Below, piece after piece: positions 1 through 64,000 of a stretch of DNA of 64,000 nt. The translations under genes were made by a program, and so were the position numbers. This stretch comes from Amphiscolops sp. MND2022 (taxonomy: Eukaryota). The notes beneath the pieces were generated by a model. The model worked only from the letters and a program-made list of their open reading frames with translations. It ran no database searches and was not told the DNA's origin. Positions within the stretch are counted from its first letter, which is position 1. Each line of letters starts with the position of its first letter. Location: NCBI GenBank assembly GCA_964187785.1, contig OZ076409.1:33358001-33422000 (forward strand), given 5' to 3'.

Positions 1-2059
1 TGTCGCCATGAAATCCATAATCCGTGTTCAAATCCGATTAGATTTCTGTAACGGCTCCTTAATCAATGGCGGGGCTAATTTCTCTCTCGAGAATAAATAT
101 TAGATGAATCAAGTTTGAGAATTGGCATCGCTTCATTTTCCAATTAGCTCGTCTACTTAAAATAGTACTTTTTACACCATACTTCGAATATAGTATAACT
201 ATTGATATTTCCGGCAAAAAGTGAACTGAACTAAGGTGCTTCAATGTTACCATATGAAGCAGTAAAAATCATTTCACGTTTTATTCATTCCCTCTTCGTT
301 TCTCCAAACATTCAATATTGAGGTTGAAAAAAATCATGTGAGACGTTCAGTTGAAAAAGAATGCTTTTTAAAGGTTTTCCCGAATAGAAATTTAGGGAAA
401 CTTTCGTATTCAGTCAACATTGCAATCGAAAAAACCTGAAATGACGGTATATTTGAAACTTCTTTTCCGTATTTTTTGCTAAAGTTTTGACTTAGGAATT
501 TTTCCAGAGTTTTATTGTGGTTCAAAAATGCATAACAAAACAGGTCATAATATCCGTAAAATACAATATTTTACCAAAAAATATGAAATTAATAAGTTAT
601 TAGGACTTATAAAGGCGATAGTTCAATTGGGAAACAAATAGTTTCCAAGACGCCCTCTTTTTGAATCTGCACTATTTTCACTATCACTTTCAACTTCATT
701 TCTCGACTACTCATTTTATGTAACCACCGTTAGTTACCCTGCACGCTGAAGATGACGCTACTTTGAAACAGAGTGACTAATGTTGAACTTTACCATTTTT
801 GAGCATTCATGTACCATTCATGTAAGATCAAAGACTGTGTACTATGTATGAATCAATTGTAAATGAAGCCCCTGAAAAGATTTTCTGCATGCATTCGAAA
901 ACATAGCTATTGCATTTGAAAACTTGCAAAACTTGATGGCTCGCAGGACAAGTTTCTAGAGGCTTTTTTTACAAATGATACAAACATAACATAGTCTTTC
1001 AACACACATGCCTCGAGGCATTAAAAATTAGTAATCAAAATCCTGATGAAACAAATTGTTATTACAAACATTTTTGTTACCCTGAATAGATTTCCTGGAG
1101 TTCTTTTTATCTTTTCTTGCAAATTTCATTCTCTGCCAAGGTGTATGTGCGTTTCTATTTTAGAACCTTATGGTTTGATTTTGAAAATATGGTGAATTTC
1201 GCATATAGAGAAATGAATGAAAGGAAGATTGGCAAGGGCACTCTAAAATGAGCTTCTGTAGCGCCAAAAATAAACGATCCGTTCCAAATGTAGAAAATTA
1301 CTGTAAGGTCTGTAATGGGTGCTTGTCCTTATCTTGCACTGCCCTGATTGTTGTTGTGTTTGTAAAGGACTGTATCTTTTAGTTGATGGGTCTGATGTGA
1401 ACCATAGGATCTCCTTCGATCCCGCTGTGCACAAGGTTGGATCCTCTGACATCTGTGACAGAAACTTCCCGCTCGGTATCTTCCCGCACGCGCTCCGACT
1501 CTGTGACAGTAGCTACTTGTTGGCTCTGGCTTCTCAGCAAAAACGAAGAAATGTGAAGTTATTTAATCTATTGACTTTTGACTCAACTTGACTAGGGCTT
1601 TTGATTCGTTAAAATCTTTAACCAGTTAAGGTATATATCTTGTTTATAGTTCATCACTAAATAAAAGGTTGAAAAAATGGTATGAATTTATGACATTTGA
1701 ATGGAATATTAAGGTACTTGCTATGTAAATAAACCATACGGTGGGTCTTGAATGTTGGTTAAGTGGTTCAGATAGTATATTTGCACAAAGTGAAAATCAC
1801 CAATTTCAGCATAGTCACATTCTATCGATGTCATATAGGTGAATAACAATGTTCACATTTTGGCACGATGACCTTGAAAACCACACATGTGAGGGGTGAA
1901 GGGTGTAATACTTGGGATTGACCTTGAAACCATATTGGTGTGTCCGTGTTAGGTACCTGCACATGTGTGCCTAGTTTCAAGTCTCTACGATTATCAGTTG
2001 AAAAAAACCCAAATGGAGGGTTCCGATTTTAACCTCTCGGTTTTTCTCCCGATAAACAC

Positions 2060-5000
2060 TTCCACAGAACAAGGACGCCAAAGTTTTTTTACTAGTCTTT
2101 TCAGTTTTCCATCTTCCGTTTTCACCAGCGCTGATCTCACCCGCCCATCGCTTCCATGATTTACTTCTAACATGCTACCCATCTTGTAGGGTGTCTTTTA
2201 GTCGACGCCTTTTCCCTTAAGGAAAAAAGCCCGACTATTACAGTGGGTAGTTTTTTTTCTTTTTTTTCTTTTTCAGCCTACAATCTCACTCTGAATGGTC
2301 CACTTTTTACAATTTGTTCATCTGTTCTGTTGTTCATCTTCTTCGACTAAATTTCTGAAGCCGGAGAGCGGGGGTTCGATTCTCGCACTAAACCATAATA
2401 TTTTTATGCTTCCAAAAGTACAGCAGGTGAGACCAAAGGGTCCCCCCTTTGGGTTTTTTTCGGCACTATGCTTTTTTTCGAAAATTTTCGGATTCTATCA
2501 GAGGGTAACCCCTTGCATTTTTTTGAAGTTTTTGGTTTGTAAAAACGTTTAATGAGCCCGAATGGCCTCTTTTTGAGTTTTTCGGCATTGTGCGACTTTC
2601 TAAAAAAATACTTTTTTTCGAAAAAAAAATTTTCAAATTTTTTTTTTGAAAAAAATAATTTTTCCAAAAGTTTCCAATAGTTGTTCTTTGAATATTTTTG
2701 AGCCTTAGATATGGCGCCGACTTGAGACGATCCCGTCTTGTTCACAATTTCATCAAATATCCGAACCAAATAATTGTTTTCCAGTCGTCTAATTTCCTTT
2801 TTTCCAATTAAGATCTCTCATTCCTTTGACGTCAAACTTCTCTGTTCAAGCTGTCCCAGTCCCAACGAGGCTCCCCTGCAGGGTTGAACTTCCATTTTGT
2901 TTGCTCTTGGGACGAATATTGCTCAATGTCCGATTGATTCCAAGCTTCTGCGCATTCTCAAACTTCTCTTGCTGCGCCCACAAAGTCGTTCCATTAGCAC
3001 TTAAAGTGCGATGAATCTCGTATTTGCAGCAAGACATGCGTCAGCTTCCAAAGTGGACACAATTTCAACATGCACAGCTCTTGCTCTCCAGCATGTGATA
3101 AGACAACACCAGCGTTTCATTCATTTCCACATGAATTTCACTTCGAATTGTCCTAAGTAGTTCTCGAGTGTTGGCAAAAAAGAAAACTCTCTCCTGCAAT
3201 TGTTTTATAGGCAGGTCTGCCATGCAAAATTGAGCTCCTCCAACTGGTTGTTTTCAGCACTTTACATACTTCAGAAGCTTGTTTCTGAGATTGTTTCGAA
3301 GTCCATTTATTCAAAATTTTCGCTGCAAAACGCTGCGAACATACTCCATTCTTTCGTGATGGTTTTTTTTTCGCGCCCATCATCAAACACTTTCCTCACT
3401 ATTGGGTGTTTCGCAGATAACACTTGGATATTTCATGTCAAAAATTGCTTCCGCAAGACAAAAGCGTCGTTTTCATCGGTTCTGATTGTCCATAAATGGC
3501 GATTTTTCGTTCAACTGATCAGTTGCGGTCAATGCCTGATAAGTTGGTCCAAAGCCATCCATATGAGTTTTCCGCAGTATCATTCGGATCACTTGCTACA
3601 ATTCTGCTGTCAGTACACCACCTTTCCTCTGACCTTTGAGCGGCAACGAAGGTTATAGGCGAAGACCAGCGTTATTCTTCTGAAAGAACCACAACTTCTC
3701 GCAGTCTATGTCCGTTTCTTCCGATACGACTTCAGAGACTTGTTCTGTGTCTTCCGTTTTTAGTTAAAACAACTGTGGGGATGTTTTTGGCCCACCGTCT
3801 TCTTTCACTCGAGGCCATGACGGCCATGTGAGCCTTTGCTCTTTGCCAATTCATGAACAGACTTTCCTCTTGCTCCGAAGTTTTTGGGGTTCAAGGTCAT
3901 CTCGAAATGTCTCCAGTGACCAATTGTTAAACTTTCAAGGATTTCAGCAACTGTTTGCCACATATACCCGTTGTTTCTAGTCCATGCAACTATAGCAGAA
4001 CTGTTTTCAAATCCGTCCGAAAGAAAATTTGCTTAATTATAACATCGTGTTGTGTATGATGAGTTGTTTCAATGGAGTCCCTCCTCCAACTGTTTGTAGC
4101 TCTAGCCGTGGTTTTGTTTGCCGCTTCATTGACGTTACTCAACTAATTTCTGCTACAAACGGCAGCTCGCGGGTCTGCTGGTCTCGAAAGTAAACTAATA
4201 TGCACATAATTTGCTGTGATGTATCCGCAAAAATTGCAAGTCCCCCACTTCAGCATTTCTTGAAAGATACTTTCGTTAATAGCATTTACACCACAGCACC
4301 TCATCATTCATGTGACTCAACTCCAATGCCCAATACTTGAGAATTATCTCGTCTTTTGGGGATCTCTTCGTCCCACGGTTACCCATGATTTTCTAAGTTC
4401 CTTTGAGAAACAATGTCAGCATCACTGTGGAATTTGGAACGAATCCCTAAGGCGTCAAACAGATAGGATAATAGGATATAACACTTCTCTGAGTGACCTT
4501 GGCAGAAACCTCTCTTCCCATACTCCGGCAGATCTCACGACTACCTGACTTCACATTCCATTGAAGGCCCATGATTGAGGGTGCCTAGGGTTCAGCTTCG
4601 AATGTCCTAATCAGCACCACTGATCTTCAGGACGTAATTCTCCCAATACTTTCTAGGAGTATCAAACCCATTTCTTTGGTTCAAAACCGCAATCCGCTAA
4701 AGGCTTTCGCAAACTTTTGTACACTTAGACAGCTGCTTCCTCTGAAGCCACGGACTTCAAAAAAACAGTCCATATAGAATTTTATGCTGACCAACTTTGC
4801 GACAATCCCTTTGTCAACTCTGTAATCTCGTCCGCAAATCATAGTTGACACATGTATGCGACTTCTAGCTCCAAACGTGTGTCTTCCAAGTTCATACACA
4901 AAAATAGGTTCGGTGTTGCTTTTTCTACACATAAATCTTGGTGCTTTGCAGTCTGCCGGAGGACCTTCACTTGGAGAAACATCGCTTCAACTTCTGCTGT

Positions 5001-7800
5001 CCATGCAATTTGCTTCTCCCTGAGTCTGAAGATACTTCATATGAGTGATTGTAGAAGCTCTGGATCGGCCATCAGATTATCATTCAGTGAAACATATCCG
5101 AACTTTGTACCCCTGGCTTACCCGTCTCACTTCGTCGGGCTTGTTCGCGTTAAAGACAGGGAGATGCGGAACGCATCACTACATGTCTGACTTAGTGTTT
5201 TCGTGCTCGTTTTTACAAAGAAATCTCCCAAACCCCTTTTTATATCCACGTAAAATATCTCTTGGTAGATTCGTTTCAACTTTTCAACTTTTTAGGACTC
5301 CAATTGATTCACTGCTGAACTGTCGTTATTTGCGAATTCGGCTTTACAACTTTCCAAAGTAATTCACCCTCTAACTTCTCTCCGTCAAAATTCGTGGTTG
5401 CCTTGACCTTTTCAAGTGCTCTCTCATCTCACTTGGCCCTCCCGGATACACTGCAGTTGGACGCATACGATTCCATACTCCACCAAGTTTCCAGTTGATC
5501 CACCAATGGCTCCAATTCTGCCGCAATTCAGTAGCAAGTTTCCCTGTCTCTTCTTGAGGCCAGGGTCCCCCGAGCATCCATCCCAACTTCGTCTGCACTG
5601 CCCAAGGCTTTGAGTGTCCAAATTTTCTACATTCTGTTGCTTTATGCAAGTGATAACATTCTTAGCCCAAGATGACTTTGACATTGGTAGAGTCCTTCAA
5701 AACTGACAGACGAGCATACGCTTCCTTCAGTTTCTTGAGGTTGTACGTTCAATTTCCCTCGTTCACGTTGGGATGACTATAAACAACAATGTTTTCAAAC
5801 CTTTTTCCGACTTGATCACCAATCGTGACTCGATTTCGTTTGGTACTGATATCTGACGTTCCATGAATCCCTGCGACGTTCAAATCAACTGACTGCCCCG
5901 TCAAAGTTTCAGCTTCTATCAAATTCACGTCTACAGAGTCACACAAAGCGAACGTTTCCAGTATTTTGATCCCCTCCATATTGTTGCTGGTATGACTGGA
6001 AGCACTCCATTCCTTCCCATTGAGGACAGGTGAGAGACCTCTTTGACTTTTAGAACAGTTTTTTGCTCCACGTTCTTGTATGTCGGTGTAGCAATCTGTG
6101 ATGAGGCACTCTGCAACAATTGACATCACCGAGTCTGCAAAAGAAGTTTCTCATCTGATATGCATCTGACAAATATTGGCAGTACTATCAGTTTTTCCCT
6201 TTTATTCTCTTTATCGACGTTCTTATCTCGAACTTCTTACATTTCCATATTTGATACCTGCCGTCTTTGAGCACCCACTCTCACTGGGTTTTCGTAATGT
6301 CATTTGCTGCGTTTGTTGCTGATGTTGCAAACGTGGAACATTTGACATTTTCTTTGCAGCTAGACCTCGCCCGATCAGCATTCTTGCACAATTCACCCTG
6401 CATATCTGCTGTATCACAGCTATTCATTGACCACTGTGAGTCCAAGTTGACGAAGATTCATTTGCTTGACATAAATGAGCGACTTCTTTTTCATGCCCAG
6501 TTTCAACTTCCTTGTGGCACTGCATAGAACTCTATTTGAGGTCAGGTCTCCCACGTAGTTGAAATGTGTCAGAACTTTCAGGCAAACACATTTCATGAAT
6601 ACAGCGCCTTCTGCACTCTTGACACTCTTGATCAATGCAGCTCTGTTGAAAAATTTTATGATGGAAGGGAGTAAATTAGCTACAGCTGAGCATTCAAAAC
6701 TACTTGAGGTTTCCCGAAGTTACGAACGAGCTTGTCCCACACATTTCACGTCTCAGCAGTGTTTACCAAGCCAGCTTTCGCCTCTTTGGCTTTGCCCGTG
6801 ACCAAGGGTTTCAAGTGACTCATCTTCAGATTGTCGTCAAAATTCGCTGCGTGGATGGTTGCTTGAAAAAGTTTCGAACATTCTGGCAATTCCAAGCGGT
6901 CACCGGAAAATTCTGGCAGCTTTAGTTTCGGTAAACTAGATCTGATGTAATAGTAGTGATTTGCATTCGAGGCAATGTTTGGCCCTTGACTTTGCCAATA
7001 TTGCTTCTGCGTGTTCGCCAACTGCGGTATTTCAAATGCACCACCCAAATTGCCTCCATTTGAAGGCGGTAACCAATTTTGGCTAGTAATTTTGGTCCTT
7101 GACGGCTTCGGTGTGGCACATTTCACTTCTAGTTTTACTGTTGCTCTTTGACAGCACCGTGGTCAGTCTTTGTTCTGTTCGTTCCTTTATTTCGCTCAGC
7201 ACCTTCTGTTGATATGCTCCGTTTCCTTGAGGGTTTCATATCCCTTGCTTCCTAGGAGCGTTGTCCTCCGTACGTTGATTGTACCTCATTCACTGGTTTT
7301 GAGACGGACGTTTGCGGAAGTACTGATGGCACGTTTGTGGACTGAACCACGTTTTCAGCTTGTTTTGCTCATCCATACTGAGAAAATTCTAAAATTGTCA
7401 CACTGTGGCCTGGTAACCCAACCGGTGATATACTTCGGAAGTTGGCCCTCAACAACTTCTAGCTTTGGCCATTTCTGTTTCTTTCTCAGCATTTCTGGCT
7501 TTGCGGGCTAGCTCTTCTTGCAAGTCAGCTAGTTCCTTTTATTTAGCTTCGCGTTCCAGTTTCTCCAGGCGGTTTTTACAGTTCTTCTTGATCTTTTGAA
7601 GCTTTAGCTCCGAATGCAGAAGTAGCCTTGAACTTGATGTTTTGAAATCACCCAGGTTTTGTTGCTTTTGCGTTTTTTCACTGAAGAAACGTATGCTCAA
7701 TTCTTCTAATGACTGTGATCTAGCTTCATTTCTTGGCTGTTAGCTGTCATCCGCGTTGTGACCATCGTGTTTTTTTTGCTTGCCGTTGAGTTTTAGCTCT
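2060..7800 (-). mobile_element. Decayed BEL/Pao LTR retrotransposon internal region (gag-PR-RT-RH-IN), many stops and frameshifts; LTRs not found
   Basis: Pao-type motifs in order on the minus strand: SSLPKLKLPEFSGD (gag, ~6900), ETFALCDS (PR, ~5950), WAVQTKLGWMLGGP (~5590), HTFGARS..KFYMD (RT, ~4770-4890), KRWCCLITCWRARAVHVEIVSTL (IN, ~3055-3120), GSDGRVRSALVKTEDGKLKR (IN C-terminus, ~2095-2155). Confidence 0.9.
2199..2741 (+). mobile_element. Helentron-associated (HINE/DINE-1-like) non-autonomous element inserted in the Pao integrase
   Basis: 5' TAGTCGACGCC with nearby CCGACTA; 3' GCGCCGACTT, short hairpin, CTTGT; T-rich site without TSD. Removing it rejoins LVRIFDEIV-KRHPYKMGSMLEVNHGSDGRVR. 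Confidence 0.7.
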
Positions 7801-7859
7801 TGTTACGGTAAAGTAGCAATTACACGGGATTGATCTGCTGCCGAGTTCACACGAACGTC

Positions 7860-8059
7860 NNNNNNNNNNNNNNNNNNNNNNNNNNNNNNNNNNNNNNNNN
7901 NNNNNNNNNNNNNNNNNNNNNNNNNNNNNNNNNNNNNNNNNNNNNNNNNNNNNNNNNNNNNNNNNNNNNNNNNNNNNNNNNNNNNNNNNNNNNNNNNNNN
8001 NNNNNNNNNNNNNNNNNNNNNNNNNNNNNNNNNNNNNNNNNNNNNNNNNNNNNNNNNNN
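7860..8059. other. Assembly gap (200 N)
   Basis: Run of N. Confidence 1.
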
Positions 8060-9319
8060 TAAAAACGCCTAATGATTATTACTGATCTTCTTGTTTGCGC
8101 CTATTTGCGGTGGCCATGGGCAACCGAGTTTGGACTACCGGCAGAAATATTGATATAACTTTTGTCTTCTAAATATTACACAAAGCATTCTTTAAACCTG
8201 AGATCTTTTGCATGACAGTCCAGCATTTTACCTCTAGACTGTCTGAACAATATTATTTGTGTGGTCACCGATGAAAGAGCTCTAAATGGAGGAATCAGTA
8301 GTTCATCGGTGACAATTGCTGGAGTGCCCAACAGTATCACTACTAGCGAACATAAAAATAATTGATTAAAATCATCAGTTTTTGTTGATTGTAACAGGAA
8401 CAAAATCAAGAACGGGAAACTAAGAATCATTGTTAGGACAATTTTGGTTTCTATTCTATGATTATAATTTTATATGGACTTCGGTCGGGCATGATTAATT
8501 TTGTTTTTCAAATTTTCCCAAATTATTTGGGTTCCGCTTGCTACAGAATACTGCAGACAATCATGTCGAGAATTTGTCTAAATTGCATGAAACCACGCCC
8601 GCATTGAGCTCTCCAATCAAATACAGCTGAACTAAACTAATGACCGAAAAAAGAAATATTGATTATTATTGAAGCCTCCTAGAGCGGTGGAAAAGGCATA
8701 AGACATTGTATTTGGACCGTTGGTCAGTTGAAGAACTTCAACCAAGAAGAACTAACAAAGACCAACATAGGACATTAAGTTTATGGCTATCTTACTTTTT
8801 AAGCAGAAGTGATTGAAGTAGACAATTTGCTTGGTCGGTTGTCCAAATTGGAAGGTTTTCCATCCGCTTTCAATTGAAGAAAATTGATTAATTCTTCCAA
8901 GTTAATTTTGTTTTCGGACTTTATTGATTAGTTCAGGCAGCATGAAGAAAGTACAAAGCGGTCATACAGTCATATTATTATTTTCTTTTTTCTGGGAAAT
9001 ACTTTTACACATTCTTTGGTCAGTTTCAACCTGTTTCATTTTTCATTCCACAGAAATCAAAATGGAGATATTAGCGTGCATGAAATATGTGACTTTATGA
9101 TCACTGATGATCCAGTAAACAAGTACAAGATTGCACGGCAATTATAGTCTAAAAACTCGGTGAGCTAGTTAGAAATGGCTAAAAGTCAAACATACAGACA
9201 GTTTCATCTACAGCCTTTGCTTTAGCCCACCCGAATGGCTTCGAAGTATATGCAAAAATGCTAGTAGAATCGAAATTATCACGGGCAAACGCGAATATAA
9301 TTTAAGGCAACATCAGCCA

Positions 9320-9490
9320 CCCGTACTGACAACAATTTGAATTCCAGGACTGCCAAGGATTCCCAAGGACTGGTAAGGACTTGTCAAGTTCTGAACCAGT
9401 CCTTACATGTGCCACTTTTAGCCTTGCAAGTCCTGGACTAGTCCTGGGGAATCCTGGAGATACCCTACCAACGACTGGAACACGGAACAA
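9320..9490 (+). mobile_element. Left arm of a CCC..GGG-terminated DNA element (CMC/EnSpm-like); right arm at ~27650-27811
   Basis: CCCGTACTGA (9320-9329) is the reverse complement of TCAGTACGGG (27802-27811); CA flanks both ends (2-bp TSD); both arms carry AAGGA(C/T)T-type subterminal repeats. Confidence 0.6.
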
Positions 9491-12400
9491 CCCAAAACCG
9501 AAGGAAAAATGTTTTTACGGTATGTTACTTTACACAAATCGTGAAAAGAGTCTCTCGTCAAATAATCATAAAAGCACCTCGGAAAAATTCGTTTATAGTC
9601 TTAGCTGGTCAACTGAGAAACAGTCGACACTGCCAGGGCTACCAACGAGCAGAGCAATGTACGAAATGCAGTGCTGTGGTTCGTTGTTTCCCGTATCTCG
9701 AGGAGACGTCCGAGTGGGACGAATTTTGGTGGACAGCAAGTGGTGAAAGTGCTGACGGTGCTAACGGTCCAAACCGCAAGTCTCTAGGTTGTCTGGGTGT
9801 GAAGAAATTGCGTTGCGATGACATGTACCATTTGACCAGAAGTGTCGCTCAGATGGGTCATGGTTCGCGAAAAGTTTGAATTTGCACCTTTTTTATGGAG
9901 ATCGTTGGTACAGGTCAGTGACATTTTTTTGCAATAAAACGACACCCTATGGAACGCTTTTAAGCGAAGAAAACAAAAGTCAGGCAAAAGTAGCCTCGAG
10001 CCCCCACGGAGTTGGGAAAAAAAGTTGACCGTTCCCGCGGCTCTTTTAGGTAGAAAAGATGTGATTTGATGTGAAAAAGTGCGAAAAATGGAAAAACGGG
10101 AAAAAATCACCTAAAATGACAGCTGTAGTCAGGTGTAGAAGCCTGGGGAACCGTTGTAAAGTGGTTTCTCGAGCGAAACACAACCCAAGGGCACCATGAT
10201 CAAATTTTGTAGCAAGTTTGACCGCTCCTGAAACCACGGATAAGCAAATATCTTGTAATTTTGGCCGTTTTTGGCCCTGTAGAGCACATAGTAAAAACTT
10301 CTGCAGAGCCAACCCTAGATTGCGCGAGAGAGCTCGCGCGCTATCATTTTCTGTTTTTGTAGTAAACGTACCATGTGGTGGTTAAAACCGCATGTGAAAG
10401 TTCCCATTCTGTGCTGAGAAAAGTGGAAAAACGCACTGAATTTGATCAAATTTCCATAAAACCGGTCTGTCAAACTGTTAGGGTCGGGTCATTGATCCCC
10501 GAACCCTAGCTAAAAAGTGGTTGCCTTTTTCGTTATCACCGCTCAAATAAACGTTAGTGCCGAAAATTTGGTGAGCCTACCGCTAACCAAAGTTGAGAAA
10601 AGTTCTCTGACGTTTTGACATCCGAAAGAGCTAAAATATCCAAAAAAAGCTGAAACTGCAGGACCGACAGTGTCTTATACCTAGGAGGCACAGCTAATTG
10701 AGGGCTTGAGGCAGTGCTGTGACCAGTGGGGCAACACGTTGACCCTGTTTTGCCTGTCGTAATATTTGTAGTGTTGATCCTCTTAGGCACTTTGTGAAAA
10801 AAAGTGTCAAAAAAAGTCTGTTTTTGCTAGAGTAGTTTCTGTACCCAGTCTGGATACTAGGAAAGCACTCGAACTTCCATCAGACCATTGAACCAGAACT
10901 CATTGTGGGTGCCCACTGGCAGCCCTTGGCAAGTTTCGTACCGATTGCTGCAGTACTTGTTGAGAAGTTCACGGAAATGTACTGCACAAAGAGGTGCAAA
11001 AGGCACATCTTTCGGATTTTTTTGGAAGTGCCTGAACACCTTAACCGGAAAATGGGGACAAATTGCAGCCCACTAACGTAACTGAGAAAGCGAAAACTGT
11101 TGTAAGTGTCTCGTGCTCGCGCCAAGGAACGTGTAATCCCCAACCGGGCTTGTTTTCTAGACTTGTGGGTTAGAAACTATTGCTGGAGCGAATTTGAGTT
11201 GGCTACCTCGACCAGAAGCAATTTCGACTCCTTTGAAGCGTGCTGAGACTGAATTTTGGTCAGGTCTTCACCAGAACGACCAGCGGTCGCGCACTCTCCA
11301 AGGAACCCTAGTTTCAAATTCTGTGACCTCTGGTTATACCTGGTTTTTGGTATGTCAAGCAGAGCGACGCATGATCTCTCTACCTACGAGCGTGATTTTT
11401 TGAGCCTCGTTGATAACCCAGTCGTGCATTCGTTGATAGTTCCTACTTACCTCCGTGCAACTCCTCACGTAATAAGCAATCGCTACACCATGTTTTGAGC
11501 TGGTGCGGTGGCTTTTGCCAAGCTACTCACGCGCCATGCAACAGCTGCATGCAAGACGAGCGAATCTCGCGCGTCCGGAGTCACAGGCACTGGTGAGACT
11601 CAGGAAATAAGCTCAATACAACGCGAGAGTTCTGGAAGTGATAGTAACTTGAGCATACGCGAATGGCCCTCTTTAGTGACATATGTGAAATCTTTAGTGA
11701 CCAACTCCTCATTTTCAGACGCAAGGTCTGATAGAGTAACTATCGATCAACAGAGAAAGGAAGAGCAAATTGCCATGGCTCTTGTCCGAGATAATTCACC
11801 AGTTTCGGAGGAACACATCCGCACTGGACAGTGGATACAGGACACCAGGAGCGGGTTAGCGTCACCTCAAACGGTTTGATTTTGGCCCAACTCAAACGAC
11901 TGTTGATGCCACTCCTTTGCGCGAAGGGTGCTAGAGGGCACCCGATGAAGGTAGCGGCACTGTCAGCAAAGACACTAATGCTATCCTTGAGAGCATGACG
12001 TGTGTGGGTGGCATGATATATACCAAGTATCGGTTGGAGGTCAGTCGTACAAAGGGCTCCGAAAAACAGAAGAAGGTACGTCCTCCGACATTTTGTGTGC
12101 AGGCTGAATTGGACCGTGACAAAATCAATTCGCGACGGTACCACCTCTATCGCCTCATCACGACGATCATCGGCGTACCGCGCTGTAGAAGAGGCGGCAG
12201 CAGCCAGAACAGCGATGTTGCAGGCGGAGGCTAAGGCACAGCGAACATTGGTACGTTTAGCGGATATTCGTGCTGAGTGCAGTGAACAGCATAGTGATGG
12301 CCGCGGAGCTTGAAGACTTGCAAAGCTCTGTAAAAAAAACAGCCTGAGGGCTACTGGCCAACAGCACACTGTGCAATCTGCGATAGTGGATGCCACGGGG

Positions 12401-12750
12401 TATCGCCTGGAAGAAATGAAGGATTTGTTCCCCAACCGGAACTTCGCATGGAAGTGCAGATGGCTGAGCTCAACACAAGGATGCACACCTTGAGCACTGC
12501 AACCCAGGCAACCCAAGGCGACAACCAGCCCAATGCAGACAACCCAACTGCATCCAGTAGTGAAGTAATGCCTGCGCGCACCCCTGTCCCACCACTGATG
12601 CTGAAGACTAGCCCCAAATCGGTGTCTAAAGCTCCCAAGCCTCCAGAAATAGCTACGAAACAAATCAAGGTGCACGTGTGCTAGCCGAACTCGCTCCCAC
12701 CCAGACAGCTCTCATCGACACTGTCACTTACTCGAACTCAGGATCGAGGA

Positions 12751-14010
12751 GTGGATCCTCTGACCACCTCCGCGTCGGTCATAAACTTGACCGACGCGAC
12801 GGCAACAGCTGGGTCCCAAACCAGCAGCGTGGACGACAATACATACGCAACCGCCAAGGTAAGAGCCACCGAAACTGGCTCAATGTTTCTAACCGCGAGT
12901 GAAGGAGTGCTCGCGGGCAACCCTTGTGCTAGTAGCACTCGCAAAAAGGATAACCCAAATAGAGATCTGTCCATGCAGGCTACCAAAGGTAGTCAAGACA
13001 ATTCCCCAGCAGCCAGTAACGAAGGGGAGGTACTCTCCCTTGAGCAGTTGCGATTCTTCGCCGCTTTATCCAAAGCCAAGTCGAAGGAACTGGACCGTCT
13101 GTTAGCTGGCCGTGACCCCATACAGGACCGGCCTAGTGTCTACCGAAGATCTACAGAAGGTTCTATTGAGGGCTGTATCCTAGTCATGCGCCGCTATCTG
13201 CAACGTACGCAGGCCAAAGCGAATCCAGATGACAGAGCTTGGAGTATCGTCAGTCATTTGGAAGGTGAAGCGCGCAACTACATAATGAACAAGGCCGAAG
13301 CCGAACGGGACACACCTGAAAAAGTATTGGGGTTGCTAGCTAGTCAATTCGGAACTGGAGGCATTAGGATGCAAGTGCGTCGACCCTTTGCCACTCGACA
13401 ACAATCCGAAAAAGAAGACTGGATGTAATACCTAGACGCCTTGGAAGGACTGCGTAGTCTGGGATTCCCTGATGAGCCTGTCACCGCTAAGCGTTATGAA
13501 ATCATGCAGCGCTTCATCGAGGGTATCCGTGACGCTGTTCCGGGATGGGAACTCTCCATCATACATGAATCTGAAACTACCGTAACTGACCTACCCACTG
13601 TAGACTCCTTGAGATTCACCACCAGGCAGCTGCAACGTAACCGACACAATCCTTCGCAACCCTATGATCCCCGCTATGCTCTGAGGTCAAAGCTTCATCC
13701 TTTCGTGCCGTTACCCCTAAACAAGATGGTATTACCACAAGGAGTATTGCCCCCACCTCCTACGAGCAATGCACCATCCAACTAGGCGGTTGTGCCACCT
13801 ACTGCACGCTTGCCGCTAGGTGCCTGTTTCAACTGTGATAAGACGGGTCACTTTGCCCGCGACTGTCCTACCCGAGATCAGGCTTGCAAACCCGCCGCAG
13901 TGCCAGAGCCCGAAGCCATGAAAACCATTTTTGAAGACGTCGTAGAGTGCATCGCAGAGAATTGCTCCGGGGTCTGCTTTTGCGTCAATTTTGGAAAATC
14001 CTGTGAGTGA
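12751..14010 (+). pseudogene. gag: E1 gag (capsid and zinc knuckle); true start probably further upstream
   Basis: AWSIVSHLEGEARNYI..FATRQQSEKEDWM*YLDALEGLR..QRFIEGIRD; CFNCDKTGHFARDC at 13825-13866. Confidence 0.88.
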
Positions 14011-17000
14011 CGACTTCGCTTACAGCCGATGGGCGGAAGTCGAGGCGGCTGGTGTTGCTGCCCACACTGTGCCATTAGAGGAAGACTGTGTGTTGATGCT
14101 CCACCCCAAGGAACCTGCAGCCTTCTACACACCCCTCACCATAAGTTGTGGTGCCAAGCAAGTGCAAACGCACTTGGAGCCAACGACCAACGACTTCCGA
14201 CCCCCGAGGGCGTACGCTCATATCCTTCATTTGATGTTGGCTGCAGAGCAGTTTCGTCGCCCGACGTTGACTCTAGCCAAACTTTCGGTTGAACTATCTA
14301 TCTTGTACAAGCGAGTGGAACTCCCTCGCCCAAAGGGGTGGTGTGCTCCCGGAGACTCGGATTCATTGACCATGTATTCTCCAGTGCCCATTTGTGCCAC
14401 GATGGATGGCGTGGACGGGAAGTTTGGAGCCTACGTGATAGTTGACGTGTTCCCTCCCGGCATATGCCTGGGACGTCAAGAGCTCAAATGCTACAACATC
14501 AGTCGCCAGGAACCCACCGGCGAAGCACGAAGAGACGAGCGTGCACCGCTCGTCATATCCTTCATCGTGCCCCATGCGGCACTAATTCCATTGCGAGGTC
14601 TGGTTAACACCGGTTCCGTGGTATCTATTTTGACGTTCTCTGACTTCAACCGAGTCGCTGTCCAAACCGGGGCAGTGCTTAACCCCTACCAGACTGACTT
14701 ATACGTCGCCAATGGCAACACTATCAAAACATATGGAATGGTGGAGCGTCTGCGCTTCCAGTTAGGATGCTACGAGTTAGAGACGAGTTTTCTAGCGGTG
14801 GACGATGCAATGGGAGTCGAGGACTTCTTGCTAGGCCGGAACTTCCTTCTAGCTTATCAGGTCCTTGTTGACCTGACATCGATGAAGATCGTGGTTCGTG
14901 CGCCTGTTCAACCAGTCTGGCACCATGCCCACACCCAGGTACGTGACCGTCGCATTAGACAGCCACCTAGTGCTGCACCCCTTCGAACGTACGGTTGTGA
15001 AAGCCTAGGTGGTCACTGCCAACCTGGAGCCACCAGTGTTTCAGAACGTAGTGTTGAATGCCGTCATTGCGGGCGTGTCACTACAGAACGTAGTATTTTT
15101 AGAGGACTGCGTTGCCACTGTCAGTGAGACAGGCCACGGCTTTTTTCAGCGTGAGCTGTCCTCACAAGCAATCCACAGCGTCTCCGTGGCAACACCCACC
15201 TGGGAACTGTGGTACCCGTACCACTGGGATACCGAACTGTACCCCAACAAGTGGATAATCCAAAACCAGAAACCGAGGACGATGAAGACCATGTTGATTT
15301 TTATCATAAAGTTTACAAGGAATTCAATCTCAATACAATCTCGTCAGAATTCGAATTTTTGTCGACAACGCATCCTACTGAGGAAAGCCTTTCAGACCGT
15401 GAAAAGCGGAAACGTACGGATCCTGAGCTAATGGCTCTCATACCGGGACCAGAGTCACAGCTACAGGACGTGGGCGACCTGTGGGGTTCTGAAGCGAGCA
15501 CCTCTTTAGAAAACATTTTGACAGGGTTTGATGACTTGTTCATGAAATATAGGGCTGGCATTGGTCGATGCACCATGGCTAAACACCCAGTAGAGGTACA
15601 ACCAGGTGCCGTGCTGCACCGTGAAGGTGCCAGGCGTATGTCTCCTGACAAAGCAGCACGTGCCAACGTGGAATGATCGAACCCTCACTGTCCCCCTGGC
15701 CAGCGGTATCATCATGGTCATGGAAAAAACGGTTCTGATGTGACTTCCGCCCAATGAATTAGGTAACTGTCGAAGATGCATACCCGTTACCCCGTATTGA
15801 TGAAAGTCTGGCCAGACTGGGTGAAGCCGAGATCTACACCAGCATTGATTTGGCCTGGGCTTTCTGGCAAATCCCCGTCCGAAAAGCTGACCGTCAGAAG
15901 ACCGCATTTGCTTGTGAGCGAGGACTATTGGAGTGGAGATGCATGCCCTTTGGCATGTGTAACGCTTCAGCCACCTTCCCGAGCGCGAAAGCTCCAGCGC
16001 AACGCAAAATCGTGAACCGAAAAGGTAGCATGGTGATGGTCTACATCGACGACATTGTGATAGACACCGAAACGGTGGAAGACCACATGCTGCGTCTCCG
16101 CGAAGTCTTTGAATGCCTGCACGAAGCTGGATTAAACATGAGAGTTGCCAAGTGTGATTTGATGAAGTCTGAGATCGATACTTGGGTCGCGTGGTGTCAG
16201 CGGAGGGTATAAAGCCTGGCCCTAAAGCCGTCGCGAAACTGCGAGATTGGGACTTTCCCCTCAACAAAACGAAAATGCAAAGCTTTCTGGGCTTTACCAA
16301 CTACTATCGCGAGTTCATCCGTTGGAATACAAAACTTGTTGCTCCCTTGCACACCATCACTGTGGTAAACGCCACTTTCACGTGGGGATCTGAACAGCAA
16401 CAGGCTTTCAAGAAAATCAAGAAAACACTCATCGAAACGAGTGCTCTCGCGCAGCCAGACTCGGAAGGCGAATTTTTGCTGGACACTGACGCCAGTGCAG
16501 TGGCGATTTCTGGTATCCTGCACCAATGGCAAGGTCCCCAGGAGACAGACCTCTCCGACCTATAGTCTATGGCAGCAAGAAGTTGACGGCTACTCAAGCA
16601 AAGTACGGAGCTCCCAGGTTGGAAATGTACGCCACCTACCACTTCATTGTCAAGAACGACAGCTATTTGTGCCTGCGAAAGTTCACTTGGATATTGGGCA
16701 ATCAAACACTGTCGTGGTTGAAAACCTCTTCATCCGATCAGGCTCTCATTCGTCGATGGATAATAGCACTCAAGAAGTACCACTTCCGCGTGGAACAACG
16801 ACCGCGACACAACATCGCAATGCCGATGGTTTGTCTAAACGGACAAATGACTATCGATGGCGAGAACAACTGCTAGAAAAGCTACCACACTGTAACTGAA
16901 CGCTAGAATTTCTTGTCTCAAGATGAGTATGAGCCACTGCCCACTGCACCAAGGTATGACAAGCAAGGCCGTATCATACCTACCACCCTGATCTGCCATT

Positions 17001-18684
17001 GCACTTGCAAAAAGTGCAACCCAGCCCCTGATTTGGTTCAGCGCAATATTCGTCGCACACAACGGACCAAAGGACAGGAAATGGAAAAGGAGGCTTTGCA
17101 GGCACCACTGCCGCCACCTCCCCACCTGTGCTGCACGCTCACGAAGGCTTTTATCCTGACTATCACGAACCCTGGATAGATGTAACCGAGGAAGCTAGTC
17201 ATGATTACTTACTGCCGACACACGTGACAAATGTCGCATCGCGTACAACCCACGAGCTTGCCGAAGCCAGCGGAGCCGTGTTACAAAATGCTCCCAACAA
17301 ACTCAAGCAGGCGGTGCTTGCTATTCGAAGTCTCAGCACTGATTTTCATGAGCATGCCAACACTGTCCATGGCAACAAAGATCTAGTATTGGCACTGAAC
17401 CGAGACGTTCAAGTTTTGACACTCAAAAAAACTGGTCAACAACGAAAACCTTGAATAAGACATCGTTCCCGAGGATGTGCGTGCTTTTGCCCGCAACTAT
17501 TTCAAAGGAAAAAGGAACTGCTATTTTTGAATTCTGACGGAGTTCTTTGTGCGAAGTATCCTCCGTCGCAGCGACGGTTGCATGAACGGCCCTGCATGAT
17601 TGTGATGCCTCAGTTATACCAGCATGAGATTCTCTTTCGTGCGAACGATGCAATGGGTCACCAAGGCATCAGCAAAGTTGTCGCGCGCATACAAGAACGC
17701 CACACTTGGCCTAGAATTCGTCGCACTGTAGACAATACGTCAGTCAATGCCTTACTTACCAACAAGTACAAAATAAACCTGGCGACGTCCGCTTCCACCT
17801 CAAAGACATTCAGAGTGCGTACTTCAACAAGCTGGTCCAGTATGATCACTTGAAGCTCTGCCCCTCTGGTGATGGCAACACGAGAAATCTGGTCATCATT
17901 GATCACTTCTCCAGATTTGCCGAGTCTGTACCTTGCAGTCACAATGAGTATGACGACATCGCCACGTTTCGTTTGCTGCTTCAAAAGTGGTTTGCCCGTT
18001 AAGGCACGCCCACGCGCATGCAATCTGACAACGCTCCTAATTTGACCGCTGAGGTCCCGAGCGAGTTCATTAAGGCCTCGCAGGTCACCAAATTAACTTC
18101 TACCGCTGGTCAATTGCGCACCCAGGGGTTGGTGGAACGTCAGATTTGCACATTGCTTACTTTGTTGCGAGTGTTTTTTTTTCCGCCGGATGTGCGACTG
18201 GGATAGGCACCTAGATGAAGTGCTTGATGCGTACAATTCTACCCGACGCGCAACGACAAGGTTCTCTCCTTACATGGTTACGCAAGGTACTGAGAAGGCA
18301 ATACCGCTCACGTACCTTTACCCTGAGTTTGCGACTCAGCCATTTGCAACTCATGACGCATATGTAGACCATGTGTTGGCCTGCCAACAAGAAATGCATG
18401 ACCTGGTGCGTCGCAACACCCACCAAGCACAATTGCGTCAAAAGCTGGAGTTCGATTGCGCCGTACGAGCCAAAACTCACAAGCAGGGCGATCTCGCAGG
18501 GTTTTTTGTCGATACGTCCAGCTATAGAGTTCTCCTAAGTTGATGCGCGCTTGGCGTGGTCCGCACCGCGTGGCTTATGTTTTGCAGGAAGAACGTGTCT
18601 ACAACTTAGATACTGGGCAAAAGGTGCACTTTGAACGTCTTAAACTGCATCACAGTGGCCCTACGGAATTCGCCACTACCCCCC

Positions 18685-18970
18685 TTCATTACGAGGACAA
18701 AGTGGGAAAAACGTGAAATACAACGATTTCGTTGTCGTAATTTTTTTATTCTCGAACTAATGGTAATACATACAAATTTCAAGAATCGAGAAAAGCTAAG
18801 CGAAAGCAAGTGAGGATTTTTCTCGATTCTTGAATTAAATATAATGCATATCATGCAAGAAACGAGAAAAGTTTCAAGAACCGAGAAAAACAGCTTCTAG
18901 CTGTTTTCCTCGATTCTTGAAACTTTCTCGATTCTTCAATTATACGTTGATTCTTAAAATTTATATGCCC
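18685..18970. repeat. ~290-bp AT-rich foldback insertion in the E1 integrase tail
   Basis: Absent from E2 (HHSGPTEFATTP|..GTGEIAVV vs HHNGPTEWAAVPAHNGEVAII); inverted copies of TTCAAGAATCGAGAAAA; C6 run on each side. Confidence 0.65.
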
Positions 18971-20258
18971 CCCAAGTTGGTACTGGCGAAATCGCCGTTG
19001 TCATAGATACGGAGCCTGAGCGCTCCATTGAGCCCAAAAATGATGCCCTTTCCAAACCCTCTTTTATAAATTAAAAATTACTGCCACAGGCTCCGAATGT
19101 GTCATTGCCTTCCCGTCGACAGCACTGGACGAATAAACGACTCCGCACTAAACTCCGTGCTGGAGAATATCGACCACACTATCAACAATTCGACTATTCA
19201 ACGTCGGACACAGACGATGAACCTTACGGGGCCATGATCCCCATTCCTACCTATCCCCAGGACCTGGAACAACCAACATGGCCTCCAGATCCACCTGTTG
19301 AGTCTGTACCTCACAATCCCGTATCTGACGTCTCTTTTCAAGACTGCCTCCCACAGTTATTTTCTGACCACGAGCTCGAGCGCTTGACGCTTCCAAAAGG
19401 GGGAGGGGGAGACCTCGCAAGAAAACACAGGTGCCTCGTCAACGGAAAGGCCCGGCTAGAAACGTTGAAAAAAAACGTAGAAGCAGGCAGGGTCTCAAGA
19501 TCAGCGGTATCAGTTAAGGCAAAAATGACGGCCTAGATACAAATGTGGACTGTGTGGTCTACGTGACTGCGTCTGCATATTAGCTGTGAAAGAGAACCGG
19601 GAGATTCCCATTGGAGCCCGGGGAGTCGATAAAACGAGGACTTAGTTCACCGTATTGTAGTACGAGCTGGAAAGAACTTTGCTGGTGTAGAAAGAACTGA
19701 CAATCACACAGCAGTGCTAGGTGTCGCGAAAGCGCCGTGTCCTCGACTCTAGGAGTGGACGAGCGATGGCAAAGGCCTTGAATTCACAACGGTGGTTACC
19801 CCCAATATTGTGTTTGGTCCGTTCAACTTTGAGCGAGAGCCAGTGCAAATGGCCAGGTGCATTACTGGGGACCTGCTACTCGACCGATACGGGGTAGAGC
19901 TGAACCGGGTGGCGTCTACATTCCGGCCCCGTACTGGTGGTTCTTGGTGACTGCTCCACGCGTCGACACCCTACTGAACACACAGCATTTGTTGCTATGC
20001 TTGGAAAATCTGAGGACTTCCACCACGGAAGAATTAATATTATGCTTCCACCTCATCGATTGGTATCGTTGTAGAGTAAAATTTCGCTGGTGGTTAGAAT
20101 TGATCATCACGTGTTTTTTAATCATACGCGAACTCAACTGCTAGATGAGTGGGTCCACACATTCGAGGAACCCCTGCAGATTAAGGCAGCGGTAAGCACA
20201 CTGGACACATGGGTCCGAGCGAATGTGGCCAATCGAGCGATGCCTCGCTCCGTCATTA

Positions 20259-21065
20259 GAGTGCACAGGCAAGCCTTATTTGCTCAAAGCGCAACATTGT
20301 GCTTTCAATACCTCGGATTCCACGACCATACCTTTAACCGTGAAAAAATGGCAAATTACGTCATTTGTCCCGGATTCCACGGATTTCGTCGTGAATTCCA
20401 GTACCGAATGCTTAGCTGTACGCACTGTCGGCATGCAGCGGTGTCCCGGATTCCACAAAAACGTAAGTTTTGCAAAATGAACCAAATAGATTGCAGAAAT
20501 CATAAGTTTCCTGGATTCCACGACTTTATGCTTGATGCGATACGCGGCATCTCTTCTTTAATTAAATTCAAGTGGAAGACTGAACAAACATAATATTATG
20601 CACTACTTTTCGTATATTAATTCAAAATGATTCAGACACACACACCAATATCACACAAAATAGTCGTATTTTTCGAAGTTTAGTACCAGTTCTAAACAAA
20701 CTGCGAGATCATCACATTCTGCCATTTTTTAATGACATGCTTCAATTTTGGTACCAGTCATGAGTATCTCTATTCGTACTTTTTGGATTTTTCGTGTCAA
20801 TCAAAACAATTTCCTTCGATGTAAAATTGATTTACTTTAAGTTGTTTCCAATAATGATCTCTCAAAATAAGCGGACCAATCAGAGAGCAGCAGCAAAAGT
20901 GTCATTATAGCAGCAGTATTGGCGTGGAATCCAGGACAAGCACTGTCGTGAAATCCAAGACACGCTTAACATCAAAGAGAACATTTGTCCTGGGTTCCAC
21001 GACTTTTCTCAATTTTCGTGTCCCGGATTCCACGAAAAGCAGCAAAATAGCTTGCCTGTGCACTG
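20259..21065. mobile_element. Tc1/mariner-type MITE with TA TSD inside the E1 pol tail
   Basis: TIRs GAGTGCACAGGCAAGC / GCTTGCCTGTGCACTG; TA at 20257-58 and 21066-67; internal GGATTCCACGA repeats. Excision restores the frame MPRSVI-NGMPGPSHNTRR. Confidence 0.85.
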
Positions 21066-21920
21066 TAATGGTATGCCTGGACCTAGCCACAATACAAGGA
21101 GGTACCCCACACGTGTGCCAGGCAACCTACGTTCTAACCTGGTGGAATACATTCTGTACAATACCACTGATCTCCTGCAAGCCGAAGGCCACATTGCTTT
21201 GGAATGTCCCGCTGACTTGGAGACTAGTTCGGCCGCGCTCCGCTCTGTGCTGCGTGAATGTGGCAGGGAACAGGTTTTCAGCTTGCATCCACAAGTGGGA
21301 GAGATACTAACTCTAACTCCCTCGATTACGAATAAACCATCCTGAACAATCCACCTAATGATAACCCGTGCAAATCAGCGTGCGCCGCTGGTAGCAGACG
21401 ACTTTCTACTTTGTCTGGAGAAGCTGATATTGCGGCTCAGGGACACGGGAATCTCAAGTGTTCACTTTCCAATACTGGATCCTGAAAGGAGTGTGTACTC
21501 GTTGGCCAGCCTATATCAAGTAATGATGGATATGTTCGCGGGAACTAATGTCAGTGTAGTACTGCACAATCGCGTATAAGTGTCAATATTGGGTATTGAG
21601 GTAGGCAACGAACTACCGTAGAATCAACCCAAAGGTTGGTACTGCAGTCGGCATGAATTCTGCCGTGGACCACGGTCTCATGTTTATGTTGTTTAGCTTT
21701 TGAAGTGCCTTAAGCGCTTCCCTCTTTCTTTAGCAATTTTACGTGTAAATACGAAGCGACGATGCCTTGAGCGTCTCCTTAGCTCATTACTACTTAATGT
21801 TATGTTAACTACTGACGGTTGACGAATTCCATTTAGGAGCTCGTAGTTTTCATTCCACTGCCTAACACTAAATGAGGCGAAACATGTCTGAAGAGTACTT
21901 GTTTTTAGACCCATGAGAAT

Positions 21921-24900
21921 ATGGCTTACCATCACACAGCCTCTTCATCAGTGCCTACTAGCACCGCACCAATCCATGACGCTGCTCGAGGACAGCGCAC
22001 CAACCAGGTACAATACATCGAGGAATATCTACACAATGCCATTCCGCCAGCAGCCGTGGCCGGCATCACTGCCCGGCTGGCCCAGTTGGAAACACAGCCT
22101 ACGTTACCGAGAATAGCGGTATCGATTGTCGCAGATGTAGCGTATCATTACCTGCGGCAATGGAGTGTGGGATGGCGATGATTTAACGACCCATTCCTAG
22201 ATGACCGGTCCACTGTAGTCTATGGCCCCAGCAAGCACACCACGTTTGAATAAGAGGCTACGCTGCGCGTGCCTTCCAGTGCACCAGTACCTCAACCACT
22301 ACAGCCAGCTCATCTGATAATTCAGCCGCAAGCGCAGGTTCAACCACAACCTCGACTCAGCTGATTCATTTGCAGAATGTGCAGCAATTGGTGCCCACAC
22401 GTGCTCCAGTGGCACCCAAAACCCCAATCACTTTATGCCAGTGCTCCCGCCGTACAGGCACCACATATGATACTACACACTGCCAGCTCGTCCTCTAAAC
22501 CATAACTCGCGGGCTTCAGTCAGGTCTCCAGCGCCAGAGTACAATCAGCGCAGTCTTCGGCGCCACCTTCAGTCCGTCCATTAGTATCACTCAACATGGC
22601 TAACAGAACTGTGTCTTCCTGGCCAGCAAACATTGCTAGATTCGCATTTGCAGCCCGAGGGCTGCATATCGACAGGGACTATTCAAGGTCCAGGACCCAA
22701 CACCGCAACACAGCGTGCGCTATCTCCAATTCCAGGACTATCGCCCGTCTCAGACGAAGCGCCCGGACGTAAGAGGGTCTCGCCCCATGAGCTGCCGGGA
22801 GCGGCGAACAAGTGACAGACCGAAAAGTCGTCCTCATCTGACAAACGGAACAATGTACCATGAGTGAGTTGATGGAACGTTACGCACCCAGTCCTTCTTC
22901 TGTGCTCGAGGGCACAGCAAACACAGCGTCATCCAGTTCTGTTTCCACGGCGAGGAGAACACCCAAGGTCCCGCCATACTATCCACCTTCAAAGGATGTG
23001 GCTGGTTCCAAGGATGCCAATCGAATCTGACAGGTAGCCTCATGGTTATCAGAAAAGCAATTCAGAGATCGCCAGCGTGTTCTTCCCTCAAGTGCAGACC
23101 AGGCGCAGTTGAGAAAACTATCAATAGCAGCTCACTTGTCGAGGACACTTCGTGTATTTGACGTCGACCTTGATGAGCAGGCATGGAAACAGCGCGTCGT
23201 AGCGCGACTGGCGCTCGCCTATGACAACTTTGTATGACCAATGCAGAACATTTTGCGTGAACAGTTTAATGCTAGGTACTCCTTGCAAGCCGGCGAGACC
23301 TGGGAGACCCACAGTGTGTATCCCCAGAGTCTAGAGTCATTGAAGCCTATACCCAAGTACCTGATTCAACGTACGCGATTTTGCGTTATGATAGATTCCA
23401 CGGTTCCATGCGACCTACCCTATGACAACGTTGTTCCCGACGTGATGGTAGTTACAATGCCCCTCGCCCGTCTGCCAGAGATGGCGGAGGTCGTTGTGAC
23501 AATGTTTGCCCCGAATCTTGAGGGCTTCCAAAAGGAACCGCCTTCAAAGCGATTCATTTTCCCCAATTTGGTTGATCACATGGCTTGTGAAGGTCTGTTG
23601 CAGGACCTACCAAGGCACTTGCGTGAGATGTTAAATCGCGAGGCAGCCAGGCAAGAGGTGGCGCGGGTGCTACATCAAGTGGCAACAGCGATGGAAAGAA
23701 CAGCAGAACCACCGCTGCGTACGCAGCTCAACACTCCTGTGCTCTTCGTATCGCCTCCAGGCATGTTGTACTGCGGAAGCGCGGCTCAGCAGTTTGTGTA
23801 CATACTAAACGAGGTCTGTATAGCAAGGAACATTGATTGTTAGATTTGTGCTCCCAACCTGCGCGTTGGACAGGACGATTTGCGCCCTGCAGCACTGTCA
23901 GTCCACGCATAATTGGGAACGATATCCCGTCTGCTGCAGACACTGGAACGAAACGGCAACGCACAGTTGACGTGGGGTGACGACATTAATTACTATCACG
24001 GAATGAGTCTAGGTCATCTGAAGTTTGATGAGGAAGGCAACCGCCTTTTGTCCGATGCTAATTTGACGGAGCGCGAAAATATGCGCAGATTCAATTGGTT
24101 GGTCCGTAAGTCCCACCCAACCACGGTAAAGGCGGACTTGCCTGCAGTGTGGGATCAAATTGGCAGATGGTCGGCCAATCGCGAAGTGGGACGCACTATA
24201 CCTCAGGTCCACTTTGCTGAGAATACGGAGATCAACAAGCTACCCCTGGGTCTGCGACACATTGTAGCCCATGAAGCCGTGACCCTAGAGCGGGCAAAAC
24301 AAGCCCGTGAAATCACCTACGGTGAATGGTACCAATACCGGCTGGCGACAGACACCCTACCAATGGCAGCTCGAGCGCTGTCTGTTTCCTTCCCGGCCCT
24401 CTTGACAAGTTTTGGCCTAGGCTAAAACCTGGATGTTGTAAGTCACGAGTTCAGCTTGAGTCGAGAGCAAGTAAAGAAACTCACTGACACACTGGAATGC
24501 ATGACGGTCAATGAAGTGCTAGCTCTCGCGCTAGCCTTGGGACCTACTAAGTTTGTGGCTGATCCTCTAGCCATAATCGTGGACCTAGTAGCAGCTGGGT
24601 GCTTGCTTGAGTTCTACACGTACTTAGTAAAGGCTCAAGGCAAGCTGAACGGACTGATTGGCTTAAGCAAAGTGTTGTTCAAGAACGACACACAGAACTA
24701 TGTTGAGGACTTACTAAAACTGAGAGCATCCCTACAGCATTAGCTGTACTCGTCGCTGTTTTCGCGTCCGGCTTATTCGTGGGCGTGGATCAAGCGCAAT
24801 CACTCCACAATCCGGACACTCAGCTTCCCAATGAAAATGCTGGATTCCCCATGCCGCAACAAGTGGCGGATCTCACACTGACCGAGGTCGAGGACTTGGT

Positions 24901-25836
24901 TCCAGTTATAGCCCCGGTGCTAGTCCCCGTTTTGGACCCTTGGGACTACTGCGGTATCCAACCAAACCCGTGCCAATGACTGTGCAAGTTGCCACGGTCT
25001 CCATTTTCACATACTTACAAGGTAGTCCCCCCATGAGCTATGAATGGGTCATCAGAGATCTCCTTAGCAGTGAATCGCTGCAAGTCTACACCACTATCAA
25101 GACGGAACAGCAAGCTGAGGAAAACATGATGGGAGTCATTAGGGCTCGCACTCGGGAGGCGACTGTGCTGCCTAGATAGTTCGGCCCTGTCAACTGGTAC
25201 AAAGCTATTGGCGACCTGAATGGGCAACTGTTCAGATTTCCATGGCCCACAGAAACATTGCGCAAGATCATTGATGCTATCTTGAGGGCTAATACCAATG
25301 CGCGATCCGATTACAACTTTAAGTTCATCCTGATCCCCAAACGATACTACCCCCGCGTGGGTCCTATTGCTCAAGGGCAAGAATATCTGGATCACCAATT
25401 GCAACATCTGGACTTTGCACGTGTCCAGCAGTGGATTGAAGTAGCCACACAGGTGCGAAGGCGTAATGTCTCCCGCCGCAAGGCTCCCGTGCAGTACGAA
25501 CCTGCCTGGCACCCGCAAGGAAAGATGACAATGTCTGGCGACATGCCTTTGGTGCTACTGGACGAGGTCAATTCCGTCCTGGGGCCCGAATTTCGAGTTG
25601 AATGGTATGAAGACTGTTTGAACTTGGAGATTGGTAATTTTGAAGGATGGAAGAGAGCTTGCGGGCTCTGGAAGCAGGCCGGCTGGATTTCCAAGCGTGT
25701 TGCCCGTGCTGCCACCGGCAGAGCTGAAGCAGAGCGCGCACAGGCCTTTGCGCAACTGCTGCAGCCTAATACAGCCACCATAATGGCGATGTCATTGGAG
25801 CAGTCACTGACTGTGGAAGCAGCTCCGGTAGCCTAG
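21921..25836 (+). pseudogene. E1 ORF3 (env position, ~1300 codons): conserved N-domain, low-complexity linker, SGNH-like domain, tandem HTH-like motifs, unknown C-domain
   Basis: Protein-level conservation with E2 ORF3 (IHDAARGQRTNQV..PAAVAGI vs VYDTARVQRTSQI..PAAVAGV; FASGLFVGVD; EVEDL; LRYPTK; GPVNWY; RACGLW). Confidence 0.78.
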
Positions 25837-26832
25837 GTCCTGGAAAATGCAGCTATGCCTGTAACACCCGATCAATCCGGCGAGCATCCCGCAGAGCTAA
25901 CGCCGAATGCAGCGTTAGTGGACCCAATCGGAGGGCTCACGATCGACACCGACACAGAAACAATAGTACCGTCTCCCACTAGCGAGTGAAGCCTCTCTAC
26001 CGACGAAAGTTTCACCCCGTAGCCGCCACAAATTGGCTATACAATGAAACAACTGCCAATAAAACCGGTGAGCTCGAGGGCTCACCAGCTACGTACGGAG
26101 CGTGAGGGCTCATAGCCCACAAAGCTGCCAAAACTTGGCCTAACTGTTGTTACTTTTCCTTGATGCTACCTTAAATTGGTGCAACTTTAGTTTGTTGTTA
26201 TCTCGTTAGTCTTCTTTGATAGTGTGCCGTGGTTGTATGGCATCAGAGTGCGCCTGCCCCATGTGCTAGTGCTGAATTGAACCACGAATCAAAAAAGCAA
26301 CCGAGAAAATACAATTTTCTTCGTATCTAACACCTCGAGCGGTGTCACCAGATGAAGTTCCAGGGCCAAAGGCGAAAAGTGACCTGAAAAGATCTTTTAT
26401 GCTGAATTGCTTTCCTTTTGTTGAGTCATGTGCATTCTATCTACTGTATTCCCTGTAGCGGACCTCGCACGCTCCCAGCAAAGGAAGTTTTAAACAAAAA
26501 ACTGAAAAAACGGAATCCAAAAAAAATTGAGAAAAAGAATTTTTAGCTGGCATTTGCTGTGAAAAATGGTTTAACCTCAAAGGGTGCTTTAAAATGGCAA
26601 AACGCCGCCTAAAAATTTCTAGTTATCGAGCTGGTGCTGAAACCGTCATGATTTGTTTGTAAAAATACGAAGTTTTGAGGTAGTATTTGATAGGATCCCA
26701 GACGGCGCTATCCCTACAACATCTGTTTGACAAGAATTCGTCCTAGTTTCAAGACGTATCCACAGCATGGGCGGCACCCTGTTCCTGGACGAGGTCCTGC
26801 AATGCTTGCCGGGGACGACAAGCCAGAAGCCT

Positions 26833-26841
26833 GGGGAGTGA
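26833..26841 (+). promoter_or_regulatory. E1 polypurine tract
   Basis: GGGGAGTGA abutting the LTR TG; identical in E2. Confidence 0.8.
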
Positions 26842-27560
26842 TGTAACGTCACCCTGTAATCAACGAAATTTTGGATTTTTTTTTGAAAATTTCGTTCAAA
26901 ACTGACGTAGCACTTGAACATGGTTTTGGCAAAGTACCTGTCAGCAGAAATCACACAGAGACAGTAAGAGAAGTGCCCCTGTGAAGAGAGAGCGAAAAAG
27001 ATTGCGTGTCCATGCACGAACTGGTCAAAAAAGACAGCAGAAGTGCCTATATGCTTGGTGTTTGCCAGCTGAATCACGGTTTTGCGGAAGTGATCCAGAA
27101 AGCAACATGACGGCCTAATTGCAGTACCCGTGCCCGGGGGTTGTGCCCAGCTCGAGCGCTGGGGCCATGCCGACTGGAAGCCCACCCACTCCGCCAAACT
27201 GGACTTTATTGTAGTAATTGACGTATTTGCTTGATGAATTATTAGCTCGAGGACTACTCTTACAATGTGCTTTTACGCAGATTCCCACCGGTGAAATTCA
27301 GTTCAACAAAACCTTGTTGTTTTTATGAGCTATCTACGCGGTGGTTGTGAGAAGAAAGCACAATTCCTGTGATTTTTAGCAGTTACAGACTGTTTTCAGG
27401 CGGAAGAGCATCTTTTAAGACGGTCCCCTCTCCTTGGGACCGGCTATCCTCAGGAGAACAAAGTGAGCTGATATCATGATGGTTTGTCCCGGACCATATC
27501 CATGGTACCAGTTCCTCCACTCCAATGTTACGATACAATCGCTTAGCGCTTGCCGTTACA
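26842..27560 (+). repeat. E1 3' LTR (719 bp)
   Basis: TGTAACG...CGTTACA termini; homologous over its length to the solo LTR at 58817-59530. Confidence 0.9.
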
Positions 27561-27827
27561 GGTGCATGAAAAACGCCCCCGTTTTTTCCTACTCAAATTC
27601 AATATGTCCGCGCCCTAAATTGAACTTCCATTTTTTCAAATATCAAAATTATTCAAGGACTGGTAAGGAATGCACCAGAACTGTTAAGAACTTGCGAATT
27701 TTTCGAAAACTGAGGAAATCTTTGGCAATCCTTGGAACCCTCGAGTTATCCTATCAAGGACTTGGAATCCTTGAGGTGTCCTGGCAAAGTCCACTGGAGT
27801 ATCAGTACGGGCACGCTGAAATGCGTA

Positions 27828-28173
27828 CAGTAGCGTTCTAAAATATCGCAATTCCATTACTCAAAGTGACAAATTTTAAAACCAAGTATCTCGTGAATTT
27901 TCACAGATACAAAAAATTGTTCGCTACAAAAGTTTCTTAAAATTTTATCAAGTTTACAAAAATGTTTGTTCGGAATTTCTACGACCCATATTGATAAAGT
28001 TGGAAAATGCAATTTGAAGTTTGAGTTTTTTTACAAAAATTGAGTTGTTTAGAATAAAAATTTTTGGAAAATCTCCTGAACCTACTGAATTGTTTTGATC
28101 GAAAATTTGTTTCGAATCAGAGAAAATGCACTATATGTAAGCAATGAGGTTGCGATAGTTTAGAACGCTACTG
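27828..28173. mobile_element. MITE with TA TSD
   Basis: TIR CAGTAGCGTTCTAAAATATCGCAA / TTGCGATAGTTTAGAACGCTACTG flanked by TA. Confidence 0.85.
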
Positions 28174-28466
28174 TATTCTGAGTGATAAGGAAATGCAAAG
28201 ATTCACTTACATTGTCTGGTAGATCTTCACGCACGTCTCTCCACACATTGGGTTCGCTCTGATATACCATCCAGGTCCAATTTCATGGATCTACTCAGCA
28301 TTTCAACTAAACTTGCAATCTTTACTACATGTTCATCTTGCCAGGAACTCTCGATTCAGAAAGAAAACAAAAAAAATAAATCGCTTGTGACCAGATTGAC
28401 ATAAAAACTTTCAAATATGGCGCGATTTTCACAATTTTTCGAAGTATATTATATTAGTAGTTATCA

Positions 28467-29290
28467 ACAAGATGGGAACGTCTAAAGTCAGTGCTATACC
28501 TAAGGCTCAAAAAGCGCAGTTTTTAAAATATGCCCAGATGTTTTCATGAAAAACTCGCTTCAAAACTTCGTATATAGCGTGCTGGGTCAAATGGGAGCGG
28601 TTTTTTGAGCCTCCGCCTCCTCCTTAGTAAAACGCTATATCGTTCGGATATAAAATCAAATATTCGGATATAGCGCAATATCGTCGAACCTCCACCTCCA
28701 AACTTCGGATATTATTGGAAGAAAATATTGGTGGATATCTATTGAGAAAACTCAATATCAGACAAAAATGAGAATTTTGAATTGTCTCATAATGCCTAAA
28801 AATGTAAAAGACCTTTGAGATTTTTTAGCATCCGTTCTGTTGCAAAATATCAGAAATTTGAAGGCGAGACCATTTGGAGATATTGAAAACTTTCAAAAAA
28901 ATGAGAATTTTGAAGTCTCATAGTGCCGAAAATGTGAAAGGGATAACCTTTGGGATTTTCAACATTCATTCTGTTGCAGAATATCAAAAAAAAATGACGG
29001 GGGCCATTAGGAAACATTTAAAAATATTAGAAAAAAGTCTCACAGTGCCAAAAAAATTGAAATGGGCGATCTTTTAGTCTCATTCGATTTTGTATGTTAC
29101 ATTAAAAAAGGAAAACATGAAAGGACCCTTTGCACTAACTTAGATGCGTTTCCGCTGGCCGGACTTGGCCGGTGTAGTAGTTTAGTAGTTTTAGTAGTTT
29201 CTGTAAAAAGTGGACCTTTCAGTGTGAGGTGGAGAAAAAAAGTCACTGCAAAAATCGGGTATTTTTTTGCTTCAGAAAAAGCGCCGAATA
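28467..29290 (-). mobile_element. HINE-like element copy
   Basis: ACAAGATGGGAACGTCTAAAGTC..AAGGCTCAAAA at one end, AAGCGCCGAATA at the other; internal GTCTCA(C/T)A(G/A)TGCC..CCTTTG tandem units. Confidence 0.65.
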
Positions 29291-30207
29291 AAAATAAAGA
29301 AGATATCAAAAACTTGGCGAAATTCAAGGAACCTATTTAATAGAACTCGATCTAAAATGATCAATTGGAAGCCAGCCCAAAGTATGGAAAAATTTAGTTA
29401 ACGATAATGGCGCTTTTAGACATTTCATCCACAATGCCAGCATTCGCGAGGATTATCAACAATTTTCGTATCCGTCTCAGCCATGCATAGTCATCCGGGA
29501 TGACCTTCATTTACTTTCCGTGCAATGGATAGTCAAATATGATCACAATCCATGATTTACCCACGCTAATCTATGACAAAAAGTTTCGTATTTTGTTGAG
29601 CATTGAAAATTTCAGTAAGTATCTGGAAATTTATGGATTCCAGCAAAATCCAATTAGGATTTTTTGGCACACACATCAGTTGTGTTCGGCTCAATTGGCC
29701 TCGTAGAGATGGGAATCTTTCTTTCAAGATTTTTTGTGGACATGTGTACTGAGATACAATTTTATCAGATCCACCAATTATGATTGACTTCACTGCACTA
29801 TTACATACAGGCGACATTTACATTACAGCTTTCCTCCCAGAAATGAAATAGGTAGGAAATAACAAAAAAAAACATTCGGCAAAGTATTTCACAATATTTG
29901 CATTAGCGTCGTTAATTTCATTGAACTTCCGAAAACAAGCCACTTTCAACCAATAAAGAATTCAAGCAGTTTCAAGAAGGGCATGTATTTCAATTCGTTT
30001 TTATAATTCAATTATTTGCTTGAATGATACTTTTGAATTTTAGACAATGTTGTTCTCATATGGAACCATTCGGTTTTGATATTGTTCACTTTGAATGCAT
30101 GCCACCCACGTTATTTTAATTGAATTGTTGTCAAAAATAGAAACGTTTTTTGTTACAAAAACGACCAAAGTTGATTATGTACGCAAACAATCCATATATG
30201 CAAATAA

Positions 30208-30307
30208 AATGAAAAACGTGAGTAGAAAATGTTTCGAACTCGAAAGAACTAAAAGTATACTTTTAGTTCCTTAGAGTTCAAAATACTTTCTACTCACGTT
30301 TTCATTT
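30208..30307. repeat. ~100-bp imperfect palindrome
   Basis: Centred on GAACTAAAAGTATACTTTTAGTTC; outer arms AAAACGTGAGTAGAAA / TTTCTACTCACGTTTT. Confidence 0.85.
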
Positions 30308-30619
30308 CCCAAGAGCTCTTTTACTTAGGCTGAAGGAAATTCTTCTCTGCCTCATAATAATGTAGAGCAGGCTCGGTTAGTTGCAGAAATGACGCACGTG
30401 GATGCATCATCATTTAAGAAACCGGATATGCCATGATTTGATTAACTTAAATTTCAAAGTGGTTTTGAAAAAAATGTTTCTGAGTGGATAAATTCCGGTA
30501 GGTTTTAGCCGTGACGTATATTTGAAAGAACAGTCCTACAGCATCAAAAGTTGAAATTTCTGAACTATGATGTCTGACATTTTTTTTCAGATTGGAAGCT
30601 TATTTAAAATAATTGGCTA

Positions 30620-31105
30620 ACAAGCCGGGAACGGCATAAGCAGGCGCCCCGCTTAAGACTCAAAAAGAGCTTAAGTACTTCAAAGCGTCAAGGATTCTCT
30701 TTTGAATAAATTCTCAATTTCACAGTACACAAAAATCCCAAAGGGGAACCCTTTTGGGCCTAAAAGGGTTTTTTTGCTTTTGTTCCAACAAGAAAAATCA
30801 TACATTTTGAAAAAAGATGAAAATTCAGATTTAGAGTGCTTTTTTCAACTTTGGAAAATACGGAACTTCGAAATTGATAAGATTCGAAACTTCGTTCCTC
30901 TTTAGAGTAAAACGCAATTTTCTTCGGATATAACGTCAGAAATTCGCAAATAGTTTGCTTGGCTAAACGGTACATTTCAGGATTTTAAGATTTTGCAGAA
31001 TTATTTTTGTGAGTTCGTGTGGATTGAAAAAAATAGAATTGAAAAAAAAACGGCGAAAAGCCACTATAATAGTCGCGCTTGTGGTTTTCAATGAAGCGCC
31101 GACTA
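30620..31105 (-). mobile_element. HINE-like element copy
   Basis: ACAAGCCGGGAACGGC..GGCGCC and TAGTCGCG..AAGCGCCGACTA ends, as at 61227-61836. Confidence 0.7.
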
Positions 31106-31536
31106 ATGACCACTTGCAAGACCAGAAATAAAACTCTGTTTTGATTGAAAATTGGGGCCAAATTCTAAATTAATTTCGTTGGCGGTAATGATAGACAAAG
31201 ATACTCAGCCACATGAAATTTCAGCTAATTCTTGCATTTCCACTACTCATCAATTTTAGTTTGATTTGATAAATGGAATTTCAAGCATAGTTATTAAGTT
31301 TTTTAAACACCTTCAACGTGTAGTTGTCGATAAACGTTCGTCCTATTGATCTATTGAAAATCTACTTCGTATGTGATAGTAGGCCACGGTAAATATTTTT
31401 TGTATTTATTTTTTTTATCTGAAATTATTTTGGTGTTCGTTTAAGTTTTGGTTGGTTAATTGGAATTACCTTCACTATTTGCATGTAAAACTGGGCGTTT
31501 TTACCGTAGATTTTTGGTTATAATACTTTAACATGG

Positions 31537-31625
31537 CCCTAGTCGAGACTGCTGGAACTTTTTACATGCAGTAAGCCTCCTACCGTAATCTTTTTATTAA
31601 AACCTCGAAAAATCAGTAAGCCTTC
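31537..31625. mobile_element. Left part of a CCCTAGT-type MITE split by E2; continues at 46152-~46470
   Basis: The two flanks of E2 align colinearly with the reverse complement of the intact copy at 56524-57026. Confidence 0.75.
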
Positions 31626-32356
31626 TGTAACGATCACCTATCAAGCCCGAAAATTCGAAAATTTTGAAAATTTTGTTCAAGGGACTAGATTCCCTCTGCT
31701 GAAAAGTAATATTCCGCTGGAGGATACCGTGTCTTTACTCAAGGACCTGTCAGCAGAATTAAAGAGGATTTGAACAAAAAAGTCCGGGTAGACCCCATCC
31801 GATCGAGACGATTGCAGAAAATCACGGCAGCTGTCAGAAAAAAGACTCAATTTCTGTCAACACGGACTGAACTTTGTTCTAACCGTCACTTTCATTAGCA
31901 AATCGCCACGAAATGCTGTGATTACCTAAAATGAGTCAATAGGCTAGACCAAGAATCCCCGGCTTGTGTCCCCGGCTAATTGCTACCTAATGGTGCTAAT
32001 TAAGCAGTAGATTATGTATTTGTAATTGTATTAACTCGTGAGCTACTTATTTCGAATTCCCCTGTGACTACGAAGAAACAGATTTTTTCCTTTTCCACCA
32101 CCTCTATTTTTAAAAGGCTGTCTAAGTGATGGTTCCGAAGAAAAAGCGTAATTCGCGCTGCTGACAGCAATTAAAGACTGGATCAGGCCGGCGAGCACTT
32201 CACAAGAAGCGGAATCCTCCTCTGACGGGAAAGTTTTTACCCGAAAGAGGCAAAATGAACTCATGGTCATGGGCACCTGTCCCGGGCAAATACCCATATC
32301 ATGTGTTCCTCTAACTCTTATGGTTACGGCGACAAGGGTGAGAGCTTGTCGTTACA
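31626..32356 (+). repeat. E2 5' LTR (731 bp)
   Basis: TGTAACGA...TCGTTACA; direct repeat of 45439-46151. Confidence 0.97.
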
Positions 32357-32372
32357 TAGAGAAATCATTTTT

Positions 32373-32391
32373 TGGCGACCACAGAGGGATC
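32373..32391 (+). promoter_or_regulatory. Primer-binding site, tRNA-Arg-like
   Basis: TGGCGACCACAGAGGGATC is complementary to a tRNA 3' end (..CCCUCUGUGGUCG-CCA) resembling animal tRNA-Arg(UCG). Confidence 0.7.
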
Positions 32392-34899
32392 GCTTCGAAG
32401 TGCTTCCCTTAATGGTTTTAAAAGAGCCGACCCACTGGTGATTGACACCAAGTACAACCCGACTCTGACGAAAAGGAGCAAGAAGCAGAGTTTTTCTACG
32501 TTTTTACCCTGTGTGTGTATCATTAAAGGCTTTGCGCCTGGTGGTTAAAGGTAAATTTTGCAAAAAAAAAGCAGTGTCTTGTGATTTTGAAGCTTTTTTA
32601 GTAGTCAACAGGTAATATTCGAAATAACCAACCCTCTTAACGGGTCACTTATTGAAGTTGGTCTAGCAAGCCATTGAAAGGCCGCTAGAGGTGTTAACAG
32701 GTGTTTTCTAGCCTTTTTCAGCCTTTTATGACCAACGAGTGTTGGAAAAAGGTTGATCCTTGCTCAGATGTATCTTACAATTCGCCAGAATGAAGCTATG
32801 CGACTCACCGGTCCCATTTCTCGTACAGGCAACCTGGAGGAATGAAATTTGGTGGAGACGTACTACAAACGCTGACGTGTTTGATGATGTAATCCGTTTG
32901 TTTCTAGCTGTTCTGGGTGATGAGCAAAAAGAGCGAAAAGATGTGACTCGTCAATACGGGTTGTATGAAATTTTTGAGTCAGGTTGAAATTTTTTTTGGT
33001 TGCTCCAAATTTTGTGTGCGATCATTTGCCAAGGTTTTTACGAGTCTTCTGTAATTAGGTGTGTGCTTTTGCACCTGTTTTGTGCGAAAAAAGTGCGTTT
33101 TTTCATGTATTTTCAACGAAAAGTGCCCAATTTGGCCATTTTGAGGCGAAACACCTACATGAGCGTGAGCGCTCTTGGTGCTAGCCACACGCCTGCAGAA
33201 ATTAAAAAAACAGTAGCTCAGAGCTCTTACGAGTTCCCAAAAAACACGTTGAACTGCTCAAAGTTGCTTATCGGGGCACTTAGTGTAAGTTTTGTGAGAA
33301 AAAACCCCGTTTTTGAAAAAATTGAGCACTATTGGCACACTGAATCCGTGGGGAAATAAACATAAAAGTTTTCAAACGCCCCCGGATGGCTGCAATCAAG
33401 TTGGGGTACACTTGCCGGTACCCTACGCTGTCCATTTTGGTGATTATTGTCACTACTTTTTGAAAAAAGTCACAAAAATTGCGATTTTAAGGTTTTTCCA
33501 TAGCGTCCCTAAAGGAAACCTGAATTAACTTTTGACGAACTCTTTTACGCTTAGAATAGCCCCCGGGTTTTTATTTCCAGTTTATTAGTAAAATTTCACG
33601 GTCTACAGAGAAGACCGCATGCCAAAATCCCTTTTCAGTCCTGAAAAAAGTTGAAAAACGCACTGAAAAACCCCATTTTACCCATAATCCGGACTGTCTC
33701 TGGGCTGGAGTTGAGTCATCGATTCCTGAACCCTAGCCAAAAGGTGGTTGCATTTTCATAACCACCACTAAAAACAACGCTAGTGCCGCAAATTTGGTGG
33801 GCGTATCGTTCACCAAAGTCGAGAAAAATTCTCTGACGTTTTAACTTCAGAAGGCTACAAAATCCGAAAAAATCCAAACTTGCCGGACTCTCGGTGCCTC
33901 ATATTTAACGGGCAAAACCAATTAGAGGCGTATCCCAGTGCTACAAATAGTGAGACAACACGTTGGTCCCATTTTTTCCGCCGTACCACTTTCTGAGGTA
34001 ATCCTCTTAGTCGATTTGTGAGAAAAGTTGTCTAAAAAATTTTCTTTTCGTGAGTACTCTCCAAGTAAGGTCGAAACTTCAAATAAGCGTCCGCGCTTTA
34101 ATTTGATTGTTTCGCTGGCGTTGTACACGCTCACTGGCTTTGACTATCAAGTTTCGTGTCAATCTATACAGTATTTAGCGAGAAAACTGAAAAATCGTGC
34201 CACCTAAAAAGATGTGCAAAAAGTACAAATTTTCAAAGTTTTTCTGAGTGACCCAAGTACCTTTATTGAAAAGCGAAGTCAAATTGCTACCCAGTTTCAT
34301 AACCCACCCTAGGTATTGCATTGTTCTGCAAATTTGGAGCTCGCTAACTCTTTCCAGTGTGTCACAATCTTGAAATAAGCGTGAAAAATAGTGCATTTTG
34401 GTGATCAAGGGTACCGCACGTCTGAACCGATCCAAAATTTGAGATAAAATCCCTAACTCAAATCTAAATTCGCTATAGTGTAGTGCACCTACCACAAGGT
34501 TGGGTGGGCAATTTTCAAGCGTTTCTGACGAAGAGACGCTGCGTACGAAGCATCTTGGTGTTTTTTGAAGAAATCTGAAAAACCCAAATATCATCGAAAA
34601 CTCGACTGTGCGCAATCTAGCCGTCCCACAAACCCTAAACGCACGGTTTCCGGCCCCACACAACGGTATCAACGCGCTGTGTAAGTTTCACGTCGATAAA
34701 ACCGCTAGATCGATCTTTGACTTTTTCGAGAAGTACCAAATAATGAAAACTAGTAGTTTACGCAACCTTTGGAACGCTCTAATCCTTCAAGAAGGGGGAG
34801 GGAAGCCATGTCGCAACACGCTGAAATACCGAAAACGCCGGAGCCAACGTGAGGCAAATGTGAGTTTCAGTGCAATATCAGACTTGACCTCAGACCCCA

Positions 34900-36340
34900 G
34901 ATTGGAAGATTGGCCCACTGATGACAGTTTCGTAATGGAACCCGATTGTTCAGACCCTATGTCAGATAACGCATCGGAGAAATATCAGACCAAAGCGGTC
35001 GCCAGGACTACCGATGATATCGGGGGATCAGCCGACGAGACAGGAAGTCAGGCGCAATCTTCTAAATGGCTACAGGAGCTATCCAGTGCCGTCACGCCTT
35101 TTGGCGCAGATCACTTCGGAGCATGGCCCAACTCTAACAGAACAAATGGAGAGGAAGTGGAGATGAGCTGCCTGAATGCGACGGGGCAATTCAAGGCTCC
35201 AAGCACGGGAAGCGAAGGTACAGCACATACAGCAGAGGTAATCCAGCAAAGTTCCAATATTGGGGGCATGAACTATGCCAGGGCGCGCCTACAAGAAGCT
35301 ACCGCTCCCCGACCACCAGGGAAGGGCAAGCAAATACGGCCTCCAACCCTGCTAGCGCAGACAGGCACGACTGGACCCCATGGTGATTCGCGTTCATCAT
35401 CACCTTCGTCGAAAGCCGCTGTCAGATGCACAGATTGGTGTGAAGCAGGTTACTTCCCAACTGTCTTAACGTAAGGCAAGGTGCATGCCAAAACCCCAAA
35501 AATCGACAAAGCATGGGCCATCATCGACCACCTAGAGGGAGAAGCGAGAAACTACATAATTAACAAATCTGAACCTGAACGAGATGAACCCGACAAATTG
35601 TTCACCCTCCTGGCCAGCAGATTTGGAACGGGTGGAAATCGTATGCACGTCCGACAAACTTTCATCTCTCGCACCCAGCAGGAAAAAGAGGGCTGGATGC
35701 ATTTCTGGATGCGCTGGAGGGCTTGCGCACCCAAGGATTCCCAGATGAGCCCATCACTACACGTCGTTATGAAATCCTGCAACGCTTCATAGACGGTGTA
35801 AGCGATCCAACGCTGCGACAAGAACTGGCTGTAGTGTATGCTGCGGAAAGCTATCTGTCTGAACCGCCTACAGTGGAATCTTTGAGGTTCACCACGCGAC
35901 AACTCCAACGGCATCGGCTAACAATCTCGAAACCTTATGACCCTAGATATGCTATGAGATCAAGGCCTCATCCTTTCGTGCCAGGAAAGATGGTCCACCC
36001 GGCACCAGACCTACCACAGAATGTGTTGCCTCCAAACCAGGGACAGCGAGAGGCAAAACCTCAGATCGCCGCACCAGGCCCGGCATCAGTAAAGCAAGCT
36101 CCCCTGCCGCAACAACCAGCGAGAGTGGTCCTCCAAGGAGCATGTTTCAACTGCGGACTGCCCGGCCACTTTGCACGAGAATGCCCAAATAGAGATCAGG
36201 CAAGAAAACCAGTGGCACGTGCTGCACCTGACGATCGAGTGACTCTCTGTGTGAACAACGTGGCCTCTGCATGTTCTGGCCCTGTATTCTGTGTTAACTG
36301 GCATGACCGAACATTCAGCGTCGCAATGCCAGAACATTCT
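34900..36340 (+). pseudogene. gag: E2 gag with two zinc knuckles; start approximate
   Basis: KAWAIIDHLEGEARNYI..RYEILQRFIDGV; CFNCGLPGHFAREC (36143-36184); second knuckle CVN(C)GMTEHSASQC at ~36290-36328 with a 1-nt deletion. Confidence 0.88.
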
Positions 36341-36399
36341 AGTACACGAGGGTTTGGCATACAGCCTCTGGGCTGAATAGCCATCTGCTCCTCCTCAGA

Positions 36400-39300
36400 C
36401 ACTTAGTGATAGTGAAATGGTTCTCATGCTACGCCCTGCCAAAGCCGCTCACGTGGCGACGCCCCTCACTGTCACGTGCGGTAAAACCAAAATGCAAACA
36501 AATCCGGAGCCTCTTTTGACCCTTCAGGACGCACAATCATGTCTGTCCGATTACTGTTGGCGATTGAGAGGGAGACACGCCCAGAACTCACTATAGACGC
36601 GTTGATTGATGAGATAACCGCAAACGAGAACTACCAACACCAGAGGAATGGCAAGTGAAAGGAGTCACCTCGACGTATCATGCCTATTCTCCTATTCCAG
36701 TTAAAGTCTGCATAGAGGTTGTCGATATGAGTTTTGGCGCGACTATTATAACTGATGCATTTCCTCCTGGAATCTGCTTGGGACCGCAAAGCTGCGCTGC
36801 TACAACATCGACACTCAAGAACCATCAGGTGAAGCGAGAATCGATGAGCGTGCGTCGCTCGTGGTTTCGTTTGTGGTTCCTGATGCTGCTGCCGTGCCAC
36901 TACGTGGATTGATAGACACTGGTTCTGGAGTATCCATCCTCACGTTCTCAGCCTACAATCGAATCGCCGTGCGCACTGGCACACTCCTTCGACCCTATGG
37001 TATTGACTTGTATGCAGCAAACGGAAAAACGATTAAAACTTTCGGTCTGGCTGAAAAAATCAAATTCCAGTTGGGACGCCACGAATTGGAGACCAACTTC
37101 GTGGTGGTTGACGATGCCATGGGAGTGGAAGCTTCCTCCTGGGCAGGAACTTTCTCAGGGCCTATCAGGTCTTGGTGGACCTCACTGCGATGAAAGTCAT
37201 TGTCCGAGCCCCCTCTGAACCGATGTGGTATCATAACCACGCGCAAGTAAGTAGCGAGTCGCTTAACCCGTCGGTAGCGATAGCACAGGATGTTGTATTA
37301 CAAGCTTTCGAACGCGCCATATTGCGCGCAAAGTTGCTTGTAGATAACTTAGAACATTTCATGTTCCGCACCGTGCTAATTAATTTTCAAACACCTAACC
37401 GAATGTTGAAAAACGCCATGTTTTTACAGGACACCGTGGCGACCGTGGGGGAAACAGGTCTCCTTTACGTCAGTTTAGGAAATCTCACCAGCAGTGTACA
37501 GCGGATTGAAAAAGGGACGGTTTTGGGAACCGCAGTACCAGTGACGATGATCCATAATGCCATCCCCCAAATTGTCCCTGGACAAATAACAGAAACTCAG
37601 CAGTCGAATGCAAATTATGTTTGTAAAATATACGAACAGATGAACCTTGATTCTTCTTCGGAATACAGTTCTTCATCTGAATTTGAGTTTTTGTCATCAA
37701 CTGATCCGTCAGAACTAGGCTTGTCCGAGCGCGAGATAAAGAAACGCACCGATCCGGCAATAATGGCTCCGAAACCGGGCCCGGAAGCACAACTCGACGA
37801 AGTGCGTAGTTTGTGGGGTTCGGCCGCCAGCGAAACGCTTAGTAAACTTTTGAACGAAATTGAAGACCTTTTTATGAAATACAAGGCCGACATCGGGAAA
37901 TGTAACATCGCCAAGCACACGGTGGAACTAGAGCCAGGGGCTGTACCCCACCGTGAAGGTGCACGACGAATGTCGCCTGACAAAGCAGATCGTGCTAGTC
38001 AAGAAGTTCTTGATTTGCTAGCTTTGGGAATGATACCTTGGGCGAGTGGTATTGTTATGGTCAAGAAGAAGAGTGGTGAGTTACGATTCTGTTGTGACTT
38101 TCGACCGCTCAATGAGGTGACCATCAAGGACGCCTATCCTCTGCCACGTATCGACGAAAGTCTATCCCGACTGGATAAAGCCAAAATTTACACCAGCATC
38201 GACTAGCATGGGCGTTCTGGCAAATTCATGTCCGGAAAGCCGATCGTCAGAAGACTGCCTTCGCCTGTGAACTTGGATTCTTCGAATGGCGGCGCATGCC
38301 CTTTGGTAAGTGTAATGCTTCGGCAAAATTTCAGCGGGCAAAAGCGCGAGCGCTACAAAAAATTGTGAATCGTGAAGGAAGTATGGTGATGGCATACATT
38401 GACGATATCGTGATTGCTACCGAAACCATTGAAGACCATATGGACAGACTGCGTGAAGTATTTCAATGTCTGCGTGAAGCCGGTTTCAAAATGAGGGTCT
38501 CCAAATGTGATTCCATGAAGTCAGAGATCGAATATTTGGGACGAGTGGTATCCGCAGACGGTATCAAGCCAGATCCAAAAGCTGTCAGCAAGCTGAGAGA
38601 TTGGGATATCCCACGAACCAAAATGGAACTTCAAAGTTTCTTGGGTTTTGCCAACTATTACCGGGACGTTATCCCATGGCATGCCAAATTGGTTGCCTCT
38701 CTACACGCAATGACGGGCACAGGCTCTCCATTTTTGTGGGGGGAGGAACAGCAGCAAGCCTTTAACAGCATCAAAGTGGCGCTAATGGAAGCCACTGCTC
38801 TGGCACAACCCGACATTGAAGGTGAATTCGTCTTAGACACTGATGCCAGTGGCGTAGTCTTATCAGGTATTCTTCACCAGTGGCAAGGACCACCCGAGAG
38901 TCGCAAGCTACGACCGATTGTGTTCGGAAGCCAGAAGTTAACTCCCACACAGGCAAAGTATAGAGCTCCGAAGTTGGAAATGTACGCTGCGTACTATTTT
39001 ATCTTAAAAAATCACAGTTATCTCTGTCCACGCAAATTCACGTTGAGAGTTGACAATCATGCTCTCTCATGGTTGAAGACCTATTCTACGGACCAGGCGA
39101 TCATCGGCCGATGGATCATGGGCCTAGAGAAAAATCATTTCAGTATCGAACATCGACCAAGAACGCAACATCGGAATGCCGATGGCCTCAGCAAACGAAC
39201 CAACGATTACCAGCAACATGAGAAACAACTGAAAAGTCTACCTACAAATGCTGACAAATGGAATTTCCTATCACAAGAGGAGTACCACAAACTCCCGCTA

Positions 39301-41469
39301 GCCCCATGGTTTGATGTGTGACACCAGATCACCCTGAATTGCCTGCGCACCTGCAGAGATTGGCTAGCCAACGTTCACCCGAAGCTACGATAGCAGCTCC
39401 CACACGGAAGAGCGGACAAAACAAACAAAGTGCGACCATCCGCGACAAAGCAATGAAAGCACCTCTAACTACATTGCCAGCACCAGAATTAGCAATGCCT
39501 GCCGATTTCTATCCCGAGTATCCTGAGGACTGGTTAGAATTAACTGAAGAGTATCGACGGGACTATCTGCTCCCTACGCATGTCGCCAACGTGCCATCAA
39601 GGACCACCTACCCGCTGACAGGGGAGGAAAAACAAGCGACTGACACCGCACCAGAATATGTGAAACAGATGGCATTCGTAGATGATGATATCGAGAAAAT
39701 GTGCGCGCCTTTGCCAGGAATTATTACAAACAAAAAAAGAACCTCCTGCTGGTCAATACCTATGAGGTGTTGTGTATAAAGTATCCCAAGAGCCAGAGAG
39801 CGCTGCATGAACGTCCATGCATGATTGTGATGCCCCAACTCTATCAACATGAAGTATTGTTCAAAGCTCACGACACAATGGGACACCAGGGTATCGCAAA
39901 AGTCTTGGCAAGAATTCAAGAACGCCACACTTGGCCGGGCATACGTCGGACCATTGGGCAATACGTCAGCCAGTGCATAACTTGCCAGCAAGTACGTGAC
40001 AAACCCGGCGATGTACGATTCCACTCAAAAAATATCCAAAATGGTTATTTCAACGAGTTGGTTCAGTATGATCATTTGAAAATTTGCCCCTCTGACGATG
40101 GCAACACTGGAATCCTGGTTATCATCGACCATTTCTCCAAGCTCGCGGAAGCAGTGCCATGCAGCCATGATGAATACGATGCAGCGACCACTTCGAGATT
40201 ACTCTTGCAAAAATGGTTTGCCCGACCTGGCACGCCGACGAGAATGCAGTCGGACAACGCGCCCAACTTTACTGCGGAAGTGTCTGCCGACTTTATGAAA
40301 GCGGCCCAAGTGACTAAAGTAACCTCTACCGCTGGCCACCCCAAAACTCAAGGGCTAGTAGAACGGCAGAACAGACTTCTGCTGACCCTACTGCGTGTAT
40401 TTTGCTCCCGACTAATGCGTGATTGGGACCAATACTTAGACGAAGTGATGGGTGCATACAATTCCACGCGTCATGCTACTACTAGATTCTCCCCATACAT
40501 ACTGACCAGAGGCATCGAGAAAGCAATATCCAAACCTTCCTGTATCCCGAATTTGCCACTCAGTCTTTCGCATCACATGAGATCATGTACTGTCCCGACA
40601 ACAAGAGATTAATGACTTGGTTCGCCGCAACACACACCAGGCCCAACAGCGGCAGAAACTCAAATACGACTGAGCTATCCGTGCCAAAGCCTATGAAGTG
40701 GGCGAACCAGTCTGGGTATTCTGTCGCTATATTCCTCAAAAAGGGTCCCCCAAGTTGATGAGAGCATGGCGTGGTCCTCACAAAGTAGCACGAGTGCTAC
40801 AGGAGGGACGCGTCTACATACTCGACACTGGTCAGAAAAGACACTTCGAACGACTGAAACCGCACCATAATGGTCCGACAGAATGGGCTGCAGTTCCTGC
40901 GCACAACGGTGAAGTGGCCATCATCATGGATCCTGACCGAGAGATATCTCATGAGGAAGTGCCGGATGATGCATCGCAAATCTCTTATCGTGCGGAAGAA
41001 CCAATATCCGAAGCTGGCAATGCATCTTTGCCTTCCCGACAAAGGCACTGGATGGACACCCGATTGCGCACTCGCATGCGCGCTGGCGGCAGTCGCCTCC
41101 ACTACCACCCGTTACATTATCTGCGAGCATGGAGCAGACACCATCTTTCAACTTCGACCGGAAGTCGGGAACATATTGACGCTCCCTACATCTTTAACTG
41201 ACGGTCAACCCCAGACAATTCATCTTTTGATTACACGAGCCACCCCCCGCTGCCCAATGCTAGCTGATACTCTATTTACATGTTTCGAACACTTAAAAAC
41301 TCTACTCGAGCGCCTGGAAGCAATGGAAAATCACTTCGCTATCATCGACCCCGAGCGCCCGATACGCAACCTTTTTGATTTTTACGCATGTTTAATGGAC
41401 ACGCCATTATCTGTAGTGTTACACGATCGTATTTACGTTTCTATCGCAAGCGTCGTTAGCTTTTCGTAA
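36400..41469 (+). pseudogene. pol: E2 pol (PR-like, PR, dUTPase-like, RT, RNase H, IN, partial macrodomain)
   Basis: LIDTGSGVSIL; LRFCCDFRPLN..YPLPRID; AYIDDIVI; LDTDAS..HRNADGLS; H..GH..CITC, QYDH, QSDN, GLVERQNR; TIHLLITRA..IIDPER. Confidence 0.92.
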
Positions 41470-41662
41470 ACTTTTTGTTTTTGTTGTTAGTTCGTTAGTT
41501 TAGTGAATTTCGGCGGAACTTAGGCATATATTTTACTTCTCCTTTTGTTATTAGTATCTTGTATCTTATCAATTTCCCTGGTACTACCCTTAATGTGACC
41601 TTATGTGTTACTCTGCTGCCGATCGTCGTACAACCTATCTGCACTCTTTTAGAGATCTTGCG

Positions 41663-44418
41663 ATGAACCAAAGAGACCAAGATCGAAACAATGACATTCC
41701 TCCGAGGTCTTCTGATGACTCACCTGCTATGGGACAACGTGTCTACGACACTGCGCGTGTCCAACGCACGTCCCAAATTACATTTATCCGCGATCGCCTT
41801 GATCAAGGTCTCTCTCCTGCTGCTGTGGCTGGGGTGGCAGCAGTTATACCTCAAATGGAATCACAGATCCATGCGCCGATGCTGACATTATCAATTACTT
41901 CCGGCTTCTCTGGGTTCCAACGATCCATGACATTCCAAGATGGAGTATGGTCGGGTCACGATCTGACCCACCATTTCACTGATGATCGTGCTGCAATATC
42001 GTACAGCTCAGCAAATGGTGGCGTGCATCAGACCCGCTCCATGCAATTGCCCTCTTGCCCACCCCACCTCCCCCGCCGCCACCAACATCTATGCCTAAAC
42101 CAGATGTACGTGCTAGAAAGCCCCGGGCTCTCAAGCGCGTCCAGCTGCCCCTGCTCTACCCAATCTGGCGAACAGACCGATTGCCGAACAAGCGGTGATT
42201 TCAGCACTGCAAGCTATCGCTGTCAACCCGCATTACGCCGATTTTATGAGATCTATGGAGCAATGTTGGCCAGAGGTACGCCAGATCGCCCTGCCCACAG
42301 TAACAATCCAGAATGAGAACGCCATCTCTACACAACACGCCATGACTATTCCTCACGTGAATCCCCTATCCGAGCAACCTGGACACTCGCGAACGGTAAC
42401 CATTGAGCGCAGTCGATCGCCCTCACGCTCCTCATCTTCTCAAAAAGGGGGAAAGCCGCCCTGCCTCCAGAAAAAAAATGATCGCTCGCCGACAAGAGCA
42501 AGCACAAGCACGATGCAGCCACTGGCAGCTCGTGACAGCCCGTCAAGCAAGCCACCACCAGATAAAAGAATTTCTAATGAAAAAGCCACACTAACACCAA
42601 GATGTCACAGTCGATCAACTTTCTGTGGGCATGAGATACATAGCCGCCAAACTAACAAGCGAGACCCAAGCAGAGATTCAAGCTTTCAGCAGCACCTATG
42701 ATGCGTGGTACCTGGTACCAGCGATTGCAAACCACTACCATTGCGAAAGTGGCAAAGGAACTGGGAATAACGACGGACCAGTTCGCCATATGCCATAGGG
42801 TTAGGATGGAGTCCTGACGTCATCAGTGTAGAATTTGGAATTGAGGAACGACACATCGTTGAGATCAGCCGAATCATTGGTGCAATGCAGCTGAACGAAG
42901 TCCTTGCCCTGATGTTGATCTTTGGGCAGAAGCGTTTCGTGGCCGGCCCCATGATGATTCTTGCTGACCTGGTAACAGTATGCAACCTGGAGTGGCTATT
43001 CTCCTACCTAGTAATAGCGCGTGGAGATATCACAGGATTAACGGCCCTTGTGGAATTGCTGCAGAAAAAGGATGCCCAAGAATACCTTGCGCATCCAGAA
43101 AGAATGACGATATTCTTATACCATTGGATTTACTGTAGCCTGGTCTTTGCTTCAGGACTTTTCGTTGGCGTCGACAGAAATCAGCCATTGTTTTCCTTAC
43201 ACCGGATTCCTTACACCCAACCAGCTGGCGGACTTCACATTGTCCGAAGTGGAAGATTTAATACCGATGTTAGCACCCGTGCTAACTCCGATATACGGCC
43301 CAACAGGCATATTGCGCTACCCAACCAAGTCCCTTCGACTTGCATCGGAGATACCATCTGCGTCTATCCTCACCTTTCTAAAGAACATCAAAACATACAA
43401 CTACCAACAAATGCTGGAGCGTGGATTGTACATGAAAGTACCCCGCATGTATACGACCTTCAAAAATGAAGTCCAGCAAGACGAAAATCTAGCCGGAATC
43501 TTGAAGGCCCGAACCAAAAAGGATTGCCCTCTCCCCCGAGAGTATGGCCCTGTAAATTGGTATAACTCTCCCCTGGACCACGAAGGAATTCCCCTCCGCT
43601 TCAGTTGGAGTTTCGCCCACCTACGAAAGTATGTGACAGAGTGCATCCAAGCCATGGGTGGTCACACCAATTGCAGCCACAATTTCCAAATGATTAAAAT
43701 CCCAGCGAGATACTGGCGGGGACCCATAGGCTACATTCGAGCCAAGCCCATCAGCTTAGTCGAGCGCGGTTTCAACGAACAATATGCCTACAGAGACCAC
43801 TACAAGTTGGGCATGTGGATGTCCCGCACCTTGGAGGAACGTCAAGGCCGTCTAAAAGGACTGGTCATCCCCCCACAAATTGCGCCACTGTGGAATCCGG
43901 AAGCTAAAGTGACCATGGGCAGTGACATGCCGGCAGAAAGGTGCTACCATATCATCGAGCTTCTAAGTGATCCCCTGGGACCCGAATAGGAGGCCTCGCG
44001 CCAAAACAATGAGCACGAGAACAAGGACAACTGGTCCAGAGCCTGCGGGCTCTGGCGCAGGCCTGACCTGCGTCCAAAAATTAGTGCAAAGCAGAAACGA
44101 CCACTCGCCACGCGAAACAGACCATTAGACTTGCCACACATATTTAATGCAAGTCGCCTAGATGTGCAGACTTCAGCTGAAATTCCTACCACCAGCTCTG
44201 CTAGTGCAGCCCAAGAACATTCGCCCGAAGTATCCACTCCGATGCCAACGGCAGACAACCCCTGTAGCTCCAGCGCCACCCCCAGAACACCGGAAACTGC
44301 CGACAATGTACAAAGACCAGTCTTGAGAGAGGGGACGGCACGCAGAGGATCCCTATCTGTACCCGAACGCAAGGAGGACACCTCAGCCAGGGCGCGCCAT
44401 TTCTCTGCCACTCACTAA
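41663..44418 (+). pseudogene. E2 ORF3 (env position), SGNH-like region absent
   Basis: Homologous to the E1 ORF3 N- and C-terminal domains; jumps from the linker to TYDAWY..TTIAKVAKELGIT at ~42695. Confidence 0.78.
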
Positions 44419-45429
44419 AAGAGAAAGTCGAAACTTAATGCTAAACTTTGCTGCCAAAGCCTGTTGCTACACCTTGTCAATAAACCCTGTTGCTAAACTT
44501 TGTTGCTATACTTTATTGATTAACCTTGTTGCTGAGCCTTGGTGCTAAGTTTTGCATACGCGCACAGTGACACAAACTGGTCATGGGTAAGAACCTTAGA
44601 GCGAATATGAAGCCCTCCGGGCTTCATCCTCTTCATCCATCAATAATTGGGACCGGCAACCCATTTATCCTCAACCTTACGCCTTTCTTTGCTTTGCTTT
44701 ATTTCAGTGCATTAAATTTGCAATTTCAGTTTTTAGTTAAAACTACCTAAGGCCACTTGGTGGATGTGCGGTGCTCATCCTGTGCTTATTTATGCGGTGC
44801 TATCACACCTATTTTGGTTACAAGTTTTACTGTTATTAAAATAAAAAGACAAAAAGGAAAAACGGAAAATGACCGAGAGATAGAGAGAAGTAAAAGTTAA
44901 CAGACCTCCACCTGTTGTTTTTCTCGAGTTATCTGGTAGGACTGAGAATGAGTCTCACAAAAGATTTTTTAAACTTCCATACCAACTGATTTTATGACAA
45001 CTGCTTCTCAAAAGAACTTTTTGTCAGCGTCAAGCAGTGCAAAGCTCCCGAGCTTCGAAAAAGAAATCTAATCTGTCATGTGATGGTCGTTGACCTTAAA
45101 GCAAGTTTTAACACCAACGGCAACAAAAGAAATTTTTGACTAAAGGCCGAAAAGAATTTTTAAAAGCCTGGATTGCTCAAGACAGGCAATAAAAAAAGGA
45201 ATTTTGCCGTGTAAAATTTTTGTACGAAGCTTTGTAAGTTTGATCGAAGTGCAGCAATGCTGGGTCAAAGACGCTTCTGATGGTCAACTTGACGATATCT
45301 CAACGAACTGCTCCATGCAGCTTGATGTGGGTTCAGTGACGAAAGACCTCCTCAAGGGACAGAGACGATCCTTAGCAAGGATTTGACGATGCTAACCCTC
45401 ACTGGACGGGGACGTCAAGCATAAACCCC

Positions 45430-45438
45430 GGGGAGTGA
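45430..45438 (+). promoter_or_regulatory. E2 polypurine tract
   Basis: GGGGAGTGA abutting the 3' LTR. Confidence 0.8.
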
Positions 45439-46151
45439 TGTAACGATCACCTATCAAGCCCGAAAATTCGAAAATTTTGAAAATTTTGTTCAAGGGACTA
45501 GATTCCCTCTGCTGAAAAGTAATATTCCGCTGGAGGATACCGTGTCTTTACTCAAGGACCTGTCAGCAGAATTAAAGAGGATTTGAACAAAAAAGTCCGG
45601 GTAGACCCCATCCGAACGAGACGATTGCAGAAAATCACGGCAGCTGTCAGAAAAAAGACTCAATTTCTGTCAACACGGACTGAACTTTGTTCATTAGCAA
45701 ATCGCCACGAAATGCTGTGATTACCTAAAATGAGTCAATAGGCGAGACCAAGCATCCGTGCTTGTGTCCCCGGATAATTGTTGCCTAATGGTGCTAATTA
45801 TGCAGTAGATTATGTATTTGTTGTTGTATTAACTCGTGAGCTACTTATTTCGAATTCCCCTGTGACTACGAAGAAACAGAATTTTTCCTTTTCCATCACC
45901 TCTATTTTTTGAAGGCTGTCTAAATGATGGTTTCGAAGAAAAAGCGTAATGCGCGCTACTGAGAGCAAATAAAGACTTGATCAGTCCGGCGAGCACTTCA
46001 CAAGAAGCGGAATCCTCCTCTGACGGGACAGTTTTTACCCGAAAGAGGCAAAATGAGCTCATGGTCATGGGCGCCTGTCCCGGGCAAATACCCATATCAT
46101 GTGCTCCTCTAACTCTTATGGTTACGACAATGGTGAGAGCTTGTCGTTACA
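45439..46151 (+). repeat. E2 3' LTR (713 bp)
   Basis: Direct repeat of the 5' LTR; AATAAA at ~45968. Confidence 0.97.
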
Positions 46152-46487
46152 TTCCTTGGAAAATATTGTAACATTACACTGCAATTTACATTTTTGCAAT
46201 ATAAATTGAAATTATTTTCCACTTCGTTACCCACACCATCACGTTGTATTTACACTTTGTTTTCTCAGCTAATCATCTGACGTGATCACCGCTTCTCAAA
46301 TAGCACGCCGAAGGTGACGCCTATTTGCAGTTTATTGCCTGACTGAAGTTATTTTGCAATAAAATGACTGTAAAAGTGTTAGCAACTTAGTTGTAGCTGA
46401 AATTAATCTTCTGTTTCTCAATGAAACCAGCAAAACTTAAAAAGGCTTGAATTGCCGCACGAAAATTATCTTTCCTTGCACTTACAA

Positions 46488-47050
46488 CCCTGTTTGAAAT
46501 GGTGTGAAAGTTTTACAAGTTGTAGTTGTGAAGCAAATTTACCATGCTTTTGTTTCTCATGGAACTCTCACGGAAATTTCTATGCAATAAAAATTCAGTG
46601 TTCTGATTGAACTTCATCAAATTGCCTAGAAAATGCTTCCTAAATTTTTCGATGGCTAATGAGCCACGAAATTGTACAGGTTGCATTAAGAAACAGATCT
46701 TATTTAAGTTTTAAACATCTTATAACAGTTTTGAACGCAGCTGGGAATTTCTTGCAAACGAACTTCAGTTACGTTAAAAGTTTCTAAGTAGCGTCATAAT
46801 CTGCGCGCTGTTTGACAAAGGGTGAATACACAAGTTGCGTTCTTTAAAAATTAACGAGTCAAAGTAAAGTAATCGAGTCGGCGAAGAATCAGAATTATTT
46901 TCAGTTTTGATTGAAAGAATGGACGCTGCATTGTAATCCTACAAAGTTTATCCAGACAGGCTCCAGAATTTCCCACACTTTGTACAAAATCTCATTAGCC
47001 TTGCATGCATGAAAACAGTATGGAAAACTTCGCAGCAGTTTTTACTGAAG
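46488..47050. mobile_element. Diverged copy of the CCCT(A/G/T)GTTGAAA MITE family
   Basis: CCCTGTTTGAAA start; internal AACTTCAGT..GTAGCGTCAT..TTTGAC blocks shared with 49692-50237 and 56524-57026. Confidence 0.55.
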
Positions 47051-47166
47051 TATCCATTAAAACCTGCCTGAGAGATGTTGAAAAGGTATAGGAGAAAGAA
47101 TGCAGCAATTGTAGCTAAAAATAACTTCTAGTGGGTTTATTTAGTAGTTCTAAGCTTTGATAGGCT

Positions 47167-47455
47167 ACAGGGGAACGGTCCACGTCGGAGCCAGGCTCAA
47201 GATTCGAAAAAAAGCTAACTGTTTTATATATTCAAAGGCCAGCTGTCGTGAAACTTTTCAATTATCACACAGTGCCAAAAAATACCCGAAAGCGATACCC
47301 TTGAGACTCGAAAACCACGCGCTCATACATCATGCCAAGTGGAAGTACTAAAGCCGTACTGGAGCAATTTATCAGAATTTATTGAAGTTTGTCAGTTCGT
47401 CGGTCTTTAAAAAAGTCAATACTATAGTCTGTTTTTCTAACGAGTACGCCGACTA
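47167..47455 (-). mobile_element. Diverged HINE-like copy
   Basis: GTCGGAGCC..GGCTCAA end, CACAGTGCC unit, TATAGTC..CGCCGACTA end. Confidence 0.5.
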
Positions 47456-47959
47456 AAAATTCGACTGCATGTTCCCAAGCAGCATGAAAAAGTTCCAGAA
47501 ACATCGACTAGGGAAATAGATTAGACCCTTTCATAATTTCCGACTCCTGTTGATTTTCGGAAAATTGCTCTGTGACAATCATTTCAAATTGATTCATACT
47601 ACTCTCCAAATTAATTCAAGCACCCTTGGACATTCAGTTTTGCGGAAGCTCTTCAAATGAAAGTTGAATTGTATATCATTATGCAAAATTGGGCTTTGAA
47701 TTTCCATACTGGAATGACGGGGATCATAATGTATTCAATGTAAAGTAAGAGAGATTTTTTCCGCGATTCTGTTCGGTCTATATGTGCGCATGACGTTTTT
47801 GTATAGCGTATTGTTTTTCGTAGGGGCCAAATGTTTGCTAGTTATTGAAGAAATACGATATAGGTTTCAAGATCTTTCTTCAAGCACACCTTAATTAGTC
47901 AAATCGATCCCAGAGAAAGATTTCAGCATTCAAAAATGAAAAAAGAATCTGGTGAAATT

Positions 47960-48190
47960 GAACCCTGGAAAGCAGATGGATCCGGAGTTGTCGTCTGGCA
48001 CAACCTTGTACACAAAAATATAGGGGGTGGAGAAAAGCACAGCGAAAAGCCAGATGGCGAGGATGATGAGCCGGATGTTGTGCTTGGTCAGGCGAGGACG
48101 CAGAGGGGTGAGGATGACCCGATGTCTCTCGTAGCAGATGGCCAGGTGAGTCCCAATCGAAGCGGCTGAAACACAAGGTTGGATGGAAAC
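47960..48190 (-). CDS. Internal exon of a class A (rhodopsin-like) GPCR, probably a peptide receptor: TM3-ICL2-TM4-ECL2; 3' boundary uncertain
   Basis: VSAASIGTHLAICYERHRVILTPLRPRLT..IILAIWLFAVLFSTPYIF..ICFPG; acceptor AG at 48192-48191 after a pyrimidine-rich tract. Confidence 0.85.
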
Positions 48191-48469
48191 CTTCAAGTTT
48201 TTATGATGAAGAAGAGAAAAACAGAATTTCTTTCAAATGACTAAGGGTACAATAACATAGTATAATGTGTTTGTATCTGTGTTTGTAATAATGTCTGTGA
48301 TTTGATTCCGATCCAAGGTTTGTACCAAAAATTTCAAGAAATAGAACGATTCTTGTCGACAGCTCCACAAAAACATTGAAGTTAGAAACAAGCCGCGAAC
48401 AAGAAAAATTGCGTACTAGTCAGGCTCGAACTCCGTTCTCCTGGTTCAGAAGCTCTAACCAAGATCTTA

Positions 48470-48806
48470 CCATGGCGATCATGTTTAGTATGAGCATACT
48501 ATGGTCATCATGTTAAGTATGATCATACGTATGAAACATGCATGAAGGATGATGATCATAGTACTATCATAGTAAACCCGGGTTATAAGGACAAGCCCAA
48601 AAACTCCCAACAAAGCAACAAAAATCTAACATTTTGTTGACGGTGAATAGAATTTTCCGAAATTTTCTAGCACGCCCAGCCATACTATGATCATAGTCCT
48701 TGCCATGCTAATCATAATATGAGCACACTATGAGCATACTTTGGTGATCATTTTCTACCATGATCATCCTATGACATAGAATGGTTCACCATATTCGAGT
48801 ACGGGG
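48470..48806. repeat. Fragments of a GGG-terminated element with CATACTATGA(T/G)CAT subterminal repeats
   Basis: Repeated ~11-bp units on both strands; GAGTACGGG end. Confidence 0.45.
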
Positions 48807-49691
48807 ATCAAATTGGGGAAACTACTACACTTTTAATTTCATGTCACTGCTTGTAAACTTAACTTAATTTTTCTACTCTAAGCTGTTTTGTTCTTTAGGA
48901 CTGTTCTGTTTTATGTGGACAAAACAAAAGTGTCAAAACAATTCAATGATCTGTGGCCAAGCATTACTTTAATAAAATTCAAAAATTTTCTGGCATCAAG
49001 TTGTACGGTTCATAACAGAACGAGTAATACAATGTACGCTCAACTACCAAGTTTGGGACATCCGCATCTGTTGTTATCCAACTACCAATACTCAACCAGT
49101 TATTTCCAAACACCGAAATGAAAGTTTTTGAATAGTCAAACCAACATCGGTCACACAAAACAACTTCACTACAAAAAACATCAACACTTCAGGTTAGTAT
49201 CGATAAAAACGATGCTTTATCTAATCGTAGCTAGTTTTCCTTTTTATGAAGAAAAAACTTCAGAATTGTAGGTGGTTTGAATACTTGGCATCAGTTTTGG
49301 ATTTTTAAAATTTCGCTGTCCTTCAAATAGACAACTCCAGTTTTTTCATTCAGCTTTGAATTGTTCTCTGGTTTTCGTATGTGCAAACATATTCCTGAAT
49401 ATGTCCAATAAGTGCATAATCACAAAAATGATGGCGAATCTCCCAAACTCGAGATTGTTAATCTACGATAGAATTGTTATGGCGACAAACCCAAAGTTCC
49501 ATCAATCAAAAAGTTTTTTTTTCATTTAGCCAGGGTCCGACTGGATTGGCATTATTATGCTGTTCGGGCCCTCTTCAAACGTGATTGCTACTGATTCGAC
49601 GTATCAACTGTATGTTTTCCTATGTTTTGAAGGAACTATAATAAAATAAATAAGCGGTATGGCTAACTCGTCGGGGTATTTGCTATCGCTA

Positions 49692-50237
49692 CCCTGGTTG
49701 AAACTGCTTGAACTTTTCACATGTTTTTGTAGGTTACCAAGCTAATTTTTCATGATTTTATAAAATTCTCAAAGAAATGTCCCTGCACTAAATCTTCACT
49801 GATTCGATTTAATTTTATCAAGCTGCCTATAAAATGCATCTTAAATATCGCGGCAATTCTACGTCGCGACGTTTTGCAGGTTTCATGAAGACACTGTTCT
49901 AATTTTGAAAGCAGCTGAGACCTTAATCAATTTTACCGCGGTTTCAACGCAAATGAACTTCAGTCACATTATAAGTTTCAAAGTAGCGTCATATTCAGCG
50001 TGCTATTTGACTAACGGTGTTCACGGTAATAAAGTACTTACTTGAGAAACTTACGCGTGAAAACAAGGTGATCGCGGTGGTGAGGAAGTTTTCAGTTTTA
50101 CCTCAAATAGTGAAAGCTGCATAGTAATCCTACAAAATGTTTCCATACATGGTCCCTGAGTTTTCCATGTTTTATAAAAAATTAGCCGGCATTTTTTGAA
50201 GGTGCCTGTAAAACTTCGCGGCAACTTTGACTAAGGG
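49692..50237. mobile_element. CCC..GGG MITE family copy
   Basis: CCCTGGTTGAAACTGCTTGAACTTTT start, ACTAAGGG end; similar to 56524-57026. Confidence 0.7.
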
Positions 50238-51687
50238 TTGTTTTCTTCCTGTTGACTGTATATACAGGACGCAAACGGTAAATTACCTCTCAGCTGTATT
50301 CGAGTTTGCATATATTCACGACAAATCGAAATTTTAGTGCGGAAAATCCAAGCTTCCTATCAGTATTTGAAAATACTAGGATTTTTTCCATGCTGCTTCT
50401 ATTCATGCGATGCAGTTTGTTATTGCAAAACATGGAAAATTCCGGGAGTCTGTAAGGAAAAACTTTATAAAATTACCATGCAGCTTCCGCTATTTGAATT
50501 AAAACTGAAAATCTTTACCGGTTCAACTTTTGGGTTTTTCGGGTACTGTAAAAGATTACTTCACACTTTGAAGTCCTTTTGCTATTTTTGAGCCTTATAT
50601 ATGGCGCCGACTTATGCCGTTCCCGGCTTGTTTTAAAAATGCAGCTGAGACAATACCAAATTTACTTTCATTTCACTGCAAAAGGTCAAGTTATCAACTG
50701 CAAACCAGCAGCATTTTTAGCGTGCGATTTGATGAGATGCGGCGATTACCTCCGTTGAGTAGTTGACAAGCCAAAGTGATAAAAATTGGTAAATTTTTCA
50801 TTTTAATTGCTAGAGAGGAAGTTGCAGTGTAATAGATAAGATTTTCAACGAAAACTCTTTCATTTTTCAGTTTCTCAAAACAATACCCTCAATGCAGGCT
50901 TCCAAAGGAATTAGAAAGTTCCTGCAGTTTTTACAAAGTGCGACACCCGAAAACATACAAAATTTGCTTTATCAGTTGAAAAGCCAAGAACAGACACATC
51001 CTAGGAGAGTTGTGATCAATCAATCGAAGAGTTGCCAGTTAAAATGAACTAATAAAGCCAGCAGAAAAGGCCCATGGGAAACATGGGTAGAGTAGTTGTT
51101 CCATGGCAGCTCTATTATTTTTTATGGTTTGTATGACTCAATGGTCCTTATTAGAGGATTTAAACCAGCCGCTGGGCTAGTAATTGCATGCTGCTCCGCT
51201 TCGCTTCGCACATGTATTTAGGGCACTACCTAAGCTGAACCTGATGGAAATCTTTCCTGGTGCATTCATGACAATTAGGCTCTTTTCTTTCACAAAACAT
51301 GAAAAATCATATGAGCCTGCTTGGAAAAGCTTTGTAGAATTATAAAGCAGTGTCCACTATTTCAGTCAAAACTGAAAACATTGCTTCTCCACCGTCACGA
51401 TCATTTTGTTTTTACACTTTGGTTTCTCAAGTACTAAACTGATGTGAGAACTGTTAGTCAAGTTGCACGATGATTATGACGCTAATTTCTAATTTTTAAA
51501 ACTTTCTGGTTTTGAAATGGCAGTGAAATTGATGTTATCAGCTACTTTGAAAGAGAAAACTGCTAAATAAAACTTGCAGAACTTCGTCGCATGCAAGTTT
51601 AGGGTGCAGTTGTTGAGCAATTTGATAAATTTCAAGTAAAGCAGGTGATTTTCAATGCAGAGAATTTTCCGTGAGTTTTCTATGAAG

Positions 51688-51839
51688 TCGTGAATTTGCT
51701 TGGCAATCTGCGAAAACGTGTAAAACGTTCAAAGTTTCAACAAGTGTAGATATACCATAGCTCACAACGTTCTCGAGATTTTCGCAGATTCAACGTTCTC
51801 GTTTTACACGTTTTCGCAGATTGCCAAGCAAATTCACGA
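51688..51839. repeat. Perfect 40-bp inverted repeat with a 72-bp spacer
   Basis: 51688-51727 is the exact reverse complement of 51800-51839. Confidence 0.95.
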
Positions 51840-52699
51840 TCGTATTTCTAGATTGGTGTTTATTCCTTTTTGACGTTTTTCTTCAAGCGTTTTCCCGGGC
51901 ACCGAGTTATGAAGAATAAACAATATTAGAAATCTAAAATGCCACAAGTAACTAATTTTTCTTCAAATGTTGAGTGAAAATCTTTTCAAAATTCATTTCC
52001 ACGTTTCTACTTATTTCTACATATTTACACCTGTTTATACTCATTTCCACATCAACGAATGTATGAATGAAGAAATCCATACTGTTAGCTTTCTCTTGAA
52101 TAAATGTACAACCTTGAAACATCAGGGGTGCGCACGGACTGTTATGACAATATCTAATATATGTCAAAGAGTGGGAATTAGATTTGGAAAAGTGATTACA
52201 TTCATATGCAAAACAAGACTGAAAGATGATAAATGTGAGTACAGCCTTGCGCCGCTAACATGGTTGACATTTGCAATTCTCAAAACTTTGTGAAACAAGC
52301 TGTTCATTTGTAACGAATGTGAATTGAGGAAATATAGAAAAACTAAAGGAATCGATTAGGTTTCCATAATGATAATTACTTCCGTAAAAGAAACAAATAG
52401 CTAAAAGAAAAATTACTTTTACGCATCACTTGCCAAAAGTGTTTCGTTTCAGAGGAAATCATTTTACTTAATGGCTCTTTCATGCATTTCAACCCAAAAG
52501 GTATTCTATTTACCAAGCAAGGTTCAGGTGCAGGCCATTAAAGTGTGTAATAATTTGGGCGTTTTATCCCTGTTGTATTCTAAGAGTTTTCTAATAAAAA
52601 CACAGCTTAAAAGTACTCTGAATTTTGTACGCCCGGTTTGTCCTAAGTTTTTATCAAACTACAGTGTATCTCTTTACAAAATATAGAGGTAGTACAAAT

Positions 52700-55600
52700 G
52701 TCTTTTAAATTTAAGTTTGTTGCTAAACAACTTGCTAAGTCTGCACCGAAACTCGGTAAGGTTCATTCGGGATCAACCGTATTACATTTCCCCTCTATCT
52801 CGGGGCTTCTTCTTTACAGGAAGGTAGATGATCCAGGAGGGGTTATCTCTCCGGGCATGAAGTCAGCTTGTTTGTGGGTGCTTTGTGGTTGTGGCGTTCT
52901 CTTTCTTACATTCCAGTTTGAACTTGTAATATTACAAACATTTATGATTTTGTTGTCCCCAAAAATTTTAGTATAAGGTACACTGCCGTATCTAGTCGGT
53001 TTATTTAAATTCCGGCTAGATCGCCGTATTGTATTTTCAATTTCCTCACTCTGTGGGATTTTGCCGTCGGTGTGGATTTGGAATACGTCCTCATCTGGGC
53101 TGGTCCGTAATGGCTCATAGCGGCAGTGCCGTTCTGAGGTGTCATATACTCGGTCTCAGGTATCTTCCTGCATTTCTTCTTCGTCATCATCGTCATCGTC
53201 TTCGGTATCTGATTCCGCTCTTTTTTTATTTTGCACAATCTTTAGTTTGCCGTTTAGGATGTCGCGCAGTATCTCATCCCATCGGCCGTATTTTCCGTTC
53301 AACCCTCTCAGGCAATGTCGGTTTTTCGGTGTTATTTCACCGCTCGTTATTCCAGTCTCCTTCAGGCTTCTTTTCTCGGTCTGAAAAAGTCTCGAAATAG
53401 AATTTTTGGTGTATTCTTTTTCCCGTGTCCGTTTTCACGGTAATTTCGGCTCCGTCAATTGCGTTTTTTTGCGTATCTTCTTGCGTATTTTCTTGCGTAT
53501 TTTCTTCTGAAACTTTCCTTTTGGTGATTTTTTGTTGTGATTTTTCTCTGTAACTTCAAAAGATATCTAACCGAAGCTTTCTTTTTCGGAGATTTTCGGC
53601 CTTCGTTCGCTCGCTTCTCCTCCGACTTTGTTCTTGCCATGACCATATGGTTGGGTATTTTCCCATCCGCATCACGGCCCACATAGATTGGGATTTTTGG
53701 TTTCTTTGGTGCTGAAATACATCTTTCTGACCAATCCGATAGATGTGTTTTTCCGTCTTTAACTATATTAGTTAAATGGGTCTTCGGTTTCCAATGTGGT
53801 GTAGCTCGAATGCTCAAATGGCGTTCTTTTCAAGACTGTTTGTATAGTGGACCGCATCACCCGGAGTGCTCGGTTTATACTTTCTGATAAATCGTTACCT
53901 TCTTCTAGATTTGTTAGCATTAAACTTTTTAACGTTTGCATCGCTCTTTCTACCGTTCCGTTTTCCGTATGTAACTGGGGTGTGCAGTGTACAATTTCAA
54001 TGTTTCGGGTTTTGCAAAAATCGCTCCTCCTTTATCGGAATTTGTTTTTTCGGGTGTTCCGTAAAAATTGAGTTCATTCGTTAAAAATGTATGACTTCTT
54101 TTGCTGCTGCGGTTTTACGCGTTGTCACCGTTGGCCATTTATTGAATCGATCTACCGCTATTAAAATTTGTATGCCGCGGTTAATCGTTTTGTTGTGTAC
54201 TTTTCTGGTGCATTTCAGTTAGTTTTTTCAACTTTCCGTAATATTTACTCTGTAATTGGTAATTTAAACTTTTATCTGATGCAAGGCAATAGGTGCAATC
54301 CTTGACTTTGTTTTCTATGTCCTGCTTAATTTCCGGCCACTTGAAAATCCTTGCTTTGACCATCGTCTTCGTGGTCCCGGAATGACCGAAATGTAGGATG
54401 TCTAGTAGCCTTCTTCAGAGATCCACCGGAACTACAATTTGGTCGTCCATGAATACGAGTCCCCATCTTATCGAGCGTTTGTCGAATACCGGTCTGTAAC
54501 TGTCGGGGGTTGTATCTCTGTGTTTCCGTCTCATGCGTGCTCTCACACTCGTTAGTTCGGGGTCAATTGCTGTTCTGGATATCAGGCTCTTCAGGTCCAG
54601 CATAAATTCAAACTCAGCTTCTTTGATTGTTTCTTCGGTTATTTTCTTGTCACCGGATAATGTCCGCACAATATGATTGATTTGAATGTAGTGGGCTTCC
54701 GTGCCCTCCGTGTTGAACTTGCTCCAGTCCAGTATCGGCAAATTGTCTCCTCCGAAGATTACGCTGTCTATCTCCGTTTCCACTTGCTCGGGTTCAATTT
54801 CTCCTTCTTCCGGATTTTCGGTCGCCTCTGTTTCGTTTTCGATTGGTTGGTAGGCGCCCCCAGTCGATTTGCTCTTTGAAGCAGTTCAGCGTCTATCTCA
54901 TCTATGTGCTCTCGGCTGTGATTCTTTGGACCTGAAGGTGCGAATATCGTCCTTTGGGAGTGACGGTGGTATCGTCTTCGTAAAGTTCTTGATCTTGATA
55001 GCGCATTTCTTTGCTCTACGAGTGCTCTTGTTTCCAGGCGTTTATTTCTCTTCCGTATTATCACCAATTTCTCTTTATTGTTTTATTAATTGCTCTCTTA
55101 TTGTTTTATCCGGTTCAAATCCGCGTCTCGTTCCCGTTCCCATTTCCAGGATTCATTCTTTTTGAGTAATTTTCTCAATCGGTCTGTCTGTACCGATAAC
55201 TTTGGAAATAATTTTTGCCATGTACTGTAATGCACCGAGGAATGACTTCAGTTCTTTCGTGTTTTCCGGTGGTTTTAATTTTATTATTGCTTCCACTTTC
55301 TCTTCATTCGGTTTTATACCGTCTCCTTTTATTTTGTATCCCAGCCATTTTGTTTTATTCATGGAGAATTCGGGTTTTTTTACTCGCTCGGTGTCCGGCT
55401 TTCTCCAGCTTGTTTAGGACATCGAAGAATTTTTTCTCGTGTTCTTTTTTGTCTCCCCGGGTTACTACTAGTATGTCGTCCAACCATGCCGGTGTACAAT
55501 ACTCTAATGTCCGGTAAATCTTTTCCTGGAATATCGTCGCCATACCTGCGAGTTCGAAGTATCCCTTTTTGAATCTGTAGTACCCGCTGAATTTTCCTCC

Positions 55601-56510
55601 GGATATTGCAAATACGCATTGTCGACTCGTTTCGTCTGAAAAGTTCTTTTGTCCGTATGCATAGTCCAGGTCTATTTTCGATATAAAAAGTTGTAGTGTA
55701 CGGTCACGGGTTATTTCTACCGAAACTTAGCTCAATAATTCCCCTATATTCGGCATGTGTGGTCGCATTTTGACACAGCTCTCATTTAATTTCCGTGAGT
55801 TTTGTGCGATTTTTACCGATTTTTCGTTTTTCGCAGTTATCACGACCGGGGATACAAAACAGTCTTCACCTACATCGCATTTGTTTCAGTGTACTTCTGA
55901 TGCGGTGCATTTGTGCAGTGGTGACCAATTTCAGACACCGCAATATCTGCATGGCCGGCTATTGAAATTTTTGTTTTTCGGGCTTGTTCCGAATTGTTCC
56001 ATTCTTTGTATCGGTTCTTCTTTGATAGCTTGTTTTTCTTTTGGCAATATCAGAGCTTCTCGTTTTGTGTTCTTTTTATTCTTCTTCTCGTACGTATTGT
56101 GTTTCATTAATTCGATTATTTTTTTCAATTCTAGTGTCTTTTTTCAATATTTTGTCCCGTAACTTTTTATCGGTGATCGCAGTCATATACTTCGATATCA
56201 ATAGTCCTTCCGCCGAGATTGTGTTGAATTTACATTCTTTTTCGATTGCATATAACCGTCAACAGAGTCCTTAGGGTGTTTCTTCTTCCATCTGTTTCGC
56301 TCGGAAAAAATCTCCCCGATTGTGGTAAGTGTTGCAGTGAACAACGGAATTAGATCATTAATTTTTATTGTATCCGGTTTCCTTTTATATCCGGCTTGCG
56401 TTTTTTGGTATAGAACTTCTTGTCCAACTCCCCAAATAAAATCTTCTTGTAGTGCTTGTTCCTCTCTGGTCCAACCGTTCTGTGTTATTTGTCCAACCGT
56501 TTATATATAT
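52700..56510 (-). mobile_element. Decayed, internally deleted Gypsy element of a different family (gag fragment, RT, IN); boundaries approximate
   Basis: PAWLDDILVVT; KWLGYKI..GIKPNEEKVEAI..ELKSFLGA; LHFGHSG..WPEI..DCTYC; NGTVERAMQTLK; no PR or RNase H recognised. Confidence 0.85.
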
Positions 56511-56523
56511 TGTTAGCCAGCAA

Positions 56524-57026
56524 CCCTTGTTGAAACTGCTTGAACTTTTTGCATGTACTTTAATGTTGCCAGCAACTTTTATTATGATTTTCTAAAACTC
56601 TTACGGAAACATTCATGCGAAAATTTGTCCCTGTTGTATTTAACTTTTATCAAGCTGCTTGAAAGATTCATCAAAGTTTTGGCGGCAATTTTAAGCCTTG
56701 AAGTTTTGCAGGTTTCATTAGGCAGCAGTTATAATTTTGAAAGCAAATAAGGCGCTATCAATTTTACCGCTAAATCAATGCAAAATAACTTCAGTCGCAT
56801 AATAAACTGCAAGTTAGCGTCATGTCTAGCGTGCTATTTGAGAAGCGGTGATCACATCAGATGAGTAGTTAAGAAAACTAAGTGTGAATACAAAGTGATC
56901 GTGTCGGTAATCTAGTGTAATTTATTTTCAAATTTAATTACAATAGTGGAAAATGCAGTGTAATTGTACATGATTTACCAACCGAAGTTTACTGCATGTA
57001 AAAAGGTCCTGCAGCTTCAACTAGGG
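56524..57026. mobile_element. Intact CCC..GGG MITE with 2-bp TSD (AA), CMC/EnSpm-like
   Basis: CCCTTGTTGAAACTGC / GCAGCTTCAACTAGGG; AA on both sides. Confidence 0.8.
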
Positions 57027-58816
57027 AACAAATAAACATATGCTTTTAAATGTATTTAAAATGTAATATTTAAATGTACATTATTTAAGCATCATTTAAA
57101 CGGAAAAAAGACCCAAGTTTGCTCAAAATCAGCTATTTGCATCCTTCTCAATTTGTTTCCTCGACAAGTTTTGGAAACATTAATATAAACTCGATAAACT
57201 TCTACAAAATCTTTACTACTGATGTTTTGAGACATCTCAACTAATTTCGAGAAAATGGAGCCTAAATTTGCCCCGGGGGACGTTTTCTTAATCACAGTAC
57301 TTTATTAAGATAGGAAATGAACGCTTCGCGTTGAAAAATTGCAATTATTTTTTCATTTAAAATGTTATTGAAACAAAAAATATATCATTGAATTCTAGAT
57401 AATCTGCAGAAACCTATGAATTTAAAATATTTAGAAAAATTTTTCAAAAAACTGCCCAAAACTGTGAAAATAGCAGAAGTGTTCTTTCTGCGCCTGAGAT
57501 TTCACTTGATGCGCCTATCAGAATTGAAAGTGAGAACAAATAAGCAATGCTAAACGACGCTCAGCGTATAGGGGGACGATTTCTTAATCACAGTACCGTA
57601 TTTATTTATCTTTACTCACAACGCTTCTAGTGTCCTGTGTTAGGCTTTGAAGGCAGGAAGAATGACACTGTGGTCTTGGTCAACGACGATCTGTTTACGG
57701 TTGTGTTTTGTTTCTTTAAAAGGTACCATGCTAGCAGTTCATCTTTAATGACAGAAAAGGTGAAACATCTAACAATTTTCAATATTTAAAGAAAACATGA
57801 ACCAGCAACATAAAATCAAGCACATGTATGGCAAGAGTGTTTTGATAACATTTGAAATCAATGGTGCCCAAATCGGATTAGGAAAAAGCGTGAACTTGGG
57901 GCATAAAAGGTGGAGCGTAGAAACAATTAAACAACACCGAACGAAAGTAAATGATTCGGAAAGCTCTCAATTAATCAAAGGCAAAAGATAAATTTTCAAT
58001 CCGTTGGTTTTCCATTCTTGAACGAATGTGCATTCAAAAATAGAGATCAAAAGCAAGAAACAGAGGGAAAAACAGATTTTGGATGCCCCTTTTTCTTTTC
58101 ATGGCTTTAATGGATTGCAAATCCGTAGTGAGGAAATAAAGGTGCATAATCGACGCCACCCACTTGTTAATTAAGGGGGACAATCAATCAAGTGAAGGAA
58201 GTGAAAAAGTCATTATGGGAAAATTTGTGGAGTGACTGCCAACAATTAGCATAAATTGACTTTGAAAAATGATTGTCAGCCGTGGAGGAAACAAGAGCTA
58301 AAAGGAATGTTTCGAAGTAATACATCTTTCCACGAACAAGTCCTTTTCCGACAATCCATCAGTTTAAACGCCCCATGTAGACTCTCCCTTATAGGCGCAA
58401 AGTGCCAACTGTCACGAGGTGCCACCATAGATTTGAAGATATCAACAGGTGTGAAGGATTTTTAAGATATAGCTCGAAAGCTTTTCATTACGTTTCACTT
58501 TGGCAAGAGATTGGAAGTGATTTGGGAATTTTGGAAAGTAGCGTTCAAAGTGGTGACAGATGACCTAATACTAGCCCTAGAAATCAAGGGAATCAACACA
58601 GAGAACTCAAACACCATTCTCCTAGGACTTTCATAACATTAATTCCTAAAGTCAGCTTACTAATGTAGCTTCAAAGAATATCAATGAAAACTCATGGCTA
58701 AATGATGTAAAAGTTTATGAGCGTCGATCATTAAATGTGTCAATCACAACAGTCATCAAAAACTATCGTTTCATGAGTTCGATGCCCACTAATTCAAGTG
58801 TCTAACTTATAAATTT

Positions 58817-59530
58817 CGTAACCGCAAGCGCTAAGCGATTGTATCGTAACAATAGAATGGAGGAACTGGCACCATGGATATGGTCGGGACAAACCACCAT
58901 GATATCAGCTCACTTTGTCTTCCTAAGCATAGCCGGTCCAGAGGAGGGGAACCGTCTCTAGAGATGCTCTCTGGCCTGATACCAGTCTGTAACTGCTAAG
59001 AATCAAAAGAATTGTGCTTTCTTCTCACAACCACCGTATAAATAGCTCATTAAAACAACAAGGTAGTGTAGAATTGAACTTTACCAACGGGAATCTGGGT
59101 AAATGCACAATGTAGGGGTAGCCCTCGAGCTAATAATTAATCAAACAAATACATCAGTTACGAAAATAAAGTCCAGTTCGGCGAAGTTAATGGGCGTTCG
59201 GGCGGCATGGCACCAGCGCTCGAGCTGGGCACAACCCTCTGGCACGGGTACTGCGATCTTCAAGCTGTCATGCTGATTTCCGGGCTAATCCTGCAAAACC
59301 TTGATTTCAGCAGGCAAACACCGTGGATACAACCAGTTCGCTGTCTTTTTGACCTTTTCCTTACTTGTCACGCTTTTTTGTTCTCGCTCTCTCTCGCGGT
59401 GCGCTTCTCTGTCTGTTTCCTTACGCTTTCTACTGACAGGTACTTTGCCAAATGTTCGAGTGCCACGTCAGTTTTGAACGAATTTTTCAACATGAGCCAA
59501 AAATTTCGTTGATCATCGGATACCGTTACA
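58817..59530 (-). repeat. Solo LTR of the E1 family
   Basis: Reverse complement aligns with 26842-27560 end to end; no internal sequence; TTT on both flanks. Confidence 0.9.
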
Positions 59531-59609
59531 TTTCCTAGTGGAGAATTTATATTTCGTTTCCTTGAAAAAAAACTTGGTTTCACCCGTCTTCTTTCCTAAC
59601 TACTTCCTA

Positions 59610-60788
59610 TACCTCTGGGCAGAAAAAAATGAGAATTTGAAGACTTTCATTTTTGTGCCATATTTTTAATGGACGCCACTTAGGCTTAAACGCCAGAAAC
59701 AAAAGTTGTAGATACTTGCCCGGCCTTTCTGGCCATGTAACAAAAATTCATATACGAGCACTAGATTTGGCGTGAACACACGAAATTTTTCACACTTCCG
59801 GTAAAATGCAAGCCAAGCGTAAAACACTTGATTATCTCTACAACAATGTTACTAAAGAAATTAATTTGTTGCTAAAGCTATCAGGAACGCCTTCATCTAC
59901 CTTTTATCGCAATTTCAAGATTTTACAAGAAGGAGGTTCATTGAAACGAAAGGTTGGAAGTGGTTGACCTCACAAATTTTGTGGAGATGAGCGAAGAAGA
60001 CTGGCACAATTGGCTTTAAAATATCCTACTTTTTCGGGACAAAACTTGGCTGAAATGATGTACGAGAAGACTGGGATTTCTGCAAATGCCAGTACTATTC
60101 GACGAACCCTTGCAAAAGGAGGAATTAAGAAAAAAATGCCGAAAATGGTACCTTTAATTACAGATGCCCATCGCCGGAAGCGGTTAGATTTTGCCGGACA
60201 TTGGCAAGTCCCAACAACGACCACAAAGCCAGCACCAAAATTTTCTCCAAAAGTGATGGTCTGGGGAGCACTTTCCTTCAATGGTTTTTACTTAAAAATT
60301 ATTGAAGATGGAACAATAAACAGCAGGAAATATTGCGAAATTGTAGCTGAATTTATGCCGTATTCTGATGCCTTGTATACGAATGGTTGGGTACTTGAGC
60401 AGGACGGAGCAACACCTCATACGTCGAAAGAAACCAAAGAATTCCTTGCGGAAAACAACATCCAGATTCTGCAATGGCCACCGAATTCCCCTGACATCAA
60501 CCCAGTAGAAAATGTTTGGACACTTTTAAAAGACTTTGTGGAAAAGCGGAATCCTCAAACTAAGGAAGAATTAATAGCCATTATCCAAGAATCTCAACAA
60601 GAAAGTGGATATGATATGCGTGAAAAATTGATGAATTCAGTTTCCAGACGCTTGGCTTTGTGTTTTGAGAATGAGGGAATTTTGGTAGAGTACTAAAACA
60701 CAATTATAAAATCTAAATAACTATCTACTTAGTTTGTTAGTTCTAAAGATATATTGAATTGAAAATTCTCGTTTTTTGCCCGGAGGTA
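59610..60788 (+). mobile_element. Tc1-family DNA transposon
   Basis: TIRs TACCTCTGGGCAGAAAAAAATGAGAATTT / AAATTCTCGTTTTTTGCCCGGAGGTA; TA TSD. Confidence 0.9.
59806..60696 (+). pseudogene. Tc1 transposase pseudogene (D34E spacing)
   Basis: ATG at 59806; G*P at 59965 (GRP motif); VMVWG; QDGATPH-x-WPPNSPDINPVE with 34 residues between D and E; first catalytic-Asp block missing. Confidence 0.9.
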
Positions 60789-61226
60789 TACAACCAACTG
60801 CGCCACCAACTGCGCCATGGTGATTAGATTTTACTCTCTTTGAGAGATGAAACTGGAAAGAGATTTGGCAGAATTTGGAAAAAAAACGCATCACCGACCA
60901 TGATTTTCCTCCCTCATTTATTTGGGCGTGAAATAACAAGTTTCGGTGTCTCGTTAGAGCGTCACGTTAGGAAGTCGGAACTACGTGGCTTCGAGTACGA
61001 CCCGAGACTTGCCAATTTTAGTTGCTAAAATCATCATTATTACAAACATATGTTTCTGATGTATCGTATATAAAGTATTATAATTCGACTACAATTTGAA
61101 CGAATTGGATACAGTGATATTTTTTGCGTCCAGTTAGGCGGTGGAGATTCACTTCCTGCTCATCATGTATTTTTCATCGCTTTACATTACGTCTGATTTC
61201 ACTATCGTATTCTCTCTGTATATTAA

Positions 61227-61836
61227 ACAAGCCGGGACCGGCCCAAGTCGGCGCCATATCCAAGGCTCAAAAATAGCAAAAAGACTCCCAAGTGTCAAGT
61301 ATTCTCTTTTACAGTTCTCGAAAATCGAAAAAATTTCGAAAAAAATGGACCGAGTGGCGCGCTAAAGTCTCACAATGCCGAAAAACTGAAAGGGGGAACC
61401 CTTTGAGGTTTTTCAACATCCATTCTATCGCAAAACATGAAAAAATTGAAGAAAACTAAAATTTTTATTTTCGGAAAAAAATCTCACAGTGCCGAAAAAC
61501 TGAAAGGGGGGATCCTTTGGGATTTTCCAACATCCATTCTGTCGCAAAACAGCAAAAAAATTGAAGGTGGACCCTTTGGGGAAAAAAGTTTCCGGAAAAA
61601 AAGTCTCGCAGGCCGAAAAAAATTGGAAGGGGGGTACGCCCTTTGGTACGCGGGTATGGTATGGTATGGTACGCGGGAAAACAGGAAAAACCTTTTTGGT
61701 TCAGTTCGCTAGACCAAATAGTGCAATTTGGTGCAATAATATTTTCTAGAACTTTTAAGAACTATTTTGGTCAGTTCGTGTGGATTGAAAAAAAGCCACT
61801 ATAATAGTCGCGTTTCACTTCATGAAGCGCCGACTA
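61227..61836 (-). mobile_element. HINE-like element, best-preserved copy
   Basis: ACAA-GCCGG-GA-CCGGC hairpin and AGTCGGCGC subTIR; GCGCCGACT subTIR with local TAGTCG..CGACTA at the other end; internal tandem units. Confidence 0.75.
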
Positions 61837-61927
61837 AAAATTGAGAAACATTTGTTAATAGCGCATTTTTGTACGTTCACAGCGGGGTTAAATTTCTACA
61901 AACACTAAAAACTTACAATAGTTTTTT

Positions 61928-62390
61928 TACTCGGCGCTTCATGAAGTGAAGCACGACTTTACTAGTGACTTTTTTTCAATCCACACGAACCGACCAAAAT
62001 AGTTCTACAAAAGTCTACGAAACTCGAAGGTGTCAAATGGGACCATTTGGCTCAGGGAACTGAACTATGAAAGTTGTTCCTTTTTTTTTCAGCGTAAAAT
62101 ACAATACCGGGCTAGACAAAAGGGTCTCCTTCCTTTTCAGTTTTTTGGCATTGTGAGTCTTTTTTTCCAAAAATTTTTAAAATCTCGAAAGGGTACCCTT
62201 CAATTTTTTCGATATTTTGCTACAGAATGGATGTTGAAAAATCCGGAAGGGTCCCCCCTTTTAGCGCAGCGCACAAAGTTCAACTTTTGGGTATTTTGTG
62301 TACTATAAAAGAGAATAATAGACACTTTGAAATCCCTTTGCTATTTTTGAGCCTTAGATGTGACGTCGACTTAAGCCGTTACCGGCATGT
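61928..62390 (+). mobile_element. HINE-like element, head-to-head with the previous copy
   Basis: 61928-62006 is close to the reverse complement of 61758-61836; 3' TTTTTGAGCCTTAGAT..CGACTTAAGCCGTTACCGGCATGT. Confidence 0.7.
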
Positions 62391-62480
62391 TTCTAAATGG
62401 GATGAATAACATTCGCACATTGCCAAGAAAGTTGACAATAAACTGGAAAGTTCGTGAATAACGAGCTTTCATATAAGGTG

Positions 62481-63539
62481 CCCGGGTTGACCCTCTTACT
62501 AGCATCTTGGTTGTCTTGGCAAGATCTTGCCAAATTCTTACTGCATCTTGGCAACCGTAGATCCTATGGCAAGACTTTTATTAAGATCTTACTAAGATAA
62601 TACTTATTCCAAGATCGTATCTTATCACGATGGACAAAATTTTAAGATTATAAAAAAACACTATACCTTCGGTACAAGCAGCCGAGACTCAATCTAAAGG
62701 CTCATTTCACCCAACAACGACTATTTCTACTCGTTTTCATAATCAAAATGCTTAAACCTGCTGAAAAAATTTTGCATGCAAAAATGCGTGAAAAATTACG
62801 ATAACGTAGTCTGGCTTCCAAAATTTTGACGAAAATCCTAATAACTGCTCACCTGTTTAGGACTGAGAAATGCGAATGTACCAAATAAAAGGTCATTTTA
62901 AGGGCTTTCCAAAACTTGTAATTTATCACTCCTGTCAATTCCAGAGGCGGAGAAATATGCTCTCAAACGTCCAGACCCACAATCGGAAAGTTACAAAGGA
63001 AAAACCTTAAAATTCTGAAATTTTTGTAAAAATCATATTTCCAGCTTTCTTTGAGCCTGTTTCAGCAGACTTATTACTGCTAGAAACGGCGGTCATTGCT
63101 CTACTTTGGGTAATGATTCAACTCAAGGCTTTACTGACGCCGTTGTTGGCGACAGTTTTGCAATTGAAAGAACAATATCGATATCGAAATGGTTGTAAAA
63201 ATCATTCAGTAATTTTGTTTTGAGTGATGTCTGAATTATTTTTCCATAACTCTTAATTTGATGGTTTTCCGATTCTACTTTTTCTCGATATCGAGCAGTT
63301 CGTAGCAATTTTCTTCTTGCCATATTCGGCTTTTTAGTTAGATTTTTCTTGCCATATTGGGCTTCTTAGTAAGATTTTTCTTGCCATATTGGGCTTCTTA
63401 GTAAGATTTTTCTTGGAAACGTGGCTATCTTGATAAGATCTTACCATGGCATCTTGCAATTCTTGGCAATATCTTGTCACAATCTTAGCTAAGATTTTTC
63501 CAAGATCTTACTAAGATATCCATGGAGGGTCGACCCGGG
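62481..63539. mobile_element. CCC..GGG non-autonomous element with 2-bp TSD (TG) and ATCTT/AAGAT subterminal repeats
   Basis: CCCGGGTTGACCCTC / GAGGGTCGACCCGGG; TG on both sides; ~32-bp x3 tandem at ~63314-63415. Confidence 0.82.
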
Positions 63540-63878
63540 TGGTTGTAAGTTTGATCAGTTTGCCGGGAGGTGGTTTCTAGGAAAAAAGAATGTAATCTGG
63601 CCGAAGGTAACAATTAATTTCAACGGTGCTCGGATGTAGTCTAATCTTTTGGAAAAAGTCTAATCTTCGTTATAATACCATTTCAGACAACATGTCAAAA
63701 AATTCAGTTTCTAGTTTTGTGACTGATGAACTATTCTACCACGATTACTTGGAACTCTCTATAGTCTAACCTATTCAATATTGCAGCAATAATTTCGTTC
63801 CATTTAGACAGAATATGTCAATAATCGTCATTTGAAATAGGTTTTCTTTGTTTCACAGTTCTTGGCTCTAATCTATTT

Positions 63879-64000
63879 TAGTCGGCGCCTTTTCCTTTAA
63901 AGGAAAAAAGTCCGACTATTACAGTGACTAGTTTTTTTTAGTCGGCGCCTTTTCCTTTAAAGGAAAAAAGCCCGAATATTGCAGTGATTAGTTTTTTTCG
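63879..64000 (+). mobile_element. Tandemly duplicated (60 bp) HINE 5' end running off the window
   Basis: TAGTCGGCGCCTTTTCCTTTAAAGGAAAAAAG..CCGA twice; same end as the copy at 2199. Confidence 0.75.

Follow-up and report, generated by a model that had tools for sequence, protein, structure and literature searches.

A recently active, approximately 19-kb Gypsy-type retrotransposon lineage with 3-bp target site duplications and a predicted TARG1-like tail on its integrase

In the accessible part of a 2025 survey, target site duplications (TSDs) of 3 bp are the mark of Troyka, and other LTR elements duplicate 4 to 6 bp (PMC12440569). Troyka elements are described there as having CG...CG termini, LTRs of 100-400 bp, an internal part of 1.5-7.7 kb, a CX2CX8-10HX4C knuckle, and no GPF/Y motif (PMC12440569), and Troyka was the only 3-bp LTR group that we found in the literature. 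Macro-domain ORFs are mentioned for fish retroviruses in the available text of PMC4977317. The catalytic residues of TARG1 are Lys84 and Asp125, and the TARG1-like SCO6735 shows activity despite lacking the Lys/Asp pair, according to the available portion of PMC9411070. Here, we describe a lineage from Amphiscolops sp. MND2022 that shares single traits with these systems and was found through two elements in a 64,000-nucleotide stretch of contig OZ076409.1 (the window; positions 33,358,001 to 33,422,000).

Broken and whole copies of the lineage

The window holds two elements, E1 and E2, both of them broken representatives of a Gypsy-type LTR retrotransposon lineage that is abundant in the genome (Table 1). 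The layout proposed in a preliminary description was borne out for the two diverged elements, which have a leader, a gag with a CCHC knuckle, protease, RT, RNase H, integrase, a long pol tail, an extra ORF, a polypurine tract (PPT), and an LTR. E1 has neither 5' LTR nor primer site, and about 250 nt of its leader are missing; its gag-pol region contains capsid, CCHC knuckle, protease-like region, protease, RT and RNase H, together with integrase. The AT-hook linker upstream of the CxxC-x4-CxC motif is deleted in E1, and one end of its MITE-like insertion matches many other places in the genome. E2 is flanked by TTC on each side, a 3-bp TSD, and its primer site can base-pair with the 3' end of the host's tRNA-Arg(TCG), CCA included. 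Moreover, deletions in E2 have removed the tail's CxxC/first macro-like portion and, from the extra ORF, the entire alpha/beta (SGNH-like) portion. The accessory parts had been thought conserved between E1 and E2; because the deletions in E2 removed the rest, the comparison supports conservation of the terminal macrodomain and both ends of the extra ORF only.

Table 1. Features of the lineage in the window (positions are those of the window)
Feature	Position	Strand	Remarks
E1 5' leader	9500..11696	+	5'-truncated
E1 leader non-coding block	about 10330-11085		68-80% conservation across subfamilies
E1 gag-pol	11697..18680	+	many stops and frameshifts
E1 CCHC knuckle	about 13822-13869	+	
Foreign insertion, about 280 bp	about 18683-18960	.	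in E1 integrase linker; internal inverted repeat
E1 pol tail with CxxC-x4-CxC motif and first macro-like domain	19490..20254	+	weak support, broken
MITE-like insertion, 864 bp	about 20255..21117	.	terminal inverted repeats; divides E1 tail
E1 terminal TARG1-like macrodomain (predicted)	about 21118..21600	+	two stops
E1 extra ORF (second ORF)	21921..26004	+	broken
E1 PPT	26830..26841	+	adjoins LTR
E1 3' LTR, 719 bp	26842..27560	+	TG...CA
E2	31626..46151	+	sister-subfamily copy with internal deletions
E2 LTRs	31626-32356 and 45439-46151		K2P 0.040
E2 primer-binding site, 18 nt	32373..32390	+	16 nt downstream of LTR end
E2 terminal macrodomain (predicted)	41098-41463		
Solo LTR, E1 type	58817..59530	-	81% identity to E1 LTR; flanked AAA/AAA

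Whole copies elsewhere in the genome define the element. The lineage is recently active, and the family numbers at least hundreds of copies. Young natural copies measure 18.8-19.2 kb, longer than the 17-18 kb earlier estimated for an intact element, with an internal part of about 17.4 kb and LTRs of ~730 bp (714-737 bp; TG...CA, with termini TGTA[AG]...TTACA) that are 98-100% identical within pairs. They encode a single gag-pol frame of 3,128-3,193 aa and an additional frame of 1,430-1,539 aa, and the extra ORF is therefore the second ORF, not the third as previously described.

Integration footprint and primer-binding site

TSDs of 3 bp flanked 47 of 55 insertions. In the first set, 36 of 41 insertions had 3-bp TSDs, 2 had 4 bp, and none had 5-8 bp (the shuffled control for the 3-bp class gave a mean of 1.9 and a maximum of 8), and a further subfamily had 3-bp TSDs in 11 of 14. 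The target preference was symmetric: position -3 was A in 32 of 47, and its mirror, +3, was T in 34 of 47. Misplaced LTR ends were ruled out as the source of the 3-bp signal because the bases at the inner junctions fit (T after the PPT, A before the spacer), and because matches of 4 bp occurred in 2 of the 55 insertions and matches of 5-6 bp in none. Host repair was likewise rejected, as one control Gypsy family in the same genome had 5-bp TSDs (4/4 copies with both ends readable) and a second had 4-bp TSDs (7/7). The co-occurrence in a single genome of a TG...CA, Gypsy-type lineage with 3-bp TSDs and of families with 4- and 5-bp TSDs lends itself to asking what determines the spacing of integrase cuts.

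The primer site, an 18-nt match to tRNA-Arg(TCG), is displaced from the LTR. The spacer was 15-16 nt in 36 of 37 insertions and 15 nt in all 14 of the further subfamily; the primer sites of the control families lie 1 nt from the LTR. We propose that tRNA-Arg primes the minus strand and that, as would follow from priming at the displaced site, the DNA copy carries a 15-16-bp extension past the right-hand CA, which the integrase would have to trim. A two-fold symmetric intasome would cut with a 3-bp stagger. Both the 3-bp TSD and the displaced primer site were missed by the preliminary description. Annotation tools that by default require a 4-6-bp TSD or a primer site adjoining the LTR would miss or mis-bound this lineage.

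The pol tail, the extra ORF, and outside relatives

The pol C terminus is predicted, from modeled structure and from relatives, to be a macrodomain. The model of the terminal domain was best matched by TARG1 (Foldseek E 2e-8; VIA Z 16.5, rmsd 2.5, 140 aligned), with the macrodomain of bacterial DarG at Z 14.6. The domain aligned with the tails of outside relatives at 98% by hhalign, and one of those tails matches human TARG1 at E 4e-14. Thus, the macrodomain earlier placed at the pol end stands, and in both E1 and E2. Pfam detected neither Macro nor SGNH in the proteins of this lineage and no chromodomain after the integrase, a PDB sequence search with the tail gave no match, and the only lead from the Atlas was a Macro cluster (0.89). 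The first macro-like domain scored a Z of 6.4-6.7 and was not significant in the profile comparison (hhalign probability under 1%). Besides AT-hook-like motifs and a cysteine motif, the tail has a predicted TARG1-like macrodomain without the catalytic pair, and ~270 low-complexity residues lie between the integrase core and the tail.

It is doubtful that the tail processes ADP-ribose in this genome's families, since neither the catalytic pair of TARG1 nor either glycine loop is preserved. Of 26 rows, 23 have Arg in the Lys84 column; the Asp125 position is Pro in a loop reading PILDPERP or similar, and ETNSA replaces the GAGIA-type loop; E1 itself has Arg and DPER. Of the ADP-ribose-related module suggested earlier, the fold is retained and the processing is in doubt. 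Loss of the pair is not proof of lost activity, however, since SCO6735 works without it.

In a quick tree of Gypsy-like RTs (36 of 138 eligible rows), this lineage groups with metagenomic relatives on a single branch (SH-aLRT 100), and these relatives also have the macro tail. P0076, P0169, P0179, and L185 retain the TARG1 Lys and an Asp in the GCGLD-type loop, and the ancestral tail was therefore probably an enzyme; the catalytic positions are eroded in P0236, P0222, P0129, and L186 as well. A macro tail is also found on an unrelated Gypsy protein, P0191. No LTR pair was found in L185 or L186, and scans of IMG/VR found no relative. An SGNH-like extra ORF occurs in two of the metagenomic relatives.

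The extra ORF is 4.3-4.6 kb in length. Its model has a predicted alpha/beta domain, the fold search was topped by an unrelated enzyme (Z 7.1), and SGNH rows (Z 4.9-5.2) were level with unrelated folds. Searches of Pfam, PDB sequences, and the Atlas gave nothing usable. By hhalign the ORF matched those of outside relatives weakly (E 0.0024, probability 12%), and for the SGNH part the link was no better than shuffles. In by-eye alignment, the Ser block is retained and the Gly, Asn, and His blocks are replaced in this genome; all four are visible in the outside ORFs L185, L186, and P0271. These three ORFs had no match in Pfam or PDB searches and did not rise above background with short-motif SGNH profiles. 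The ORF resembles an eroded SGNH protein, itself a statistically weak link, more than the regulatory protein previously suggested. The claim that it is not env fared better: the N terminus is polar, unlike a signal peptide, and there is no internal RxK/RR (furin-type) site and no C-terminal hydrophobic segment that could anchor it in a membrane. Two internal segments reach a hydropathy of 1.7-2.3, and control Gypsy families of the same genome show the env pattern by eye. Finally, a splice-acceptor-like AG lies 6-12 nt before the ATG in four of five subfamily copies and, after a pyrimidine run, in E1; no acceptor was seen before the first Met of subfamily copy B2.

Both accessory regions appear to be under selection, as had been supposed. 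Their dN/dS values are far from 1, at about 0.04-0.10, which indicates strong purifying selection (0.039 and 0.054 for the terminal macrodomain, 0.03-0.04 for the first macro-like domain, and 0.051 and 0.053 for the alpha/beta part of the extra ORF, compared with 0.016-0.025 for RT-RH), with several comparisons near saturation at synonymous sites. A would-be neutral yardstick based on the private changes of 10 young copies came out at 0.19 and was set aside, as it reflects selection within sublineages and is no neutral control.

Proposed roles and comparison with known systems

How the tail serves the element admits several readings. We favor, at a probability of roughly 0.55, that the lineage is a recently active Gypsy-type one with 3-bp TSDs whose macro-type tail is a non-catalytic tether to chromatin or DNA. 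The tail would remain on the integrase and direct it to chromatin, as the chromodomain does in chromoviruses; the protease could instead cut it from the integrase, which would speak against a tether. The weakest steps of the proposal concern the extra ORF, which would be translated from a spliced message and would act as an eroded, SGNH-esterase-derived accessory protein in particle or membrane trafficking, not as an envelope. Alternatively, the tail might be a counter-defense that, in the manner of viral macrodomains and TARG1/DarG, removes or soaks up ADP-ribose marks placed by host PARPs on element proteins or DNA. The catalytic residues kept in P0076, P0169, P0179, and L185 would fit such a role, as would the independent gain of a macro tail in the second Gypsy branch of P0191 and the reversal of DNA ADP-ribosylation by TARG1 and DarG (PMC9411070, available portion). 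In this genome's families, however, Arg stands for Lys, DPERP for the Asp loop, and ETNSA for the GAGIA-type loop, and although the domain is equally eroded in P0236, P0222, P0129, and L186, it is still strongly conserved here; we consider counter-defense unlikely for this lineage. Nonetheless, the graded series from catalytic to eroded TARG1 tails makes a role for ADP-ribosylation in retrotransposon-host conflict testable.

It is improbable that the tail is instead a structural part of the intasome that accounts for the unusual 3-bp stagger as well as for the deep 3' processing. A 3-bp TSD, a 15-16-nt spacer, and a long conserved tail do co-occur in one element, and the two control families combine short spacers with 4-5-bp TSDs, but Troyka has 3-bp TSDs without such a tail in the survey text (PMC12440569), the core and the tail lie ~270 low-complexity residues apart, and nothing ties the tail to the stagger. 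We give similarly little credence to the idea that the lineage already has an entry in a catalog such as Repbase or Dfam, or that it is an aberrant Troyka, as the shared 3-bp hallmark would suggest. Our literature search found no description of this layout, the records of the nearest proteins bear no informative name, and the accessible parts of PMC2774666 and PMC3601003 say nothing about macro tails or the length of the spacer. Moreover, Troyka membership was rejected against the published description, as far as accessible, on termini (TG...CA), size (714-737-bp LTRs and an internal part of about 17.4 kb), knuckle (CX2CX4HX4C), and, as judged by eye, the presence of a GPH/GPY-type motif. The likeness to Troyka/Kuafuorterviruses lies in the 3-bp TSD, the mostly single gag-pol frame, and the lack of env (PMC12440569, PMC11673190, available parts). 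More tentatively, at somewhat less than even odds, the tether reading widens to an old, widespread, undescribed LTR branch with a TARG1-derived integrase tail, an SGNH-derived giant ORF, and a 3-bp-stagger, deep-trimming integrase independent of Troyka. If so, 3-bp integration would have arisen a second time, here in a TG...CA element, and the tail would be the first instance of an ADP-ribose eraser converted to an integration tether.

Kinship with Ty3/Gypsy (Metaviridae) is supported, in keeping with the giant Gypsy-type lineage first proposed. The pol order PR-RT-RH-IN, TG...CA LTRs, tRNA primer site, PPT, and CX2CX4HX4C knuckle (zf-CCHC E 1.4e-7) are shared, and RT-RH is best matched among solved structures by Ty3 (E 2.6e-74; next family, 5.6e-46). 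At the place of the GPF/Y motif after the integrase core, this genome's families read, by eye, WRGPH, and P0222 and P0076 read GPY or GPF. Unlike typical members, the lineage has a 3-bp rather than a 4-6-bp TSD, a primer site separated from the LTR by 15-16 nt, a length of about 19 kb, a TARG1-like tail, and a non-env ORF of 1,430-1,539 aa. We therefore class it as a variant of Ty3/Gypsy and not as a plain member, the TSD falling outside the typical 4-6 bp.

Precedents for single parts exist, as had been noted, in the macro ORFs of fish retroviruses, the GDSL ORF3 of bdelloid elements, and the macro tail of P0191. Oikopleura Tor is also a Gypsy-type element with a further gene after pol, the third in Tor, but that gene encodes a membrane Env, the TSDs are 4 or 5 bp, and the term "macro" is absent from the main text as available (PMC4402516). 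Bdelloid Vesta elements, in the accessible text of PMC5408684, likewise have a non-env ORF after pol with the SGNH character seen by eye in L185, L186, and P0271; the Vesta GDSL ORF3 is about 1.3 kb with catalytic residues intact, whereas the ORF here is 4.3-4.6 kb and only its Ser block is recognizable. Like chromoviruses, the lineage carries an extra module at the integrase C terminus for which tethering is proposed by analogy, but the module is a predicted TARG1-like macrodomain and not, by Pfam, a chromodomain. Finally, the module resembles human TARG1/C6orf130 and bacterial DarG in predicted fold (Z 16.5 and 14.6), and differs from both in the substitutions that this genome's families show at Lys84, at Asp125, and in the two glycine loops, and in its fusion to an integrase.

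The window copies and their natural relatives

The window (C1:33358001-33422000 of the 1.07-Gb assembly) holds two decayed LTR elements, E1 and E2, and one solo LTR. E1 has suffered a linker deletion and two insertions and may have inserted into the MITE-like repeat that flanks it before its 5' LTR was lost. E2 keeps both LTRs (K2P, 0.040 between them) and lacks three large internal blocks, among them the first half of the tail (the C-terminal region of pol after integrase) and, in the extra ORF that follows gag-pol, the alpha/beta part.

Coordinates of features in the window and at other loci
Feature	Position	Strand	Remarks
Assembly gap	window 7860-8059
MITE-like repeat flanking E1	window ~9320-9490, 27565-27815		two parts of a single repeat, matching inverted ends outward
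Leader block	window 10330-11085, 33610-34300; L021:2108-2857		noncoding
E2	window 31626-46151
Short inverted-repeat elements and small tandem repeats	window 46155-57000, 61200-64000		densely packed
Tc1/mariner-type transposase fragment	window 59968-60693	+	HTH_Tnp_Tc3_2, DDE_3
tRNA-Arg tandem array	C9:57537790-57576392 and beyond (L172-L174)		unit ~173 bp
ORFs of outside relatives with SGNH blocks	L185:9403-14439; L186:15644-21067

Queried with pieces of the extra ORF, the genome returned at least 150 scored places for the E1 piece and at least 134 for the E2 piece, and 35 copies were retrieved for their long open frames. Gag-pol is an unbroken 3,128-aa frame in 2 of 10 subfamily A copies and a 3,193-aa frame in 3 of 5 A2 copies, and the second frame is open in all of them (1,439 and 1,430 aa, respectively). 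Subfamily B has second frames of 1,479 to 1,539 aa, and none of its 10 copies has gag-pol unbroken end to end. Example copies with both ends visible measure 18,838 to 19,234 bp; LTRs are 714 to 737 bp and leaders 2.4 to 2.9 kb. LTRs within young copies are 98 to 100% identical, and thus the lineage was recently active.

The preliminary description held that the accessory parts look like selected components, and dN/dS on the tail and extra ORF bears this out. By NG86 between subfamilies in their natural frames, A versus A2 gave 0.042 for the first macro-like domain of the tail, 0.039 for the terminal one (macro 2), 0.025 for RT-RH, and 0.051 and 0.095 for the alpha/beta and helical domains of the extra ORF; B versus B2 gave 0.054 for macro 2 and 0.053 for the alpha/beta domain, and several saturated comparisons yielded no point estimate. 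We conclude that the architecture is real, selected, and recently active. The region directly upstream of the protease (residues ~870-1030 of P0003, a protein of the lineage; PR' in the preliminary description) is also conserved (dN/dS, 0.03 to 0.05) and can be aligned to its equivalent in the outside relatives P0076, P0222, and P0236. The leader block is 68 to 80% identical between subfamilies with near-saturated synonymous sites and has several predicted hairpins, with slight covariation (two-sided change in 5 of 56 pairs). It is possibly a packaging or translation signal.

Integration footprint and primer site

The best-supported surprise of the lineage is its 3-bp integration footprint. 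From 89 LTR loci, 27 solo LTRs and 28 LTRs paired as 14 elements were taken, and the partnerless rest was excluded. A 3-bp target-site duplication (TSD) flanked 36 of these 41 insertions, in which solos L087 and L105 have common flanks and are perhaps a single event; with shuffled flanks the count averaged 1.9 and never exceeded 8. Among the same insertions, a 4-bp match occurred in two (one within an A run) and a match of 5 to 8 bp in none. One wrongly classed pair (L136/L137), excluded from the count, shows 3 bp too. In A2, 11 of 14 pairs had a 3-bp TSD and none had 4 to 7 bp, with two further loci lacking a partner, and E2 has TTC at each flank. Of the 47 sites with a 3-bp TSD, 32 have A at the third base ahead of the triplet and 34 have T at the third base beyond it. 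This preference is symmetric about the central base, the pattern predicted for a 3-bp staggered cut. Two unrelated Gypsy families of the same genome served as controls: one had 5-bp TSDs in all 4 copies whose two ends were visible (9 extended), and the other had 4-bp TSDs in 7 of 7, an additional copy ending at a gap. Both control families (L295-L331) are young, ~12.6 to 13 kb long, and carry an env-like third ORF; the 5-bp family has LTRs of ~1,955 bp, and the 4-bp family has noncanonical TA/TG...AA termini and an additional ORF downstream of env.

The 18-nt primer site is complementary to the CCA-bearing 3' terminus of the host's tRNA-Arg(TCG). It lies 15 or 16 nt from the LTR in 36 of 37 5' LTRs (14 nt in the remaining one) and 15 nt away in 14 of 14 in A2; the distance is 1 nt in both control families. 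Reverse transcription by the standard route would leave the DNA copy extending past the terminal CA by the length of this spacer. The usual extension in retroviruses is 2 nt, far below 15 to 16 nt. The tRNA-Arg pattern has 256 matches genome-wide, and some array copies have altered anticodons (CCG, TCA).

The integrase tail and the extra ORF

The integrase core has a canonical D-x35-E and is followed by WRGPH, then by ~270 low-complexity residues containing AT-hook-like RGRP motifs (weak in Pfam, E = 0.2 to 2.8). Beyond these lie a CxxC-x4-CxC motif and a pair of alpha/beta domains. The best fold match of the terminal domain is human TARG1 (E = 2e-8; Z = 16.5, rmsd 2.5) for an AlphaFold model with a pLDDT of 51 overall and mostly 55 to 89 within that domain. 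The first domain reached Z scores of at most 6.4 to 6.7 against macro-like folds, and a profile test did not support a macro-like identity. Lys84 and Asp125 are the catalytic pair of TARG1 (PMC9411070). Mapped through outside relative P0169, the Lys84 position is Arg in 23 of 26 rows and the GCGLD loop is replaced by DPERP. We infer a role for the tail.

An RT-RH-IN query returned unnamed ENA, JGI, and Logan proteins with 44 to 52% RT identity. Five copies from this genome and ten outside proteins form one branch (SH-aLRT, 100) in a quick, midpoint-rooted tree of 36 rows without named reference clades. A terminal macro domain is present in six of the ten, of which three pass Pfam Macro (E = 2e-5 to 1.5e-3), and was not detected in the other four, which are shorter. 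P0076, P0169, and P0179 retain Lys and Asp, P0129 has a tandem pair of macro domains, and the tail is eroded in P0236 and P0222. Integrase is also followed by a Macro domain in P0191, a Gypsy pol that lies off the branch, so that TARG1-like domains seem to have been captured repeatedly. Three of 80 metagenome loci were nearest to the macro-tailed branch. In the two long enough to show their layout, L185 and L186, gag and pol are followed by a further ORF (no shorter than 1,679 and 1,808 aa, respectively), and the macro domain at the end of pol is clear in the former and weak in the latter. Gag and pol are in separate frames in both.

Close homologs of the extra ORF are 25 unnamed ENA proteins (41 to 97%). 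Env features were not found in it, and its model, an alpha/beta domain plus a helical domain, had no clear match in a structure search. Four SGNH blocks are visible by eye in the ORFs of L185, L186, and outside protein P0271, in which Pfam does not detect SGNH; those of L185 and P0271 additionally contain a cysteine-rich stretch resembling a zinc finger. The outside ORFs and the extra ORF have in common a GxxxFxxGP motif 380 to 390 residues past the xDS block. Chosen by eye, the motif occurs in 7 of 8 proteins examined (missing in one A1-type) versus 2 matches in 271,047 background residues, and profile support for the relationship is weak. In E1 and in 4 of the 5 subfamily copies, a pyrimidine run and AG precede the ATG by 6 to 12 nt, which suggests that the extra ORF is translated from a spliced message. 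For the extra ORF, too, we infer a role.

Comparison with known systems

The lineage works like a Gypsy element, and its branch is known from a tree without named references. TSD length is the only feature in common with Troyka; LTR elements other than Troyka have TSDs of 4 to 6 bp, according to Kojima 2025 (PMC12440569). Precedents for single parts are the macro ORFs of fish retroviruses (PMC4977317) and the GDSL ORF3 of bdelloid elements (PMC5408684). A literature search outside subscription journals and Repbase Reports, with matches mostly judged by their listing alone, found no description of the tail and extra ORF in combination or of a TG...CA element with 3-bp TSDs. We regard the lineage as a Gypsy-type element with an unusual 3-bp TSD, a predicted macro tail, and a non-env extra ORF.
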